From assembly GCA_000146045.2 (NCBI GenBank), contig BK006949.2:544001-608000 (forward strand): 64,000 nucleotides of DNA, in the 5' to 3' direction. The DNA comes from TPA_inf: Saccharomyces. Lineage: Eukaryota. Made by a program: the position numbers and the translations under genes. Within the stretch, counting starts at the first letter, position 1, and every line of letters begins with the position of its first letter. Below the pieces are notes generated by a model that ran no database searches, was not told the origin of the DNA, and saw only the letters and a program-made list of their open reading frames with translations. This document shows positions 1 through 64,000 of this stretch, in pieces.

Positions 1-573
1 GGAAGAAATACGCCATTTAAAGCCTTCCAATACGAAGCAAAACTTCAAAAGCAAATGCTGGGAAGTTGGATTATCTTTGGGAAGGTCTATTTCCTTTTTT
101 ATTGAAATAAATCATTCAGCTAATTGCATACCGTGGCTAATGTCACAACAGATGTAAGCAACAATTTAATCTTACATAAATGTGTTGCAGTTGTGGTATT
201 TCGTAATATATACGCAATGATTCTCTCCTATTATTGAACTGCTATGCAGGTATTCGCTACATTGTTTTTCTACAGGCAGTCGTCGACATAAATAACTTGT
301 ATAATCATTTAAGCGCATCCCAGTAATTAACTATTACCGAACGATAGAGTAGTCAAGATATTCTCTTCCCATCACTAACATCAAGAGCGCCACTTTTTGG
401 CAATTAAACTAGACTTCTGGATGGCGCTAGCCCATTACCTACAGTACTAAAGATTATTTGCGATATTCTGATAAAGAGCCTTGAACTTCTCGGGTGACCC
501 CCTTAGCGTTTATATAGCGGGAGTGCCAAACGAGAGGAACATCAACAACCAGTATAACAACGTTCTTGTGTAG

Positions 574-4143
<3,570 letters not shown>

Positions 4144-4470
4144 CCATAGCAGATTATACTATATTTTACGTAGTGAAAAAATAGGTAAAAATTCGTTAAT
4201 TATTCTGATGCCACACCAGAAAATCTGTGGGAAAATTTTTCGAGTCAGAAATGATAACACTAACACAGGCTTCGTTGTTATCGTGCATTGAAGTTAGATA
4301 CTTCTACTATATTTAATCTTTAATAGTGTCATAAAAGTATTATTGGTTTCGGGCGAAAATCGTCATTTTCGCACACAGAACTTCAAAAGAGGAAAGGCCA
4401 AAAGAACTAAAACCGATTACTTCGGGGTGATTTTGTTCTGGCATCTTCTGGCACTCTTGGGCATCCTTAG

Positions 4471-6306
<1,836 letters not shown>

Positions 6307-6631
6307 TGAGGGAGGCATAAGTGCCCTGGCATTTGGACAGGAATTTTATTAATATAGGCATTTTTATTGTACATATATACTTCATAGATCATATTCATTT
6401 AATTAGACTTCGAAAAGTTGAATCTCTTACGGCAAAGGAGAACAAGAGAAAGGTTAATTATTAGGTCTTATAAAATTTGTTCAATTAATTATAAAGGTGA
6501 TTACAATACCGGAATATTGGCCGAACAATACTTGAACCAAATTCAGATGAAATTAATAATAGGTAGACACGAGCTGGTGAAAAACAAGCACAATATAGAA
6601 AGGTTCGAATATATTAATTATTAGAAAAAAC

Positions 6632-7657
6632 TCAGATGTTTTCAGAACCGGAGGTATGACCGTTTTGACTAACATGATGATCGGCCTCATGGGCTTCATC
6701 ATCTACAGGAACTTCAGTAGTCCATTCAACTTCCTCTTCTTCGACTACTTGACCGGGGATATCTCCATTTTGGATTTCAGGTTCTTCTTCTTCTTCACCA
6801 TCTTCGTCTTCATAGACGTCATCAACGGTCTGATGAAATGAAAGAGTTGGTTTGACTGCAGCCATGTCTAGGGTCCAAGATTCCAAGGCCGATTCAGCAT
6901 CCATAATAATTTGGCGAGAAGCTTCATAGCCATCGTACGCTGGTCTAGCTTCACCTGGAGTGACAGGAGAGTCATCTAGCAGCTCCAATAAGGCCTTTCC
7001 GTATCCAGCAATCAGGGCAAATTTTTCAGAAAGCTCTCTTAATGAATCAAACATATAACTATAAGCAGCCTTTAATTTTTCACGTGTGATATTCGATAAT
7101 TGAGCCTCCGCAACCAAAGATTCAGCTTCGGCACGAACTAGTTCTTGCTCTAAAACTGGGATTTTTGTTGATTGAGGATCTTTATATTTCAAATGGGCAA
7201 TTTCATCTGTGATCTTTTCCTTACGATCTCTCGAAGGTTGAACAGAGGCTTCAATGTTCCTAATTGATTTTAATGTGACTCTGTATTGATCATATTTATC
7301 GATGAACTGGTCCTGTAGTTCACCCAACTCATATATTAAGACGCCTAATTTGTCGGTTACGTCGGAAACATCATCATCATTGTCAGCACCCCATAGAGAC
7401 AGTTGCTTTGCAGCTTCACGGCGTTCGCTGGCAACAACTTCCATAGCTCTAAGGACACCTTTTTCAGTCTTAACCAATTGAGATAATTTACGAGCCAACT
7501 CTGGCCCAAAGTTACCAGCCGCATTTTTTCTAAAACTAGACGCAATAGAGGCCTTTCCGAAGAACTTGGACTTCGTTGAGGATGGTGGTGGTGGAGGAGC
7601 TTGTAGCTCAGCAGCCGTTGGAGCTCTTTGATTTCTTAAAGAGTAAGTTCTGTGCAT
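6632..7657 (-). CDS. LSP1: Eisosome BAR-domain protein (Pil1 paralogue), 341 aa
   Basis: The longest ORF is 362 aa. The known protein begins MHRTYSLRNQ, which is the in-frame Met 21 codons downstream (ATG at 7655-7657 on the minus strand). It has an acidic C-terminal tail. Confidence 0.82.
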   Translation of the reverse strand: MHRTYSLRNQRAPTAAELQAPPPPPSSTKSKFFGKASIASSFRKNAAGNFGPELARKLSQLVKTEKGVLRAMEVVASERREAAKQLSLWGADNDDDVSDVTDKLGVLIYELGELQDQFIDKYDQYRVTLKSIRNIEASVQPSRDRKEKITDEIAHLKYKDPQSTKIPVLEQELVRAEAESLVAEAQLSNITREKLKAAYSYMFDSLRELSEKFALIAGYGKALLELLDDSPVTPGEARPAYDGYEASRQIIMDAESALESWTLDMAAVKPTLSFHQTVDDVYEDEDGEEEEEPEIQNGDIPGQVVEEEEVEWTTEVPVDDEAHEADHHVSQNGHTSGSENI

Positions 7658-8019
7658 TCTTGTGTTGGAGCTTTGAAAGTTTAATCTTTCGTATACCAAA
7701 TAAAGAGAATTTACGGTCAAGCATTGGAATTGAGGAAAGAGGTTAACTGATTTTTTTCTTTTCTATCTCACCTGTTTATATATTGCGATTTAGCCGTTGC
7801 ATCTTCCCGGTTTTTCCGTCTTTTTTTTAAAGGGCCCCTTTTTATCCCCTCTAACGCCTTTCGCAATCCCCTTTTCACTCGGCTGCAACGAGCGGGGTTG
7901 TAAGAGCTAAGCTTTCTAGCCTAGCAATGAAATAGAAGGACAAGTCAGACGATTGACGTCAAAAAAATGAGTCGCCTCTCTTTCTTTCTTAGGCCAACTA
8001 GACAGCCGTAGATGAAAAT

Positions 8020-9408
8020 ATGGAAAGATATGATAGACAGCTGAGACTATGGGGAGCATTGGGCCAAGATAGTTTGAACCGGTCCCGTGTGTGCGTGGTA
8101 GGACCTGCTACACCTTTGCTGCAGGAAGTTTTTAAGAATCTGGTGCTTGCCGGAATATCATCTCTTACTTGGCTCAAAGTAGAGTGTGCAGTTCAATCGG
8201 GTTCTCTGTTTTTAGCAGAGCTTAAAAAAGATCTTGAGCCATTGGCTTCTAAACAGCTAGAATATGAGGAAAATGACCTTAGAAAGACGTTACAGCAACC
8301 TCAGTATGATTGGACCCGCTTCTCGGTGGTGATCTTGACTTGTATTGGTGAGCAAACTGCGATGCTCGATTTAAATGAGATTAGGCGGCAGAGAGGAACA
8401 AAGTTTCCGCCTGTTCTAAACACTTTCGTCTCTGGATTTTATGGATATATATATCTGGTACTCTCAGAAACACATTTTGTTTTGCAAGCACACCCAGATA
8501 GTAAGAAGTATGATTTACGGTTACAGAACCCTTGGCCTGAACTAATAAATTACGTAGATACATTTGACCTAAGTAAAATGGATACAGCCACGTTTTCTGG
8601 TATTCCATATACTGTTTTGCTCATGAAGTGTATTGCAAAACTTGAAAGGGATGGTAATAATGGGAGGATAACGATTGATCAGATGAAGAAAGTTTTAGAC
8701 CAAATTTGCCTTCCTTTAGGGAATGATGTTATCTACGAACCCAATTATGTGGAAGCTAAACGCTATGCTTACTTGGCCTGCTCTCAAAATGATTGTTGTA
8801 AAGAACTGGAAGATCTGCTCCGAAATTTGGAAATATCAGATTATGGGAACGATTGGCATGATACTTATAACTACGAGATTCTCACACTATTATTGACTTT
8901 GAAAAATATTGCTAAAGAGAATGGGGAGCTCAGCTTTCAACCTTTAACGGGCACTCTCCCAGATATGGAGTCAACAACGGAAAATTATATCAGACTCAAG
9001 AAACTGTATGAAGTAAAAGCAAAGCTTGACAAGTCTCGTGTGGAGGAAAGTTTGGCTCGCAGTAAAAAAATAGTTTCACAGGATGTCTTGGAGACATTTT
9101 GTTCTCATTACGGGGAGGTCAGGAAAATATTGCCGCCAAAAAGTGACTTGTTAGGTATTTTTAGCACCTCGAATGCCCTTTTAGATGCATTAGTTATGGT
9201 CCAATTCTGGGAGCAACCGGCAGTAACTGCAGAGGATAAAGATGAGTTTATTGGTTTACGAGTCGACGATAACTATTCCGTAATGGCCTTTTTTGGAGGT
9301 GCAGTGGTTCAAGAGGCTATAAAGCTTATCACACACCATTACGTTCCTATTGATAACCTATTTTTATATAATGGCATTAATAATTCATCCGCAACATATA
9401 AAATATAA
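8020..9408 (+). CDS. ULA1: NEDD8 (Rub1) E1 activating enzyme regulatory subunit, 462 aa
   Basis: The ORF starts MERYDRQLRLWG, a ThiF/E1-like N-terminus. The 462-aa length and order match YPL003W. Confidence 0.82.
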   Translation: MERYDRQLRLWGALGQDSLNRSRVCVVGPATPLLQEVFKNLVLAGISSLTWLKVECAVQSGSLFLAELKKDLEPLASKQLEYEENDLRKTLQQPQYDWTRFSVVILTCIGEQTAMLDLNEIRRQRGTKFPPVLNTFVSGFYGYIYLVLSETHFVLQAHPDSKKYDLRLQNPWPELINYVDTFDLSKMDTATFSGIPYTVLLMKCIAKLERDGNNGRITIDQMKKVLDQICLPLGNDVIYEPNYVEAKRYAYLACSQNDCCKELEDLLRNLEISDYGNDWHDTYNYEILTLLLTLKNIAKENGELSFQPLTGTLPDMESTTENYIRLKKLYEVKAKLDKSRVEESLARSKKIVSQDVLETFCSHYGEVRKILPPKSDLLGIFSTSNALLDALVMVQFWEQPAVTAEDKDEFIGLRVDDNYSVMAFFGGAVVQEAIKLITHHYVPIDNLFLYNGINNSSATYKI

Positions 9409-9626
9409 AATTTTTTCGTCAGCTCTCCGAGTTCATAGAATGCTTATTTTATTGTACTTCCCTGGTTTGCGTTGATGCAAATAAAGACTAAATGTAAACT
9501 TTTATGATGCATATGATATCGAATGTTTACAACAACGAGAGATCACCGGTAAGAACTGTGCTCAATAAAATACAACATCGATAAATACTTAACGCTCATC
9601 CACCATTCCTGTTCAAGTCAACTATC

Positions 9627-10328
9627 TCACAGTTGCCTCGTAATCCAAGAGGGATCCCAATACAACGCCTCTGCACCACCTTGATAATCAATCCACAATA
9701 AACCGTTAGCGACCATTTCATCAAGAGCAGATTTACTCCTAACAGCCTCCCATCCCAAGTTTGCCTTTAATAAAGAGATACTTGAGTAGCCCAGAATTGA
9801 GCATATTTCCAAAATCTTTGTTTGATCTGATGTCAACTCATTTGGAACACTTCGTAAAAACTTTTTGCCGCGAATTTGAAATATCTCAAAACACTCTAGG
9901 CTCTTTAGCATGTCGATAGATTTTTCCAAATCATCGAGTCCAACATTCAGCTTACGAAAATGCACCTTCTCCAACTCTTGAAAAGAAATGACGCCTCCAT
10001 TCATATCTTTAGTTTGCCGACAAATTTCTATAACTTTAAGACATACTTCATAATAAAAATCATTCACTGTAAATAAGTGCTTATCTCGATCAAATAAAGA
10101 TAGGGGATCAATCCCAATAGATGAGCACATATGCATGAATTTTGAGCGGAATTCAGGTGAAGCTTGAAGCTCGCTATTGTGTTTCTTGGCAAATTCTACC
10201 AGTCGTTCTTGGAATACCATTAATTGGTCCCTTAGTTCGACAGATTGCTTTTCAAGTATGGTTTTGTTTACGTCATTGTACTTTCCATCCTTCAACTCGT
10301 CAAAGGCTGCCAGTCCAAACTGTTTCAT
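9627..10328 (-). CDS. SNF8: ESCRT-II subunit Vps22, 233 aa
   Basis: The 233-aa ORF sits between ULA1 and HAT1 on the minus strand and matches YPL002C. Confidence 0.82.
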   Translation of the reverse strand: MKQFGLAAFDELKDGKYNDVNKTILEKQSVELRDQLMVFQERLVEFAKKHNSELQASPEFRSKFMHMCSSIGIDPLSLFDRDKHLFTVNDFYYEVCLKVIEICRQTKDMNGGVISFQELEKVHFRKLNVGLDDLEKSIDMLKSLECFEIFQIRGKKFLRSVPNELTSDQTKILEICSILGYSSISLLKANLGWEAVRSKSALDEMVANGLLWIDYQGGAEALYWDPSWITRQL

Positions 10329-10577
10329 GTTAGTGAGTTTCGAAGTTGGCTGTTACGCCAAGCATTTTCAAGTCGTGGTAAAGTCTTTGGTCTACTGCAT
10401 CGCCTCAAAAGGTTATAATATATCCCAGAATTGATGGATTAAGTTCTTGAAATAGCACACCGTTATAAGTGATAAATATATTGTCTTCGAATAACGAATT
10501 TATTAGATTTCTATGTATTTCTACTTGAAGTTAGGAATAGATCTTTCTGGAATTGTTTTCAGCAAAATTATGCTTAA

Positions 10578-11729
<1,152 letters not shown>

Positions 11730-11956
11730 CTGTTTATTAAATATATAATAACATATTTATTTGTTTAACAAGCCTGAAATAAGAAATTCTTTTATAAATA
11801 CATCATCGAGATGATCATCAAAGTGTCTCTATAGTTAATATAAGCTTATGCAAAGGTTGAAGCCGTTATGTTGTCGTAATTCTAAATTACAGGTTATATT
11901 AAAGAGATTATCTTGACTGATATAAAATTTCTTATCATGGTAGTGATCACAAATAG

Positions 11957-12072
11957 ATCACATGATATATTTTTTATTTTTAATTTTTTTTAATTATAAA
12001 AATAATTTTTTTCTTTAAATTAAACAAAAATAAAAAATTGTTTTTTGTTGGTTAAGATTTCCGAAAATAGAA
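11957..12072 (+). other. CEN16: Point centromere CEN16 (CDEI-CDEII-CDEIII)
   Basis: CDEI is ATCACATG (RTCACRTG consensus) at 11957-11964. It is followed by an ~83-bp tract of more than 90% A+T (CDEII). CDEIII then has the invariant TTCCGAA core, with CCG at 12061-12063. The position between YPL001W and YPR001W matches the known centromere location. Confidence 0.88.
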
Positions 12073-12376
12073 ATATTATTCAGTTGAAAGACAAAAAAAC
12101 ATAAATATTTCTATGAGCAAACAATTTGAACAGAAAAATAAAATTGGGGAAGTGACACACCATGGTAGCGGTTCTAAAGCGAAATCGGCAAAGCGGCTAA
12201 ATAGCAGTTTTGATGACTTACTCCACACTGAAAATGGATGACCTTAAATAGGAGATAAAGCTTTTTCATCCCTATGTATTTAAGATGACTGGCTTGTCAA
12301 GCATTCTAATCATAAAAAAAAGATCGTATTTGATCAAGAATTTATACATAGACGCCGCTAAATAATTGAATACAAA

Positions 12377-13837
12377 ATGGTACAAAGGCTTCTACCGGGC
12401 GCACATATATGCAGAAGGTCCTTCAATTCGTCTGCAATTATAAAGTCTTCTGCATTGACTCTCAAGGAAGCATTAGAAAACGTGATACCTAAGAAAAGAG
12501 ATGCTGTGAAGAAATTGAAGGCCTGTTATGGCAGCACGTTTGTCGGACCGATTACCATTTCATCAGTTCTAGGTGGGATGAGAGGTAATCAGTCAATGTT
12601 TTGGCAAGGAACATCATTAGATCCCGAACATGGCATTAAATTTCAAGGTTTAACGATTGAAGAATGTCAAAATAGATTACCTAATACAGGTATTGATGGC
12701 GATAATTTCCTGCCAGAATCAATGTTATGGCTGTTGATGACAGGTGGTGTGCCAACTTTCCAGCAAGCTGCTTCTTTCAGGAAAGAATTGGCTATTCGTG
12801 GAAGGAAATTGCCACATTATACAGAGAAAGTTTTGTCAAGTTTACCCAAAGATATGCACCCTATGACCCAACTTGCAATTGGTTTAGCATCAATGAACAA
12901 AGGATCCCTCTTTGCTACAAACTACCAAAAGGGCCTCATAGGAAAGATGGAATTTTGGAAAGATACTCTTGAAGATTCGCTAAATTTAATTGCTTCACTC
13001 CCGCTGCTGACTGGGAGAATTTATTCGAACATTACAAATGAGGGACACCCATTAGGTCAATATAGTGAGGAGGTGGATTGGTGTACAAACATATGTTCCC
13101 TGCTCGGCATGACAAATGGAACGAACTCTTCTAATACATGCAACCTTACTTCCCAGCAATCCCTGGACTTCATAAACTTGATGCGGTTATATACCGGTAT
13201 ACATGTAGACCATGAAGGTGGTAATGTTTCTGCTCACACCACCCACTTGGTTGGAAGTGCGTTGAGTGACCCGTATCTCAGCTATTCATCTGGAATAATG
13301 GGATTAGCGGGTCCTTTGCATGGGTTAGCAGCACAAGAAGTAGTAAGGTTTCTCATAGAGATGAACTCTAATATTTCCAGCATTGCACGAGAACAAGAAA
13401 TCAAAGATTATCTTTGGAAAATTTTGAATTCAAACCGTGTGATCCCCGGTTATGGGCACGCAGTTTTGCGTAAACCGGATCCTCGATTTACAGCAATGCT
13501 TGAATTTGCGCAAAAGAGGCCTATTGAATTTGAGAACGACAAGAACGTTTTGTTGATGCAAAAATTGGCAGAAATAGCGCCTAAGGTTTTGTTGGAACAC
13601 GGAAAGAGTAAGAATCCATTTCCCAATGTTGACTCTGCATCGGGGATTTTGTTTTATCATTATGGAATCAGGGAATTATTATTCTTTACCGTCATTTTTG
13701 GGTGTTCAAGGGCCATGGGACCCTTGACACAACTTGTTTGGGATCGCATTCTAGGTTTACCAATTGAAAGGCCCAAGAGTTTGAACTTGGAGGGTCTGGA
13801 AGCACTTACCAAAGCAAGCAATGTTAACAAGTTGTAA
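12377..13837 (+). CDS. CIT3: Mitochondrial citrate / 2-methylcitrate synthase, 486 aa
   Basis: The citrate synthase signature around GYGHAVLR is present. The 486-aa length and position as the first gene right of CEN16 match YPR001W. Confidence 0.88.
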   Translation: MVQRLLPGAHICRRSFNSSAIIKSSALTLKEALENVIPKKRDAVKKLKACYGSTFVGPITISSVLGGMRGNQSMFWQGTSLDPEHGIKFQGLTIEECQNRLPNTGIDGDNFLPESMLWLLMTGGVPTFQQAASFRKELAIRGRKLPHYTEKVLSSLPKDMHPMTQLAIGLASMNKGSLFATNYQKGLIGKMEFWKDTLEDSLNLIASLPLLTGRIYSNITNEGHPLGQYSEEVDWCTNICSLLGMTNGTNSSNTCNLTSQQSLDFINLMRLYTGIHVDHEGGNVSAHTTHLVGSALSDPYLSYSSGIMGLAGPLHGLAAQEVVRFLIEMNSNISSIAREQEIKDYLWKILNSNRVIPGYGHAVLRKPDPRFTAMLEFAQKRPIEFENDKNVLLMQKLAEIAPKVLLEHGKSKNPFPNVDSASGILFYHYGIRELLFFTVIFGCSRAMGPLTQLVWDRILGLPIERPKSLNLEGLEALTKASNVNKL

Positions 13838-14384
13838 CGCAGTTCCAATTTACAAGAATGCTTCGTTTGCTATTACAATATTGAAATATAAATAAAATTC
13901 CATACAGCATGTCTAATCATAGCTAATTTATACATATTCATCATGAAAACATATAGGGGAAAATATGGTCGGTTAACACACCTATCAAAAAATTATTCAG
14001 CAATTCCAATCTCGTTAGTAAAATATATTCTTATTTTTTTTTTTTTTCTCTGATTGTATTATTTCTGGAGTTTTGACTTATTTTTTTACCACATCGCGCT
14101 TTTCGTCCCCAATCTCTCTGATATATGATGCTGTCTATAGGTAGCCACTTCCCCGATGTCGGACCTCGGGCCGTTTACAAACTTTATTGAGATGACCTTA
14201 TTTCTCCACATTCTAGTCATTCAACTTTTACCCTCATATGTTTACCTTCACTAATGTGAAAGCATGACCAAAGAAAGTGTATAAGGTATATAAATCTGCC
14301 ATAATGTATGTATAACTTATTAGGACTTTCTCAAATAGTATTTTGGTATTTTCTACTGTTCTCTGATGATCGAGAGCAAACAGA

Positions 14385-15935
14385 ATGTTTTTAGCCAAAA
14401 ATCTAAAAAATAATAAAATCAAGGTATGCTTGCCTAAAAAGAAATTTGCTGCGCTGAGTACAGCGTCTATACAAACTAATGAAAGACCAAATCCAGATAA
14501 GGTTTTGAAGGACATCGCGAAATATGTCCATGAAACCCCATTAAAATCATCTTTGGCTCTAGATACAGCACGACTCTGTTTCCTTGATACTCTAGGCTGT
14601 GGCTTGGCGGCTTTGAAATTTAAGCAGGCTCAAAATATTATTAAACCAATTGTGCCAGGAACAATAGTTCCCAGTGGAACAAAAATATTGGGCACATCTT
14701 ACGTTATGGATCCAGTGAAGGGAGCTTTTGCCATTGGTACTCTAATACGTTGGTTAGATTACAATGACTGCTGGTTAGCTGCCGAGTGGGGGCACCCATC
14801 AGATAACCTTGGGGGAATTTTAGCTGTCGCGGATCACTTGTCCAGATTAAACAAGGCTACCCACGGAAAGAATGGAAAACAGTTTCTTGTTAAAGACGTA
14901 TTAGAGGCAATGATTAAAGCGCATGAAATCCAAGGTATTATAGCGCTCGAAAATTCTTTCAATAAAGTAGGTTTAGATCATGTGGTACTCGTGAAAGTAG
15001 CAACGGCTGGTGTTGTCTCGAAGATGCTGGGCCTGAGCCAGGAACAAACTATTGAAGCATTGTCACAAGCATTTGTAGACGGTCAATCACTGCGTACTTA
15101 CCGTCATGCCCCAAATACTGGATCTAGAAAGTCGTGGGCGGCGGGAGATGCAGTTTCGAGGGCTGTAAACTTGGCTTATTTAGTCAAAAATGCTAATGTT
15201 GGCACGATACCTTCAGTATTAACAGCTAGAACCTGGGGATTTTATGACGTTTTATTTAAGGGTAAACCTTTTTCATTCCAACAAAGATCAAAATATGATT
15301 CCTACGTCATGGAAAACGTTCTGTTCAAGATATCATTTCCTGCCGAATTCCATGCGCAAACTGCTGTAGAAGCTGCTGTAAAAGCATATAGGATTCTTGC
15401 CAAACAAGGGAAAACTTTTAAAGATATTAAATCGATCAGAATTAGAACTCAAGAGGCGGCAATGAGGATTATAGATAAATCCGGTCCTCTGTATAATTAT
15501 GCCGATAGGGATCATTGTATCCAGTACATGATCGCGGTTCCGCTGATTACTGGTAATCTCACAGCTACTGATTATTCGGATGAGGTCGCAAGAAATCCTG
15601 AGATCGATAACTTGAGATCGAAAATGTACTGTATCGAAGATACTCATCTCACTCAAAACTATCACGATCCTGATAAAAGGTCGATAGGAAACGCTCTTCT
15701 CATAGAGCTGAACGATGGGACGCAGTTGGATGAAATTTTTGTAGAGTACCCTGTTGGTCACAAATTTAGACGAGAGGAAGGAATACCATTACTAATGAAT
15801 AAATTTCAAAGGCATCTGCGCGAACATTTTGTAGAGAGCCCTGATAAAGTCGACCTTATAATGAAGGTAAGTTCAAAAACAAACTTTTTGAATATGCAAA
15901 TCGACAAATACATGGATTTGTTTACTGAGGGATGA
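14385..15935 (+). CDS. PDH1: Mitochondrial 2-methylcitrate dehydratase (PrpD/MmgE family), 516 aa
   Basis: The 516-aa PrpD-family ORF lies directly downstream of CIT3 on the same strand and matches YPR002W. Confidence 0.85.
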   Translation: MFLAKNLKNNKIKVCLPKKKFAALSTASIQTNERPNPDKVLKDIAKYVHETPLKSSLALDTARLCFLDTLGCGLAALKFKQAQNIIKPIVPGTIVPSGTKILGTSYVMDPVKGAFAIGTLIRWLDYNDCWLAAEWGHPSDNLGGILAVADHLSRLNKATHGKNGKQFLVKDVLEAMIKAHEIQGIIALENSFNKVGLDHVVLVKVATAGVVSKMLGLSQEQTIEALSQAFVDGQSLRTYRHAPNTGSRKSWAAGDAVSRAVNLAYLVKNANVGTIPSVLTARTWGFYDVLFKGKPFSFQQRSKYDSYVMENVLFKISFPAEFHAQTAVEAAVKAYRILAKQGKTFKDIKSIRIRTQEAAMRIIDKSGPLYNYADRDHCIQYMIAVPLITGNLTATDYSDEVARNPEIDNLRSKMYCIEDTHLTQNYHDPDKRSIGNALLIELNDGTQLDEIFVEYPVGHKFRREEGIPLLMNKFQRHLREHFVESPDKVDLIMKVSSKTNFLNMQIDKYMDLFTEG

Positions 15936-16196
15936 ATGGTTGGCTCTTTAAGAGCGAACGGCATGGTACCTACTTCAATTTTTAAAGACAAAAGGCGCCG
16001 TTTCGATAAACAAGAAATCACTTTCAAAACATAATTAAACCAAAGAACATGCGGTTTTCTAATTATGCTGGCTTAATTTTACTGGTATTTATCTACATAA
16101 TAATAACTATTAAAAAATTAAATAATTGGCTCTATTTATTTTTCTTTCTTCAACTTGCAAGAGTTCGTCAATTCATGGAAAAATACAAAAATAGAA

Positions 16197-16289
16197 ATGC
16201 GAATTCTGTGGATCGAACACAGGACCTCCAGATAACTTGACCGAAGTTTTTTCTTCAGTCTGGCGCTCTCCCAACTGAGCTAAATCCGC
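16197..16289 (-). tRNA. tF(GAA): tRNA-Phe (GAA) with ~19-nt intron
   Basis: The reverse complement reads GCGGATTTAGCTCAGTTGGGAGAGCGCCAGACTGAAGA[aaaaacttcggtcaagtta]TCTGGAGGTCCTGTGTTCGATCCACAGAATTCGCA, which is the classic yeast tRNA-Phe sequence with its intron. Confidence 0.93.
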
Positions 16290-16371
16290 TCAATTTCTAT
16301 GCTCTAACCACCTTAGCTAAAAACTCAATACAGGATTAGTTGATAAATGGGTGTTATCAACTCAATCCACA

Positions 16372-16480
16372 GTGTTGGAATCAGAGTCAGTTATCATCTT
16401 TGGGCTAGTATTATTGTAAGTGTTGGAATAAAAATTCTAAAATATCATCCATTTAGTAGTGTTCATATTACTAATATATC
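16372..16480 (+). mobile_element. Two tandem truncated 5' LTR (delta-type) fragments; the second is the 5' part of an older LTR
   Basis: Both fragments start with the TGTTGGAAT LTR terminus, at 16372 and at 16421. The second continues after the inserted delta at 16813. Confidence 0.6.
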
Positions 16481-16812
16481 TGTTGGAATAAAAATCCACT
16501 ATCGTCTATCAACTAATAGTTATATTATCAATATATTATCATATACGGTGTTAAGATGATGACATAAGTTATGAGAAGCTGTCATCGAGGTTAGAGGAAG
16601 CTGAAGTGCAAGGATTGATAATGTAATAGGATAATGAAACATATAAAACGGAATGAGGAATATTCGTAATATTAGTATGTAGAAATATAGATTCCATTTT
16701 GAGGATTCCTATATCCTCGAGGAGAACTTCTAGTATATTCTGTATACCTAATATTATAGCCTTCATCAACAATGGAATCCCAACAATTATCTCAACATTC
16801 ACCCATTTCTCA
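16481..16812 (+). mobile_element. Solo Ty1/Ty2-type delta LTR (~332 bp) inserted into an older LTR, with 5-bp target-site duplication ATATC
   Basis: The element starts TGTTGGAATAAAAATC… and ends …CACCCATTTCTCA. ATATC lies immediately before it (16476-16480) and after it (16813-16817). The internal sequence matches the delta consensus (…ggattcctatatcctcgaggagaacttctagtat…). Confidence 0.8.
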
Positions 16813-17087
16813 ATATCATCACGTGCGGTCTAAGAAGATGATATGAAGATTGAGAATAGTCATCAGGTGTAATGGAAGCTAATTGCAAGGATTGGTAATT
16901 TAGTAGGATGATGAATGACAGTCACATAAGATGAAAAGGAAAACAATAATGCCATTATATCGAGAATATCGATCTCTTCGTGGATTCTTCTCATAGAGAA
17001 ATTCTAGTATAATATATATACGAAATATTATGGCCTTTAACAACAATAAAATTCCAACAATTATCAACTAATTCGAACATCTCTTGA
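16813..17087 (+). mobile_element. 3' portion of an older, diverged delta-like LTR interrupted by the younger delta
   Basis: The sequence is collinear with delta from about position 50 to the terminus (…attccaacaattatcaact…tctcttga). The same subfamily reappears inverted at 27.85-28.17 kb. Confidence 0.65.
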
Positions 17088-17503
17088 CAATATACATTAT
17101 TAATTTTTACATTTCGACTTTCTTTGAATTAGGGACTGTCTCTCAATTCATCTCTTTCTCATACAGAATATCACTTATCCTATATAACTTATATAAGATT
17201 AGAATCTAACTAGAGCGAGGAGAGCGGAAACTCGGATCAAAAGTGATTGTTTAAGTGTTTGTGCGTTTGTGCGGCTCATTAAGACAATAAGGTTTTGCTT
17301 TTGTATTCAATTTTGTGGGTTTTATAACGTATAAATGCGCTTCTTGAAAGCTTGTTAACGATTTTATCGTAAAGAAATAAATAAACTAAAGAATTGAGGA
17401 GACAATACTGTTTTGATAAATAAGCCCCAAAAATATTATAGGGCCGCAAGGAATAAATTTCATAATGCGCATATGCCCAGACTCCTCTGTTTCTTTCGAA
17501 GTT

Positions 17504-19768
17504 TTACACTAGACTTGAATTAAATAAAGTATTGGACATAAAACTCTCCGAATCATTGTTCGGGACGTTGTTCCCTTTAATTTTCATTTTCTCAATTTCA
17601 TAAAGAGCCGCATCAATGCTATCGAAGTACGGAGAATATGTCTCTCCTGCATCACTAAATGTGTTGCTAGTATTATTTTCGTTGTTATTTGCTTGCGCTC
17701 TTTCCACACTAGCAGCTACACCTGCTTTGAATAATCGCCTTCTTACTTTGTCATTTATAGATACATTGACAAGGTAAATAAAGACATTGCGCCTCTTGTA
17801 ACTAGTGATAATTTCCTCCAGCACTTGGGCGGCTGAAGAATCTATTGAGGTCATCCCACCTAAATCGAAAATGACATATTTTATGGAATCCTTCGAGCGA
17901 AGTGATTTCCTTCCAGGATGTATCTTAGACGAACCGTACCTCTCTATTCTGTCAAGTCTCTGTTTTAAATCTTCGCTGTTTGTAAATGTGAGAGGCTCAG
18001 GTATTCTAACAATCATGCATCCCTCGATTTCTTCTGTGCCCTCAACATCCAGAGAGTTCCTTTTCATGTTCATCATGTAGTCGTCAAGATTCGTAAAGTT
18101 CGACGTTCCCGCTACCCTAGCCAGAATTTGGATTCTTGACTTTGCTGAATGCTTTATAATATTTATAATTGAATAGACACATCCGATGCATATTCCTGCT
18201 TCGATTGAGTAAAATATTGTAGTGCAGAAGGTAACAGCAAAAACAAATAGTTCACTAAAGCCACCACATCGCAAATGGAACTTTATGTCGCCTGGCACTT
18301 CCTCTAATAAACTAATTCCGATGATGGTTGTTATGACGGATAAAACACAATTAGGAATATAATGTACGAATTGAAGAAGTAAATTCATTGTGATTAGGGT
18401 GATGACACCCATAAACACTCCCGACATTACGCTTTGTGCTCCTGATAGGGCGTTGATCTTGGATCTTCCATATCCGCCGAATGCGGGAAGAGCACCGAAT
18501 AATGAGATGACAATATTCATGAATCCTAAAGCTACTAGTTCTCTATTAGAGGAAACGGTAAGATTGTAAGTTGTTCCAAGAGATTTCGACGCGGTCGTAG
18601 ATTCAAAAAAACCCAACATTGCCACTATTAGAGATGCACTAAAAAGATCTGGTATTAGCTTACGTCTAGGACGAGTTAAAGGGTTTTTCAATTCATCAAA
18701 ATTGTCCATGCTAAAGTCGCCAATGATAGAAATACCATATCTGTGTTTTAAATTAAATTTCATGGAAATAAGAATAGTAACAATTACCACCAATAATATA
18801 TCTGGAAAAAATATTGCGCTCTTGTGATATTTCATTAATTTCCTCTTTAGTAGACGCGTTAAAAAGAGGACAATCAAGCAACATCCGCTGAATATTGCCG
18901 TTGGTATATGGTATTGTGCTGGTGCATAATCAATGAGGAAAAGTATTTTCTCGAAAGGGGTATGGTAGTGTTGAGGCAAGCTTACTAAAAATTTGTCTAG
19001 CTTTAATTCAGAAATCAAAGAGTTGATTATCATAACCAGTCCTACTGAACTTATGAAACCTCGTAGAAGTGCCTTGCTAAGAACATTTCCAAGGAAACCA
19101 AATCTGGAAATACCAGAAAAAAGTAGGATAGTGCCACTAACAAATGTTATTACTGTTGAAATATCAATTAGAGAAACATTTTCTTTATGTAGTGTTATAG
19201 ATTCGACTGCTTGTCCCACGACCAAGGAAATTGCACTTTCGGGCCCAACTATCATCTGAGGAACAGAACCTAAAATACCATAGACAAATGGGCTAATAGC
19301 CAAAGAATATAGTCCGCATAAAGGTGGGACATGTGCAATTGAAGTTGTGTACGATAGCGCAAGTGGTATCTGAAATGACGCTACTGAGATACCTGCGATT
19401 ACGTCGCCCCACAGTTTATTGAAAGTGTACTCAGGAAGCCATGAAAAGCAGGGCAGGTAATAAGGTAAAGTTTCAAACACTGTATTCTCATCAACGCTAT
19501 CATTATTGTTCGTATTACTTGTATTACTTGTATTATTTGTATTATTTGTATTATTGGTGCATCCTGATCTTGAGTTGTTGGGTGGGGGTACCCCAGTAGT
19601 TGAATTAGATGCTGCAATATAGGTCCTGCCTCGATTGGATGAATCCTTATCATAATCAAAATTGTCCGAGAAAGTGTCACGCTGGTCGACTGATCTTTTG
19701 AATCTTGGTGGAGCGGTAGAGGAATATGACATCCTTCCACGCCCCAATAACGAATTATTTGATGTCAT
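17504..19768 (-). CDS. YPR003C: Putative SulP-family sulfate/anion transporter with C-terminal STAS domain, 754 aa
   Basis: The 754-aa polytopic membrane ORF has an Asn/Thr-rich N-terminus. Its order after the tRNA/LTRs matches YPR003C. Confidence 0.78.
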   Translation of the reverse strand: MTSNNSLLGRGRMSYSSTAPPRFKRSVDQRDTFSDNFDYDKDSSNRGRTYIAASNSTTGVPPPNNSRSGCTNNTNNTNNTSNTSNTNNNDSVDENTVFETLPYYLPCFSWLPEYTFNKLWGDVIAGISVASFQIPLALSYTTSIAHVPPLCGLYSLAISPFVYGILGSVPQMIVGPESAISLVVGQAVESITLHKENVSLIDISTVITFVSGTILLFSGISRFGFLGNVLSKALLRGFISSVGLVMIINSLISELKLDKFLVSLPQHYHTPFEKILFLIDYAPAQYHIPTAIFSGCCLIVLFLTRLLKRKLMKYHKSAIFFPDILLVVIVTILISMKFNLKHRYGISIIGDFSMDNFDELKNPLTRPRRKLIPDLFSASLIVAMLGFFESTTASKSLGTTYNLTVSSNRELVALGFMNIVISLFGALPAFGGYGRSKINALSGAQSVMSGVFMGVITLITMNLLLQFVHYIPNCVLSVITTIIGISLLEEVPGDIKFHLRCGGFSELFVFAVTFCTTIFYSIEAGICIGCVYSIINIIKHSAKSRIQILARVAGTSNFTNLDDYMMNMKRNSLDVEGTEEIEGCMIVRIPEPLTFTNSEDLKQRLDRIERYGSSKIHPGRKSLRSKDSIKYVIFDLGGMTSIDSSAAQVLEEIITSYKRRNVFIYLVNVSINDKVRRRLFKAGVAASVERAQANNNENNTSNTFSDAGETYSPYFDSIDAALYEIEKMKIKGNNVPNNDSESFMSNTLFNSSLV

Positions 19769-20006
19769 CCTATAATTGTTTCCGTAAGTTCTTGGAAATC
19801 ACTAGGAAGTTTGTGGAGTTATTGTTCTCCTCATATTCTCCCATCTGGAAGAACTCTATTATTCCTTTGCCATTTCTCGTAGTCTTTTATATTTAGTCCG
19901 CTTTACACCGAAAAGGTCATTTTTAAAAAGGCAAGAGAACTAGGAAAAGTAAAACGTGCCCCCTTCAAAGCGAAGAGATGAATATATTTAGAAGTTAAGA
20001 ATTTAT

Positions 20007-21041
20007 TTATTTATATTTACCAAGTTTTTCAGTTAGTTCAGGGACTATTTTGTAAAGATCCCCTTGCAACCCATAGTCAGCGACATTAAATATAGGGGCA
20101 TCAGGATCATTGTTAATGGCAACGATAACTTTCGAATCCTTCATTCCCGCTAAATGCTGAACTGCACCAGAAACGCCAATGGCTATATACAAATTTGGTG
20201 CGACTACCTTACCAGTCTGACCGATTTGTAGAGAATTATCACATAGTCCATTATCAACAGAAGCTCTTGTGGCACCTATAGCAGCGTGCAAAACATCTGC
20301 TAGCGGCGATAATAGCTTCTCAAATGTCTCCTTATCCTTGAGTGCCCTTCCACCAGTTACCACGTTCTGTGCAGAAGTAAGTTCAGGCCTTTCACTCTTG
20401 GTAAGAATAGTTTTAACCCAGGTAACATTTAAGTCACAAGGAGGAATATCAGTTCTCTTCTCAATGGTAACAGAATCCATACTACCCTCTGCAATTGGTG
20501 GAAAAGCTGATGCCCTAATAATCAACAGTTTTTTTTCTGCCTGGCATTCTATTGTAGAAATAATGTTACCTGCATAAATTGGCCTTATAAAGGTCTTAGG
20601 ATCTTTGATTACAGTAACCTCACAAACAGGTTGGACGTCCAAGAGCGCACCCACCCGAGGTAAAACACTTTTTCCAACAGAGGAGTTTGAGACAACAAAA
20701 TGTGAATAGTCGCCGCCTTTTAATAGTTTCACTAATAACGGAGTTAGTTGTTCGGGAAGACAGGTATCTAATTTTGAATCTTCAAATATGACAAGCTTTT
20801 CTAAATTGCTGCATGAATATGAAGATTTTAGCGCCTCAGCAGTTTTTTCAGCTTTGCTACCTGTGATTACAGCTGTGATAGGGTTAGACAACTTTTGTGC
20901 AGCAGCCAATAAACTCAATGATGACCTTGAAACAGAGCCATCTTTTGAGCTTTCAATGAAAGCTAAAGTGGAGGCGTAATTTTTCTGGAGGAACTTTGCC
21001 TTGCTAGCTCTAGGCAAGACAGCAGCCAATGATTTAAACAT
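20007..21041 (-). CDS. AIM45: Mitochondrial electron-transfer flavoprotein alpha-subunit homologue, 344 aa
   Basis: The ETF-alpha FAD-binding C-terminal region is present. The known protein starts MFKSLAAVL, which is Met5 of the longest ORF. Confidence 0.8.
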   Translation of the reverse strand: MFKSLAAVLPRASKAKFLQKNYASTLAFIESSKDGSVSRSSLSLLAAAQKLSNPITAVITGSKAEKTAEALKSSYSCSNLEKLVIFEDSKLDTCLPEQLTPLLVKLLKGGDYSHFVVSNSSVGKSVLPRVGALLDVQPVCEVTVIKDPKTFIRPIYAGNIISTIECQAEKKLLIIRASAFPPIAEGSMDSVTIEKRTDIPPCDLNVTWVKTILTKSERPELTSAQNVVTGGRALKDKETFEKLLSPLADVLHAAIGATRASVDNGLCDNSLQIGQTGKVVAPNLYIAIGVSGAVQHLAGMKDSKVIVAINNDPDAPIFNVADYGLQGDLYKIVPELTEKLGKYK

Positions 21042-21786
21042 AGAAATTAACAATTAGCTGCTTTACCGTTAATGGTAGTAAATTATATCACTAGATTTTG
21101 TTTGTTGATTATTTTAATTGTTTTTAATTTTTAGTTAGTAGATTTTCGTTCGAGGCCCTAAAAATGTACCGAAAAGTCATAATAAACGGGCGGAGTCACA
21201 TCGTAAGAGTAACATATACAATATGCGAGCAGACTTTGTCCATTAAGCCAAGTAACAACAAAAGAACCAAAAAAAGGAAAGTATCTCGTCTCTGTTGAGT
21301 AATTCTTATATCTTGCAAGATTTAATTCTCACTACTAATACGGAACTCAATCAAAGTGGCTTAATCCCAAGACATGCATTGAATACGGTATCATTGGCTG
21401 TTGACAGTTTAAGAAAAGTAGTTGTCACGTTCCTGAGGTTACTGGGGACAAGGGAAAGTAGATACTCGTCTTACGAAATTGGATATAGTTACTCTCTAAT
21501 GCTCAATCCATGTAAAGCATGAATCATCTCAACAGAAAAATCTGGGAGAGCATATTTGCAACAAAAGAATCCAAATATCAGTATATAATTATATAAGTGA
21601 GCTAAGAAGTGAACAAAAGAAAAGGAAGAGGGGAAAAATTTTGGCTGGACTTGTAGAACGATAGAACGAAAGAGTCCAAGGGGGAAGTAATAAAGTTATT
21701 GAACGAAACAACAAAAATTCGATGGAGATATTAACAAATGCATAGCAGCGCAGCTAACCGACCCGAAGCTAGTACCAACGAATTTT

Positions 21787-22671
21787 TCAACTATTCTGTG
21801 TTGATTGTCTCCTTTGCAACACCGAGCTCTTCAGTATTCTCAGCTGAAAGTTATTATTGAAATCACGTTGGGGACTTTCATGATCTAGTGGTCTTGGTGA
21901 GTAGCATTTAATATTTTGACCATTGAAAGGGCATCTCTCAATTGGAGAAAGGCCACTCTTAGGGATAGGCGTTTTAACAATCTGTTTATGGGATGAATGA
22001 TATATTTTTGAGGATGGATTCACGATACTGATATGTTTCCCGTCCGCATTATTCGGATATGTAGTGCCTTCTTTCGATAAAATAGATGCCAATCCTGGCG
22101 TATGCTTTGTTTCGATGACGGAGCTTACCAATTTTTCACTTCGTATTTTCGATGAGTTCTTATTTTTACATTTGACGTTCAATATTCCGACATACGTCTC
22201 TCTTTCTGAAATGTTGGAACTCTGTGGCCTTGGATTTGGTGTTTTTTCACCCGAAAAATTGTTGATAACTGCACTTTTCTTTGAGGTACTACTATTTATA
22301 TCTTCCTGCTCTTTTGTTCCCCGCTTAAGATGTTTTGGATGGCAAGTTTCAATAAACTGCGGTTTTATTCCTGCTTCTGAAGAGGTGCCCGAGATGTGAA
22401 CCTCATTTCCACCACTACCAGTATAAGTAAAGTAGTCCGTACCTTCTTTTCCAAAGTCATTTGAGGAATATACCAAAAAAACACCTTCCTTTACTTGAAA
22501 GCGATCCACGAATGGGAAAGTATCCCCTTCCGAAGTCACATCTGAGGGAACAAATTTTAAAACATATGAGATGTTGTTTTCATCCACGGCATCATAAAAT
22601 TTACAGCAATTATTCTCATACATCAAGTTTTTGAGAGTGTAGTCATGCAATCCTAAATCTTTGAAATGCAT
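21787..22671 (-). CDS. HAL1: Halotolerance protein, 294 aa
   Basis: The 294-aa ORF between AIM45 and ICL2 matches YPR005C. Confidence 0.75.
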   Translation of the reverse strand: MHFKDLGLHDYTLKNLMYENNCCKFYDAVDENNISYVLKFVPSDVTSEGDTFPFVDRFQVKEGVFLVYSSNDFGKEGTDYFTYTGSGGNEVHISGTSSEAGIKPQFIETCHPKHLKRGTKEQEDINSSTSKKSAVINNFSGEKTPNPRPQSSNISERETYVGILNVKCKNKNSSKIRSEKLVSSVIETKHTPGLASILSKEGTTYPNNADGKHISIVNPSSKIYHSSHKQIVKTPIPKSGLSPIERCPFNGQNIKCYSPRPLDHESPQRDFNNNFQLRILKSSVLQRRQSTQNS

Positions 22672-23268
22672 CTGATCTATTTGTTTCTGTATTTCTCTTT
22701 TCTTGAGTTATATAAACGGAATGATTAGTAGTTTGGCAGAATTTATAGCAAGTATTAAATAGTTGAATACCTCAATATTCTCCATAATAAACGCCATATC
22801 GTACATAAAGGCTAAAACAAGAATGCCTGATACCGTTCTGCTTTTTGTTTTATCTTTCCCTATATTTTCTTTCCCTTTTGATGCTTTACGTAATTTTTCC
22901 CGGCATATGTGAGCTTCCTAATAGACTCTATTTTTATTTTTCCCTTTCAAAGTGCGAGAGAAATACACACAACCAGCCTACGCTTATTTTCACCCATACC
23001 GTCATACGCCATATGATATATAATGTGAAACAAACGCGGGGAAGAGCGCGACACGACAGCTTAGCAGGGGCATTCCACGCAACACCTGAAACTTTAAGTA
23101 AAACTGTTTCTGCGAGGATATCTTGGCAAAACAAACACTAACTTTCGAACTAAATATAGTGATCGTGGTCATAAATTAATAAAAAGAGGATAAATAGAGA
23201 TAAAAGAGATATGTGACTAAGTTGCTGGCAATATGTATTATTTATACTTTTATCTTCTTGAAGCGTAT

Positions 23269-24996
23269 TCAAAATTGCGTTTCGGTAAAGCTCTCACCAG
23301 ATGTACTTAAAGTTTGGGATGAAGCACCGTTTTGGACAACTTTCATTAAGGAATCAACATATTCTGCACCAGACCATAGCTGGTGTGTCATGATATCACA
23401 ATTAGTCTCCTTTTCCCGTTTTTGCACTTTTTCGACGTATGCTTTCATTCCGTCACTTTGGAAGCTATTGGCTAATTCCCAGAATGATACTCCATCTGAA
23501 TGCAGACCGGCAAGGGAAACCAGTTGCAACGTGAAGCCTTCTTTTGCCAAGTCCCATACGAAGGATTTTAATGCCTTATCATCAAAGCCGTGAGCGCTCC
23601 AATTGAAACTAGGAGATAAGTTATATACTAGCTTGGTAGCTGGAAGTTGTTTATGAATTTTTCTTGAAAATGAGCGTGCCTGCTCCAGGTCAGGAGTTTT
23701 CGTTTCCAGCCAAATCATATCAGAATATGGGGCAAACACCAAAGATCTTCTAATAGCTGCTTCAATACAACCGTTAAACATGTAATATCCCTCTTTGGTC
23801 CTCGGAGCATCCCAGTCAAATATAATTTTCTTTAGTGGTGTCACTTCTTGAGCTAAAAGTTTCATTTCTCTTAAGCTTAGGTATGCTCTACCCAGCTTGT
23901 TTACCATAAGGTCTTCCTTCTTTTCTTTATAGCTTTCAAACTCGCTTGCCGTAAACTGCTTTTCTAAGGCCTCTTCAAATGTAAACAGCTCATTTTCATG
24001 GTACCATTCTTTTTCCATGTCAGCAATGGCGGAGTTGGGAATTTTTTTGTCCTCCATCTCAATCAATTTTTCGCTCCAAGGCACCACGTTATCTCTTATT
24101 ATACCCCTAATGAATTCGTGGTCTCTCGGATCACTGCTTGAACTCAACAGCTTACCATTACAGGAATCTGTTCTTGCAATAACCAAATTTTCTGTCCCCA
24201 TGATATCCCATTGAAACCTGGTGGAAATCAATCTCATAAGATGTGTTGCTGTGGGCACCAAAACAGCCCCACTTAGATGGCCACACCTTTTGCCTCCCAC
24301 CATCTGATCTTCAAGATGAATACCAGCAGCCCCTTTCTCCGCAAACAACTTAGCAACTTTCATTACAGTCGTTGGGCCACCGTGACCCATGTCTGCGTCC
24401 GCGATAATTGGTTTTAAATAATCAACAGGAGTAGAACCTTTGATGGAGGCCTCCAAGAAAGCCTTTCGATCGTGCAATTGCTGCGCCTTGAATATTCTCT
24501 CCACTTGATTCGGCACAGTATCGTATGGATAATCGCCAAAATCCGGCGATACTTCATTTGTAGATCCAACTAATGTGGAAGAACAAGCCCAACCAGATAT
24601 GTAAGCAACTTTGATATTTCTGCAACGGGCCAACTGACTCATTTGTACAGGATCGATAACTCCCAACGTGTGAAGTGGAGTACCATTCTTGAAATTCTCT
24701 TCTAGTAAGTTGAACAGCTTTCGAGCTTGATAAGATGAAGGATAAATTGAAGTATTAGCAGGAAGGCTGCCCCGATGCTTTACAACATCCGTAGCTGAGT
24801 ATGGACGACTGATATTCTTAAATCTGGCTGATTCCCACCATTCTTCTACTTTACTTGATTCCGAGAACACGAAGTCTTTAGTACTGCTTGCCCCGTTGAA
24901 AGATCTTCGCAGTGACTTGTCTGATGACAAAACCAGCTTCTTCAGTGTTCCCGTAGTTTTTCTATTGAAAGTTTTGTTGTTAATCATTGTAATCAT
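23269..24996 (-). CDS. ICL2: Mitochondrial 2-methylisocitrate lyase, 575 aa
   Basis: The isocitrate-lyase signature K-[KR]-C-G-H is present as GGKRCGHLSG. The 575-aa length matches YPR006C. Confidence 0.88.
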   Translation of the reverse strand: MITMINNKTFNRKTTGTLKKLVLSSDKSLRRSFNGASSTKDFVFSESSKVEEWWESARFKNISRPYSATDVVKHRGSLPANTSIYPSSYQARKLFNLLEENFKNGTPLHTLGVIDPVQMSQLARCRNIKVAYISGWACSSTLVGSTNEVSPDFGDYPYDTVPNQVERIFKAQQLHDRKAFLEASIKGSTPVDYLKPIIADADMGHGGPTTVMKVAKLFAEKGAAGIHLEDQMVGGKRCGHLSGAVLVPTATHLMRLISTRFQWDIMGTENLVIARTDSCNGKLLSSSSDPRDHEFIRGIIRDNVVPWSEKLIEMEDKKIPNSAIADMEKEWYHENELFTFEEALEKQFTASEFESYKEKKEDLMVNKLGRAYLSLREMKLLAQEVTPLKKIIFDWDAPRTKEGYYMFNGCIEAAIRRSLVFAPYSDMIWLETKTPDLEQARSFSRKIHKQLPATKLVYNLSPSFNWSAHGFDDKALKSFVWDLAKEGFTLQLVSLAGLHSDGVSFWELANSFQSDGMKAYVEKVQKREKETNCDIMTHQLWSGAEYVDSLMKVVQNGASSQTLSTSGESFTETQF

Positions 24997-25335
24997 CGGC
25001 GAAATACTAGAAAAGTCGAAATCGATATTATTATCGGCGCTGTAGCTTCTTTAGGCCACTAGTACTTTTATAAGCTCTTCAACCGCAACAAAAGTTAAGA
25101 AATAAGAGAGTTATTCTTAAGCCCATTTTTTACATTATATAGTGTACGTATGATATCGCTAGCATGATGTTAGTGTTTCGGCGCTTCTAATTGAAGAGCA
25201 TATCCTTTTCTTCTCCAATGCACTTTTATTTCTTTCCCCGCAAGCATATTCGGCCCGGATCTCGGACTTGGATCATTAACCTGAGGACAGCGGCTAGTAA
25301 CCGCTGTCGCTCATATGGAAGGAGAAAATAAAAAT

Positions 25336-27378
25336 TCAGGCATATACAATTATTTCGTCCTCTCTTCTCAGTTTAAGATCTTTAGTTACCGCATCTGCAA
25401 CAGGATATTCGTTCAACTTGACCATCCCTTTCGTAGCCAAATTCAGTAAGGATAGGAAGGCACTGGCGGCTATCTGTCTGCTGACACCTCTTTCTACATC
25501 ATCAAAGTTAGCTCCCGTTTGAGCTTCGCCCATGCGGCTTGGGATGATGTCAACCAACAGCATCTTTCTCTTGAAAGGCGGATTGGAGCGCGTTGTTCTT
25601 CCGACAACAATTGATCTTTCTTTGATGTAATCGTAGAATTTTTTAGTTTGATAATCCAGAATGACGTCTTGAAAATTTGTTTTGTCCTGCTGCAAATTTT
25701 GCTGAGAGCCATCAGAAAAACAACTGTTGCTGGAATCGTCTTCCTCGGCAAAATTCTGTTCAGATGGCCCGACTCTCCTTCTGAGAGCACCAACTATATC
25801 TTCATTGAAACCACTAGACCTGGTTGAGTTTCTGGTATGACTTCTTCCAAAACTTGAAGGAGGTAGATTCAAATTAAAATCTAGGATGTTACCTTGAGAG
25901 TTTTCTTCAATATAGTGCCCATCTTCCAAATCCTCATTAATTTGTTCAAGGTTTAAAAGTAAATTATCATTTTCCATATCGGAAGAATAATTATCGTTCT
26001 TATTATTGCGAAAACTTTTCCTACCATATTCGTGACTTCTGGTACTACTTGAGCTTTGGGTTGATACTAAAGAATGTGCTCTTTTTCTCCCTCTTTCAAC
26101 TGAACTAAAACCTTGGGGATATAAGTCCCATTCGCTAGTCTTTATATTGGAAAAGTCGTTAAATATACTTAACCAATTTGTTGAAAAAAATTCTTCCTCA
26201 CCACATGACCTTACCAAACTACTTATGTTAGAGGTGAGAAAATTTTGGCCGGTTAGTTTTCTAATCCTGTTTTTTTCCATTAAGTGACTGTAATTTCCAT
26301 GGTTGAATTTGAGAACTTCATTTGGATAACTCGTTTTGGCATCAAATTGTACCTTAGAAAATTGCCCACCTACATCGGCGCGATGTCCTCTTTGCATTCT
26401 GGTGTTAAGTTTCTGTTGAAGATCGTTTTCTTCTTCAGAAGCCTGCGCTTCTAACCCCAATTCGTAGTCTTTGAGATTGGCTACCGGCCCTTCATTTTCA
26501 ACTGATGTATCTTCTCCTCCATTACTGTTATTTTCATTATCGTTCTCAAAATTCAACACCAATTCATCTCCTTGATAATTAAACTTGAAATCGTTTCCAT
26601 CCTTCTGTGAACTTGAGTGAGAGCCTAAAGGTGTCCCCTGATGGCTCACTATATCATCTAAGTCCAGGTTAAAGTCCACATCAACGGGAATTTCATCCAG
26701 CGGAAAAGAATTTCTAACGTTAGATCCTAGATTACTTTGCGCGTCTGAGTTAGTCATGTCCCCATGAAGCTCGAACCTGTTAGAATTACTTAACTCATTG
26801 ATGTAGTCTTGTCTCCTTATTGATTTAGCTTCCTCAATAAAAGATACATTATCTTGGAGAGTAGTGTTAAGAAACTCCAGTGCGGGAACTTTAGTAATAT
26901 CATATAAGGGATCGTCATCGAAAAAAACGCATTCTTCCCAGGTGTAATTATTGTTTTTGTTTCCTATAATACTGTTATTACTATTCAATCCATTAATCCT
27001 CGTAGACTTATTTTTGGCCTTAAAAGCGTATACATCATTTTTTTGTAACTGCACAAGCAGGTGATTTAGGTCATTCAACACATACTCGGTTTTTTTATTA
27101 TAGCAAATTGTCACTCCATATAAAAGATTAGAAATGTATCTAAGAGAAAAATCATTTTCGAAATTTTGAATTTCATCACATGTTTTTGGTATGGAAATAT
27201 TTACGATGTCTTTTTTCTTAACGGTGGATGAAGATATGTTTCCAGTGGAGTTGCTTTTGTTTGAATAATAATTGTTACTTTCCTTTACAATGGAATTTCC
27301 CAACGCAGAAAGCAACCACACTGTTGTGAGGCCCTTATATTTCTTGTCATCTTTAAAGTTCAACGAAAGAGGTGCCAT
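25336..27378 (-). CDS. REC8: Meiosis-specific cohesin kleisin subunit, 680 aa
   Basis: The 680-aa length and order match YPR007C. There is a URS1 element in the promoter, listed below. Confidence 0.82.
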   Translation of the reverse strand: MAPLSLNFKDDKKYKGLTTVWLLSALGNSIVKESNNYYSNKSNSTGNISSSTVKKKDIVNISIPKTCDEIQNFENDFSLRYISNLLYGVTICYNKKTEYVLNDLNHLLVQLQKNDVYAFKAKNKSTRINGLNSNNSIIGNKNNNYTWEECVFFDDDPLYDITKVPALEFLNTTLQDNVSFIEEAKSIRRQDYINELSNSNRFELHGDMTNSDAQSNLGSNVRNSFPLDEIPVDVDFNLDLDDIVSHQGTPLGSHSSSQKDGNDFKFNYQGDELVLNFENDNENNSNGGEDTSVENEGPVANLKDYELGLEAQASEEENDLQQKLNTRMQRGHRADVGGQFSKVQFDAKTSYPNEVLKFNHGNYSHLMEKNRIRKLTGQNFLTSNISSLVRSCGEEEFFSTNWLSIFNDFSNIKTSEWDLYPQGFSSVERGRKRAHSLVSTQSSSSTRSHEYGRKSFRNNKNDNYSSDMENDNLLLNLEQINEDLEDGHYIEENSQGNILDFNLNLPPSSFGRSHTRNSTRSSGFNEDIVGALRRRVGPSEQNFAEEDDSSNSCFSDGSQQNLQQDKTNFQDVILDYQTKKFYDYIKERSIVVGRTTRSNPPFKRKMLLVDIIPSRMGEAQTGANFDDVERGVSRQIAASAFLSLLNLATKGMVKLNEYPVADAVTKDLKLRREDEIIVYA

Positions 27379-27555
27379 TGCAGAATATTTGTAATATTAA
27401 TCTATATATAGCAAATGCTTTAGAGTTGCTGAGGCTAAAAAGAAATTATAGAACAACTATAAAATATTAAGTCCGGATACACTGCTTCCTTTATACCATG
27501 CCCTTCCCTTTATAGTGTAAAAACGCGTAATCTTAATCAATCTGATATATTGGTT

Positions 27556-27564
27556 TGCCGCCGA
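27556..27564 (-). promoter_or_regulatory. URS1 (Ume6-binding) early-meiotic element upstream of REC8
   Basis: The plus strand reads TGCCGCCGA, which is TCGGCGGCA on the REC8 strand (URS1 core TCGGCGGC). It lies ~180 bp upstream of the REC8 ATG. An ACGCGT MCB hexamer sits ~35 bp further upstream at 27523-27528. Confidence 0.6.
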
Positions 27565-27687
27565 AGTCAAGTTCTCCTGCTAAAACGAGACAAAAAGAAC
27601 ACGTGAAAGAAGAAAGAAAAACGTTACGATAAAATAAGTTTTATACCTACTTTCATATCTACCAAAGGAACACAATGAATTGCCGTA

Positions 27688-27848
27688 TGTTATTCTTGAA
27701 GTAAGAGTCAAGTATTATTTATGGACTAGTATTCACGTTACTAGTACATTATCACATGCGGTGTAAGAAGATGATATAAAAATTGAGGGACAGTAATCAA
27801 ATTCAACGGAAGTCAAAAAGGAAGGATTGGTAATGTATAATATCGAAA
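27688..27848 (+). mobile_element. 5' fragment of a delta-like LTR (forward orientation), truncated by insertion of another LTR
   Basis: It begins TGTTATTCTTG… and is collinear with delta (…actagtattcacgttactagtacattatcacatgcggtgtaagaagatga…). It ends abruptly at ~27848. Confidence 0.55.
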
Positions 27849-28173
27849 AATGTGCGAAATAGTTGATAATTGTTGGAGTTTTATAGTTGTTAAAGGCTAT
27901 AATATTACGTATTTAGAATATACTAGAATTTCTCTATGAGAAGAACCCACGAAGAGATCGATATTCTCGATATAATGGCATTATTGTTATCCTTTTCATC
28001 TTATGTGACTGTCATTCATCATCCTACTAAATTATCAATCCTTGCAATTAGCTTCTATTACACCTGATGACTGTTTTTCAATCTTTATGTGATCTTTTTA
28101 CACCCAATGTGATAAAGTACTAGTAACATGAATACTACTAAACAGATGATACTTTAGAGTTTTCATTCCAACA
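27849..28173 (-). mobile_element. Full-length diverged delta-like LTR on the minus strand, ~95 bp upstream of tRNA-Gly
   Basis: The reverse complement starts TGTTGGAATGAAAACTCTAAAG… (plus strand 28173 downward). It is about 90% identical to the older LTR at 16813-17087 (for example cgagaatatcgatctcttcgtgg[a/g]ttcttctcatagagaaattctagtat). Confidence 0.7.
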
Positions 28174-28268
28174 CTCAATTGTAAAAATAAGACAATATTA
28201 TGATTTTTTGGCTGTATAACCACATCTATTTAGTAGCAGGGTGACATGTTACTCCCACACAATACTTC

Positions 28269-28339
28269 GCGCAAGTGGTTTAGTGGTAAAATCCAACGTT
28301 GCCATCGTTGGGCCCCCGGTTCGATTCCGGGCTTGCGCA
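28269..28339 (+). tRNA. tG(GCC): tRNA-Gly (GCC)
   Basis: GCGCAAGTGGTTTAGTGGTAAAATCCAACGTTGCCATCGTTGGGCCCCCGGTTCGATTCCGGGCTTGCGCA is the canonical yeast tRNA-Gly(GCC). Confidence 0.93.
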
Positions 28340-29017
28340 ATTTTTCCCCCTCGCCCTGAAGGGCGTAACGTTAACGCTTCCGGTAATTTGCGAATAATTT
28401 TTCTTCCCATTTCCCCTTTCTTTTCCCTTTAACATGTGGAGCATAGCAGGCTCTTTACTTTTTTACGCATTCAGACAGTCGGGAGGTCAATTGGTGGTGC
28501 CGGTTGTGGGAAAGAGGTAATTTTATTTCCTTTATTGGACATGATTTCAATAGTCACATTGGGGCAGGAAAAAGAAAAGGGAGAAAAAAATTCAGTAAAG
28601 AAAAAAAATAAGAAAAAGAGAAAAGAAACAAGAGAGGGCTACAGATTTCTAAATATCCTTTTGCTGCACATTTTTTATTTACCTGCTAATTGGTCTTAGT
28701 AATACAGAGTCGTGCATTTCCACTTTATAAGAAAAAAAAAAGGGATAACAGCACCAGCACTTGATTGAAAACTAGAAAGTTCACGTTTTATAAGTCCTTT
28801 CCGTTCTCTTTATCAGTTATAATAAAAGAGCCAAGACAAAACGTGGCAGGGAAGCTTTTCCAAGGAAAAGAGGGTTGTAATATTAAACAAAAACCGTAAT
28901 CAAGCAAAATAAGACCCCGTGGTTTTTTATCATAGGAAAAGAGTTCTCTGTTGTCACTCTACCATATTTGACAAGAAAAAGGAAACAAAAGTATAGAAAA
29001 AAAAAACCTAAAAAATA

Positions 29018-31102
29018 ATGGTCTTGATAAATGGCATAAAGTATGCCTGTGAGAGGTGCATAAGAGGCCATAGAGTAACAACATGCAATCATACAGATCA
29101 ACCGCTTATGATGATCAAACCCAAAGGTAGACCTTCCACTACATGCGACTATTGTAAACAACTTCGAAAAAACAAGAATGCAAATCCTGAAGGTGTTTGC
29201 ACGTGTGGCCGGCTAGAGAAGAAAAAACTGGCACAGAAAGCCAAAGAAGAAGCAAGAGCTAAAGCCAAAGAAAAACAAAGAAAACAGTGTACCTGCGGGA
29301 CTGATGAGGTTTGCAAATATCATGCTCAAAAGAGACATCTAAGAAAGTCCCCTTCAAGTTCTCAAAAGAAAGGAAGATCCATTTCTCGTTCTCAACCAAT
29401 GTTTGAAAGGGTATTGTCTTCTACTTCACTTGACAGCAATATGTTATCCGGCCACGGAGCACTATCAGATACCTCTAGCATACTGACGAGCACATTTTTA
29501 GACAGTGAGCCGGGTGTTGGTAAAATTTCAAAAGATTACCATCATGTCCCTTCATTGGCCTCCATTTCATCCTTACAATCCTCGCAATCGTTAGATCAAA
29601 ATTTCAGTATACCACAAAGCCCGCCGTTATCTTCAATGTCATTTAATTTTCTCACGGGAAATATCAATGAAACCAACCAAAATCACAGTAATCATCAGCA
29701 TTCAAAATCAGGCAATAACTGGCAAGATAGTTCGGTAAGCTTGCCAGCGAAAGCTGATTCACGTCTTAACATGATGGATAAAAACAACTCTGTGGGTCTT
29801 GACCTATTAGGCCATTCAAAACGAATATCGCCGATATCAAACTCTCGTGTGGGCGAAGTTAGCGTTCCGCTAGAAGAATATATTCCTTCTGACATTGATG
29901 GGGTTGGAAGAGTTACTGATAAAAGCTCTTTGGTCTACGATTGGCCATTTGATGAAAGTATTGAGAGAAATTTCAGTACAACCGCAACCGCTGCAACTGG
30001 TGAAAGTAAGTTCGACATTAACGACAACTGTAATAGAATTAATAGCAAAAGTTATAGTAAGACTAATAGTATGAATGGAAACGGTATGAACAATAGCAAT
30101 AATAATAATATCAACAGTAATGGCAACGACAAGAACAATAACAACTCTTCTAGACAAGAACATCAAGGAAATGGACTATTTGACATGTTTACAGATTCAT
30201 CGTCGATTTCAACGCTTTCCCGTGCAAACTTATTATTGCAAGAAAAAATTGGTTCGCAAGAAAACTCTGTCAAACAAGAAAACTATTCGAAAAATCCTCA
30301 ACTTCGTCATCAATTAACTTCCAGAAGTAGATCATTTATTCATCATCCGGCAAACGAGTATTTGAAGAATACTTTTGGAAATTCACATAGTAATGACATC
30401 GGAAAGGGAGTTGAAGTGCTATCTTTGACACCGAGTTTTATGGATATTCCCGAAAAAGAAAGAGAAACGGAAAGATCGCCATCATCCAATTACATTACTG
30501 ACAGACCTTTCACTCGAAAACCTAGATCTTCTAGCATTGACGTAAACCATAGGTATCCACCTATGGCACCAACAACCGTAGCGACATCTCCCGGTGCATT
30601 GAACAATGCCGTAGCAAGCAATCTCGACGATCAACTGAGTTTAACATCACTAAACTCTCAGCCATCATCGATAGCAAATATGATGATGGACCCTTCAAAC
30701 CTAGCTGAGCAAAGTTCTATTCATTCAGTTCCTCAGTCAATAAACTCTCCGAGAATGCCTAAAACTGGAAGTCGCCAAGACAAGAACATTCACACTAAGA
30801 AGGAAGAAAGAAATCCGCTAAATAACATACACGATCTGTCACAATTGGAAAATGTACCAGACGAGATGAACCAAATGTTCTCCCCACCATTAAAAAGTAT
30901 GAATAGACCGGATGCCATAAGGGAAAATTCATCTAGTAGTAATTTCATAATCCAAGGAAATAGCATGATCTCTACGCCTTCCGGAAGGAATGACCTTCCA
31001 GATACCTCTCCAATGAGTAGTATTCAAACAGCGTCACCACCAAGTCAATTACTGACCGATCAAGGATTTGCGGATTTGGATAATTTCATGTCTTCGTTAT
31101 GA
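29018..31102 (+). CDS. HAA1: Weak-acid stress transcription activator with N-terminal copper-fist DNA-binding domain, 694 aa
   Basis: The N-terminus MVLINGIKYACERCIRGHRVTTCNH is a copper-fist motif. The 694-aa length matches YPR008W. Confidence 0.88.
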   Translation: MVLINGIKYACERCIRGHRVTTCNHTDQPLMMIKPKGRPSTTCDYCKQLRKNKNANPEGVCTCGRLEKKKLAQKAKEEARAKAKEKQRKQCTCGTDEVCKYHAQKRHLRKSPSSSQKKGRSISRSQPMFERVLSSTSLDSNMLSGHGALSDTSSILTSTFLDSEPGVGKISKDYHHVPSLASISSLQSSQSLDQNFSIPQSPPLSSMSFNFLTGNINETNQNHSNHQHSKSGNNWQDSSVSLPAKADSRLNMMDKNNSVGLDLLGHSKRISPISNSRVGEVSVPLEEYIPSDIDGVGRVTDKSSLVYDWPFDESIERNFSTTATAATGESKFDINDNCNRINSKSYSKTNSMNGNGMNNSNNNNINSNGNDKNNNNSSRQEHQGNGLFDMFTDSSSISTLSRANLLLQEKIGSQENSVKQENYSKNPQLRHQLTSRSRSFIHHPANEYLKNTFGNSHSNDIGKGVEVLSLTPSFMDIPEKERETERSPSSNYITDRPFTRKPRSSSIDVNHRYPPMAPTTVATSPGALNNAVASNLDDQLSLTSLNSQPSSIANMMMDPSNLAEQSSIHSVPQSINSPRMPKTGSRQDKNIHTKKEERNPLNNIHDLSQLENVPDEMNQMFSPPLKSMNRPDAIRENSSSSNFIIQGNSMISTPSGRNDLPDTSPMSSIQTASPPSQLLTDQGFADLDNFMSSL

Positions 31103-32551
31103 TAAATTTGCTTTTCGTCTCTTGCTTCTCTGTAACTGTAGTTTTCCTCCTCCCACATATATATATATATATACACTTTTATACACCTAATAATATCATC
31201 GGCATTATGATTGCTTATACATTTTCATAATCAATATTACTGTTCACCATTTGAATCACTGCAGAAATATGCACTGCGCCTTCTTTTTCTTTGCCTGAAG
31301 CACCCACACACAAGAACAGGAATGTGAATGGCCTCCCCATCTCACTTTTACTTAATAGTATTCTGACAATATAAGGTATCAGAGAGTAAGACCATTATTA
31401 GGCAAACAATAATCTTCAGAATTTTTAGTAGCGCATTCTCAACCTTTCTAGGTGCGTTTTTCTAATGAAATAGTATCGTTTTCCTTCCGCATTCCTTGCG
31501 TAGTTTGTTGTGTAAATATAGCAATAAGAAACCCTATAAATCATTATGATGTAACTCCCGATTCTTTTAAATAATTACATAAACTAGGAAGGCAAGTCCG
31601 AACACGCAGAGATGAGGTATTTGCACTCAATGACAAATCTAGGTTTAAACTACGGGGCTCCATACCTTATCTCTTCACTTATCAAAAGTAGGCAAAAGAA
31701 AAGAAAATAAATATAATTTCTTTTTCTGCAGGCAAGATTTTAAAAGAACTTGCGCGTCCTCTGTGCAATCTACCTGGGGAGTCTCGGGCTTTAACCGCTC
31801 CCCATTCTAAACTGCTTCCATTGACGTGTACTATACTGCTCACTTCTTGCTCTTCGAGCAACAAAATCTGTATTACGTTTCTTACACTAGTCGAGTGAAA
31901 GAGATAAGATACCCACTTTTACTTGCCGGGAGAATGGAAAAGAGAAAACGGAAGAAAGGGCTTAAATACATTTTCCTTTAATATGAACATCCTACTGTAA
32001 GATAAAAATTGGATGCTGATAATGGAAAGGAGACATGTACGGTATGTACGGCAAAACCTCGGCGGGTTTTCGCCGCTAGCTCATATATTCTTTCGTTAAA
32101 TTTTAAAATTTCTTATTCTAAATCTTCTTTACATGTTTGGAAAGAATTTATTGGAGAGAAAAATCTAGACCTGCCAAGCCGATAAACGAATGCCTGCGAA
32201 GAAATAGTGTAAATATTACTCCTGAAGGTAGAGTCATCTAGGCGGAGACGAAAACAAAGTTTAGCTTTTCGTGAAATTGCCCATTTCATGTTTATCAACC
32301 ACCAAAGGTTAAATGGAGGTTTGACAAAAGAAATTTTCTTGCTAAAGGTTAGCATTTTTTTTGGAATTTTTTTTCCTTCGACTGGCTGTAGTTGTCCTTC
32401 TATATTACGTACAACAAAAACTTTCTTGAATGAAGAATTAGTTCTATCATATAGACCATAAGAAAGAAAACGCACTTGGATAATTTTTAACAAAGAAGAG
32501 GGCAAACTGACGCTCACCAAGCTATTGGTTTGTTTGGATCAATCGTCAGAT

Positions 32552-33358
32552 ATGAAGCCGAACAATCGAACTTGTGATGTAATTACCAACAAAGATGAAT
32601 CTCTTCCTGCACTTTTGCTGCCTGCACTGAACAGTTACACCTGTGACGATTCATTGCTAAAAGGACAAATTTCAAGCAATGGCAGATATCAACCATTCGG
32701 GTTTTCTGATTGCTCTTTACTGCCAAAGCGTTTAAACATTCAGGCAGGGCAAGGATCTATGCCAGTTTCTTCGATTCAATGTGCAGACCACAGTTATAGT
32801 AATTGGCAAAAAGAATCCGAAAAGACTAAGCTTCCCAAGCTTGGTTGCCCAACAGAGTACACTGAATACTATAAAACTGTTTCTTCCGGCGAAACAACCG
32901 ATTCAGCGGTTGTTTCATCTATAGCAACGAACAGACTCAAAAGAAAACGTCAGAGGGACGGCCCAAGTTGTGACTCTTGTAGGATAAAGAAAATAAAATG
33001 CAATGCAACAATCATTATCTTTTTACAGGATAGGAACCTAATTTCATCAATTTCTTCAAATTTGCATTATACACTTTCCCAAGACGACATAAACCAGTTT
33101 CGAATGAAGTTTTTCAGGAAACTGCCTGACGTGATGGGCACATATGAAGTCATAAAACACCTTGATAAAATAGTCCTTTTCAAAGCCTGCACCTCTTGCA
33201 GTAGAAGAAACCAAAAAAATGGAAAGTGTCTTTTTTCGAGAGGATTTACAAAATCTGATATGAACGTATTTCCCAAGATAAATAGTAAACTTAAAGACAA
33301 AAGTATCTTCGAGATGACTGTCGATGATTATGTTGCCGCTGGCTTCCAAACCCTTTAG
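32552..33358 (+). CDS. SUT2: Zn(II)2Cys6 transcription factor (sterol uptake regulator paralogue), 268 aa
   Basis: A CDSCRIKKIKCN zinc-cluster motif is present. The known protein begins MKPNNRTCDV, which is Met10 of the longest ORF. Confidence 0.72.
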   Translation: MKPNNRTCDVITNKDESLPALLLPALNSYTCDDSLLKGQISSNGRYQPFGFSDCSLLPKRLNIQAGQGSMPVSSIQCADHSYSNWQKESEKTKLPKLGCPTEYTEYYKTVSSGETTDSAVVSSIATNRLKRKRQRDGPSCDSCRIKKIKCNATIIIFLQDRNLISSISSNLHYTLSQDDINQFRMKFFRKLPDVMGTYEVIKHLDKIVLFKACTSCSRRNQKNGKCLFSRGFTKSDMNVFPKINSKLKDKSIFEMTVDDYVAAGFQTL

Positions 33359-33584
33359 GTTTCATGCATGTAATTTCCTCCTATGTAAAATATAGGAATA
33401 TTAATAAAACGCACCAATAATAAGTTAGATATTTTTCTGCAAGATATAAATTTGTTTACTCATACATATATATTCTATTGCGGGGCGCTCTTGTATAAGT
33501 AATTCAATAAAAAACCTCTATATGATACAATTGACCAAGCCTTCATTTACCATTCTATATCAATTTGGAAAGAAGGGTATTTCT

Positions 33585-36500
33585 CTATTTGGGCTCTACA
33601 TTATAACGCAATCTTATACCCATTGCGGATAGCTCAGAGTCCAAGTACTTCAACACAAATGGTATGGCCACCGTAGTTGTTTCATTACCACCAACAAATT
33701 TGTTACCTTGTCCATCTTCCCAAATTTGAGAGTCGTCAATAAAAATTTTCTCTCCATCTTCTGATTTAGTCAATAGCTTCTTTGCATCTTCGAATCTCAT
33801 GGAACAACGACGGCAACAAACGGTGGAAATCGAACCAATTCTTGGCACACTCTGTTGCGTGGTCAAAATAGAACCACACTCGCGACATACGGATGCCTGT
33901 GTGTAGTCTGATGAATTTAGCAGACGATCTTGTAATAGAAAAGATGTACCATGCCCAATCAAAGCATCTCTTTCCATTTCACCGACACGAATACCACCAT
34001 GTCTCTTTCTACCTTTGACAGGCTGCATAGTCAAACTATTCACAGGACCAGTGGAACGAACTTGGAACTTGTCATTGACCATATGACGTAATCTTTGGTA
34101 GTAGACAACACCAACATAAATATCTGCCCTTAATTCTTCACCAGTAGCACCTGAGTACATTGGCTCATTACCATGGTAGTTGTAACCCGCCTTCGCTAGT
34201 TGCTCACCAAAGTAATCGGCTGGGGTATCGTCCTCGTTAAAGATCCAAGGTGTAGAGTCCTGTGCAATACCATGCAATGCCCCCGCTTTACCTGCTAAAG
34301 ATTCGACGAACATACCAATGGTCATACGCGAAGGGAAAGCATGAGGGTTAATGATGATGTCTGGTTGGATACCTGTTTCGCTAAAAGGCATATCAATGGT
34401 TGGCCATTTTCTTGAACAAACACCTTTTTGACCGTGTCTAGAAGAAAATTTATCACCAATTTGAGGCGTTCTTCTAATACGATATTTTATGCTAACAGTT
34501 TGTAGTTCTTGGAACTTATTGGATTCATCACCGATTAAATTTACCTCTTCGATATATGCTGGTTCAGAGGAGTGATATGTCTTGATTTTGGTCTTATTTA
34601 AAGTATCGTCAAAGTATGCGCAGATTGGATCACCCTCTTCAACATAAGTGCCAATGTATGGCAAACCATCCTCGTCTAATTTCTCAAGCCACTCCTTTGG
34701 CCATTCGTCATTCCCGAAACCAAAATGCTGTGTAATTGGGTCACCACGGTTTCTGTTAAGTGCTAAATCCACTTTCTCAGTCTTATACATAGTACCATAA
34801 CCGAAACCTCTTTCATCTGCTGATTTGTTTATAATCATTGCATCATCCATATCATAACCAGTATACGAGATGACCGCAACAACAGCATTAAACCCGTTTG
34901 GAAAGTTATCCATGCCATAATCATCATATAAATTAGCTTTTACGATAGGCGTTTGACCTGTTTGCAACCTATACAGCTTATTGTCGGAACGATGGCACAA
35001 AGCTACACCCGGAGTACCCATTGTTTGTTTACCCATCTGACATTGATACATGTTTCTTGGAGACTGGTTGAAATCAGAAAATGGAGTCAAATTAGCCAAA
35101 ATAGAAAGAATATTTGTGGGCGTAAATTCTACGTGTGTATGAACGTTATTTTGAATTTCTTGAGGAGTGACAGCAATGTTCATGTACACTTGCTCAAAAG
35201 GTCCAACAATGTCTTCTTTATCCAAAGGCAGGTAACGAACAGGACGCAGCATCCTAGAATGACCACCAAATAGGTAGAGACCTGGATATTGACCACGAGT
35301 TGAGGGAGGAACATATCCAATTTCTAGATCAATCGGTAACCCAGGCGTCTTGCCTTCAACTTTCCAATATCTCAATGTATCCGCAATGATCTTACCTTGT
35401 TCATGAGAGACCCAGCCAATAATTTTACCATCAATTTGAACACAACACAGAGAAGGACCAGCAGCAAAGGTGTGAGATGCCGGAGCAACACCAAGTGAGT
35501 ATAATATAGAAGGAATTCTTGAGACGTCAGATTGCTGAGTTGATATACGACACTTGTGCGCAAAATGGTTTAATAAACCACAAGGAGAACCATCTGGTGT
35601 ATGAACAGGGCACAGGAATCCCCACGACTCAGGTAGCAACTTTCTGACTGTGGTAGTTTTCAATTGCGCAAAAAAGGAGCCTCTATGAACCATTCTAAAA
35701 TGAGAGATAAAACGGTAGAAGTTAATTTTTTCTGCAACCACAGTATAACCAGAAACTTGTTGTAAATCTAACCCAGACTGGGACACCAGGTTACCAGTTG
35801 ATAAAAAGTATTGCATTTTGGAACCAATGTTTTCATTAACCCTCATTAAAACTCTTGACATGTACCTTTTGTCTTTGAAATTAATGGCCATACCACGGTT
35901 AATATCCATCCTGACTTGAGCAATAATATTCTGTAAGTACTCATCAATCTTTTCTTTTAGGATCATACCATATAAGAAACCACCCAAAAGAACTTCTTGA
36001 TGTTGCGTAGCATCTGGGTTATCTGGAGAACATTCGCCTGCAACCAAGGAATACAACTTTCTGATCATGAACAATAACATTCTGAATTTATCCTGGCTGC
36101 CATCCTTACCCAAATGCACGAGAACGATGCGATCAAGGACTTCTTGTCCGACTTCTAAATCAGATTGATCAGGGGAAGCTTGAAAGACAACACGAAATTT
36201 GTCTCCTAAATATTGCAAGACTTGTGTGCGATTTTGTAAATGAGGATATCTTTTCTTAAAACCACGTAACAGTAATTCTAAACGATCGGTCAAAAAGGAA
36301 TCCTTAACGTCATTACCAATAATACCATCAAAAATTTCCCTATCGCTGGTATGACACAAGGCTTTTAAAATCATAACAACAGGAACTAAATATTCATTTT
36401 TTCTCCAAGAAAATCTAAATGTAACTTGACCGTCATTTAAGTAATGCAAAACATTAGTTTGGGAAGTTTGATCCGGCCTGACAGATCTAATTTGAATACC

Positions 36501-37196
36501 GTAATGAGAATAGGATGCACCCCTGTTAGCGAAGGAAGGTCTGATGATAGCCATAGGATGATTTCTACGTTGCACAATCAGCATTCTAATAAGCTTTTCT
36601 ATACCGTTAACAATGAAATAACCACCTATTTCATCGGATTCTTCCTTGTGTTGTACCAGTTCATATGGTGACATCTTGTTCAAGTGACATCTGTTACTCT
36701 GTAGCATAACTGGTAGACCACCACAATCTCTTACTTCAAATAAGTTCTCCTCGCCATTGTTCACGGACCACTTCAACTTTAAAAGTAATTTACCTCTGTA
36801 AGAAGTAAGCCTTTGTCTTGACTCACTTGGGTAAACTTTTCTCTCTACTGCAGAAGAAACACCATCGTTAGACATTGGCTTCGCAATAGACACTTGTTCC
36901 ACACTAACAGAAAGCTTATTCCCGAGGTATCCGCTGTTGGATATTTCGTCTTCAGAATTGAGTGGTTTTCCATCAAATATAACTTTTTCACCGATGTCTT
37001 TAACACCAAGATTTAACAAACCTCCATCCGGACCTTCTGTTAATGCGTTAAAAGACCCAATATGAGGTTGAACAGCTTCCTGTAATAGTGGAAATGCTGA
37101 TTTATCCTTAGGTGGATTGATGAACCTAGATTCACGTTCTAAGGTACGGAAATCAGCAGTTCTGGCTTGGCCAGGCGGCTTAATCACTTTGCTCAT
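33585..37196 (-). CDS. RPA135: RNA polymerase I second-largest subunit, 1203 aa
   Basis: The ORF has conserved RNA polymerase beta-subunit blocks and a C-terminal Zn-binding CxxC…CxxC. The 1203-aa length matches YPR010C. Confidence 0.9.
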   Translation of the reverse strand: MSKVIKPPGQARTADFRTLERESRFINPPKDKSAFPLLQEAVQPHIGSFNALTEGPDGGLLNLGVKDIGEKVIFDGKPLNSEDEISNSGYLGNKLSVSVEQVSIAKPMSNDGVSSAVERKVYPSESRQRLTSYRGKLLLKLKWSVNNGEENLFEVRDCGGLPVMLQSNRCHLNKMSPYELVQHKEESDEIGGYFIVNGIEKLIRMLIVQRRNHPMAIIRPSFANRGASYSHYGIQIRSVRPDQTSQTNVLHYLNDGQVTFRFSWRKNEYLVPVVMILKALCHTSDREIFDGIIGNDVKDSFLTDRLELLLRGFKKRYPHLQNRTQVLQYLGDKFRVVFQASPDQSDLEVGQEVLDRIVLVHLGKDGSQDKFRMLLFMIRKLYSLVAGECSPDNPDATQHQEVLLGGFLYGMILKEKIDEYLQNIIAQVRMDINRGMAINFKDKRYMSRVLMRVNENIGSKMQYFLSTGNLVSQSGLDLQQVSGYTVVAEKINFYRFISHFRMVHRGSFFAQLKTTTVRKLLPESWGFLCPVHTPDGSPCGLLNHFAHKCRISTQQSDVSRIPSILYSLGVAPASHTFAAGPSLCCVQIDGKIIGWVSHEQGKIIADTLRYWKVEGKTPGLPIDLEIGYVPPSTRGQYPGLYLFGGHSRMLRPVRYLPLDKEDIVGPFEQVYMNIAVTPQEIQNNVHTHVEFTPTNILSILANLTPFSDFNQSPRNMYQCQMGKQTMGTPGVALCHRSDNKLYRLQTGQTPIVKANLYDDYGMDNFPNGFNAVVAVISYTGYDMDDAMIINKSADERGFGYGTMYKTEKVDLALNRNRGDPITQHFGFGNDEWPKEWLEKLDEDGLPYIGTYVEEGDPICAYFDDTLNKTKIKTYHSSEPAYIEEVNLIGDESNKFQELQTVSIKYRIRRTPQIGDKFSSRHGQKGVCSRKWPTIDMPFSETGIQPDIIINPHAFPSRMTIGMFVESLAGKAGALHGIAQDSTPWIFNEDDTPADYFGEQLAKAGYNYHGNEPMYSGATGEELRADIYVGVVYYQRLRHMVNDKFQVRSTGPVNSLTMQPVKGRKRHGGIRVGEMERDALIGHGTSFLLQDRLLNSSDYTQASVCRECGSILTTQQSVPRIGSISTVCCRRCSMRFEDAKKLLTKSEDGEKIFIDDSQIWEDGQGNKFVGGNETTTVAIPFVLKYLDSELSAMGIRLRYNVEPK

Positions 37197-37320
37197 CTCA
37201 CCAAATGCGTAATTCTACGTTTATTTGTCAATATTCTTGAGGAAGACTTGCTTGAATATTACGAGACAGCTGAAGTAAGTTTGAATAATTAAGAGATGAG
37301 ATGAGTCTCTAAGATGCGCT

Positions 37321-37331
37321 TGAAAAATTTT
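37321..37331 (-). promoter_or_regulatory. RRPE (rRNA processing element, TGAAAAATTTT) in the RPA135 promoter, adjacent to a 27-bp poly(dA:dT) tract at 37339-37365
   Basis: An exact TGAAAAATTTT lies ~125 bp upstream of the RPA135 ATG. GATGAGATGAG (a PAC-like GATGAG core repeated) sits at ~37294-37304. A27 follows immediately. Confidence 0.55.
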
Positions 37332-38061
37332 TCATACGAAAAAAAAAAAAAAAAAAAAAAAAAAACACTCGCAAGAGTAATCTCAATAATAATTTCCGTC
37401 ATTAGCGATTATAGCATGAAGGGAGGCCGAGAGGCCGCTTCTGCGGTATGATAATTAAGTGGTAGTGCAGAGACTCAAAAGGGCGCTGAGAATCTATTAG
37501 AAATGCCATTAAGTGCTTTGAACTCTTGTAGCATGTCTGCTTCTGTAGATATAACACTCTGATGCAGATTTATGAATAATTTCATCACTCGATGTCATCA
37601 GCGTCTTCCTTCATTTGATGCTTTTTTGAAGTTTTCATGGCATGATTTAGCATTTGAAATATAATGAGAAAAGAGCCCTTTAACTTACAGAAGTAAATGT
37701 ACAAAACTTAATCGGAGGAAGAAGCTTAAACATACAAAAACAACAGCAGGATGACTACAAAGAAGCCGTTAAACAAATCTTTTTGTCTCCGTTACTAATT
37801 CACTAATATAGTAATTTTGCTAACCTCTATCGTCATTGAAACTGATTTGTCCTCGAGAAGGCAACAATCAAACTGCAAAAGAAACGTAAAGCAACGACTT
37901 GAACAAGTAATCGCTAACCACATATTGAGATAAGCAGATAATCGCTGTTAAACGTCGTTGATACAGTCAGTCAATATGAATAGTGTAGTATTTTATCGTT
38001 AGGTTCACCTTCCAAATATTCGTTAGATAAAGATGTTTCGGTTTTTTATTTCAACAAAAGA

Positions 38062-38134
38062 GCCTTGTTGGCGCAATCGGTAGCGCGTATGACTCTTAAT
38101 CATAAGGTTAGGGGTTCGAGCCCCCTACAGGGCT
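38062..38134 (+). tRNA. tK(CUU): tRNA-Lys (CUU)
   Basis: GCCTTGTTGGCGCAATCGGTAGCGCGTATGACTCTTAATCATAAGGTTAGGGGTTCGAGCCCCCTACAGGGCT is the canonical yeast tRNA-Lys(CUU). Confidence 0.93.
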
Positions 38135-38372
38135 TTCTTTTTTATTGCATGGTCTATCATCAGGTTCCCTTAACCGCTGCCAAGAAAGAGCACGTGTAAA
38201 AATGGAATGATTATACATCAATTAAACATATAGTCATGGTGGTGTTGACATGTATATAATATACATTAGTTTTGTCATATTTGAAGAATAAATAATATTT
38301 CGATTTGTTCCCGACAATTATTGAAAATGTTTTAAGTGTAGATATTAATATAACAAATCATCAACATGGTTT

Positions 38373-38734
38373 TTAATCCTTATCTTTGGCAAGGACTTCA
38401 TCTAAACTAGATAATTCTGGGTTACCTGTCAATCTCAAAGTCTCGTCAGTTCTTAATTTCTTATATGTGAAGTATGTCCCAGAGCATAAAGCTACACCAA
38501 CAGCGAGAAATAACGGTGTTAATTCGACGGGTATTTTGTAGCCACCAGATGTTTTTTTCTAGTTTTTTGTTAGTATAATACTCTATAATCTTGTAGTTAG
38601 CATTCATAATCAACATAATTGTTTTCTTAGAAAGCATCAAGTCAGAATGAACGCATGATTATCCGTTTGTCACAATAAAAAGAAAATATCCCTTAACATA
38701 CAGCTGTATTCAACAGTAACTGTGCTGGTCTCAT
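38373..38734 (-). CDS. YPR010C-A: Spliced small ORF of 72 aa, a conserved single-TM (mitochondrial membrane) protein. Exon 1 is 38702-38734, the intron is 38559-38701, and exon 2 is 38373-38558.
   Basis: On the minus strand, ATGAGACCAGCACAGTTACTGTTGAATACAGCT is followed by GTATGT. The TACTAAC branch point is at plus 38570-38576. After the 3' AG, exon 2 reads [61 protein letters not shown]. The total is 219 nt, or 73 codons. It is not in the ORF track because it is split by the intron. Confidence 0.82.
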
Positions 38735-39061
38735 TTTTCTATATTTTTCTTTTTTTAAAGTATTGTCAGAAGTCGTTCAGGAAACTACCAAAATTAAATA
38801 AGTCTCAAAACAAAGTTAGCTTATACTGGTATGGGAAGAGTTATAGTTGCTTTTGAGGAGATGGCGATGCCTTTAAAGTCTGTTCTCATGCTCATCATAA
38901 AGTACGGGAAATCCCCCGCTTTGTACGATATGATTGGCCCATACTGCAAGACCGATATAAAGAAAAATAGACAAGTTAATGCTATATACAGGATGTCGTT
39001 CTTCAGCGGAGGGATCGCGTCATTACTTGGTTTTCGCTGACCCAAGCCTGTCACCTCAAGC

Positions 39062-40042
39062 TCACCAATTTCTTACAGAATCACATACAACTTCGTAAAC
39101 TAGCCAACTCACTGCAGTTGAAGGAACAACTTTAAAAAGGTTTGCAGCTAAGCCTTTGTAGTAACCGCTAACGCCTTCTGCTCTGCCGATTGTCACGAGC
39201 GCATCCCAGACACTCGTGTATCTAAATCCCAGTTCATTTCCGCCCATTGCGAGAACTTGAAATCTTCTTCTTAGCAGATCAAAGGGATAAGTGATTGTTT
39301 GCGCAACCCCTCCACTTATGGCGCCAATTGTTAATTTATAGAGGTTACTTTTCCAGGAAGGCTGAGCATCGGAGGAATTGACACCGAATTCTCTCAATTG
39401 TTCGTAAACTGCAAAGTTTAGTGCTACATATGGAACAACACCAAGACTCGTTGGCCATACACCCCTATATAATCCCCTGAGACCGCCTTCGAGTCTGTAA
39501 GTTTCGCTTAGTAATTGCCAGATCCCCGGAGGCTTTGATATACTTTTTGCCTTTGAGCGGTTTAAACTGCTCAAATTTGCTGTCTGAATCGATAGTCTTG
39601 TTTTGATCAAGTCCAACGGGTAAGTAGCCACCACACTACAACCACCACACAATGCACCACTGAATAGTCTTTGGGTGTTCGTTAGTTGTTCTTGTCCATT
39701 ATTGCCATTTACATGGAATAACTTTTTCTTACAAGCTTCGTATACTACAAACTGGACTGCACTATAGGGAAAAATTCTTATGCAGTTCAAACCATTTCCT
39801 CTGAATAAACCTTTGGTTCCCTCCTCATGGTAAACCTGCCGTATAGAGCTAAAGATACCTCGGTTATAAGAAGTGGTTGAACTTTGAACTTGCAGCAGTA
39901 TTTTAACTCTCTCAAAAGGTGAAACAACGGTTCGGGAAACCGCGCCAGCTACTCCACCAGCTAGAAACGCAATATTTGAATCCTGCTTGAGAAAATCTTT
40001 AATTGAGTTCGGCTGCTCGAGGACGGTCAGTACTTCTGCCAT
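39062..40042 (-). CDS. YPR011C: Mitochondrial carrier family protein (reported APS/PAPS transporter), 326 aa
   Basis: It has three tandem mitochondrial-carrier repeats (PFERVKILLQ, PLDLIKTRL, PFDLLRRRFQ). The known start MAEVLTVLEQ is Met38 of the longest ORF (ATG at 40040-40042). Confidence 0.8.
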   Translation of the reverse strand: MAEVLTVLEQPNSIKDFLKQDSNIAFLAGGVAGAVSRTVVSPFERVKILLQVQSSTTSYNRGIFSSIRQVYHEEGTKGLFRGNGLNCIRIFPYSAVQFVVYEACKKKLFHVNGNNGQEQLTNTQRLFSGALCGGCSVVATYPLDLIKTRLSIQTANLSSLNRSKAKSISKPPGIWQLLSETYRLEGGLRGLYRGVWPTSLGVVPYVALNFAVYEQLREFGVNSSDAQPSWKSNLYKLTIGAISGGVAQTITYPFDLLRRRFQVLAMGGNELGFRYTSVWDALVTIGRAEGVSGYYKGLAANLFKVVPSTAVSWLVYEVVCDSVRNW

Positions 40043-40631
40043 GTTAGCGAAATAACGATTAAAAAATTTGAAAGTCAATACTATGAAACAAGGAAACGAG
40101 CAACTTGGTATACTTCCCTCACCTTTGTTAAATTCACTTGGCCTTACTGGCAATCATAATCATTTTGACGAACTGCGGACATCGAGAGTACCCTGCAAAT
40201 ATATCTAGAAAAAGAGGTAAAAAAATATTGAAGGGTCAACCTGAAAAAAATTGAAAAGTGAAAATAGATCTGCTGATAAATAATGCACGGCTTGCATCAA
40301 GTGATCACATGGAACTTTCCCAATACCTCAACTACGCATTTTCCCTTGCATATTATATCATCATCCATCTTCTTTGCCTCTCATATATTTACGAAATAAT
40401 ACATAAACATAAAAACGTCTTTGTGCGTCCAAGTAAACTTGAAGACGCACTCCCGTTATATAAAACTGGGAAGAACACTAACAAAGAAGGTGACTTGCGC
40501 TTAATTAGTTTTATTCCCTTGCTTCTAAAGTCCGTAAAACATTCTATTAGAGTCTATACATAGTTTTGCCTTACCTTTGAATATGAGTTCTAAAAATTCC
40601 ATTGCAATAAAGCTTTCCGTTCCTATTGTTT

Positions 40632-41585
40632 CTATGTAGTGTTTAAGACTTTGTTTCTTTTCCTTTCATGGCTTTTCAAATGTCTCAGCATATTGCTTTT
40701 CACATTGAAGGATTTTGTGCAACCCTCCCAAGTACATTTGAAAGGAGTATCTCCCGTATGAATTAAGTAATGTGTCTTCAGCGTTGAGGGCCTCGAACAA
40801 ATTTTTCCACATACTGGGCACTGCTTTCTCAGCTTTGTGGATGATATTCGGGTGTCAGTTTTCCAATCAGAAAATGTTGCTGAACCGTTCAACACGGCAC
40901 CAGGTTCGCTTTTTGTTCTGCCGTTACTGGCTTCCTGCATGGTTGGAAGTACGCCATACCCAGGTGGGACTGATTTTGGCCTATCGTGGCATAGCTCTAA
41001 GGCAGCGTTTGGGTGACTCGCCATTGATATTGCAGTGAAGTTAGGTTCGGAGGCAATTGTTATTGGTTCTTTGTCGTATGGTGTCAATGGTTTATATACT
41101 GTTGGGACCATGACTGGCATCATCAAGGGAGCAGAGGAGGTCAAATGAGGAGACTGGCTATGTGGTATTGGTTGCTGACTTTCCGTATAGTAGATAGGAT
41201 ATTGATCAGATGTTGCGTTCATGGAAATTGGGGTGTAGATCTCATTAACAATGGGTACAACATTCATGCTTTGATAAACTTGCTGTGGAGGGAATTGAAC
41301 CCTTGAATCTACGTTAGGTGGTGTATTATTTTCAAAATTAGGCAAAAGGGATGAAATTGGTGGTAAGTTTATTTTCGTACTATTATAACATTCCCGTTCA
41401 TTTTTGTAGCTATTGTGGCCATAAAATTGAGTCCCCTTACCAGTGCTCAGCTGATCAACTGCGGACACTTGAAGGGGGAGGTTCGATTTATAATTGACTG
41501 TACACATTCCTATATTAGGAGATCTTGACTTGTCTGTATATGATGATTGTTTTTCTGAACTTTGCTTTGAAAGGGAAAAATTCAT
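40632..41585 (-). CDS. CMR3: C2H2 zinc-finger protein (C-terminal tandem fingers), 317 aa
   Basis: The C-terminus reads QCPVCGKICSRPSTLKTHYLIHTGDTPFKCTWEGCTKSFNVKSNMLRHLKSHE. The 317-aa length matches YPR013C. Confidence 0.75.
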   Translation of the reverse strand: MNFSLSKQSSEKQSSYTDKSRSPNIGMCTVNYKSNLPLQVSAVDQLSTGKGTQFYGHNSYKNERECYNSTKINLPPISSLLPNFENNTPPNVDSRVQFPPQQVYQSMNVVPIVNEIYTPISMNATSDQYPIYYTESQQPIPHSQSPHLTSSAPLMMPVMVPTVYKPLTPYDKEPITIASEPNFTAISMASHPNAALELCHDRPKSVPPGYGVLPTMQEASNGRTKSEPGAVLNGSATFSDWKTDTRISSTKLRKQCPVCGKICSRPSTLKTHYLIHTGDTPFKCTWEGCTKSFNVKSNMLRHLKSHERKRNKVLNTT

Positions 41586-44500
41586 GTAATTTACTTTAGT
41601 GGCGTTTACTGCTATTTTTCGAAGGTAGGTGATGAACTTGTGTTATAACTAAGAAGCTCAAAACTAAAAGTATACTAATGTTTGAGGAATTATTGTGAAG
41701 CCATAGAACAATAAAAAGCTAACAATTGTATCTTTCGTTCAACTTGTCAAACCCTGACAGGCATATAAAAGAGGTATTTTGAAACATCAACATGTAGTAG
41801 TCACATATATAGCAAAATAGTAAGTAAGGAAAAAAAGAAGGCACAGAGAATACAACAATAATGATGAAGGCACACGACTGCCCTTTCCGGGCCACCTGCA
41901 GATCTGTAAGGTAGTTCAAATGACGTTCTCGCGCGGGTTTCTTACTTATGAAACTTTAGGGACATAAGTCGGGAACCTGATGCATCATTCTTTATCTTGT
42001 TTTTTGTTGTTGTTTGAGTTTCTTGTACAGAATAATACGCAGAATTAAAGCGGAAGTTAAAAAACAGATCGTCTTGATCTGCCCTCAAAACCAGTATCCA
42101 CTGAAAACCTTATTTCCCACCGTAAATGGCAATCACTCGTAGCTCAAGGTGGAATGCTCCCGTAAGGATATTTCCTATATGAGATAGTCCCGATCCTGAG
42201 AAGAGGGATCGCCGTCATTTTATTCTTTAACCCCGAGAAACGGCATCTCTCACCTGATTGTTCTCAAGATTGCTGCAAAACCCAGATATACTTTTAGGTA
42301 CGGAGCGTACGCGATGTATATGGATTGATTTTCACATGTATCGTTTATGAGTACTTGACTGCACCTCGTGTCGGAAGATTTTCCAATCGGGCTTTTTTTC
42401 AATCTTGAAGGCCCTCCTTTTCATTTCCATTTGCTCTGACATTGCGGCTATGCATCACAGGCAAAAGCTGAAAAGGAAATTTTGTAGCGTATCGGTTTAC
42501 TGCACAGTCTCAGACCCTTTGTAGTACTGTTACCTGGAAGAATAGTAGGTGCGTACAACAGTGATTATGTAGTAGTATCTACTGAAGAGCCTACGAGCGA
42601 AAAAAAAAAAAATTATCGGCTACATTACGTTGTTTCCTACGGAGACAAGAACCAATATAAGCTGCAAAAAATCTATGAGCATTTTAAGTTTCCGATACAA
42701 CAAGATGTATGCGTACTATTCACGTCGTGTTATATTGCTCACGTAACAACTTCTATGACAATAATAAAAAATAACCTTTCCATTGTATCATTAAGGTTAT
42801 CTACGGAGGATTGTCAAACCTAGCGGATATGAAATGTACTTGATTCCTAATTCGGGTTTATTTAGAGTTCAGACTATGTGGGTCATTTCTTATGCTAATA
42901 ATAGGCACTGAGGTAAGTCAAAATAGCGACACTCAATTACTGTTGAATGGGAAGAAAAAACCGAGAAAGGGATACAGAGATCTTGCCCACGCCTTTTTTT
43001 CAAAAAGAGCCCTTCGCAAGGTTGCTCAACGGGATTGTCATAGAAAGAAAAAATCAAAGCCAATAACTACAAGGCCAAAAGTAATGGTAGGGAGCTACTA
43101 CAAAGTGGGCTCAGCCTACCTGAAGAAAATAAACAATTAATGGACAAGATCTGTTAGCGGACATACAAGAGATCAAATTACCTTCTGGTTAATGCTGTAG
43201 GCGAAGCAAACCATTCAATTGAGGAAACCTTATTCCCAATTGCGCTTTTGCTCCCTGGAAGCCTATAACAGCGTGTGGGCAAATAAAGTTGTTTTTCGCC
43301 CTCAGCGACTTTACTTCGGAAACTGAAGAGCGGCTAGAAATTTCGCAGAAAAGATTTTCCTTTGAGGATAGAAAAATGAAAAAAAGAAATTTATCTTTTT
43401 TCACAACAGGTGCTGCTTTTTCCTCACGTATGCACAGAATGCAAAGTACAAGATTTGTAATACGCGACTCCGCGCAGCTGTACTCTACTCCCAAGTCAGC
43501 GGAAAAAATGCAAGACATACAGAAAGTTGCCGCTTTATTGGCTATTTTTTTGGGCGACAGCCCTGGCTAGCCTCCTCATTGGGTTGTAGAGGAAACAAAA
43601 CTGAGATGTCTTTGGACTAATGTCAGCAATAATAACTCGTAAAATCAAGTCAGAATTTCTATCCATTCAATAGGTATTCATTGTTTATGAAACTAAGAAA
43701 CGAATGTAAATAATTCTGGGATATAACAAATAGTTCCCTTTGGATTACTTAAAACATAGTACTGCAGCTAAAATTTGTAAAAATGTTAACGTTTCTTTGC
43801 GTTGAGTAACTTGACCTTCACACGTAGTTGCAAGTACCGATGCAAAATTTTTACACTGGTGACAACCTTAATGGTATAATCCAATTAGCGACATCACCGA
43901 GAAAGTATCCAAGTCGATTTGATGAATAAAATAATAACTTAAACATTCAACGCCGTTTGTTAATACTGACACCTGAAGGAGAGTCAAAAAGGCAAACTTT
44001 CTTGCAACAATCATAAAGCTAAGGCACCGCTAGAGCTTACGATATTGGCCGCAAAAATAACTATTACACTTTTTCGTTTCTGTGGAAATGTAGGGTGATC
44101 AACTGGCTAATTGCTGCCTTTTAAGATATGCGGAGGAGATTGTGCAGCCATTTTCATTTTAGCGACTCATTGATGGAAGTATTCAAGTCAAGATCACTTG
44201 TTTAAATTCAAGACTACTGTTTAAATTCATAATTTTTTATTGCTATCTTTTTTTTACCACAGATCTGACCGACACTCCCGCTTATCGCCCATTGCGGCAT
44301 ATACTTAGGCAAGTCAAAAGCCGAGGACAGCAGTTGAAGACAGGCTACAATTTCTATAGTAGCTTTTTTTCGTTCCTAATTTCTCCAAACACTTTAAGTT
44401 TCTTGAAACGTAAATGATACTGCGAAAAATTTGATTTCGTTCTGAAGATACTATCAATTAAACGTGCACTAGGTGCTGTTCCCTCGATGAGCTGCCGCGC

Positions 44501-45279
44501 TAACCCGTACCCCCCAATTTTGAGCGATTTTAGTGAGTTGTGTTATATAATCCAGGGGTACTCTGCTCCGCGATTTGTGTGATAGCAGCCATAAATGCCC
44601 CACGCCAAAGTTCCACGTTCAAATAAAACTTACATCAAAAATTCTTTCTCTTTGAAGTAAATATGCGTGGGGATTGCTGAATAAGCAGCCCAGTGAACAT
44701 CAGCGCTTTCTGTAAATCATTTATCAGCTAACAATAATTACATAATATAAACCTCCAATAACTGTCCTGCTAGTGGCACGTTGTTGGCTGTCAGAAACGA
44801 AATGTGGGTCCTATTTACCCCTTGGTTTTAGTATGGGAGCACGAATGGTAAACACCTTCTCATAAAATAACTGATAACGTCTTAAAGCGACCAAATACTT
44901 TATTGTTGCGGGCAAACATTATTGTTAAATGCGTGGTCTAGAAGTAAAATTTTCTGCATAGTTCACTGTTATGTAAATTTTGAACTTGAAATCTTTTCTT
45001 AGAAAGAGTCTGTCATCCTTGGAAACATTGCTGACCAAGAATACGATATTGTGAGAAGACATTGTACCCAAAAAAAATTTTTCATTCCTATAGTTTGGAT
45101 TGGAGATGATTCAAACACAGCATATTCATGTGTTACCTTCCCGGTTATGCACGAGGTCAATGAGACCGTTCCCTTGTGTTGTACCAGTGGTAGGGTTCTT
45201 CTCGGTAGCTTCTCCGCAATAAGAATGATTGAATCATATTGTAACATTAGATTTTGGCCTTTCACTAATTACCGTAGGT

Positions 45280-45328
45280 AATTTTGTTGGTTAAACTGAC
45301 AAAGAATAAGAGTTTAACCAACAAAATT
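45280..45328. repeat. Perfect 18-bp inverted repeat (AATTTTGTTGGTTAAACT / AGTTTAACCAACAAAATT) with a 13-bp spacer; potential hairpin or cruciform
   Basis: This is a direct reading of the sequence. The arms are at 45280-45297 and 45311-45328 and are exact reverse complements. Confidence 0.9.
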
Positions 45329-46282
45329 AAGTCTTGGTGCATTGAATGGAAGAAAAGATGATACAACGCCAACCTAAAGAGTGGAAAGCGTTCTTTCAAA
45401 TGAGGGTAGTAGGAAATTCAGCGGGAAAGTTTGAAAATGTGGTGGTAAAACAATAATCCTGGTTTTTCTTTGTTATCCGATAGGAAATTTATCCCCTTCT
45501 ATGTTCCACTAATCACTTCATGGGTTGACTATCACTAGCGCATGAACTCCTTTTGACCAATAATAAGCACAATACTAAAGGTTGTGGTAATTGATAAATA
45601 AAGACTTCCATTGAAATGACAGAAACGATATGTATGAATCAGAATATCAAGCATGGATATATCATTGCGCTCAAACTTAGTCAAATTCCTTTGTTTTCTT
45701 AGTTTGTTATGACTCCCTTGACGTAATTATTCTTGCATTAATTTTGAGCTTCTGTAAACTTCATTGTTCCAATGGATCATTATATATTAACAACGTTGGC
45801 ATATACGTGACCGCAATTTGAACTACCTACATTTAACATACTTTTGTAGAGGAAAGAGGCTGTTTGTTCTTTAACCATGATTATACCAATTTAACCTTTT
45901 TTTTTTTTTTGATAGTGAACTGCATACTAGTCAGGTAATTGAATTCCTGGTACAGAGATTCATCAAGACATCCGTGTCGGCAACGTTGTACTAAATGAAA
46001 AGGTCCTTTGTCTTACGAACTAGACAGAATAAAATGTATCGTGCGGCAGTATAGAACCGTATTACAAATGCTGATGCATTCGCAAACAAATTTCTTGTAG
46101 AAATTATAATTCGAACAAAAATCCTCTCACTATTCAAAAATCGGAAGTCAGTAAAAATTGATTGTTGGCTACATGTAATATATTATATGGAACTAATACA
46201 TATCTATACTCATTTTACTTGGTAAAAAGTGTCACACCTACATCAAAATCACACTGAAAACAAAATATTCTAAACAATGCTT

Positions 46283-47026
46283 TCACTGATGTTTTTTCTT
46301 TGCTATTTTCTTTTGATGGGTTCTTAAATGCCTTAACATGTTACTCTTGACATTGAAAGATTTGTTGCAATGCTCCCAAGTACATTTGAAAGGTGTGTCT
46401 CCCGTATGTATTAAGTAATGAGTCCTCAGTGTTGAAGGTCTCGAACAAACCTTCCCACAGATAGGACATTGTTTCCGTAGCTTTACCACAGCGCGCAGTT
46501 GCTTTTGTATAAGATCTAAGTCGGTTTGTGTTTGGGATAATAGCGTCCCAGGATTTTGCCCTATATGCACATTCGGGAGGGAGTACTGCTCGTTGCTCAC
46601 CGCTCTGTGGTTTTCCTCCTGAAAATGCTGCATTGATGGAGGTACAGATTGGGCAGTATAAGAGGAAGCTGCCGTTGAATAAATAGGGCAACAAGATTGA
46701 CGTTCAACGAACGTTAAAGGGAAAGGTTGCGGTGTTGCTATAACCGGCGAAAAGATAATAGAGTTGGGACTTGATCTCCATACGGGATCCTCTGTCTGAT
46801 GCAGAGAAGAAGGTGCGTAATGGTAAGCGGGAGGTGGTAGTGCGGCCTGGTTTATTTCAGGAGTAAGTGGAGCGTGCATAATCGACGAACAAGGTGGAAG
46901 ATGCACTTCCCTTTTGGTCGTGTTCGAGACTTCCTTTGAAGATTGCGCATAGGATCCCCCTATGTTAGACGATGAACATTTCATTGGGCTACAAAGCATA
47001 GATTCTAGCGTTTTTGTTCTCCACAT
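46283..47026 (-). CDS. YPR015C: C2H2 zinc-finger protein, paralogue of YPR013C, 247 aa
   Basis: The C-terminus QCPICGKVCSRPSTLRTHYLIHTGDTPFKCTWEHCNKSFNVKSNMLRHLRTHQ is nearly identical to the YPR013C fingers. Confidence 0.78.
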   Translation of the reverse strand: MWRTKTLESMLCSPMKCSSSNIGGSYAQSSKEVSNTTKREVHLPPCSSIMHAPLTPEINQAALPPPAYHYAPSSLHQTEDPVWRSSPNSIIFSPVIATPQPFPLTFVERQSCCPIYSTAASSYTAQSVPPSMQHFQEENHRAVSNEQYSLPNVHIGQNPGTLLSQTQTDLDLIQKQLRAVVKLRKQCPICGKVCSRPSTLRTHYLIHTGDTPFKCTWEHCNKSFNVKSNMLRHLRTHQKKIAKKKHQ

Positions 47027-48331
47027 TTAATTAGTGTTGAAGATGAAAATTTATGTATATTAAAAGTTAGAAACGGGTCAATGAAGACGTTTGCTTATCG
47101 TATTGGATCCTTGCAATGCCCTCCAAAAAGAAGAAAAAAGTTGGACCAAGAAAACAATTATAATTTTGTAATTTGAAATATCTACCAATGAGGTCAAAAG
47201 AGCGACAACAACTAGCGCTTATATAATATAAAGAATTCTTGGGACTGTATCTCATGGCAACCAAATGCCGTTCATATTTAGGGTTTCAGTGGGAAAAGAT
47301 TTCCGGTGCTTTACGCTCCTTGTACAAACAAGTGCTGCGAAACTTTCTGTGGAAATCGTGCCTTTTAAACCATTAGTGAAGGCTCCAGATAGAGTTGTCA
47401 CAGAAAACAGCGTGGCGGACTTATTTTTTTGCAACGATTTTCTGGAAACAATAGAGGAAGAATTTTTGGCGTACGAAAAGGAACGATGCCCCCAACACCT
47501 CAACAATACTACGGAAGTTTCTTCGAGCGGAAAAACATCGAAATACTAGCTGTTTCTGGATATGAGAGTGGGTATGCGTGGCAATGGAACTCAGGGAGTT
47601 GTTGCTATTTCAGTGAGTACGATGGATCAGGGTGTTTATATCTCAAGAACTACCAAGTTGAAGAGATGAAACGTAGTTCGCTTGATAGCACATAAATGGA
47701 CGGCTGACTTGTTGTACACCATATATATATATATATATATATAATTTTACGGCTCACTTCTGTACCGCTTGTGAAAATCTTACCGCACAACCCCCGGTGT
47801 TCTATTAGCTTTGTTCGATTTTATTAATCTTTGCCAAGAGATACTACTCTCCGGGTTCTGGTGGAGACAATAGTATGTCCTAGCAGCTAGACAAAAAAGC
47901 CTTCAAATGGTCTACGTGCGGTGCAATTTTTCTTGGAGAAGTTCTATATTGTCTAACAGATACTTGGAACTGAGCAAGTTGTCAGAATAGTCGGAGAAGC
48001 GGACGGAAAATCCATATTATGCAAAGAATTTGCTTAGAAACCCGTTACATATGCTTCGAACAAAGTGACTACATGTTACAATTAAGACGCCTACTTAAAC
48101 TGCAATGAATAGTCACCCATAGGTATAAGAAAAAAAAAAAAAATAAAAGAGTACATAATATACATACAACTAAAATTAAAATGCATAGAAACCTAAGAAA
48201 AAATATTTGTTATACCAAAAAAAATACCACAAATGATACGTAAGAAGATTATTGCAACATGGGGACTCTTTCGCATACAACTGTAAACAGACTTGAGGAA
48301 GGAGGGGAATCCCCTCAGGAGTACCTGACAT

Positions 48332-49069
48332 CTATGAGTAGGTTTCAATCAAAGTATCACGTAGGTTACCTGAAATGGATTCTGGTTGGGCATCTTGCAA
48401 GCGGAAAATACTTTCAATAACACTCAATTCTGGGGCTGTAGTATCCAGACCTGTAACTGCCAAGTAATCGTTCACAACCATACCGGCACCGACAACTGAA
48501 CTACCACGGTTAACGGTACCAGCCACCAAAGGAACTTGTAATAAGGAGGACAATTCTTCTTGATCTTGGACACTTGTTTGTGGATGCACTAACCCACCTT
48601 GATTACTTAAAGAACAATATGACCCAACTAAGATATTACCTGATATGGTTTGACGGAAGACCTCAACGCCTAGTACATCACTTATCAATTCTTCAGTTTC
48701 TCTGTCGATATCTGGATGCACTAAAGCAACGTAATCATTACAACAGATGACGTTACCCAAGGCAGATAGTCTTTCCTCTACCCTTTGAATCTTAACGGAA
48801 TCCGGCAAACTATTTCTTAAATGTTGTAATTCTTGATCAGTAGTTTGGGTTGGAACTAGCAGACCTCTACGGTTACCCGCGGTCATTCTACCGATGATAC
48901 GCGTACCAGCAATAGTGGTATGAACGATGGGAATAGCATCTCCTAATTCAGCTTCAAATGCAGAGTAAAAGTTTTCAGAACCACCAACAGCAACCAAACA
49001 GTAAGTATTCGTTAATTTGGAGAATACACCGATTTCATTGGAGTTTTCAAATTGAGTCCTGGTAGCCAT
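48332..49069 (-). CDS. TIF6: eIF6 / 60S ribosomal subunit biogenesis and anti-association factor, 245 aa
   Basis: The highly conserved 245-aa eIF6 fold is present ([27 protein letters not shown]…). Confidence 0.9.
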
Positions 49070-49485
49070 TATTGTTTTCTAGAGTTAGTTGAATTATGCT
49101 CTTGTTCCAAATACTCTGTCGTATTGCTTCTTGTAATTATACTATAAGACCAACGAGGGATGAGGCTTCTTTTAATTATGCAATATTGAATATTGCGTTA
49201 CATACAGTAAAAGAAAAAATCTGCACAAAGGAATATGGGTTTAAATCTTTAATTAATAAAAATTTTCCGAAAATTTTCGTTTGGCCCTCGGAAAAAACGG
49301 GTAATGCTCATCCATTAGGATTTCGTCCAGAATGCCTATATTATTACATAAAGTGATGCTAGTAATGTAAACCAGAACTACTTCTATAGCTTGTTATAGG
49401 TGGCCCATGCCAGTGAAATAGGTGGTTGGTTACTCTTTTTTTTTTCTGGTGGCGGCAACCTATTTTTGTTCTAGTGCCTACCAAA

Positions 49486-49917
49486 CTAATTCCTTCCCAT
49501 AATTTGAAGGCTTCGCAAGCTTAGTAGATGCAAAACTCTTTCTTCATTCTTTGTCTGATCTTGCACCTTACATATTATTCCAATAGGACCTTTATCACAA
49601 TCAGCGCATATCAAATATTTCAAGCACTTTTTAATCTTCCAGCTGGAATTACCATACTCAAAGACAAAATCACTCTTATCACTCAAATCCCCTAATATAG
49701 AAGAAGGAATTTCTCTAGATACACCAACATTATCAAAGTCCCAAACATCAGGGACGACCAAGAAGTTGCTCTCGCTGGGGGTAGCATCTCGCATAGTTCT
49801 GTTTTCCAGCAACTTGAATTCGCTGTGCACCTGCTCTGGTAAGTTTATTATGTTATCATCGTTGATGGTAATAACTGCACTATGACAGCCCTCAAAGGAA
49901 CACGTAGCCTTGCTCAT
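49486..49917 (-). CDS. DSS4: Mss4-like guanine-nucleotide dissociation stimulator for Sec4, 143 aa
   Basis: The 143-aa ORF has zinc-binding CxxC…CxxC motifs. Its order between TIF6 and RLF2 matches YPR017C. Confidence 0.78.
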   Translation of the reverse strand: MSKATCSFEGCHSAVITINDDNIINLPEQVHSEFKLLENRTMRDATPSESNFLVVPDVWDFDNVGVSREIPSSILGDLSDKSDFVFEYGNSSWKIKKCLKYLICADCDKGPIGIICKVQDQTKNEERVLHLLSLRSLQIMGRN

Positions 49918-50243
49918 GTTCTCTGTTATTCCCCCATTTTTCCAGCCCTTTTAATTGAACTTTCTACTCATACCAGTCAAGTTTTTGATATGTACTTCAT
50001 TAATTAAAATGATCGATATATAATCGTTCAGTACGACAATGACGATATTCACAGTACTACTAAACTAGCGGGTCCCCGGCGCCCAGTCAGCCTTTACGAA
50101 GAGAAAGGAAGAATGATATGGATATGCTGAAAAGTATTTTGATACAGAAGAAGGGAGTTTTGAGTTGTCGGGCTCATCGTGCTGGATCAAGTGGTTCCCT
50201 ACCTGGCGCGATCTATAGTGTCAGACGGCTTGCATATATGCTC

Positions 50244-50259
50244 ACGCGTTCGGACGCGT
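50244..50259. promoter_or_regulatory. Palindromic pair of MCB (MluI cell-cycle box, ACGCGT) elements in the DSS4–RLF2 divergent promoter
   Basis: CACGCGTtcggACGCGTG has two ACGCGT hexamers forming an 18-bp palindrome, ~220 bp upstream of the RLF2 ATG at 50476. RLF2/CAC1 is a known G1/S (MBF) target. Confidence 0.55.
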
Positions 50260-50475
50260 GAAAGGCTTCAACTGAAAAAAAGAAAGATCTACATCGTTAA
50301 ACCAAAAGGTTTGCGAACTGACTAAAAAATAAAATTCTTATTGGTTCCACTTCTTGAAATACATCATTTTTCCAGCCAATTCGTTGAGGAGAAGAACATT
50401 CTGTTATTGCTGTTACAGAGAATTATATGTTTTAGTGAACCTCAAGACAGAAGAGAATCGAAAGGAAAAGGGAAA

Positions 50476-52296
50476 ATGGAGCAACATCTCAAATCAATTC
50501 CTCTACAGGACGACACTAAGAAAAAAGGCATACTATCTTTTTTCCAGAATACAACTACGGTAAAGAGTAATAAGTTTCTCACGAAAGAGAAGGATGTCAT
50601 CACTCTAGATGATCCTAAAGAGGATGTCAGTGGACCTATGATAGAAACTGTTAAACAAGAAACCATGAAAAGCATCAATAAAGAGTGTGCAGATGAAATG
50701 AAAACGACACCTAAGAAGGCCAATGCTGAAGACAAGCTTTTATGCTACAAAAATTCACCCATACAAAGTACAAAATACGATAGAAACACCAACAAACAAG
50801 TACCCAATGGAAATATAATAGCTATCGAGACAAAAAGCAGAAGCTCTTCTCCATGCTCTAAGAGAGAACTTTCCTCATCGAAAAAGGAAGAAGCTAAAAG
50901 AGAAAAGGAACTAAAAAAGCAGCAACGTGCAGAAGAGAAACACAGAAAAGAGTTATTACGACAAGAAGAGAAAAAGAAAAAAGAGCTAAAGGTAGAAGAG
51001 GAAAGACAAAGGCGTGCTGAGCTGAAAAAGCAAAAGGAAGAGGAAAAGCGTAGAAAGGAAGAAGCCAGATTAGAAGCCAAAAGAAGAAAAGAGGAGGAAA
51101 GATTGAAAAAGGAGGAGGAAATACGTTTGAAAGAAGAAGCCAAGGAAAGAGCACAATCCCGTATTGGTAACTTCTTTAAAAAACTAAGCGATTCTAATAC
51201 GCCTGTGGTTGAAAAGTCGGATTATGAAAAATTTTTTCTACCTTTCTATGCTAAAGATGGAGTTAGAGTCAGTAATAAGTGGAAACTAACAAAAGTGGAG
51301 CTGGAAGGTAGCAAAAGAAAAATAGATGATGAATTACTGAACAGTAAAGATAAAACAAGTAGTGACGACTTATTGAATTGGTTACAGTCTAGAAGATTAC
51401 CTAGAGGACATAAAATTAAACGTAAAGCTGTTGACGTTCTACAGCAAATGCCTTTGAAGGAGAAAACAGACGATGAGCTCCAATCTTTACTTGCACAAGT
51501 TCCGCACAAATATATAAAATTCTACGAAAATGTTAGACCTCCGTTTATCGGAACCTATTCTATGGACTTTACTTTGCCACCAAACGATCCCTTTTCTACG
51601 AAAGGTACTGGATTCAATTATGATTACGATTCTGACGTTGAATGGGTTAATGAAGAAGAAGAAGGCGAAGTCGATAACTTAGAAAGTGGTGAAGAGGAGG
51701 AGGAGGAGGAAGATGATGAAGACGTACCTAGCGAAGGAGAGTTTGACGGGTTTCTAGACAGCGAAGAAAACAGTGATTTGGATGGCCTACCCTGCGCCAA
51801 GAGAAAATTTGTAGGCCCATTGATACCAACAATATGCCTAAAATCCAATTTTGAAAACTTATCAGAGGAAAATAAACGATACTTACAACAACTCAAGGCC
51901 GAAGTTATCATAGAAACCGACGGGCCAATCGATCCATTCAAAGAACCCAAAACATCGTCTCTACCATCCAAAAGAAGTAATTCCGACTTACAGGCACAGA
52001 CCGCTAGCCAATCTCAAAGTCCCGAAAAGAAACAAAAAGCAATGATTACAGACCCCATGGACTTACTTCGACTTTTTGATGGGGTTCAAGACAGCACGTT
52101 TTCTTTGGGTACTGTGACTGAAATAGCACAGAAAAATTTGCCGCAATACAACAAACAAACAATTAAAAACACCATAAAGGAATATGCCATAAGAAGTTCT
52201 GGAAAGGGTGATTTGCCCCGCAAATGGGTAATCAAAGACGCACAAAACTGGGAGAATCTTCGAGCCAATGCAAATATGCCAACCCCGTCTTTGTAA
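50476..52296 (+). CDS. RLF2: Chromatin assembly factor I (CAF-1) large subunit, 606 aa
   Basis: The known protein starts [13 protein letters not shown], which is Met46 of the longest ORF. It has a K/E/R-rich (KER) charged block and an acidic ED block typical of CAF-1 p150/Cac1. Confidence 0.85.
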
Positions 52297-52749
52297 CTTG
52301 AACGGATCTTTAGTATATAGAAACATACAGATAAACTGATTATTTATTGGTATACATGAAAAAGGCGACAACACTACGATCGACAGTCAAGCCTTTTGGA
52401 CTTTGAATAAAATCCAGCACTTCTCGCATGCAACAAAAGAAAATCTTCTATATAAGCTGAACTACATTTATCTGTGTCAGCCAACTGCATGTTTTATATC
52501 ACTTCTTTTTGGAATATTACGAGTAGATTCATGAAAACGCAAACACTTGGTTTACTCTTTCGGGAAATTTAATGCTAGTTCGCCGCCTCGAAAATGAAAA
52601 GAGAAGAAGAGACCAGAAGAGCAACTTCGCATTGGCACTGTTTATTTCTTTAAGAACATCTTCAATACTAAATAAGACAACCCATCTTCAGTTATTTTTA
52701 CTCTTGGTAGAGCCCAACTTAGGATCCTTTTGAACCTCAAGAACTTAAA

Positions 52750-55551
52750 ATGTCTCAACAGTCTAGCTCTCCAACAAAAGAGGATAATAACTCCAGCTCC
52801 CCCGTTGTGCCTAATCCTGATTCTGTTCCACCACAGCTTTCTTCCCCAGCTCTATTTTATAGCTCCTCTTCATCACAAGGTGATATCTATGGTCGCAACA
52901 ATAGCCAGAACTTAAGTCAGGGAGAGGGAAACATCAGAGCTGCTATAGGTTCTTCTCCACTAAATTTTCCATCTTCTTCCCAAAGACAAAATTCCGATGT
53001 TTTCCAATCTCAAGGCAGACAGGGCAGAATTCGTTCTTCTGCGAGCGCTTCTGGAAGGTCTAGATATCATTCTGATCTGAGAAGTGATAGAGCACTGCCT
53101 ACTTCTTCCTCTTCTTTAGGCCGTAATGGTCAAAACCGTGTACACATGCGAAGAAATGATATTCATACATCTGATTTATCCTCTCCAAGAAGAATTGTGG
53201 ATTTTGATACTAGATCCGGCGTGAATACTTTGGATACTTCTTCTTCTTCTGCTCCTCCATCGGAAGCCAGTGAACCCTTGAGAATAATTTGGGGTACCAA
53301 CGTCAGTATCCAGGAATGTACAACTAATTTTCGTAATTTTTTGATGTCTTTCAAGTATAAATTCCGTAAAATATTGGATGAAAGGGAGGAATTCATTAAC
53401 AATACTACCGACGAAGAACTATACTATATCAAGCAGCTTAATGAAATGAGAGAACTTGGTACCTCTAATTTAAACTTGGATGCTAGAAACTTACTTGCTT
53501 ACAAGCAAACAGAAGACTTATACCATCAACTATTAAATTATCCTCAAGAAGTGATTTCTATCATGGATCAAACTATCAAGGACTGTATGGTTTCCTTAAT
53601 AGTAGACAACAATTTGGATTACGATTTAGATGAAATAGAGACCAAGTTTTATAAAGTAAGGCCTTACAATGTAGGTTCTTGTAAAGGTATGCGCGAATTG
53701 AATCCAAATGATATTGATAAATTGATAAACTTAAAGGGTCTTGTCCTGAGATCAACTCCGGTTATCCCTGATATGAAGGTAGCGTTTTTCAAATGCAACG
53801 TCTGCGATCATACAATGGCAGTGGAAATTGATAGAGGAGTTATACAAGAGCCCGCTAGGTGTGAACGTATTGATTGTAATGAACCCAATTCCATGTCACT
53901 GATTCACAACAGGTGTTCATTCGCAGATAAACAAGTCATTAAGTTACAGGAAACTCCAGACTTTGTGCCTGATGGACAAACGCCTCACTCTATCTCATTA
54001 TGTGTTTACGATGAATTAGTGGATTCTTGCAGGGCGGGCGATCGTATTGAGGTGACTGGCACGTTCAGGTCCATCCCCATTAGAGCTAATTCCAGGCAAC
54101 GCGTACTAAAGTCGTTGTATAAAACATACGTCGATGTGGTCCACGTTAAAAAAGTTTCAGATAAGAGGTTAGACGTCGATACTTCTACTATTGAACAAGA
54201 ATTAATGCAGAACAAGGTAGATCATAACGAGGTCGAAGAAGTAAGACAAATTACTGATCAGGATTTAGCAAAAATTCGCGAGGTTGCGGCAAGAGAAGAT
54301 TTATACAGTTTATTAGCCCGCTCTATTGCCCCAAGTATTTACGAGCTAGAAGATGTCAAGAAGGGTATATTACTTCAGCTATTTGGCGGCACGAATAAAA
54401 CCTTTACCAAGGGTGGCCGTTATAGAGGTGACATAAATATTTTACTTTGTGGGGATCCTTCTACTTCCAAATCGCAAATTTTGCAATACGTTCACAAAAT
54501 TACTCCTCGTGGTGTGTATACTTCGGGTAAAGGTTCATCTGCCGTTGGTTTAACTGCTTATATTACAAGGGATGTCGACACAAAACAACTTGTTTTGGAA
54601 AGTGGTGCATTAGTATTGTCTGATGGAGGTGTTTGTTGTATTGACGAGTTTGATAAAATGAGTGATTCTACAAGGTCCGTCTTGCACGAAGTCATGGAAC
54701 AGCAGACTATTTCAATCGCAAAAGCGGGAATTATCACAACACTTAATGCCAGAAGTTCTATTTTGGCCAGTGCTAACCCAATTGGTTCACGCTACAACCC
54801 CAATTTGCCTGTGACTGAAAATATTGATCTACCGCCCCCACTACTTTCGAGATTCGATCTGGTCTATCTTGTCCTTGATAAGGTTGATGAGAAAAATGAC
54901 AGAGAACTAGCCAAACACTTAACAAATCTTTACCTGGAAGATAAGCCCGAACATATTTCTCAAGACGACGTGCTACCAGTTGAATTTTTAACGATGTATA
55001 TTAGTTATGCAAAGGAGCACATACACCCAATAATCACCGAGGCCGCTAAGACTGAGCTTGTTCGTGCTTATGTAGGAATGAGAAAGATGGGTGACGATTC
55101 GAGATCCGATGAGAAGAGAATCACAGCTACCACAAGACAACTTGAAAGTATGATTCGTTTGGCTGAGGCGCACGCCAAAATGAAATTGAAAAACGTCGTA
55201 GAGCTGGAGGATGTTCAAGAAGCCGTTAGATTAATTAGATCAGCCATAAAAGATTATGCAACAGACCCTAAAACCGGTAAAATCGACATGAATTTAGTTC
55301 AAACAGGTAAATCAGTTATTCAGAGAAAACTACAGGAGGATTTGTCAAGGGAAATTATGAATGTTTTGAAGGATCAGGCATCAGACTCAATGTCATTCAA
55401 TGAGCTTATAAAACAAATCAATGAACACTCTCAAGATAGAGTTGAGTCTTCTGATATCCAGGAAGCCTTGTCAAGATTGCAACAAGAGGACAAGGTCATT
55501 GTCCTTGGCGAGGGTGTAAGGAGATCAGTTCGCCTGAATAACCGTGTCTGA
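52750..55551 (+). CDS. MCM4: MCM2-7 replicative helicase subunit Mcm4 (Cdc54), 933 aa
   Basis: The ORF has a Ser-rich N-terminal tail, a Zn finger CNVCDH…CERIDC, the MCM box with Walker A GDPSTSKS, and an arginine finger SRFDL. The 933-aa length matches YPR019W. Confidence 0.92.
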   Translation: MSQQSSSPTKEDNNSSSPVVPNPDSVPPQLSSPALFYSSSSSQGDIYGRNNSQNLSQGEGNIRAAIGSSPLNFPSSSQRQNSDVFQSQGRQGRIRSSASASGRSRYHSDLRSDRALPTSSSSLGRNGQNRVHMRRNDIHTSDLSSPRRIVDFDTRSGVNTLDTSSSSAPPSEASEPLRIIWGTNVSIQECTTNFRNFLMSFKYKFRKILDEREEFINNTTDEELYYIKQLNEMRELGTSNLNLDARNLLAYKQTEDLYHQLLNYPQEVISIMDQTIKDCMVSLIVDNNLDYDLDEIETKFYKVRPYNVGSCKGMRELNPNDIDKLINLKGLVLRSTPVIPDMKVAFFKCNVCDHTMAVEIDRGVIQEPARCERIDCNEPNSMSLIHNRCSFADKQVIKLQETPDFVPDGQTPHSISLCVYDELVDSCRAGDRIEVTGTFRSIPIRANSRQRVLKSLYKTYVDVVHVKKVSDKRLDVDTSTIEQELMQNKVDHNEVEEVRQITDQDLAKIREVAAREDLYSLLARSIAPSIYELEDVKKGILLQLFGGTNKTFTKGGRYRGDINILLCGDPSTSKSQILQYVHKITPRGVYTSGKGSSAVGLTAYITRDVDTKQLVLESGALVLSDGGVCCIDEFDKMSDSTRSVLHEVMEQQTISIAKAGIITTLNARSSILASANPIGSRYNPNLPVTENIDLPPPLLSRFDLVYLVLDKVDEKNDRELAKHLTNLYLEDKPEHISQDDVLPVEFLTMYISYAKEHIHPIITEAAKTELVRAYVGMRKMGDDSRSDEKRITATTRQLESMIRLAEAHAKMKLKNVVELEDVQEAVRLIRSAIKDYATDPKTGKIDMNLVQTGKSVIQRKLQEDLSREIMNVLKDQASDSMSFNELIKQINEHSQDRVESSDIQEALSRLQQEDKVIVLGEGVRRSVRLNNRV

Positions 55552-55869
55552 TGCTGTCTACTACAATCATTCCCTGCGTAACAATTAATAAATACTAATT
55601 AATTATAGCAAGTTTGTATTTTTTACATCCTTATGCTTTGTAACACTATTCAATACTGTATGTAGGCTCGATTGAGTGGGCGGCTTTTTTCTTATTCCTG
55701 ATTGGCTGAAAGAAAATATTGTTAAACGCACTAAATTTATCCCGAAGGATGATTACATTTAAAGACCGAAAAATGAAGATGCAAAGATCCCTCATATTTT
55801 CTACTCCAGTCCAAATCGACAAGATAAACCTGCCGATAAATCATATTTCAGAACGCTAATCAATTCATC

Positions 55870-56217
55870 ATGCTAAGCAGGATCCAAAATTATACCAGTG
55901 GGTTGGTTTCTAAAGCAAATCTTTTGTCATCAAAGGCTTTATACTATGGTAAAGTCGGTGCCGAGATTTCAAAACAGATTTATTTAAAAGAGGGTCTTCA
56001 ACCACCAACTGTTGCCCAGTTCAAATCAGTGTATTCGAACCTTTATAAGCAGAGCCTAAACTTTGCTCTAAAGCCTACAGAAGTTTTATCGTGTTTAAAA
56101 AACATCCAAAAGAATGAACTATTAAAATATGGCGCATATGGTATTCAGTTGATAGGGTTTTATTCTGTCGGTGAAATAATTGGAAGAAGAAAATTAGTGG
56201 GATATAAACATCACTAA
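55870..56217 (+). CDS. ATP20: F1Fo ATP synthase subunit g, 115 aa
   Basis: The 115-aa ORF has a C-terminal GxxxG-containing TM (YGIQLIGFYSVGEIIG). It matches YPR020W. Confidence 0.82.
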   Translation: MLSRIQNYTSGLVSKANLLSSKALYYGKVGAEISKQIYLKEGLQPPTVAQFKSVYSNLYKQSLNFALKPTEVLSCLKNIQKNELLKYGAYGIQLIGFYSVGEIIGRRKLVGYKHH

Positions 56218-56648
56218 GCTTTTTAATTCTATCTATTCGCAAAACCCTTGTATATTCGTTAATTAAATTAAATCAATGTACAAATAGAACAAAACTAGAA
56301 AAAAGAATATATATTCATCTCAATTCTATTTATTTTCTTTTCATGACATACAATGGCATTAAAAGCGATATCGAGTTATATTACATTAGCTTCTTGCCGC
56401 CAGTTATTTATGAAATAGGCCAATATAACTTTTCTGTAAAAAAGAAAACTTGACCTCAGAGCTTTCATTACACTTATTAAGAACAACATACTTGTTGCAC
56501 TATAGTAAAAACTACAGTGAAATTGATCTCAGGATCATTAGTAATTTTTCTCACTATAAGAAAAAAAAAAAAACATATATTTTGCTATGAATTATAATAA
56601 GTAAATATATACATATATATGTACAGAGAAACTGACGAAGAAAATAAA

Positions 56649-59357
56649 TCACCCGTTAATGCTTCTTAGGTGCTCTTGAAAGTTTTTATAAACTGAAGAG
56701 TCAAACCTAGAAAAGTTATTGTCCAAATCAATGAATGTTTTCGCAATTTGACAGCTTTTATAGTAATAATTGGCATGTTTTCTATCATCAGAGTAAAACT
56801 TTTGCTGTGGGAGTTCACCGTTACTATGAACTACTGTCTCTTCATTGCCTGCGTCGTCATCGATACAAAATCTCTTCCTACCCTCTCTGCTTTTTAATTT
56901 GTTATCGGGGGAGGGAATAAAGCCCTTGAATAATTCATAGGCGGCCAGAGTGAACCCAAATTGGGGAGAACTTCTTAGGACACGGGCTCCACCACCTTTG
57001 AAAAAGCTTCTAAAGCTCTCTTCCTTTAAGATAGTTCGGATAGCATGAAATATACCGTTATACTTTGTCTCACCTTTTCGAGGATCTATCTGGAGCCTTG
57101 TTTTTATAACATCAAAAGGAGTAGTCAAGAAGGCAGCTGGCATACCAGCAATGGCACCGGCAGTTAAAAGCTCCCATGTTTTTAATCGATTCCTCTTTGT
57201 TTTATCATTTGGATCAAAATCAAAGAGATCTTTTTTTAAATGTGCATAAGTGGGAAAATAAATAGCAGAGAATGGAACATCTCTCATTAAACATGCGGCT
57301 ACACCATTGTACAAGCCCCTCAGTCCTAATTTTTTGACTATTTGAGTGGCAGTTTCATTGGCTTGTTGTATGTTTTCACCAACATAGTCGGATTGGACCT
57401 GTAGCCTAATTTTTACAATCTCTAACGGATTAGTAAATATAACTTGACATGCACCAGCTGAAGCGCCAGAAATAATTTCAGGAAAAAGGCTTAGCTTGCC
57501 GTTTTTATCAGTCAACCTGTTTCTCATAAAATCATTGACAGTCAATTTTATCGCCTTTTCAGGAGCAACTCCTATTAATTGTGGCCCTAAGCCAGAGTAG
57601 AGACCTTTTATTCCTTCGCGGGATATAATCTTCAACAAACAATCAATTGAGTTTTTGTATTGGGCTAAAGATCTTTGGGCTTGCATCCTTGTTTTTATAA
57701 AGTCTATTGGGTATACTACAGTTGCACCAATACAACCCGCAATAGAACCCAAGGAGAAATTGTACAACGAATCGAAAATTGGATAAAAGTAGTAATTAAT
57801 ATACAATGACTCATTTTGATTTTTTTGCAATTCCATTTGGTGAACTAAGTCGTTCAGGTAATTTGGGTTCAAAATTTTCATGAAATCTTCAATTGTTAAG
57901 TCAGAACGCATCGTTGCTTTATCTTTTTTACCTCCAAATACAGATTCAAACAAGCCAGTACTCGCTTTTGAAGCTTTTTTAACACCAGAGTCTTGGTCAA
58001 ATCCATCCGAGAGATCATGATAATAGTCATTAAAACTTTCTAAATTTTTTCTGGATCTGCTTACTCCATGCAAATACTCATTATGGATAAAAAAATCAAT
58101 ATCTGAATCATAATGGTGATCATTTAATAGCTCGTCATCTCGATCTTGATTTCTCTTTCTTAATCTTCTGTTTTCCTTTGAATTTGCGACGATAGAAAAT
58201 AGTAGGTTGATTTGGGAAGGAGAGAACTCAATGATATTGTTTACTTTGTTATACTGGGCGTTTAAAACTGTCATAAAGTCATTTTTAGTAACTATTTGTT
58301 CCCTAATATCCTGCTCATTCAAATTATTTTCAGTAACATACTTGTGAAATATTTGGTTCAGTAGGTCAAAATTTTGAAATAAATAAAATATATCCTTGAA
58401 TACATTGTACGGAATGGAATTATTGTCCGCTTTTAGTAATTCGGTGTTTGATAGATTCAAGGAGGAAAATATATCTGCAGACACCCTGTGAGAGTAAAAT
58501 AACCTTAGAAGATAGGTGAGTTGATTTTTGCTTAGGGCTAAACGATGCCCTTGTGAGTCCATCTGTGCCAACCTATCAAAACCTATAAATATTTTTTCAT
58601 TCTTAAGATCATTTTGTAAAATCGTGACCAGAGAGTTTAAACTCAAATACTCTTCATTTTCATGATAACATTTGTAAAATTTCAGAAATCGAAAGTCATT
58701 CCAATCAAGTAGTAATTTGTTATCTTTAACAAAATTATCATCAATAGATTCGTGCAACAGGCGGATAGTATCTTTGAATTGGTTCAGATTCAAAAGAAGA
58801 TCATCAAAGCTTAGAAATCTGTTACCATAATTAATTGACTTAATTCGATCATCTGCAGCCTTTAAATTAAACGACGAACTACCAAGCTCTTTTTTTTGTT
58901 TTGCCTTCAAATTCTCTACATCAAATTTCCTAAAGAACTCATATAGAATAATGAGATGATAATTATCATATTCTAATAAATTATTAAAATAAAACCAATC
59001 ATTAAGCGTCAGATATCCCTTGTTTTGTTCATCAATAGCGAAGAAAATACACCCGAAAACGTTCTTGGGTATCTGGTTCAAATTGAACGAATGGTCCGTA
59101 AACTTCGAATAAATAGTCTTTGAGCTAGATATCAGTTCAATGAAATCGTCGTATGTTAAAATTAGTTCTCCTGTAAGCTTCTCCGTGTCAGGTTTCCCAT
59201 TTCCTGCTGTGAGTTTACTGGAGTTCACTGTCGGCATATCTAACATACCATTACTGATACTAATAGGCTTGTCCTCTTTTGTAAGGACACTTGCAAAATA
59301 TTTGAATACTTCCAATTGTTGCTTCTTTTTTCTACTGTTCGAATTGATTTGCTCCAT
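56649..59357 (-). CDS. AGC1: Mitochondrial aspartate-glutamate carrier (N-terminal regulatory domain plus C-terminal mitochondrial carrier domain), 902 aa
   Basis: The known start MEQINSNSRKKKQQ is Met12 of the longest ORF. Three carrier repeats lie in the C-terminal third (PIDFIKTRMQ, PLEIVKIRLQ, PFDVIKTRLQ). Confidence 0.85.
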   Translation of the reverse strand: MEQINSNSRKKKQQLEVFKYFASVLTKEDKPISISNGMLDMPTVNSSKLTAGNGKPDTEKLTGELILTYDDFIELISSSKTIYSKFTDHSFNLNQIPKNVFGCIFFAIDEQNKGYLTLNDWFYFNNLLEYDNYHLIILYEFFRKFDVENLKAKQKKELGSSSFNLKAADDRIKSINYGNRFLSFDDLLLNLNQFKDTIRLLHESIDDNFVKDNKLLLDWNDFRFLKFYKCYHENEEYLSLNSLVTILQNDLKNEKIFIGFDRLAQMDSQGHRLALSKNQLTYLLRLFYSHRVSADIFSSLNLSNTELLKADNNSIPYNVFKDIFYLFQNFDLLNQIFHKYVTENNLNEQDIREQIVTKNDFMTVLNAQYNKVNNIIEFSPSQINLLFSIVANSKENRRLRKRNQDRDDELLNDHHYDSDIDFFIHNEYLHGVSRSRKNLESFNDYYHDLSDGFDQDSGVKKASKASTGLFESVFGGKKDKATMRSDLTIEDFMKILNPNYLNDLVHQMELQKNQNESLYINYYFYPIFDSLYNFSLGSIAGCIGATVVYPIDFIKTRMQAQRSLAQYKNSIDCLLKIISREGIKGLYSGLGPQLIGVAPEKAIKLTVNDFMRNRLTDKNGKLSLFPEIISGASAGACQVIFTNPLEIVKIRLQVQSDYVGENIQQANETATQIVKKLGLRGLYNGVAACLMRDVPFSAIYFPTYAHLKKDLFDFDPNDKTKRNRLKTWELLTAGAIAGMPAAFLTTPFDVIKTRLQIDPRKGETKYNGIFHAIRTILKEESFRSFFKGGGARVLRSSPQFGFTLAAYELFKGFIPSPDNKLKSREGRKRFCIDDDAGNEETVVHSNGELPQQKFYSDDRKHANYYYKSCQIAKTFIDLDNNFSRFDSSVYKNFQEHLRSING

Positions 59358-59910
59358 AATAGTATAATAATTCTTTAAGGTCGGTAGCAAAGCTGCATAC
59401 TTTCAAACTACGCTATGAAAGTTATGTACTTTTCCAGTGAAATATGTTCACAAAGAAGGGATCAGGCTACTTCGAAAATTATGGCAAACGCGAGGTTGTG
59501 AGATAAAACTTGAAAGTCTGGTGAGATTAGATATCAAATCTTAACATATAAAAGACAGGTTCGTCTTGAGGTATTTATCTATCTTCGAAATATTTTTTTC
59601 TTTGCTTCGAATACTGGTTAATTCTGAGATTCAATATATGTTTCGAGATGTTTTTCCAACATGCCGGCAGTACTCCCCTAAAGCGATGCTGCAGAAATTT
59701 TTCATAACCGCTTGCAGTGGGATGACCAATAAAGAAAGCTCTTTCTCCTACGTAAAACATAGATCATACTTACATGTAAAATATGAAGCGCAATTATATA
59801 CAGTGTCGATTTTATTTAACAATTTCACAGCTGGCAGTTTACAAATGTTTTCATAACCATTTCATTAATCTAACAATAAATATGATGATTTACCAATATA
59901 CGAATATAAA

Positions 59911-62900
59911 CTAAACATCAAACATGTTATGACAAGTGGGTGACGTTTTCCCTAGGCTCCTTTCCAAACAATTATCGAAGAGTTTTCCGAATTCGCGCCC
60001 TAAATCCCAGTAGCTCTTGTTGAAAATATCTCTCATAAACTGCATCATCCCGCATAGAAAGTGGGTATTAGAAATATGTTGAAGTAAACTCGCTTTTGCC
60101 CAAACGTCATTCTGAAAGCTAACTACATCGAGTGAGCTATCCACATATAAGTTCCGATACATTCTCAATAGGTAAACTTCAAAACTTTCTATTGGAATGT
60201 AATTGTTCTTTTCCTTTAAATTGTTGTTTGCAATCGTCGATCCATTATTATCAGTATTGCCTAGAATGTTTCCACCATTGCTGTCATCTGGTTGAAAGCA
60301 TTCATCCTTTGAGGCTTCTGTATTATCCCATATGCTAACTTCACAGCCATGTAATGCAAAATTACAAGACCAAATTAGGAGTGAAGTTAATGCAATCGCA
60401 TAGGGTCTAGTAATCACAGGATCAGAATTTATATTGTAGCTCTTCACTACGGTTGGAACGTTATTTTCCTTAATGATAAACATTTCAAATAAGAACTGGA
60501 AGGCATAGACTACAGCTACACCCCCATTGTAGGGGTCCTTAGCGAACTGGAGAATCCTGCGACTGATCATGTCATATTCATCGCGACCAATTGGTACATT
60601 CATTCTCCAAGGTGCTCCTGCATATATGTAATAATCATGATGAAGAATACGTAGGACAATTTGAGAGATATGAATAACGGGAATTTTACAATTTGACGGA
60701 TTATCGGAGGAAAGCAAGTCCAAATCATCATCACATAGTCCATCTCCATTATCCTCGTCAATTTTTCTGTTCGTTAGTGTCTCCTCAGATGGAGTACTTA
60801 TCCTACATGCTTTCGGATCAGTGCAGCTTTTCTGAACTTCGTGAAGCCAATAGTTCATTGCAAATGATAAAATATCTTTCCATGAAAGGCCTAAATGATC
60901 AGTGATTCCGCCCCTAAAGTTAGTAATGAAATAGTCACCATTAACTTCCTCTTGACATTGAAATAAGATCGAAATTATCCCCGCCAAAAGAATCTTTTTA
61001 CCAAAAAGACTCTGAATATTCCAATCTGTAGTGCTTTCCAAGTCTGTAGGGGTACTCTCTATTCCACCATTGTTGACTTTGTTTCTCCGTATATTATTAT
61101 TTCGTAAGATTTGAATGACATTTTTCATTAATTGCATTAACGCAGACAAAAATGTATTATTCTCATCTCTCTTTGTGCTGCCATACCCATGCTCCATCAG
61201 AGTTTCATAGCTCAAATCATAAGATTCCCACACTTGATCTGGACAGGGTAAAGTTAGTTGAATCTGATTGCTATTAATAAATAAATTCCAGTATCCAAAC
61301 ACTACAGCATGTGTAGTGTCCATATAAAATGCGTAGAAAGCTATTCTTTTCAACATTTCAAAATCAATCCATCTTTTATAAACTTCTTGTGGGTCTTGAA
61401 TTGAATTTTCCCCAGAGGTTTTGCCGGTTTTGACCATTAAGGGATGGCCGCCTAAAGAGGGCGTTCGCCTTAGCAATTGAATGGTCGTTCCGTGATGTAA
61501 AAAAGACCTTTCATGTAAATACCTGTTCGTACTTGTTTTTTCATATCCTTCGACTAATAATAAACTTTGAATGATGTAGGTTTTAGAAGGTGGTTGAAAA
61601 TCAGCATGAGAAAAAATTATCCATCTTAGAGGACCACAAATTGGGTCACTAATCTGTTCACGATACTCGCTTCCCAAAAAACTTGCGCCAGTCATAATTA
61701 GTGCCAAATTCAAAATTGCAGGCTGTTTATCAACGTGAAAAGAGGGTTTGTGAAGCAGACCGTATTGTGGATGGAAGTTCAACCAGAAGGATTTTAACGA
61801 TTTGTGTATAGATTCAATAGAGACATAGCGTAATTCTGGAACAAATGAAAACATTTCTTGACATTTTTCTTTTGATATCTTATACTTTGTTAAGGGATCC
61901 GGATGGAAAAATGACGGGACACTTTTCATAGAGTGACGCAACTGTTCCTTGTAGTTCAGAGAGGAATTGTTTCCTACTCCTGAATCTTTAGATGATCTCC
62001 GTTTTAGCTCGTTGATATTAAGCTTCTGACTGGAAAGATTGTCCTTCACTGAAGTACTGGGGTTATCGTTGAACTTCGGTTGTGCTTTGGGAATTTTAAT
62101 GTTATCTTGTGGTAACTCAAACATAACTGGAGGATTCTGGAACCCTTCGTCTTGTTGAACAGGTTTTTCATTAGGTGGGATTGTATTCTTGTCAGAAAAT
62201 GTATCTTCAATACTTACTTGCGGGGCTTCAGAAAGTTCTTGCATGAAAGATTGTAATGGGTCGCTGTTCAAAAAATTTGTAGAAAAAAGGTCCTGCATAA
62301 CTGACAAATTAGCACCGCTAGAGGAAGATGTTAATGGATCTCCAAATGGATTCTGGGGTGGTAATTGTTGTTGTTGTTGTTGTTGCTGTTGCTGTTGCTG
62401 TTGCTGTTGGGCAAGCTTTTGCTGCTGAAAGTACTGTTCCTGTTGTTGATCCTGGGTAAGTGGCTGGAGTGGCTGCTGATATGAACTACTTGCAAAATTT
62501 CTGTCTTGATATCGTTGCTGCTGCACGGCTGGATTGATATTCATATTTTGGTCATTGCCATTACCGTTGTTATTCGCTGCATCCACTTCAAAACCATTAA
62601 CGCCTGTACGGTTATCAAATATCAAATTAAAAAATTGATTACCATTTTGACCGTTGTTCCTTATTCGAGGATCATACGATGGAAAAGTAGGACTTGCTTG
62701 CTGTGGATGCATTTGTTGCTGCAACATAGGTTGTTGCAATGGTGCCCGCAGTTGCTGCGGGAATTGAAGTTGCTGCAGTTGTTGAATTTGTTGTGGTTGT
62801 TGTGATTGCTGAACCTGTTGAGGTTGTTGAGCCTGTTGAAGAAAAGGACGAAATTTTGATTCTTGTGTGATAGATGGTGGTGGATTCACAGAATTTTTTA

Positions 62901-63312
62901 TTAAGTTAATCGTAGAAGTTCCACTTTGCGTAGAAAGGGGTACTTCACTGGGATTATATGGTGCATTTTTGGAGAAGTCCTTATTTGATGAGGAAATCTG
63001 GTCCTTGCTTGGCCGACTTAATCTGTTTTTCACCTTTGAATGCCTCTTTTCATGTCTGATCAGTAAATCTTTCCTTACAAACGTTTTATTGCAAGGCGCA
63101 TTTGTAGTAGGAAGCACGTAAGAACAAACATATATCTCTTTCGGCCAGTGGTTTAGCTTGTGTCTTGATAAATGTTCCTGACGTGAGAAAGTTTTATTAC
63201 ATTCGGGATGTGGACACCTAAATCTTTCAGCAGGAGAAGAGCTTGAATTTGGTGATAAATCGTTATCATTTTCCCTTTTCCGGAGCCTGCCAGCCAACTC
63301 TTTGCCGTGCAT
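59911..63312 (-). CDS. YPR022C: C2H2 zinc-finger protein with long poly-Q/Gln-rich regions, 1133 aa
   Basis: Two N-terminal C2H2 fingers are present ([23 protein letters not shown]; [18 protein letters not shown]). Q-runs are encoded by (CAA/CAG)n. The known start [10 protein letters not shown] is Met4 of the longest ORF (ATG at 63310-63312). Confidence 0.8.
62365..62409 (-). repeat. Coding trinucleotide repeat: plus strand (TTG)6(CTGTTG)n, giving ~15 consecutive Gln codons (CAA/CAG) in YPR022C
   Basis: The sequence reads ttgttgttgttgttgttgctgttgctgttgctgttgctgttgg. It encodes the Q15 run in the ORF translation. Confidence 0.9.
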
Positions 63313-64000
63313 TTTTGCCAATATTAAGAGCTAGCTTCACTGCTTTATTGGTCACTTTTTATAATTATAAACATAGTAGATGAGTCCTAGAATCTCAATA
63401 CAGCCTTTAAAACTATTAAAGAAGCTGTTCGCAACTCACAAAAAAAATAAAAAAATAAAGCAGAACGAAAAAAAAAAAAAACAAAAAAAACAGTTAACTA
63501 TTCTAATTACTTAGAATCTTTAAAAGTCTTACTGTAATTCGATCAGTGGAGAAGGAAAGCGCACATGTGATATCTCGCAATTTCTTCTCAAACTACCTTG
63601 ACAGTAATTTTTCTTAAAAACGATTGGCTCCTACATGAAATCCACGAAAAAGCACGGTAGTCTTGTTAGAGGACACTGATATACGAGGAAAGAATTGATA
63701 AAGCGGAAGGTCTTTGGAAACAATTCAAGACCGATGACATAACTTTTAAGAGGTAGGTGGGGAAGCCCATATGGAGAATTTTAAAAGCAATAGGGTGCTC
63801 GCTTCCAAGCAAATTAGTACTTTTTTTTTTTTTTTAGCAGGAGAATAAAGCTTCAAGCTAATGCACTAGAGTTCGAGGTGCATCATTTCAGTTTTTTTTG
63901 CTAGGGCATAATTGATCAGCCTGTTAAACTCATTGCATAGTCAGTAAATTTACAATCCCCGAAAATAATGGTTCCCTTAAATAAGCGAGTTAAGGACTTT

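Follow-up and report, generated by a model that had tools for sequence, protein, structure and literature searches.

A tripartite element between HAT1 and CIT3 assigned to CEN16, the point centromere of Saccharomyces cerevisiae chromosome XVI

The definition of the point centromeres of S. cerevisiae dates from the 1980s, and with CEN16 annotated the feature described here is a known one. In their natural form they consist of an 8-bp CDEI, a CDEII of 78 to 86 bp with >90% A+T, and a CDEIII of ca. 26 bp (PMC6077249), and 14 of the 16 centromeres of the species are 117 to 119 bp long (PMC10381965). Runs of A and T are typical of CDEII (PMC6077249; PMC1557759). The point centromere best studied, both structurally and genetically, is CEN3, which has GTCACATG as its CDEI and for which an experiment combining the mitotic stability of an ARS plasmid with mutation of the CCG triplet has been described (PMC10381965). 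On CDEIII, the CBF3 complex sits with Cep3 on CCG and Ctf13 over a central G, and Ndc10 makes contact to the right; the CCG bases are the only ones of the centromere reported to be non-substitutable, and mutations of the left half-site are up to two orders of magnitude milder than those of CCG (PMC6077249). A single Cse4 nucleosome lies over CDEII with two CCAN modules on its unwrapped ends, and these modules embed ca. 150 bp, including ca. 30 bp to the right of CDEIII (PMC10381965; PMC3983907). Regarding their evolution, yeast centromeres combine constrained CDEI and CDEIII with a CDEII that changes faster than neutral DNA and keeps its length (PMC3155921), and two length classes of CDEII, 84 bp and 164 bp, have been reported among yeasts (PMC1557759). 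As for CEN16 itself, its DNA is recovered by ChIP-PCR of Ctf19 and Mif2 (PMC2148226), in a work that does not print the CEN16 primers.

The sequence in question is a 64-kb stretch of DNA, which we refer to as the window. At positions 11957 to 12073 of its forward strand, CDEI, CDEII and CDEIII can be read in this order as 8 + 84 + 25 bp, i.e., 117 bp in total, and this unit is almost certainly CEN16, the Cbf1/CBF3/Cse4 point centromere of S. cerevisiae chromosome XVI. The identification is a reading of the DNA that draws on the flanking genes, the synteny, and the architecture of the element. A first-pass annotation of the window had described an intact three-element point centromere here, and the three elements are indeed all present. 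CDEI (11957 to 11964, forward strand, ATCACATG) fits RTCACRTG and is a predicted E-box-type site for the Cbf1 bHLH dimer. It is followed by CDEII (11965 to 12048, forward strand), an 84-bp spacer with many homopolymer runs of T and A; the eight such runs that reach at least 4 nt make up 57% of its length. The A+T content claimed for CDEII (>90%) was confirmed at 95.2% (80/84, with G or C only at 12013, 12025, 12040, and 12047). CDEIII (12049 to 12073, forward strand, 25 bp, TGGTTAAGATTTCCGAAAATAGAAA; to 12074 by the 26-bp convention) is the putative CBF3 binding site. The consensus for CDEIII is TGTTTWTGNTTTCCGAAANNNAAAAA, with which the 26-mer TGGTTAAGATTTCCGAAAATAGAAAT at 12049 to 12074 agrees at 22 of 26 positions. 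The limits of the element follow the delimitation with an 8-bp CDEI and a 25-bp CDEIII (PMC3155921), which places its end at 12073, one base further than the 12072 given at first. By the same delimitation CDEII measures 84 bp and not ca. 83 bp as had been stated, whereas its placement within 78 to 86 bp holds (PMC6077249). That this range is needed for the wrapping of the Cse4 nucleosome was an overstatement, since it is the range observed in natural centromeres.

Within CDEIII, the CCG triplet (12061 to 12063, forward strand) is the right half-site, read by a Zn2Cys6 domain of Cep3 (PMC6077249, PMC10381965). It is intact, as the first-pass annotation had it, with no CTG variant, and forms part of a TTCCGAA core at 12059 to 12065. 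The position of the left half-site of the TGT/CCG pseudo-palindrome (12049 to 12051, forward strand), in the register of the CEN3 CDEIII probe of PMC6077249, is occupied by TGG, and there is a TGT 3 bp upstream, at 12046 to 12048. Between the two half-sites lies the central G (12056, forward strand), a contact of Ctf13 in CEN3 (PMC6077249). The ca. 30 bp to the right of CDEIII (12074 to 12103, forward strand) would be expected to fall within the Ndc10/CCAN footprint, given the extent described for it (PMC10381965, PMC6077249).

The CEN3 version of CDEIII is printed in PMC6077249, and the core of the CEN16 element, G-ATTT-CCG-AAA, is identical to that probe. CDEI reads RTCACATG in both centromeres, with A at position 1 in CEN16 and G in CEN3. 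The left half-site differs (TGG in CEN16, TGT in CEN3), and the CDEII sequences of the two are unrelated. In CEN3, a 20-bp palindrome on the dyad of CDEII has been reported (PMC10381965), whereas the dyad symmetry of the CEN16 spacer is only marginal, with 24 symmetric pairs vs 20.6 +/- 1.3 in composition-matched shuffles, 2% of which reach 24. A CEN3-like palindrome in CEN16 is therefore not claimed, the symmetry being only marginally above that of the shuffles. What can be seen in CDEII is an imperfect inverted repeat at 11969 to 12038, with 33-nt arms that are 76% complementary and a center near 12003. At the other end of the element, the heptamer GATCACA occurs twice, 11 bp apart, at 11945 to 11951 and at 11956 to 11962, the second copy overlapping CDEI. 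The first amounts to a partial CDEI-like copy just left of CDEI, which does not vary among S. cerevisiae strains and is missing from the other species. No RNA family was found by Rfam in or near the element.

The element is located in the gap between HAT1 (YPL001W; 10605 to 11729, forward strand), whose stop codon lies 227 bp before CDEI, and CIT3, coding for a citrate/methylcitrate synthase (12377 to 13837, forward strand), whose ATG lies 303 bp after CDEIII. The proteins of both ORFs are exact matches to the S. cerevisiae S288C HAT1 and CIT3 entries. By Pfam, the left one has the Hat1_N, GNAT, and fungal HAT1_C domains and the right one is a citrate synthase; residues 1 to 320 of HAT1 are 100% identical to PDB 1BOB. 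The location between these two genes had been correctly given in the first-pass annotation, and so had the anchoring to chromosome XVI, which is backed by the S288C HAT1 (YPL001W) and CIT3 on either side and by the gene order on S. cerevisiae contigs. The same annotation spoke of a divergent gene orientation explained by the centromere. Both genes are, however, on the forward strand; the centromere therefore has the 3' end of HAT1 on its left and the promoter of CIT3 on its right, and gene orientation is in any case not something that a centromere accounts for. The systematic name YPL001W comes from the source annotations; in yeast nomenclature, it stands for the ORF nearest to the centromere on the left arm of chromosome XVI, coded by the Watson strand. 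The name thus places the centromere immediately to the right of HAT1. The order Pil1-like, ULA1-like, SNF8-like, HAT1, CIT3, and PDH1-like is common to seven S. cerevisiae assemblies, and in six S. cerevisiae contigs of 0.91 to 0.95 Mb the HAT1-CIT3 locus is found at ca. 0.59 of their length; the shared order and this position support the assignment to chromosome XVI. In SGD, CEN16 is listed on chrXVI between YPL001W HAT1 and YPR001W CIT3, at chrXVI:555957-556073, with HAT1 at 554605-555729 and CIT3 at 556377-557837, which would fit exactly a window of chrXVI:544001-608000. Compared with this annotated CEN16, our element has the same flanking genes, the same CDEI-CDEII-CDEIII arrangement on the forward strand, and the same 117 bp, and at this level of comparison no difference was found. 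None of the papers searched with 16-mers of the element prints the CEN16 sequence.

Taken alone, the CDEI octamer is unremarkable, and a chance juxtaposition could be considered, in which ordinary A+T-rich intergenic or terminator DNA happens to carry an E-box and a TTCCGAA heptamer. CDEI-type octamers occur in the window at chance frequency (6 matches vs 5.6 expected), TTCCGAA is found six times when both strands are counted, and yeast intergenic DNA is generally A+T-rich. Their combination at the proper spacing is another matter. The pattern TCACRTG-N70-95-TTCCGAA has a single match in the 64 kb, both strands included, vs 0.03 expected per window, and 3 of 100 shuffles had a match. The spacer is by a wide margin the most A+T-rich 84-mer of the 64 kb (0.952 vs 0.869 for the runner-up), and the GC content drops to 9% in the 100-bp profile. 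In a relaxed tripartite scan of the window, with a Meraldi-type motif for CDEI and CCGAA as the core of CDEIII, two further matches came up, but their 75-bp spacers are only 60 to 73% A+T. Within the 64-kb window the unit is single copy, as a point centromere should be. These spacing statistics, together with the recurrence of the tripartite unit beside HAT1 in six other lineages and the selection signature of an invariant CDEI and CDEIII against a hypervariable CDEII (both described below), effectively refute a fortuitous origin, which we consider extremely improbable.

Loci equivalent to that of CEN16 were found in other yeasts through their HAT1 orthologues (L008, L010, L012, L014, L015, and L016), and at all six non-cerevisiae loci fetched HAT1 has directly beside it a CDEI and a CDEIII with TCCGAA, separated by an A+T-rich spacer. 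Three of them belong to Saccharomyces: a lineage designated L008 (CDEI GTCACCTG at 4177 to 4184, CDEII of 84 bp), S. kudriavzevii (L010, CDEI GTCACCTG at 4213 to 4220, CDEII of 83 bp), and S. uvarum (L012, CDEI GTCACATG, CDEII of 85 bp). They share with CEN16 the position between HAT1 and CIT3, the strand, and a CDEII of 83 to 85 bp, but their CDEII cannot be aligned with that of CEN16 and is less A+T-rich (86 to 91%). The alignment of these three with CEN16 is confined to TCAC.TG and TTCCGAAA and leaves out CDEII; the TTCCGAAA motif of CDEIII is kept at all the orthologous loci. Further away, the point centromeres of Nakaseomyces glabratus (L016, CDEI GTCATGTG at 4308 to 4315, CDEII of 77 bp), Eremothecium gossypii (L014, 4738 to 4940, CDEI ATCACGTG, CDEII of 168 bp), and Kluyveromyces lactis (L015, ca. 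5040 to 5260 on the opposite strand, CDEI ATCACGTG, CDEII of 164 bp) resemble CEN16 in the same three components adjacent to HAT1. The CDEII lengths at these HAT1-linked loci agree with the published classes, as expected for each clade (PMC1557759). Some positions do vary: the CDEI of L008 and S. kudriavzevii (GTCACCTG) and that of N. glabratus (GTCATGTG) depart from RTCACRTG, the position of the central G of CEN16 is occupied by C in L008 and by T in S. uvarum, and the TGG left half-site of CEN16 is also found in the S. kudriavzevii and N. glabratus orthologues. The K. lactis unit is inverted relative to CEN16 and still beside HAT1; a LOC1-like gene comes after the centromere in both K. lactis and E. 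gossypii, and in the latter it separates the centromere from the citrate synthase gene. The E. gossypii orthologue of HAT1 is named AGL001W, again a name of the "first gene from the centromere" type. The presence of HAT1-adjacent centromeres in K. lactis, E. gossypii, and N. glabratus indicates that the linkage is older than the divergence of these genera.

These comparisons also bear on whether the unit might be a regulatory module with no centromere, in which a Cbf1 site and nucleosome-excluding poly(dA:dT) would act as a terminator of HAT1 or as an upstream element of CIT3. Cbf1 is in fact also a transcription factor at CACRTG sites (PMC1557759), and CIT3 is on the same strand as the element, 303 bp away. 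Nevertheless, the CIT3 upstream sequence that is conserved between species is a separate block at ca. 12144 to 12285 and not the CDE unit, and there is no promoter rationale for a CCG of the zinc-cluster type at a fixed 83 to 85 bp from an E-box. In K. lactis, moreover, adjacency to HAT1 is kept with the unit inverted and a LOC1-like ORF following it. A purely regulatory role was rejected on the spacing statistics, the recurrence beside HAT1, and the selection signature, and has in our opinion hardly any likelihood.

We analyzed the variation within S. cerevisiae using the window and seven assemblies of the species, i.e., eight sequences aligned over 7 kb. Since the strain loci were retrieved through an identical HAT1 protein, the low diversity of HAT1 itself is biased. 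None of the 33 columns of CDEI and CDEIII is variable among the eight sequences. In contrast, CDEII has 14 variable columns out of 84, vs 26 out of 6917 in the rest of the 7 kb (Fisher P = 7e-18), and so holds 14 of the 40 variable columns of the whole alignment. The difference persists with substitutions only (6/84 in CDEII vs 19/6917 elsewhere, P = 4e-7). Four of the strains (L001, L003, L004, and L005) are identical over the 231 bp aligned around the element, and the right flank of CDEIII, at 12074 to 12103, is invariant save for one A-run indel at 12093. [quoted passage not shown] The pattern found at CEN16 agrees with the published fast evolution of CDEII (PMC3155921). The spacer also comes in different lengths, 84 bp, 81 bp (in L002), and 79 bp (in L007), all within 78 to 86 bp. 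The L002 and L007 alleles owe their lengths mostly to shortened T and A runs, and their indels are located in or beside such runs, corresponding to 11974 to 11985 and 12036 to 12038 of the window, so that these short alleles could partly be homopolymer errors in the two assemblies (GCA_030035935.1 and GCA_030035895.1). Of the runs of at least 5, 4 of 8 inside CDEII carry indels vs 3 of 41 outside (P = 0.009).

The strain data are also relevant to the idea that the element is a relic, i.e., an inactive centromere-like sequence in a chromosome whose functional centromere would be elsewhere. In favor of it, CDEIII disagrees with the consensus at 4 of its 26 positions, and the left half-site reads TGG. 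On the other hand, the CCG triplet is intact, CDEI and CDEIII are under the purifying selection just described, and the 64 kb contain no second candidate. The name of HAT1, YPL001W, puts the centromere immediately to its right, and ChIP signals of Ctf19 and Mif2 at CEN16 have been published (PMC2148226). With the spacing statistics, the recurrence beside HAT1, and the selection signature against it, the relic explanation was likewise rejected and appears most improbable.

Several other features of the region deserve mention. The block at 12144 to 12285, upstream of CIT3, shows much stronger conservation among the four Saccharomyces lineages than the centromere and contains ATTGGGGAAG..., AGCGNTTCTAAAGCGAAAYCGGCAAAGCGGCTAA, TTTTGATGACYTACTCCA, GGATGAC, and a TATA-like TATTTAAG; judging from their sequence and position, these are probably promoter elements of CIT3. 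In one of the strains, L002 (GCA_030035935.1), CIT3 has lost 2 bp of an (AT)3 repeat near codon 10, at the equivalent of 12405 to 12406 of the window. The deletion shifts the reading frame, and the gene is called with 419 aa instead of 486; this could be a true loss-of-function allele or else an error of the assembly. The PDH1-like neighbor is also called short in this strain (316 aa). The window has three tRNA genes: tRNA-Phe(GAA), with a 19-nt intron, at 16198 to 16289 on the reverse strand (detected by Rfam and by ARAGORN with introns allowed and missed by ARAGORN in its default bacterial mode), tRNA-Gly(GCC) at 28269 to 28339, and tRNA-Lys(CTT) at 38061 to 38135. Finally, the 11-bp ARS consensus is matched at every position (ATTTATGTTTT) at 12096 to 12106 on the reverse strand, 23 bp past the end of CDEIII and within the footprint expected for the kinetochore. 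There are six matches to this consensus in the window vs 3.7 expected, and this one is not significant by itself. Nothing on a chromosome XVI origin beside CEN16 was found in PMC3349730. It is unlikely that the 84-, 81-, and 79-bp alleles of CDEII, which also differ by several substitutions, and the TGG half-site are real variation altering the fidelity of chromosome XVI segregation, or else that the ARS consensus match is a functional ORC site coupled to the centromere. Even if either of the two were true, the element would still be the same centromere.

Protein occupancy and segregation function at this copy of CEN16 can be proposed by analogy with the family literature, mostly on CEN3. A Cbf1 bHLH dimer would bind CDEI (ATCACATG) and the CBF3 complex would bind CDEIII, where one Zn2Cys6 domain of Cep3 would read the essential CCG at 12061 to 12063, with Ctf13-Skp1 over the central G at 12056 and Ndc10 contacting the DNA to the right. 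Through Ndc10 and the chaperone Scm3, CBF3 would then direct the deposition of one Cse4 (CENP-A) nucleosome centered on the 84-bp CDEII. On this nucleosome, the CCAN (including Mif2 and Ctf19/COMA) and the outer kinetochore would assemble, and a single microtubule would be bound.

As a piece of comparative genomics, the data presented here reproduce published observations and do not extend them: an invariant CDEI and CDEIII, a hypervariable CDEII, and the linkage between HAT1 and the centromere. The element serves as a positive control, a point centromere that is recognizable from its DNA alone. With it, the organism is confirmed and the window can be placed in the centromeric region of chromosome XVI.

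Follow-up and report, generated by a model that had tools for sequence, protein, structure and literature searches.

Why do three genes of one catabolic pathway lie so close together in Saccharomyces cerevisiae, and why beside a centromere? In the mitochondrial 2-methylcitrate cycle, which detoxifies propionyl-CoA, Cit3 combines propionyl-CoA with oxaloacetate to give 2-methylcitrate, Pdh1 converts this to 2-methyl-cis-aconitate, aconitase supplies 2-methylisocitrate, and Icl2 cleaves the latter to pyruvate and succinate. CIT3, PDH1 and ICL2 were found together in the window, which is the whole stretch of 64,000 nucleotides that was analysed. The reading that we prefer, with a probability of roughly 0.8, is that the genes beside CEN16 are the inherited remnant of an old ascomycete methylcitrate cluster whose members are co-regulated in trans.

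Gene identities and arrangement

The pathway genes and the genes between PDH1 and ICL2 are as follows.

12377-13837, plus strand: CIT3 ORF, 486 aa, mitochondrial citrate / 2-methylcitrate synthase (Pfam Citrate_synt, 1.6e-85)
14385-15935, plus strand: PDH1 ORF, 516 aa, PrpD-type 2-methylcitrate dehydratase (Pfam MmgE_PrpD N- and C-terminal domains, 1.9e-88 and 1.5e-55)
17504-19768, minus strand: SulP/STAS anion permease (YPR003C-like), off-pathway (Pfam Sulfate_transp, STAS)
20007-21041, minus strand: AIM45, electron-transfer flavoprotein (ETF) alpha subunit, off-pathway (Pfam ETF, ETF_alpha)
21787-22671, minus strand: candidate HAL1, 294 aa, without a Pfam family
23269-24996, minus strand: ICL2 ORF, 575 aa, mitochondrial 2-methylisocitrate lyase of the isocitrate-lyase family (Pfam ICL, 5e-167)

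The first-pass annotation had named the three pathway genes from the letters of the DNA, and its names were borne out at the exact coordinates, both by Pfam and by 99-100% identity to Cit3p, Pdh1p and Icl2p. The CIT3 product is 99% identical to database protein P0266, that of PDH1 is 99% identical to P0001, an S. cerevisiae protein, and that of ICL2 is 100% identical to P0121, the cluster of which includes Icl2p from S. cerevisiae strains. The lyase signature GGKRCGHLSG, as had been noted, is present in the ICL2 translation. Chromosome 16 is indicated by the sister-species tags SMKI_16G1680/1690, SKDI_16G2680 and SUVZ_16G2810/2850. Among solved structures CIT3 matched the 2-methylcitrate synthases of A. 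fumigatus best (486 bits), whereas canonical citrate synthases reached at most 434 bits; the best match of ICL2 was 8z1r (565 bits), with canonical fungal isocitrate lyases at 458 bits or less. The activity of Cit3 and Icl2 on methyl substrates that the annotation presumed is reported for both in papers cited by PMC10534831 and PMC4912071.

The group might be what is left of a bacterial prpB-prpC-prpD operon that arrived by horizontal transfer and kept its gene order. PDH1 does resemble the bacterial enzyme closely, with a match of 4e-183 to bacterial PrpD structures (59.2% identity over 475 aligned residues; 59% to enterobacterial PrpD), and the order lyase, synthase, dehydratase in Babjeviella mirrors that of the operon (given in PMC5690661 and generally known). 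However, CIT3 and ICL2 are of the eukaryotic type, paralogous to mitochondrial citrate synthase (1e-129) and to fungal isocitrate lyase (1e-136) respectively, matching bacterial PrpC-type enzymes at only 1e-13 to 5e-8 and PrpB-type lyases at only about 1e-8, a pattern of scores that already indicates that the fungal synthase and lyase fall inside the eukaryotic citrate synthase and isocitrate lyase clades. Mixed orientations and separate promoters also argue against a relic, which we regard as very improbable; a bacterial source is conceivable for the dehydratase alone.

The annotation placed the trio within 12.6 kb, with CIT3 and PDH1 adjacent and co-oriented and ICL2 some 7 kb away, and the measured distances agree: 12,620 bp from CIT3 to ICL2, 547 bp between CIT3 and PDH1, which are co-oriented, and 7333 bp from the PDH1 stop to the ICL2 stop. 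Three unrelated genes fill the latter interval. T. globosa and GCA_900180425.1 also have the YPR003C-like permease gene linked to ICL2, and K. lactis does not; the first ATG of AIM45 is at 21041; and HAL1 is a candidate name for the third gene, as database proteins named Hal1p in S. cerevisiae also have 294 aa, with an orthologue of weak similarity at locus L007.

That three related genes fall within six positions might be pure coincidence. The group is interrupted by the three unrelated genes, and ICL2, encoded on the opposite strand, has no specific promoter motif in common with CIT3 and PDH1. Under random placement, three given genes would fall within six consecutive genes with a raw P of about 2e-6, and two given genes would be adjacent with one of about 3e-4; corrected for a few hundred small pathways, the chance for the trio is still about 1e-3. 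Many other species have the same linkage (including those of PMC5773181 and PMC7324963), and coincidence is effectively refuted.

The centromere and recombination

11957-12073 (right limit approximate), no strand: CEN16 point centromere, with CDEI, A+T-rich CDEII and CDEIII

CDEI (ATCACATG, 11957-11964) is followed by 95 nt with 93% A+T and by a TCCGAA core at 12060-12065. This tripartite pattern, CDEI followed by an A+T-rich stretch and CCGAA, has a single match within the 64 kb window, and the CIT3 ATG lies 312 bp to its right, so the cluster is indeed directly right of CEN16. CEN-like elements were also found at the equivalent syntenic site, between HAT1 and LOC1, in E. cymbalariae and Z. 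rouxii. In the single-chromosome strain SY14, the deletion of CEN16 took out the CIT3 promoter together with the gene's 5' end (PMC8456624). On each side of yeast centromeres double-strand breaks are suppressed for about 3 kb and crossovers for about 20 kb (PMC4749563). The trio is located 0.3-13 kb from the point centromere, within the crossover-suppressed zone, and therefore segregates as a single block, so the very low recombination that had been claimed for it is consistent with the published suppression.

Since crossovers are suppressed so far on each side, the site itself might have been selected as a recombination-free anchor, a "supergene" for co-adapted alleles of the trio. The pair takes the first or second gene position by the centromere in S. 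cerevisiae, Z. rouxii, E. gossypii (AGR002W/003W) and E. cymbalariae, the last of which has lost CIT3 and retained PDH1. However, the unrelated genes HAT1, SNF8, LOC1 and NIC96 are likewise conserved in the centromere-flanking synteny, outgroups have the pair in other gene neighbourhoods, with no flanking genes shared with the centromere block, and 12 kb is tight linkage anywhere in the yeast genome. Selection for the pericentromeric site is thus unlikely.

Linkage in other fungi

The annotation had held that the proximity would be coincidental if the orthologues were dispersed in all related species with no co-regulation. They are not dispersed: CIT3 and PDH1 are adjacent from Saccharomyces to Babjeviella, and the trio is co-localised in K. 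marxianus (PMC5773181). Adjacency of the pair is kept in 13 budding yeasts, Cyberlindnera, Wickerhamomyces and Babjeviella included. It was read directly from the loci of Z. rouxii (L001), GCA_900180425.1 (L003), C. fabianii (L004) and Babjeviella (L010), and from consecutive locus tags in S. mikatae, S. eubayanus, V. polyspora, T. blattae, T. phaffii, K. africana, E. gossypii (AGR002W/AGR003W) and W. mucosus. The synthase beside PDH1 is of the methylcitrate-synthase type in C. fabianii (538 vs 459 bits), as is the one near PDH1 in Pyronema (481 vs 360 bits), where it lies 3.4 kb downstream.

The position of ICL2 is more variable. In Babjeviella lyase, synthase and dehydratase are contiguous (L010, 4971-11488, 6.5 kb), the lyase being of the same subfamily as ICL2, and in Lipomyces an ICL2-type gene lies immediately upstream of PDH1. 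In the Kazachstania-type layout ICL2 is 21.6 kb off on the opposite side of the pericentromeric block, an arrangement consistent with one inversion with a tRNA-Gly at the breakpoint; the tags of K. africana (0B01840/01850/01930) and K. naganishii (0D02470/02450/02360) agree with it. ICL2 is on another chromosome in N. dairenensis and T. phaffii, on another scaffold in V. polyspora, about 470 tags from the pair in T. blattae, about 60 genes off on the other arm in E. gossypii, and in a rearranged context in K. lactis. No pathway neighbour was found within 10 kb of PDH1 in Tuber and the basidiomycete Coprinellus.

Ancestral linkage, together with slow rearrangement near Saccharomycetaceae centromeres, might be enough to explain the proximity without any functional effect or selection. 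The block HAT1-CEN-LOC1-CIT3-PDH1-NIC96 and beyond is syntenic across Saccharomycetaceae together with many unrelated genes, the linkage of ICL2 was repeatedly lost while the genes themselves were kept, the compaction in S. cerevisiae is passive gene loss after duplication (see below), and linkage is lacking in Tuber and Coprinellus. Nonetheless, CIT3 and PDH1 are still paired in Cyberlindnera, Wickerhamomyces and Babjeviella despite all flanking genes differing, C. fabianii and Babjeviella having none in common with the Saccharomycetaceae context. S. cerevisiae and C. albicans reportedly share only about 9% of gene adjacencies (Seoighe et al. 2000), which also counts against neutral inheritance, as do the full contiguity of the Babjeviella trio and the other pairings that are adjacent in Lipomyces and in Paracoccidioides (PMC7324963). 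Neutral inheritance is therefore possible but doubtful.

The proximity would instead be inherited from an eroded ascomycete cluster in which the synthase-dehydratase pair CIT3-PDH1 forms the stable core. The lyase would be the looser member, contiguous with both in Babjeviella, by the dehydratase in Lipomyces and by the synthase in Paracoccidioides. Clades differ in gene order and orientation, which fits repeated assembly as well as it fits the decay of one ancestral cluster. Selection may hold the genes linked, for example against a toxic build-up of 2-methylcitrate or 2-methylisocitrate, or for co-expression.

Compaction after genome duplication

The Z. rouxii locus reads PDH1-NIC96-YPI1-RPN11-SAD1-YFR006W and that of T. 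globosa REC8-ICL2-YFH7-like-AIM45-YPR003C-Ty-YFR006W. When the two are joined at YFR006W, the order before duplication was probably HAT1-CEN-LOC1-CIT3-PDH1-NIC96-YPI1-RPN11-SAD1-YFR006W-YPR003C-AIM45-YFH7-ICL2-REC8, stitched as it is from two species, and ICL2 would have been eight genes from PDH1. The gap of this type is about 22 kb in the single such arrangement measured, and T. globosa tags, from two different strains, suggest that about 17 tags, not 12, separate CIT3 from ICL2. After the whole-genome duplication LOC1 and the genes from NIC96 through YFH7 were kept solely on the sister chromosome VI. The PDH1-ICL2 gap of 7.3 kb and three genes in Saccharomyces arose because post-duplication gene loss passively shrank it, and the tight spacing of ICL2 in S. 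cerevisiae is a by-product of that loss.

Promoters and co-regulation

12074-12376, plus strand: CIT3 promoter, confined between the centromere and the ATG
13838-14384, plus strand: PDH1 promoter, which is the CIT3-PDH1 intergenic region
24997-25335, minus strand: ICL2 promoter, a 339 bp spacer up to the REC8 stop codon

Motif scans of the CIT3 promoter gave ATTGGGG (12143-12149), GTCAC on the minus strand (12152-12156) and GATGACC (12237-12243); those of the PDH1 promoter gave ATTGGGG on the minus strand (14107-14113) and GATGACC (14191-14197). The 9-mer ATGACCTTA and the 7-mer CTCCACA are common to both. The ICL2 promoter has ATTGGAG (25213-25219) and a Mig1-like GCGGGG (25236-25241), and the scan of 24997-25335 gave no GATGACC, R box or CSRE. 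The first-pass annotation had suggested looking for a motif shared by all three promoters, such as CSRE-like elements. The scan found the CSRE in none of the three, and GATGACC is shared by CIT3 and PDH1 and is absent from ICL2. Across species GATGACC ranked first among 8192 7-mers: 8 of the 17 methylcitrate-gene promoters carry it, where 0.52 would be expected (P = 1.5e-8, on a small background of 71 kb and with orthologous promoters that are not fully independent samples). GGTCAC was observed 9 times against 1.1 expected in the promoters other than those of S. cerevisiae, and Mig1-like 7-mers were enriched too in the cross-species set. GATGACC is a candidate shared element, and GATGACC/GGTCAY elements may mediate the regulation.

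That the genes are co-regulated is documented by an induction of 28- to 294-fold in K. marxianus, in which the three methylcitrate genes were up 294-, 32- and 28-fold on xylose (PMC4912071), and by S. cerevisiae colonies, in which the levels of Cit3p, Pdh1p and Icl2p were Rtg1-dependent and Mks1-repressed (PMC8198273). CIT3, PDH1 and ICL2 are separate transcription units under common control in trans: glucose represses them, and the RTG retrograde pathway activates them.

Comparison with known systems

The clustering is real and meaningful, yet it is essentially known already: the genes had been described before, and published work on other fungi reports the same clustering. In K. marxianus the methylcitrate genes were described as "up-regulated and co-localised" (Schabort et al. 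2018, PMC5773181). The orthologues involved are the same three, with CIT3 and PDH1 adjacent, ICL2 near on the same chromosome and all co-induced (PMC5773181, PMC4912071). However, the Kluyveromyces genome is a pre-duplication one in which ICL2 has FOX2 as its neighbour, in rearranged surroundings (as in K. lactis), and the centromere relationship is not part of the K. marxianus report's discussion. In Paracoccidioides, a filamentous/dimorphic member of the Pezizomycotina, the three pathway genes likewise lie within about 22 kb with six or seven unrelated genes interposed, but the adjacent pair is lyase and synthase, which share a promoter region, and the dehydratase is the outlying member at 16 kb; the promoters have putative carbon-catabolite-repressor sites of the CreA/Mig1 type (PMC7324963).

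The prpBCDE operon of Salmonella and E. coli serves the same pathway and chemistry with linked genes, and its dehydratase is a true homologue (59%). In contrast to the yeast genes, which are monocistronic, on both strands and interrupted, it is polycistronic with a dedicated regulator, and its synthase and lyase (PrpC, PrpB) belong to other subfamilies than the fungal enzymes.

Like the methylcitrate group, GAL1-GAL10-GAL7 and the DAL allantoin cluster consist of non-homologous genes of one catabolic pathway that are close together and co-regulated (e.g. Wong & Wolfe 2005). In both clusters the genes are contiguous, and the DAL cluster was assembled recently through relocation to a subtelomeric site. 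A proposed benefit of linkage in clusters of this type is that a toxic intermediate is avoided. The methylcitrate group differs from them in being older, interrupted and located by a centromere, and it owes its present tightness to gene loss, not to relocation.

Results

The methylcitrate genes and their surroundings

The genes for methylcitrate synthase (CIT3), 2-methylcitrate dehydratase (PDH1) and 2-methylisocitrate lyase (ICL2) stand close together in the window, and the coordinates, identities and distances that the first-pass annotation had given for them were reproduced exactly by the ORF list and Pfam searches, while the GGKRCGHLSG reported for ICL2 was found in the translation of 23269-24996.

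12377-13837, forward strand: CIT3, 486 aa; Pfam Citrate_synt 1.6e-85
14385-15935, forward strand: PDH1, 516 aa; Pfam MmgE/PrpD N-terminal 1.9e-88, C-terminal 1.5e-55
23269-24996, reverse strand: ICL2, 575 aa; Pfam ICL 5e-167; contains GGKRCGHLSG
25336-27378: REC8 (meiotic cohesin Rec8), immediately upstream of ICL2

The spacer between CIT3 and PDH1 is 547 bp, the PDH1 and ICL2 stops are 7333 bp apart, and the trio spans 12,620 bp. The genes that separate PDH1 from ICL2 are three in number and unrelated to the pathway, namely a SulP/STAS permease gene, AIM45 (ETF-alpha) and HAL1; HAT1, SNF8 and ULA1 are found on the left. The PDH1 and CIT3 products are each 99% identical to their closest database proteins, both from S. 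cerevisiae (P0001 and P0266, respectively), and the ICL2 product is 100% identical to P0121, whose cluster includes Icl2p from named S. cerevisiae strains; the location of the trio on chromosome 16 is given by locus tags of sister species. These genes, their functions and their map positions are textbook S. cerevisiae annotation and already known.

Two side observations were made on the same material. The 90%-identity cluster of P0121 includes many 294-aa proteins named Hal1p, the product of a neighbouring gene, which looks like a clustering artefact of the protein collection; a fused gene model may be its cause. A strong A-over-T skew of 0.286 at 50-52 kb comes from an ORF (50341-52296) with a long Lys/Glu/Arg-rich stretch that resembles the large subunit of chromatin assembly factor I, and the skew is trivial.

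Enzyme subfamilies

The CIT3 product scored 486 bits against the A. fumigatus mitochondrial 2-methylcitrate synthase structures and at most 434 bits against canonical citrate synthases, and its relation to bacterial PrpC-type enzymes is remote, a pattern that places it in the fungal methylcitrate-synthase (McsA) type. Dual citrate/methylcitrate activity has been reported for Cit3 in work that PMC10534831 cites. The PDH1 product carries both PrpD domains of the PrpD/MmgE-family dehydratases and matched solved bacterial PrpD at 4e-183, with 59.2% identity over 475 aligned residues. The enzyme activity of yeast Pdh1 is predicted by homology, and its UniProt label is 'probable' (table in PMC4912071). 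For the ICL2 product the scores were 565 bits against 8z1r, at most 458 bits against canonical fungal isocitrate lyases, and a remote ~1e-8 against bacterial PrpB lyases. It appears to belong to the methylisocitrate-specific ICL subfamily with the K-[KR]-C-G-H signature, an assignment made by overall similarity, since the signature by itself cannot tell ICL from MCL. As far as the citing statements go, the substrate specificity of Icl2 goes back to Luttik et al. 2000 (in PMC4912071), and the activities of Cit3 and Icl2 on methyl substrates to Graybill 2007 and Luttik 2000 (in PMC10534831 and PMC4912071).

Centromere and recombination

The sole tripartite point-centromere match in the window consists of CDEI ATCACATG at 11957-11964, 95 nt of 93% A+T, and TCCGAA at 12060-12065. 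The element has the form of a Saccharomycetaceae point centromere, that is, CDEI RTCACRTG, about 80 bp of A+T-rich CDEII and a CDEIII with a CCG core, and from sequence and synteny we infer that it functions as CEN16. The CIT3 ATG is 312 bp from the TCCGAA core, which bears out the placement of the trio beside CEN16. On each side of budding-yeast centromeres double-strand breaks are suppressed for ~3 kb and crossovers for ~20 kb (PMC4749563), and by this published mapping the whole trio falls within the crossover-poor zone, as the earlier argument for low recombination had held. Its nearness to CEN16 exposes CIT3 to destruction by centromere engineering: when the single-chromosome strain SY14 was built, the CEN16 deletion took out the promoter of CIT3 and the 5' part of its coding region (PMC8456624).

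In E. cymbalariae the same syntenic position holds a CDEI TCACATG and ~176 nt of 88% A+T followed by TGTTTTTGTTTCCCGAA, and Z. rouxii has a CEN-like element there as well; in the HAT1-LOC1 interval of L003, the PDH1-side locus of assembly GCA_900180425.1, no canonical CEN element was found. The Ashbya gene names make CIT3 and PDH1 the second and third genes right of the centromere. From the CEN-like elements and the Ashbya names it follows that the pericentromeric position is ancestral to Saccharomycetaceae, as is that of the unrelated neighbours; the position is shared synteny and not evidence of selection for position. All three yeast citrate-synthase genes presumably lie near centromeres, CIT3 being YPR001W, CIT1 YNR001C and CIT2 YCR005C. 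CIT1 and CIT2 are duplication partners, so there would be two ancestral pericentromeric citrate-synthase positions. The systematic names of the yeast citrate synthases were taken in part from PMC4912071.

Linkage of the genes in other fungi

Neighbourhoods of PDH1 and ICL2 orthologues were fetched, and locus tags were taken from three homologue searches. In the fetched loci CIT3 and PDH1 are adjacent and co-oriented in Z. rouxii, in GCA_900180425.1, which we take to be Kazachstania saulgeensis, and in the phaffomycete Cyberlindnera fabianii, and adjacent in divergent orientation in Babjeviella inositovora. Going by consecutive tags, the pair is adjacent also in S. mikatae, S. eubayanus, V. polyspora, T. 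blattae, T. phaffii, K. africana, E. gossypii (AGR002W/AGR003W) and Wickerhamomyces mucosus. One gene separates the two in K. naganishii and five in N. dairenensis. No flanking gene of the pair in Cyberlindnera or Babjeviella matches the Saccharomycetaceae context, so the pair stayed together while its surroundings changed. In all, CIT3 and PDH1 are adjacent in 13 species, three of them with unrelated flanks, which is linkage beyond background synteny. The synthases neighbouring PDH1 in Cyberlindnera and in Pyronema, the latter 3.4 kb downstream, are of the methylcitrate-synthase type. In E. cymbalariae the LOC1-PDH1 interval (L002 8076-10000) gave no CIT3 orthologue, no ORF of at least 150 aa and no tblastn match; the methylcitrate synthase gene appears to have been lost there and the dehydratase kept. 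The orthologues are not dispersed in all related yeasts, which together with a lack of co-regulation would have made the proximity coincidental, and the CIT3-PDH1 pair is widely kept.

Linkage of the lyase is partly retained. In Babjeviella the lyase, an ICL2 subfamily member, is contiguous with the synthase and dehydratase within 6.5 kb (L010 4971-11488), and in Lipomyces starkeyi an ICL2-type gene stands immediately upstream of PDH1. In K. marxianus CIT3 and PDH1 are adjacent with ICL2 close by, next to FOX2 (PMC5773181), and K. lactis has the same FOX2-ICL2 neighbourhood. In Paracoccidioides the lyase and synthase are adjacent and the dehydratase is 16 kb away, in a cluster of ~22 kb (PMC7324963; 2020). 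ICL2 is linked in Saccharomyces, Kazachstania, T. globosa, Kluyveromyces, Babjeviella and Lipomyces and unlinked in five other lineages: N. dairenensis, T. phaffii and V. polyspora have lost the linkage, and in T. blattae and E. gossypii (AGL057W vs AGR003W) it has become much looser. Tuber and the basidiomycete Coprinellus showed no pathway linkage within 10 kb.

Some neighbours travel with ICL2. AIM45 and YPR003C were considered as hidden members of the cluster; they accompany ICL2 in T. globosa and in the Kazachstania-like assembly and not in K. lactis, and they were rejected because, to our knowledge, neither has a role in the pathway. Both T. globosa and the Kazachstania-like assembly likewise keep REC8, inside the cohesin-rich pericentromere, next to ICL2, which is probably plain synteny.

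Origin of the S. cerevisiae arrangement

The Z. rouxii PDH1 locus reads SPB4-DEG1-SNF8-HAT1-(CEN-like element)-LOC1-CIT3-PDH1-NIC96-YPI1-RPN11-SAD1-YFR006W and interleaves genes of the S. cerevisiae CEN16 region with those of the CEN6 region, the former corresponding, as we take it, to YPL002C, YPL001W, YPR001W and YPR002W and the latter to YFL002C, YFL001W and YFR001W to YFR006W. The T. globosa ICL2 locus (REC8-ICL2-YFH7-like-AIM45-YPR003C-Ty-YFR006W) joins this block at YFR006W, and we therefore infer a single pre-duplication order, CEN-LOC1-CIT3-PDH1-(NIC96, YPI1, RPN11, SAD1, YFR006W, YPR003C, AIM45, YFH7)-ICL2-REC8, in which PDH1 and ICL2 would have stood eight genes apart. Once the genome had been duplicated, chromosome XVI retained CIT3, PDH1, YPR003C, AIM45, ICL2 and REC8, and chromosome VI LOC1 together with NIC96 through YFH7, a loss that reduced the PDH1-ICL2 gap to three genes. 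The 7 kb spacing is thus a passive by-product: the linkage is older and was once looser, and gene loss tightened it.

In GCA_900180425.1 ICL2 lies across the pericentromeric block from PDH1, at a distance of 21.6 kb, and the locus tags of K. africana and K. naganishii give the same layout; one inversion would explain this Kazachstania-type position. About 6.5 kb lie between the YPR003C and DEG1 orthologues of that assembly (L007, the ICL2-side locus, 19790-21704, and L003 1-3022), with a tRNA-Gly(GCC) at L007 19986-20056 and no ORF of at least 100 aa in the sequenced part of the stretch, which is likely the breakpoint of a pericentromeric inversion that moved ICL2 across the CIT3-PDH1 block.

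Regulation and promoter motifs

Co-regulation of the three genes, which the first-pass annotation had proposed to look for, is described in published work. In S. cerevisiae colonies Cit3p, Pdh1p and Icl2p were lower in rtg1 and higher in mks1 mutants, as is typical of RTG targets, and the response was confirmed at the mRNA level for CIT3 and PDH1 (PMC8198273), and in K. marxianus xylose, compared with glucose, raised the three genes 294-, 32- and 28-fold (PMC4912071). The CSRE suggested as a shared motif did not hold up, CCRTYSRNCCG being absent from the trio promoters and from 14 orthologous promoters. The canonical RTG R box GGTCAC was found in none of the three S. cerevisiae promoters, with a bare GTCAC in that of CIT3 only. 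Exact words of at least 7 nt common to all three were A+T-rich ones, no more numerous than in Markov shuffles, and oleate-response, Gcn4 and Leu3 sites formed no consistent pattern in the promoters scanned.

ATTGGRG, which contains the CCAAT core, is present in all three promoters 220-280 nt upstream of the ATG, at 12143-12149 (CIT3), 14107-14113 (PDH1) and 25213-25219 (ICL2). The CIT3 and PDH1 promoters share ATGACCTTA and CTCCACA, as well as GATGACC (12237-12243 and 14191-14197, respectively), which the ICL2 promoter does not have. When 14 orthologous promoters from eight other yeasts were compared with intergenic background, GATGACC was observed 6 times against 0.41 expected, ATTGGRG 10 times against 1.8 and GGTCAC 9 times against 1.1. 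GATGACC ranked first of 8192 canonical 7-mers, being found in 8 of 17 promoters of nine yeasts against 0.52 expected; its enrichment has P = 1.5e-8, or ~1e-4 after Bonferroni correction, on a background of 71 kb and with orthologous promoters that are not fully independent. The orthologous promoters that carry it are those of L001 (Z. rouxii), L002 (E. cymbalariae), L004 (C. fabianii), L007 and two further loci, L005 and L009. Mig1-like GTGGGG and GCGGGG words also stood high in the ranking. The reverse complement of GATGACC, GGTCATC, differs from the R box GGTCAC by a single base, and binding of Rtg1/Rtg3 to it is speculation. Separately, a CATCTCATCTCATCTCATCTC repeat was noted in the LOC1 promoters of two distant yeasts (L001 ~6925-6945, L003 ~7062-7085), which reads as successive GATGAG units on the opposite strand and so looks like the PAC motif of ribosome biogenesis.

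Discussion

Three non-homologous genes of one pathway stand within 12.6 kb and six gene positions, closer than chance would place them, and they form a metabolic cluster, a loose one in S. cerevisiae because three unrelated genes interrupt it. If proximity were a coincidence of random placement, three given genes would fall within six consecutive positions with P ~2e-6 and two given genes would be adjacent with P ~3e-4, which makes coincidence unlikely also when a few hundred small pathways are allowed for; the comparative synteny data settle the matter against it.

A wider reading, to which we would give roughly three chances in ten, is that the genes are an ancient, selection-maintained cluster of primary metabolism found across much of Ascomycota, with a mosaic origin, a synthase-dehydratase pair kept together by toxicity, a pericentromeric supergene and a GATGACC/GGTCAY signature. 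The mosaic would consist of a bacterial-like PrpD and paralogues of citrate synthase and isocitrate lyase, and toxic 2-methylcitrate or 2-methylisocitrate would build up if the pair were expressed or inherited out of balance. In Saccharomycetaceae the cluster would have become fixed beside the point centromere, where crossover suppression would make it a de facto supergene, and GATGACC/GGTCAY would serve as a shared cis-regulatory signature, perhaps a variant of the RTG R box.

For K. marxianus, the very same trio was described in 2018 as co-localised and co-induced (PMC5773181; expression in PMC4912071). In the searchable literature we found no discussion of the S. cerevisiae trio as a cluster (the likeliest primary reports lie outside that scope) and no systematic description or survey of methylcitrate clustering across budding yeasts. 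What is added here is incremental: how widely synthase and dehydratase are paired, the unbroken Babjeviella trio, an explanation of the spacing by gene loss and a candidate promoter element. Current understanding is unchanged, as the genes with their functions and positions were on record already, and so was clustering in related fungi. Clusters of primary metabolism are uncommon in yeasts and are test cases for co-regulation, co-inheritance and the avoidance of toxic intermediates, and the methylcitrate trio offers a small, clean case in which the toxic intermediate is known. Its natural states range from contiguous (Babjeviella) through a pair plus outlier (Saccharomyces, Paracoccidioides) to dispersed (Naumovozyma, Tetrapisispora), a range that could be used for comparative or relocation experiments.

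By sequence similarity the yeast dehydratase is bacterial-like, and its two partners are of eukaryotic type, the synthase being a paralogue of citrate synthase and the lyase one of isocitrate lyase; the set found in fungi is a mosaic and not an inherited prp operon. The 59% identity of Pdh1 to enterobacterial PrpD over 475 residues is unusually high for a eukaryote-bacterium pair, and the comparisons suggest that the dehydratase alone is of bacterial origin, horizontal or mitochondrial. A relic of a bacterial prp operon was rejected as an origin, as CIT3 and ICL2 are not of the PrpC/PrpB type. In the bacterial operon prpB, prpC and prpD are co-oriented, contiguous and co-transcribed, whereas the yeast trio is not so arranged, having genes on both strands, a promoter-bearing spacer of 547 bp and three intervening genes.

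Follow-up and report, generated by a model that had tools for sequence, protein, structure and literature searches.

What is the function, if any, of the long stretch of DNA that separates two neighbouring zinc-finger genes of Saccharomyces cerevisiae? The window (the whole 64-kb stretch of DNA analysed), which we take to be chrXVI:544001-608000, carries the CDEI and CDEIII elements of a yeast centromere at 11957-12073, a position that fits CEN16. The locus is that of CMR3 (YPR013C) and YPR015C on chrXVI, two genes coding for C2H2 transcription factors. Both ORFs were found in the ORF listing, in the same orientation:

40632-41585, minus strand: CMR3 (YPR013C), 317 aa, two-finger C2H2 domain at the C-terminus (ORF, Pfam zf-C2H2)
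46283-47026, minus strand: YPR015C, 247 aa, paralogous two-finger C2H2 gene (ORF, BLASTP, Pfam zf-C2H2)

CMR3 orthologs of five other Saccharomyces species were 72-86% identical, and substitutions followed codon periodicity in CMR3 (strong, p 2e-26) and in YPR015C (p 2e-25). A published YPR015C qPCR primer maps inside the ORF (46783-46802). Gene order, strands, protein lengths and sequences all agreed with the SGD-annotated locus (CMR3/YPR013C, dubious YPR014C, YPR015C, SUT418/YNCP0026W, SUT417), the features themselves showed no difference, and the SUT coordinates fell within the spacer; SUT417 reportedly goes back to Xu et al. 2009. The locus is well-formed, yet essentially known and already catalogued. 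Added here are a six-species conservation map, conserved sites for the motif of the genes' own family, and evidence against coding and against RNA structure; new are only the conserved modules and a possible auto- and cross-regulation, both of which we infer from sequence. As overall explanation we consider it likely that an ancient tandem C2H2 pair is separated by a non-coding regulatory spacer with the transcripts SUT417 and SUT418.

When ORFs are counted from ATG and from 120 aa upward, no gap in the 64-kb window was larger than the spacer (41586-46282, 4697 bp), as expected from the original prediction, which had called the interval much longer than usual for a yeast promoter. The next largest gap was 1865 bp, and gaps of 200-650 bp were typical. 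Spacer length was kept at 4.2-5.2 kb in six Saccharomyces species and at 4.6 kb in Kazachstania africana, and the single C. glabrata homolog has 5.9 kb of gene-free DNA upstream. Of two homopolymers reported earlier, A13 was present (42600-42612), but the supposed T15 is a T14 (45897-45910).

The conservation pattern distinguished the following segments:

41586-41811, minus strand: CMR3 5' leader and core promoter (six-species alignment)
41812-42460, no strand: block A, putative upstream regulatory region, flanked by the CMR3 core promoter on one side and the SUT417 5' end (as mapped) on the other
42770-43000, no strand: block B, distal module, 0.5-0.6 of columns identical in six species, no periodicity
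43270-43570, no strand: block C, distal module, 0.47-0.66 identical, no periodicity (p 0.78)
44250-44770, no strand: block D, distal module, 0.3-0.4 identical (alignment)
45873-46282, minus strand: YPR015C 3' flank (3' UTR and terminator zone), conservation 0.05-0.31, placement read from the sequence
47170-47570, no strand: conserved block upstream of YPR015C, 0.5-0.65 identical in six species

The ~3.2 kb nearest CMR3 holds blocks as conserved as the flanking coding sequence. In block A 60-75% of the columns were identical in six species, compared with 50-65% in the CMR3 coding sequence and 5-15% in ordinary nearby intergenic DNA, and codon periodicity was absent from this block (p 0.84). It contains 29 consecutive nt shared by all six species (42324-42352), a stretch that includes an ICRE-like CATGTGAAAAT, the tandem pair GCAGATCAAGACGATCT (42066-42082), CGGCGATC (42214 downward), AGATCTGCAG (~41895-41905) and two ATGCAT elements. 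Among the TATAWAW matches of the interval, only the TATATAT(G) box at ~41805-41811, ~220 bp upstream of the CMR3 ATG, was identical in all six species. Block B carries TGACAATCC (from 42816) and a Mcm1-like CCGAATTAGG (from 42855), block C a stretch of 21 nt that all six species share unchanged, CTTTGCATTCTGTGCATACGT (43426-43446), and block D the palindrome CAGATCTG (44260-44267), the inverted pair CCCACGC/GCGTGGGG, and CTAAAATCGCTCAA. The YPR015C-proximal 1.5 kb of the spacer was fast-evolving, and the YPR015C 3' flank was weakly conserved save for the 100 bp adjoining the stop codon.

The interval had been read as the upstream region of a tightly regulated gene, for which footprints should be sought in sensu stricto species. 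For CMR3 this is supported by the conserved non-coding blocks found upstream of it in six species, but the prediction missed that the same DNA forms the 3' flank of the other gene, YPR015C. The spacer would thus consist of three parts: the CMR3 core promoter with its conserved TATA box and a ~650-bp upstream region of coding-level conservation, ~2.4 kb with discrete putative cis-regulatory modules, and a fast-evolving ~1.5 kb serving as the 3' flank of YPR015C. In nhmmer and blastn comparisons the block upstream of YPR015C gave nothing significant against the spacer and no likeness to the CMR3 upstream blocks, and no sequence alignable with the conserved blocks was found upstream of homologs in more distant yeasts. 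Block-level conservation also occurs elsewhere, as in the 400 bp that precede the neighbouring YPR009W ORF (32552-33358), where it reaches 0.5-0.76.

Two published transcripts fall into the spacer:

42422-44952, plus strand: SUT417, published 2.5-kb stable unannotated transcript, chr16 + 586422-588952 (PMC9802208)
44950-45872, plus strand: SUT418 (SGD YNCP0026W), conservation 0-0.16 (PMC9802208 supplement)

The SUT417 coordinates are published values (supplementary file 5 of PMC9802208) to which the offset of 544000 was applied; the R64 coordinates of SUT418 convert to 44998-45830 (SGD update PMC11430078). According to the published maps the two transcripts together span ~3.45 kb of the spacer on the plus strand. 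The suspicion that the long region hides non-coding transcripts was thus supported by comparison with transcript maps, with two SUTs, both already catalogued, covering most of it. SUT417 heads from the CMR3 side toward YPR015C and passes through blocks B-D. SUT418 is contiguous with it, convergent with YPR015C and located where the spacer is least conserved; the two may be a single transcription unit. Deletion of SUT418 raised YPR015C mRNA by ~50% (1.5-fold, a small effect). This deletion also removes DNA, and the effects of the RNA and of a DNA element are inseparable in it.

Blocks B, C and D all lie within mapped SUT417, whose transcript is stable enough for the SUT class, and the blocks might be functional parts of a conserved lncRNA in which RNA sequence or structure, not DNA-binding sites, is conserved. 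This appears improbable. The only screen found gave no phenotype for the SUT417 deletion (invertase ratio 1.002; PMC9802208). RNAalifold gave very small consensus energies (-0.4 to -10.8 kcal/mol per 100 columns, mean z -0.36), and no Rfam family matched. Moreover, the blocks consist of short identical islands separated by gaps of variable length, with many indels, as is the pattern of a binding-site cluster, and block A, the most conserved, is outside the transcript.

Coding potential was assessed in the whole spacer, whose longest ORF is

43189-43518, minus strand: 109-aa ORF, not a gene; start codon gone in 3/5 sister species, premature stops in 4

This ORF, which is presumably YPR014C, 'dubious' in SGD, and which block C overlaps, had a frameshifted length in S. 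paradoxus, showed no periodicity of substitutions (p 0.54) and had no Pfam match. All spacer ORFs of 66-109 aa were interrupted in sister species, the five largest were without Pfam match, and no tRNA or Rfam match was detected within the spacer. The conserved blocks lacked 3-periodicity of substitutions (p 0.54-0.95), compared with p below 1e-25 in four control coding sequences. The spacer is non-coding throughout, and the original claim that it holds no credible ORF was borne out.

Many genes were lost in post-WGD yeasts, 4.7 kb could have housed 2-3 genes, and ~1.5 kb of the spacer changes about as fast as unconstrained DNA. That one or more lost genes (a third finger copy or an unrelated gene) decayed here and left the spacer behind, its length being a historical accident, is nevertheless very unlikely: besides the missing Pfam domains and codon periodicity, tblastn with eleven family proteins found nothing in the spacer better than E 0.7 and no trace of a third finger copy, in pre-WGD species no real gene lies between TIF6 and the single family member, and a relic would not retain runs of 10-29 nt identical in six species. 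A 238-aa ORF called in Zygotorulaspora mrakii between TIF6 and the family member was of low complexity, had no Pfam match and was not accepted as a real gene. We give equally little credence to the notion that the blocks encode unannotated smORFs, or that CMR3 translation is under the control of a conserved upstream ORF. Numerous small yeast ORFs are recent additions to the annotation (several are listed in PMC11430078), and the alignment showed a 4-codon uORF, ATG GCT TCA CAA TAA (~41692-41706), in 5/6 species; however, this uORF is absent from S. uvarum and may sit upstream of the transcription start, and the lack of periodicity and the broken ORFs described above apply here as well.

The original prediction of near-identical C-termini arising by local tandem duplication was supported, with the refinement that the event is old. 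In BLASTP, the C-terminal 85 aa of CMR3 and YPR015C matched with 66% identity (E 1e-39). Their finger core of 49 aa differs at just 5 residues, the two-finger domain is ~90% identical, and at the DNA level the genes share a 179-nt direct repeat of 79% identity. The similarity is well above the C2H2 background, since a generic multi-finger C2H2 protein (P0072) reached only 42% identity in the same database search. No similarity between the paralogs was found outside the finger region (BLASTP) or in the promoters (nhmmer, blastn). Between the finger regions of the paralogs dS was saturated or not computable within each species, compared with 0.4-1.9 for orthologs, and dN was 0.14-0.16, compared with 0.007 for the S. 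cerevisiae-S. uvarum orthologs. Paralog-specific residues (I/V swap, K>R, G>H, KS>RT, E>Q) were fixed in six Saccharomyces species. Saturated dS and fixed paralog-specific residues indicated that the fingers stay similar through purifying selection and not through recent duplication or gene conversion. Ongoing conversion between the neighbouring copies, or recent duplication, which the distance of 4.7 kb and the shared 179-nt stretch could favour, is extremely unlikely given also the lack of similarity outside the fingers and in the promoters, and paralogs closer at synonymous sites than between-species orthologs were looked for but not observed.

In the pre-WGD species Z. mrakii and Torulaspora globosa a single family member is located between TIF6 and a mitochondrial-carrier gene, whereas all six Saccharomyces species, K. 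africana and K. naganishii have two copies at the locus. These data support a tandem but ancient duplication, which, judged by gene content, postdates the divergence from the Zygotorulaspora/Torulaspora lineage, predates the Saccharomyces radiation and probably also predates the Kazachstania split. The CMR3 finger matches the single-copy pre-WGD proteins; CMR3 is taken as the ancestral-like and YPR015C as the derived copy. Purifying selection on DNA binding would keep the fingers of both proteins nearly identical. Because their base-contacting helix residues are the same, both proteins should read one motif (JASPAR-like YGTARATC, core RATC).

The JASPAR motif MA0434.1 is YGTARATCM, and the ChIP-seq motif of Candida albicans Irf1, YGNNRATC, i.e. 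(T/C)GNN(A/G)ATC, was described as the same as that of Cmr3. Of six YGNNRATC sites in the spacer, five were kept in all six species, compared with a pooled 7.5% for permuted motifs, 0/600 of which reached 5 kept sites (binomial 1.4e-5). In an unbiased k-mer scan AGATC / CAGATC was the top conservation-enriched word (6/12 conserved, p 3e-5). Only conservation was unusual; the raw count of YGNNRATC in the spacer was not above expectation (7 observed, 7.0 expected). The stricter YGTARATC had a single spacer match, TGTAAATC in block D (44711-44718), kept in 5/6 species, with S. uvarum departing from it. Upstream of homologs in more distant yeasts the motif excess was weak at most and non-significant. 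The conserved RATC-core sites are candidate sites for the genes' own family, though other factors may own them. Irf1 (Orf19.217) and Kluyveromyces lactis KLLA0F22319g belong to the same finger family. The K. lactis gene is itself under regulation, being repressed by Sir2, in keeping with a tightly controlled family. Unlike the tandem pair these two are single genes, their sequence outside the fingers is unrelated (19% identity overall), and non-coding similarity of the spacer was undetectable even to yeasts much closer than C. albicans or K. lactis.

A regulatory scheme can be proposed that builds on paralogy, duplication age, lack of coding potential, conservation pattern, the transcripts and the SUT418-deletion effect, all taken from this analysis or the literature. 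CMR3 would have a long, multi-input regulatory region, whose conserved own-family sites could mediate auto-regulation and cross-regulation by Ypr015c. Opposite-strand transcription, SUT417 followed by SUT418, would begin at the CMR3 promoter block's upstream edge, block A being a candidate bidirectional promoter that may act as such, and would run convergently toward the YPR015C 3' end. Such divergent non-coding transcription from the CMR3 region might mildly damp YPR015C in cis. The two paralogs may in this way be coupled.

Long regulatory regions associated with ncRNA are known for yeast developmental genes: FLO11 with ICR1/PWR1, IME1 with IRT1 and SER3 with SRG1. As in those systems, the upstream region here is gene-free over several kb and has several discrete conserved modules, non-coding transcription takes place in the regulatory region, and the target is itself a regulator. 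In those systems the ncRNA crosses the target promoter in sense direction and represses the target, whereas the catalogued SUTs point away from CMR3 and are convergent with YPR015C. Since SUT417 does not cross the CMR3 promoter, classic cis-interference is not directly applicable to CMR3. A class of convergent or antisense SUT-gene pairs with mild cis repression was reportedly defined by Xu et al. 2009, and such pairs have been studied with an ncRNA deletion collection. SUT418 and YPR015C resemble them in being convergent and in the rise of YPR015C mRNA upon deletion. By its mapped coordinates SUT418 stops ~400 bp before the YPR015C stop codon is reached, and the SUT418-deletion study notes intervening ncRNAs, so that the two may not overlap directly.

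The two zinc-finger genes that border the spacer are both encoded on the minus strand:

40632-41585, minus strand, CMR3 (YPR013C) ORF, 317 aa, two zf-C2H2 fingers at the C-terminus (Pfam)
46283-47026, minus strand, YPR015C ORF, 247 aa, two zf-C2H2 fingers at the C-terminus (Pfam)

Both proteins contain a tandem C-x2-C-x12-H-x3/4-H finger pair, and both exceeded the gathering threshold of Pfam PF00096 (39.7 and 44.6 bits, two stretches per protein; cut-off 25.2 bits). The original prediction was that the two proteins share nearly identical C-terminal fingers and have diverged N-terminal regions, and alignment bore this out. In BLASTP the last 85 residues were 66% identical (E 1e-39), five of the 49 residues of the finger core differed, and the N-terminal parts gave no alignment. 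At the DNA level the finger regions constitute a 179-nt direct repeat of 79% identity. The likeness between CMR3 and YPR015C is far above the C2H2 background, since a generic multi-finger protein (P0072) reached only 42% identity in the same database search. The signature CP[VI]CGK.CSRPSTL[KR]TH..IHTGDTPFKC.W..C.K[SA]FNVKSN[ML][ML]RH was found in both proteins and in 17 homologs from related loci, placing both in the Cmr3/Ypr015c/Irf1 subfamily; a protein search yielded 73 database homologs with an E-value of 1e-10 or better. Helix positions -1, 2, 3 and 6 are identical in Cmr3 and Ypr015c. Because the base-contacting residues are the same, a common DNA motif is expected under the standard C2H2 recognition model; an Asn(+3)-adenine contact has been described for Ypr013c (PMC3113574). 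A published YPR015C qPCR primer maps to 46783-46802.

Searches with the 317-aa protein detected full-length orthologs (72-86% identity) in S. paradoxus, S. mikatae, S. kudriavzevii, S. arboricola and S. uvarum, and homologs across the Saccharomycetaceae in which similarity was limited to the fingers. The arrangement of the family genes was as follows:

Five other Saccharomyces species: TIF6, YPR015C ortholog, spacer without called gene, CMR3 ortholog, mitochondrial carrier
K. africana: two copies, arranged as in Saccharomyces
K. naganishii: two copies, one inverted
C. glabrata: single copy at the carrier-linked locus
Z. mrakii and T. globosa (pre-WGD): single family member between TIF6 and the carrier

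Gene calling placed nothing between the two copies in any of the six Saccharomyces species, nor in K. africana. The genes are thus adjacent, on the same (minus) strand and without an intervening gene, and the outgroups are single-copy, as is characteristic of tandem duplicates. A 238-aa ORF called beside the Z. mrakii family gene is of low complexity and has no finger. Origin of the pair as whole-genome-duplication ohnologs was discarded, the copies lying 4.7 kb apart inside one syntenic block. A further family member lies elsewhere in the genome of both K. africana and K. naganishii and may be the ohnolog-track copy.

The local duplication that had been proposed thus stood, with the refinement that the event is an old one. 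Over the 62 codons of the finger segment, comparison of the paralogs gave a saturated dS, with a value of 3.5 in S. cerevisiae and none computable in the remaining five species; paralog dN was 0.14-0.16 versus 0.007 for the S. cerevisiae-S. uvarum orthologs. The diagnostic residues of each paralog were identical in six of six species. The saturated dS and the constancy of these residues argue that the duplication is old, not recent. Gene conversion, by which the fingers would have been kept alike, finds little support for the same two reasons; the finger similarity has been maintained by selection and is due neither to recency nor to conversion. The finger sequence of CMR3 is that of the single-copy outgroups and, judged from these comparisons, YPR015C is the derived copy. 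The upstream copy of Kazachstania, a candidate one-to-one ortholog of YPR015C from a single duplication event, occupies the syntenic position and carries none of the YPR015C-specific residues; its N-terminal region is too diverged to compare.

Two of the loci showed peculiarities. At the K. naganishii locus (L008, 10001-15150) both family members are 435 aa long and convergent, so that, compared with Saccharomyces and K. africana, one of them is inverted. At the C. glabrata locus (L009, 4112-10000) 5.9 kb without called gene lies upstream of the single family member, which exceeds the S. cerevisiae spacer. Because the C. glabrata gene call, when translated, does not agree with the database protein, the annotated gene may have an intron or begin at another start.

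The spacer between CMR3 and YPR015C (41586-46282) measures 4697 bp. Among the gaps that separate ATG ORFs of at least 120 aa in the window it is the largest, followed by one of 1865 bp, and most are 200-650 bp long. Spacer length has been maintained, at 4.2-5.2 kb within Saccharomyces and 4.6 kb in K. africana, besides the 5.9 kb in C. glabrata; the corresponding stretch is only 2.35 kb in Z. mrakii and 0.44 kb in T. globosa. Of the two homopolymer tracts noticed earlier the A13 was found (42600-42612); the supposed T15 is a T14 run at 45897-45910.

The claim that the interval holds no credible ORF was upheld. In a six-species MAFFT alignment all spacer ORFs of 66-109 aa were interrupted or frameshifted in sister species, including the largest:

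43189-43518, 109-aa ORF, disrupted in sister species, which we take to be SGD's dubious YPR014C

The five largest ORFs contained no Pfam domain. The four coding sequences at the flanks showed strongly 3-periodic substitutions (p 2e-25 to 5e-47), and in the conserved spacer blocks described below the pattern was flat (p 0.54-0.95). The suggestion that these blocks are small ORFs thus has little to support it, given the missing periodicity and the ORFs broken in sister species. RNAalifold consensus energies were very weak (mean z -0.36) and lend no support to a conserved RNA structure; a functional structured lncRNA also has little in its favor. A decayed gene relic has little support, as tblastn with eleven family proteins found no family match and hence no third finger gene in the spacer. 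From the broken ORFs, the missing periodicity and the lack of Pfam matches and of a family relic a protein-coding gene was rejected, and a structured or known ncRNA gene was rejected from the weak energies and from tRNA and Rfam scans without match in 41586-46282. The spacer is non-coding. A replication origin was rejected as well: the exact 11-bp ACS WTTTAYRTTTW occurs six times in the window, nowhere in the spacer and nearest at 40404-40414. A scan for bacterial-type promoters and terminators, which is not applicable to a eukaryote, showed no enrichment.

Conservation was expressed, in 100-bp windows, as the proportion of alignment columns in which all six species agree. Four conserved blocks were delimited in the spacer: A (41812-42460), B (42770-43000), C (43270-43570) and D (44250-44770). 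The values obtained were:

CMR3 coding sequence: 0.50-0.65 identical
41586-42400, spacer: 0.39-0.75 identical, at least 0.5 in seven of eight 100-bp windows
42770-43000, spacer: 0.5-0.6 identical
43270-43570, spacer: 0.47-0.66 identical
44270-44770, spacer: 0.17-0.4 identical
47670-48070 and 45270-46170, ordinary intergenic DNA: 0.00-0.15 identical

The blocks extend upstream from the CMR3 start codon for about 3.2 kb. In having a gene-free upstream region of more than 2 kb with several conserved modules, the locus agrees with ncRNA-controlled long promoters. It had been suggested that such a region belongs to a tightly regulated gene, and the sensu stricto comparison, with its conserved non-coding blocks upstream of CMR3, is in agreement. 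The longest runs identical in six species are 29 nt (42324-42352), 21 nt (43426-43446) and 17 nt (42066-42082). Short identical islands alternate with spacers of variable length and many indels, as expected of binding-site clusters. Only one TATA-type match, a TATATAT(G) box at about 41805-41811, is kept in all six species; its distance from the CMR3 ATG, which lies downstream, is some 220 bp. Between this box and the ATG, a candidate four-codon uORF (ATG GCT TCA CAA TAA, minus strand, 41692-41706) is kept in five of six species (ATG TCT TCG CAA TAA in S. arboricola) and is absent from S. uvarum.

The level of conservation is not unusual, because the 400 bp (32160-32560) upstream of a 268-aa ORF at 32552-33358, which served as a baseline promoter, is about equally conserved (0.5-0.76 identical in six species); this ORF is presumably YPR009W/SUT2. 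What is unusual is the number of blocks and their spread over about 3.2 kb. Conservation of the spacer sequence is confined to Saccharomyces, since in nhmmer searches block profiles matched nothing at E <=10 in the K. africana, K. naganishii, C. glabrata, N. dairenensis, Z. mrakii and T. globosa loci. A duplicated promoter was excluded: the region upstream of YPR015C has no similarity to the spacer.

The long interval had also been suspected to hide non-coding transcripts. Two are in fact published, SUT417 (chr16, plus, 586422-588952) and SUT418 (chr16, plus, 588950-589872; ncRNA deletion collection table, PMC9802208 supplement), the latter annotated in SGD as YNCP0026W, 588998-589830 (PMC11430078). 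In window coordinates (PMC9802208 supplement) they are:

42422-44952, plus strand, SUT417
44950-45872, plus strand, SUT418

Together they span about 3.45 kb of the 4.7-kb spacer and, as they abut, may form a single transcription unit. The start of SUT417 coincides with the distal edge of block A, and blocks B-D fall within the transcript; no paper discussing SUT417 was found in the searchable literature. SUT418 occupies the stretch with the lowest conservation and is directed at the 3' end of YPR015C. Deletion of SUT418 raised YPR015C mRNA by about 50% and increased invertase secretion, and the authors mentioned further ncRNAs between SUT418 and YPR015C. This effect on YPR015C is the sole measured effect of these SUTs on the gene pair. 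The supposedly neutral CRISPR integration site CS8 has been placed between YPR014C and YPR015C. Insertions there may not be neutral, because the site lies inside SUT417/SUT418, and SUT418 deletion alters YPR015C expression and invertase secretion. SUT418 contains a perfect inverted repeat of 19 bp around a loop of 13 nt (45279-45329, TAATTTTGTTGGTTAAACT ... AGTTTAACCAACAAAATTA); it looks S. cerevisiae-specific, since its surroundings are unalignable in five sister species.

Candida albicans Irf1 binds (T/C)GNN(A/G)ATC, stated by the authors to be identical to the Cmr3 motif (PMC9393397), and MA0434.1, the JASPAR entry for YPR013C, is said to match YGTARATCM (PMC11718402). The motif YGNNRATC, set a priori, has six sites in the S. 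cerevisiae spacer, five of which still match in all six species. Among 600 column-permuted versions used as control, the pooled conserved fraction was 7.5% and none had five conserved sites (binomial 1.4e-5). For the 7-mer GNNRATC 7/12 sites were conserved. An unbiased scan of 5- to 7-mers ranked AGATC/CAGATC first among fully conserved positions (6/12, p 3e-5), with instances at 41904, at 42081 and in the palindrome CAGATCTG at 44260-44267; ATGCA(T) was second. The raw number of family-motif sites was not above expectation, and the strict YGTARATC has a single spacer site, from which S. uvarum deviates. Among upstream regions of homologs in other yeasts, that of K. naganishii was nominally high (7 observed versus 2.6 expected, reached in 2% of permutations), and in the remaining yeasts no significant excess was found. 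The conserved own-motif sites lend moderate support to a possible auto- and cross-regulation of CMR3 and YPR015C.

Twenty-nine textbook yeast motifs gave only single conserved matches and, having no control, serve as leads only. A presumed Mcm1-like site CCGAATTAGG (42846-42855) lies within a six-species identical run and a presumed ICRE-like site CATGTGAAAAT in the identical run 42324-42352, both assigned without control. An inverted pair, CCCACGC ... GCGTGGGG, with arms about 60 nt apart (44595-44675), is kept in six species, and its second arm GCGTGGGG matches the Mig1-type GTGGGG core.

The best-supported interpretation is that the spacer serves as the extended 5' regulatory region of CMR3 plus the 3' flank of YPR015C. 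Block A would be a shared or bidirectional control region for CMR3 (minus strand) and SUT417 (plus strand), the distal blocks would add further inputs, several of them through the family's own motif core, and non-coding transcription from the spacer would mildly repress YPR015C in cis. A stronger version, which we consider improbable, makes the spacer a conserved cis-regulatory switch coupling the paralogs: Cmr3 and Ypr015c would act on the conserved CAGATC/RATC sites of a bidirectional promoter, this promoter would drive both CMR3 and a SUT417-SUT418 transcript of about 3.5 kb, and this convergent transcription would damp YPR015C. If that were so, non-coding transcription would provide a feedback from the expression of one paralog to the other, and the retention of a 4-5 kb spacer since before the Saccharomyces radiation would be explained.

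Like the FLO11/ICR1-PWR1, IME1/IRT1 and SER3/SRG1 control regions, the CMR3 spacer is long, modular and associated with ncRNA. The likeness is at most partial, because the known SUTs are transcribed away from CMR3 and not, as in the FLO11, IME1 and SER3 systems, across the promoter. The components of the locus (CMR3, YPR014C, YPR015C, SUT417 and SUT418/YNCP0026W) are all catalogued, and a double-mutant transcriptome and overexpression phenotypes have been published. The present analysis adds a comparative map, negative coding and structure tests and conserved own-motif sites, and does not overturn current understanding. The spacer is not junk, and no gene has been missed in it; it combines regulatory DNA with non-coding transcription around a poorly understood pair of transcription factors and is a clean example of a compact yeast genome keeping a long intergenic region. 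Its conserved modules and own-motif sites offer specific positions for probing auto- and cross-regulation of CMR3 and YPR015C.

Elsewhere in the window a point centromere was recognized at 11957-12073, with CDEI ATCACATG starting at 11957, followed by the AT-rich CDEII (about 85 nt) and by CDEIII, which contains TTCCGAAA and ends near 12073. Its position fits CEN16 and gave the chromosomal offset; from the centromere, the gene order and the YPR015C primer the window is recognized as S. cerevisiae chrXVI:544001-608000. A tRNA at 16198-16289 (minus strand) was found by Rfam (56.7 bits) and had no ARAGORN match; it probably contains an intron, as it is 92 nt long.
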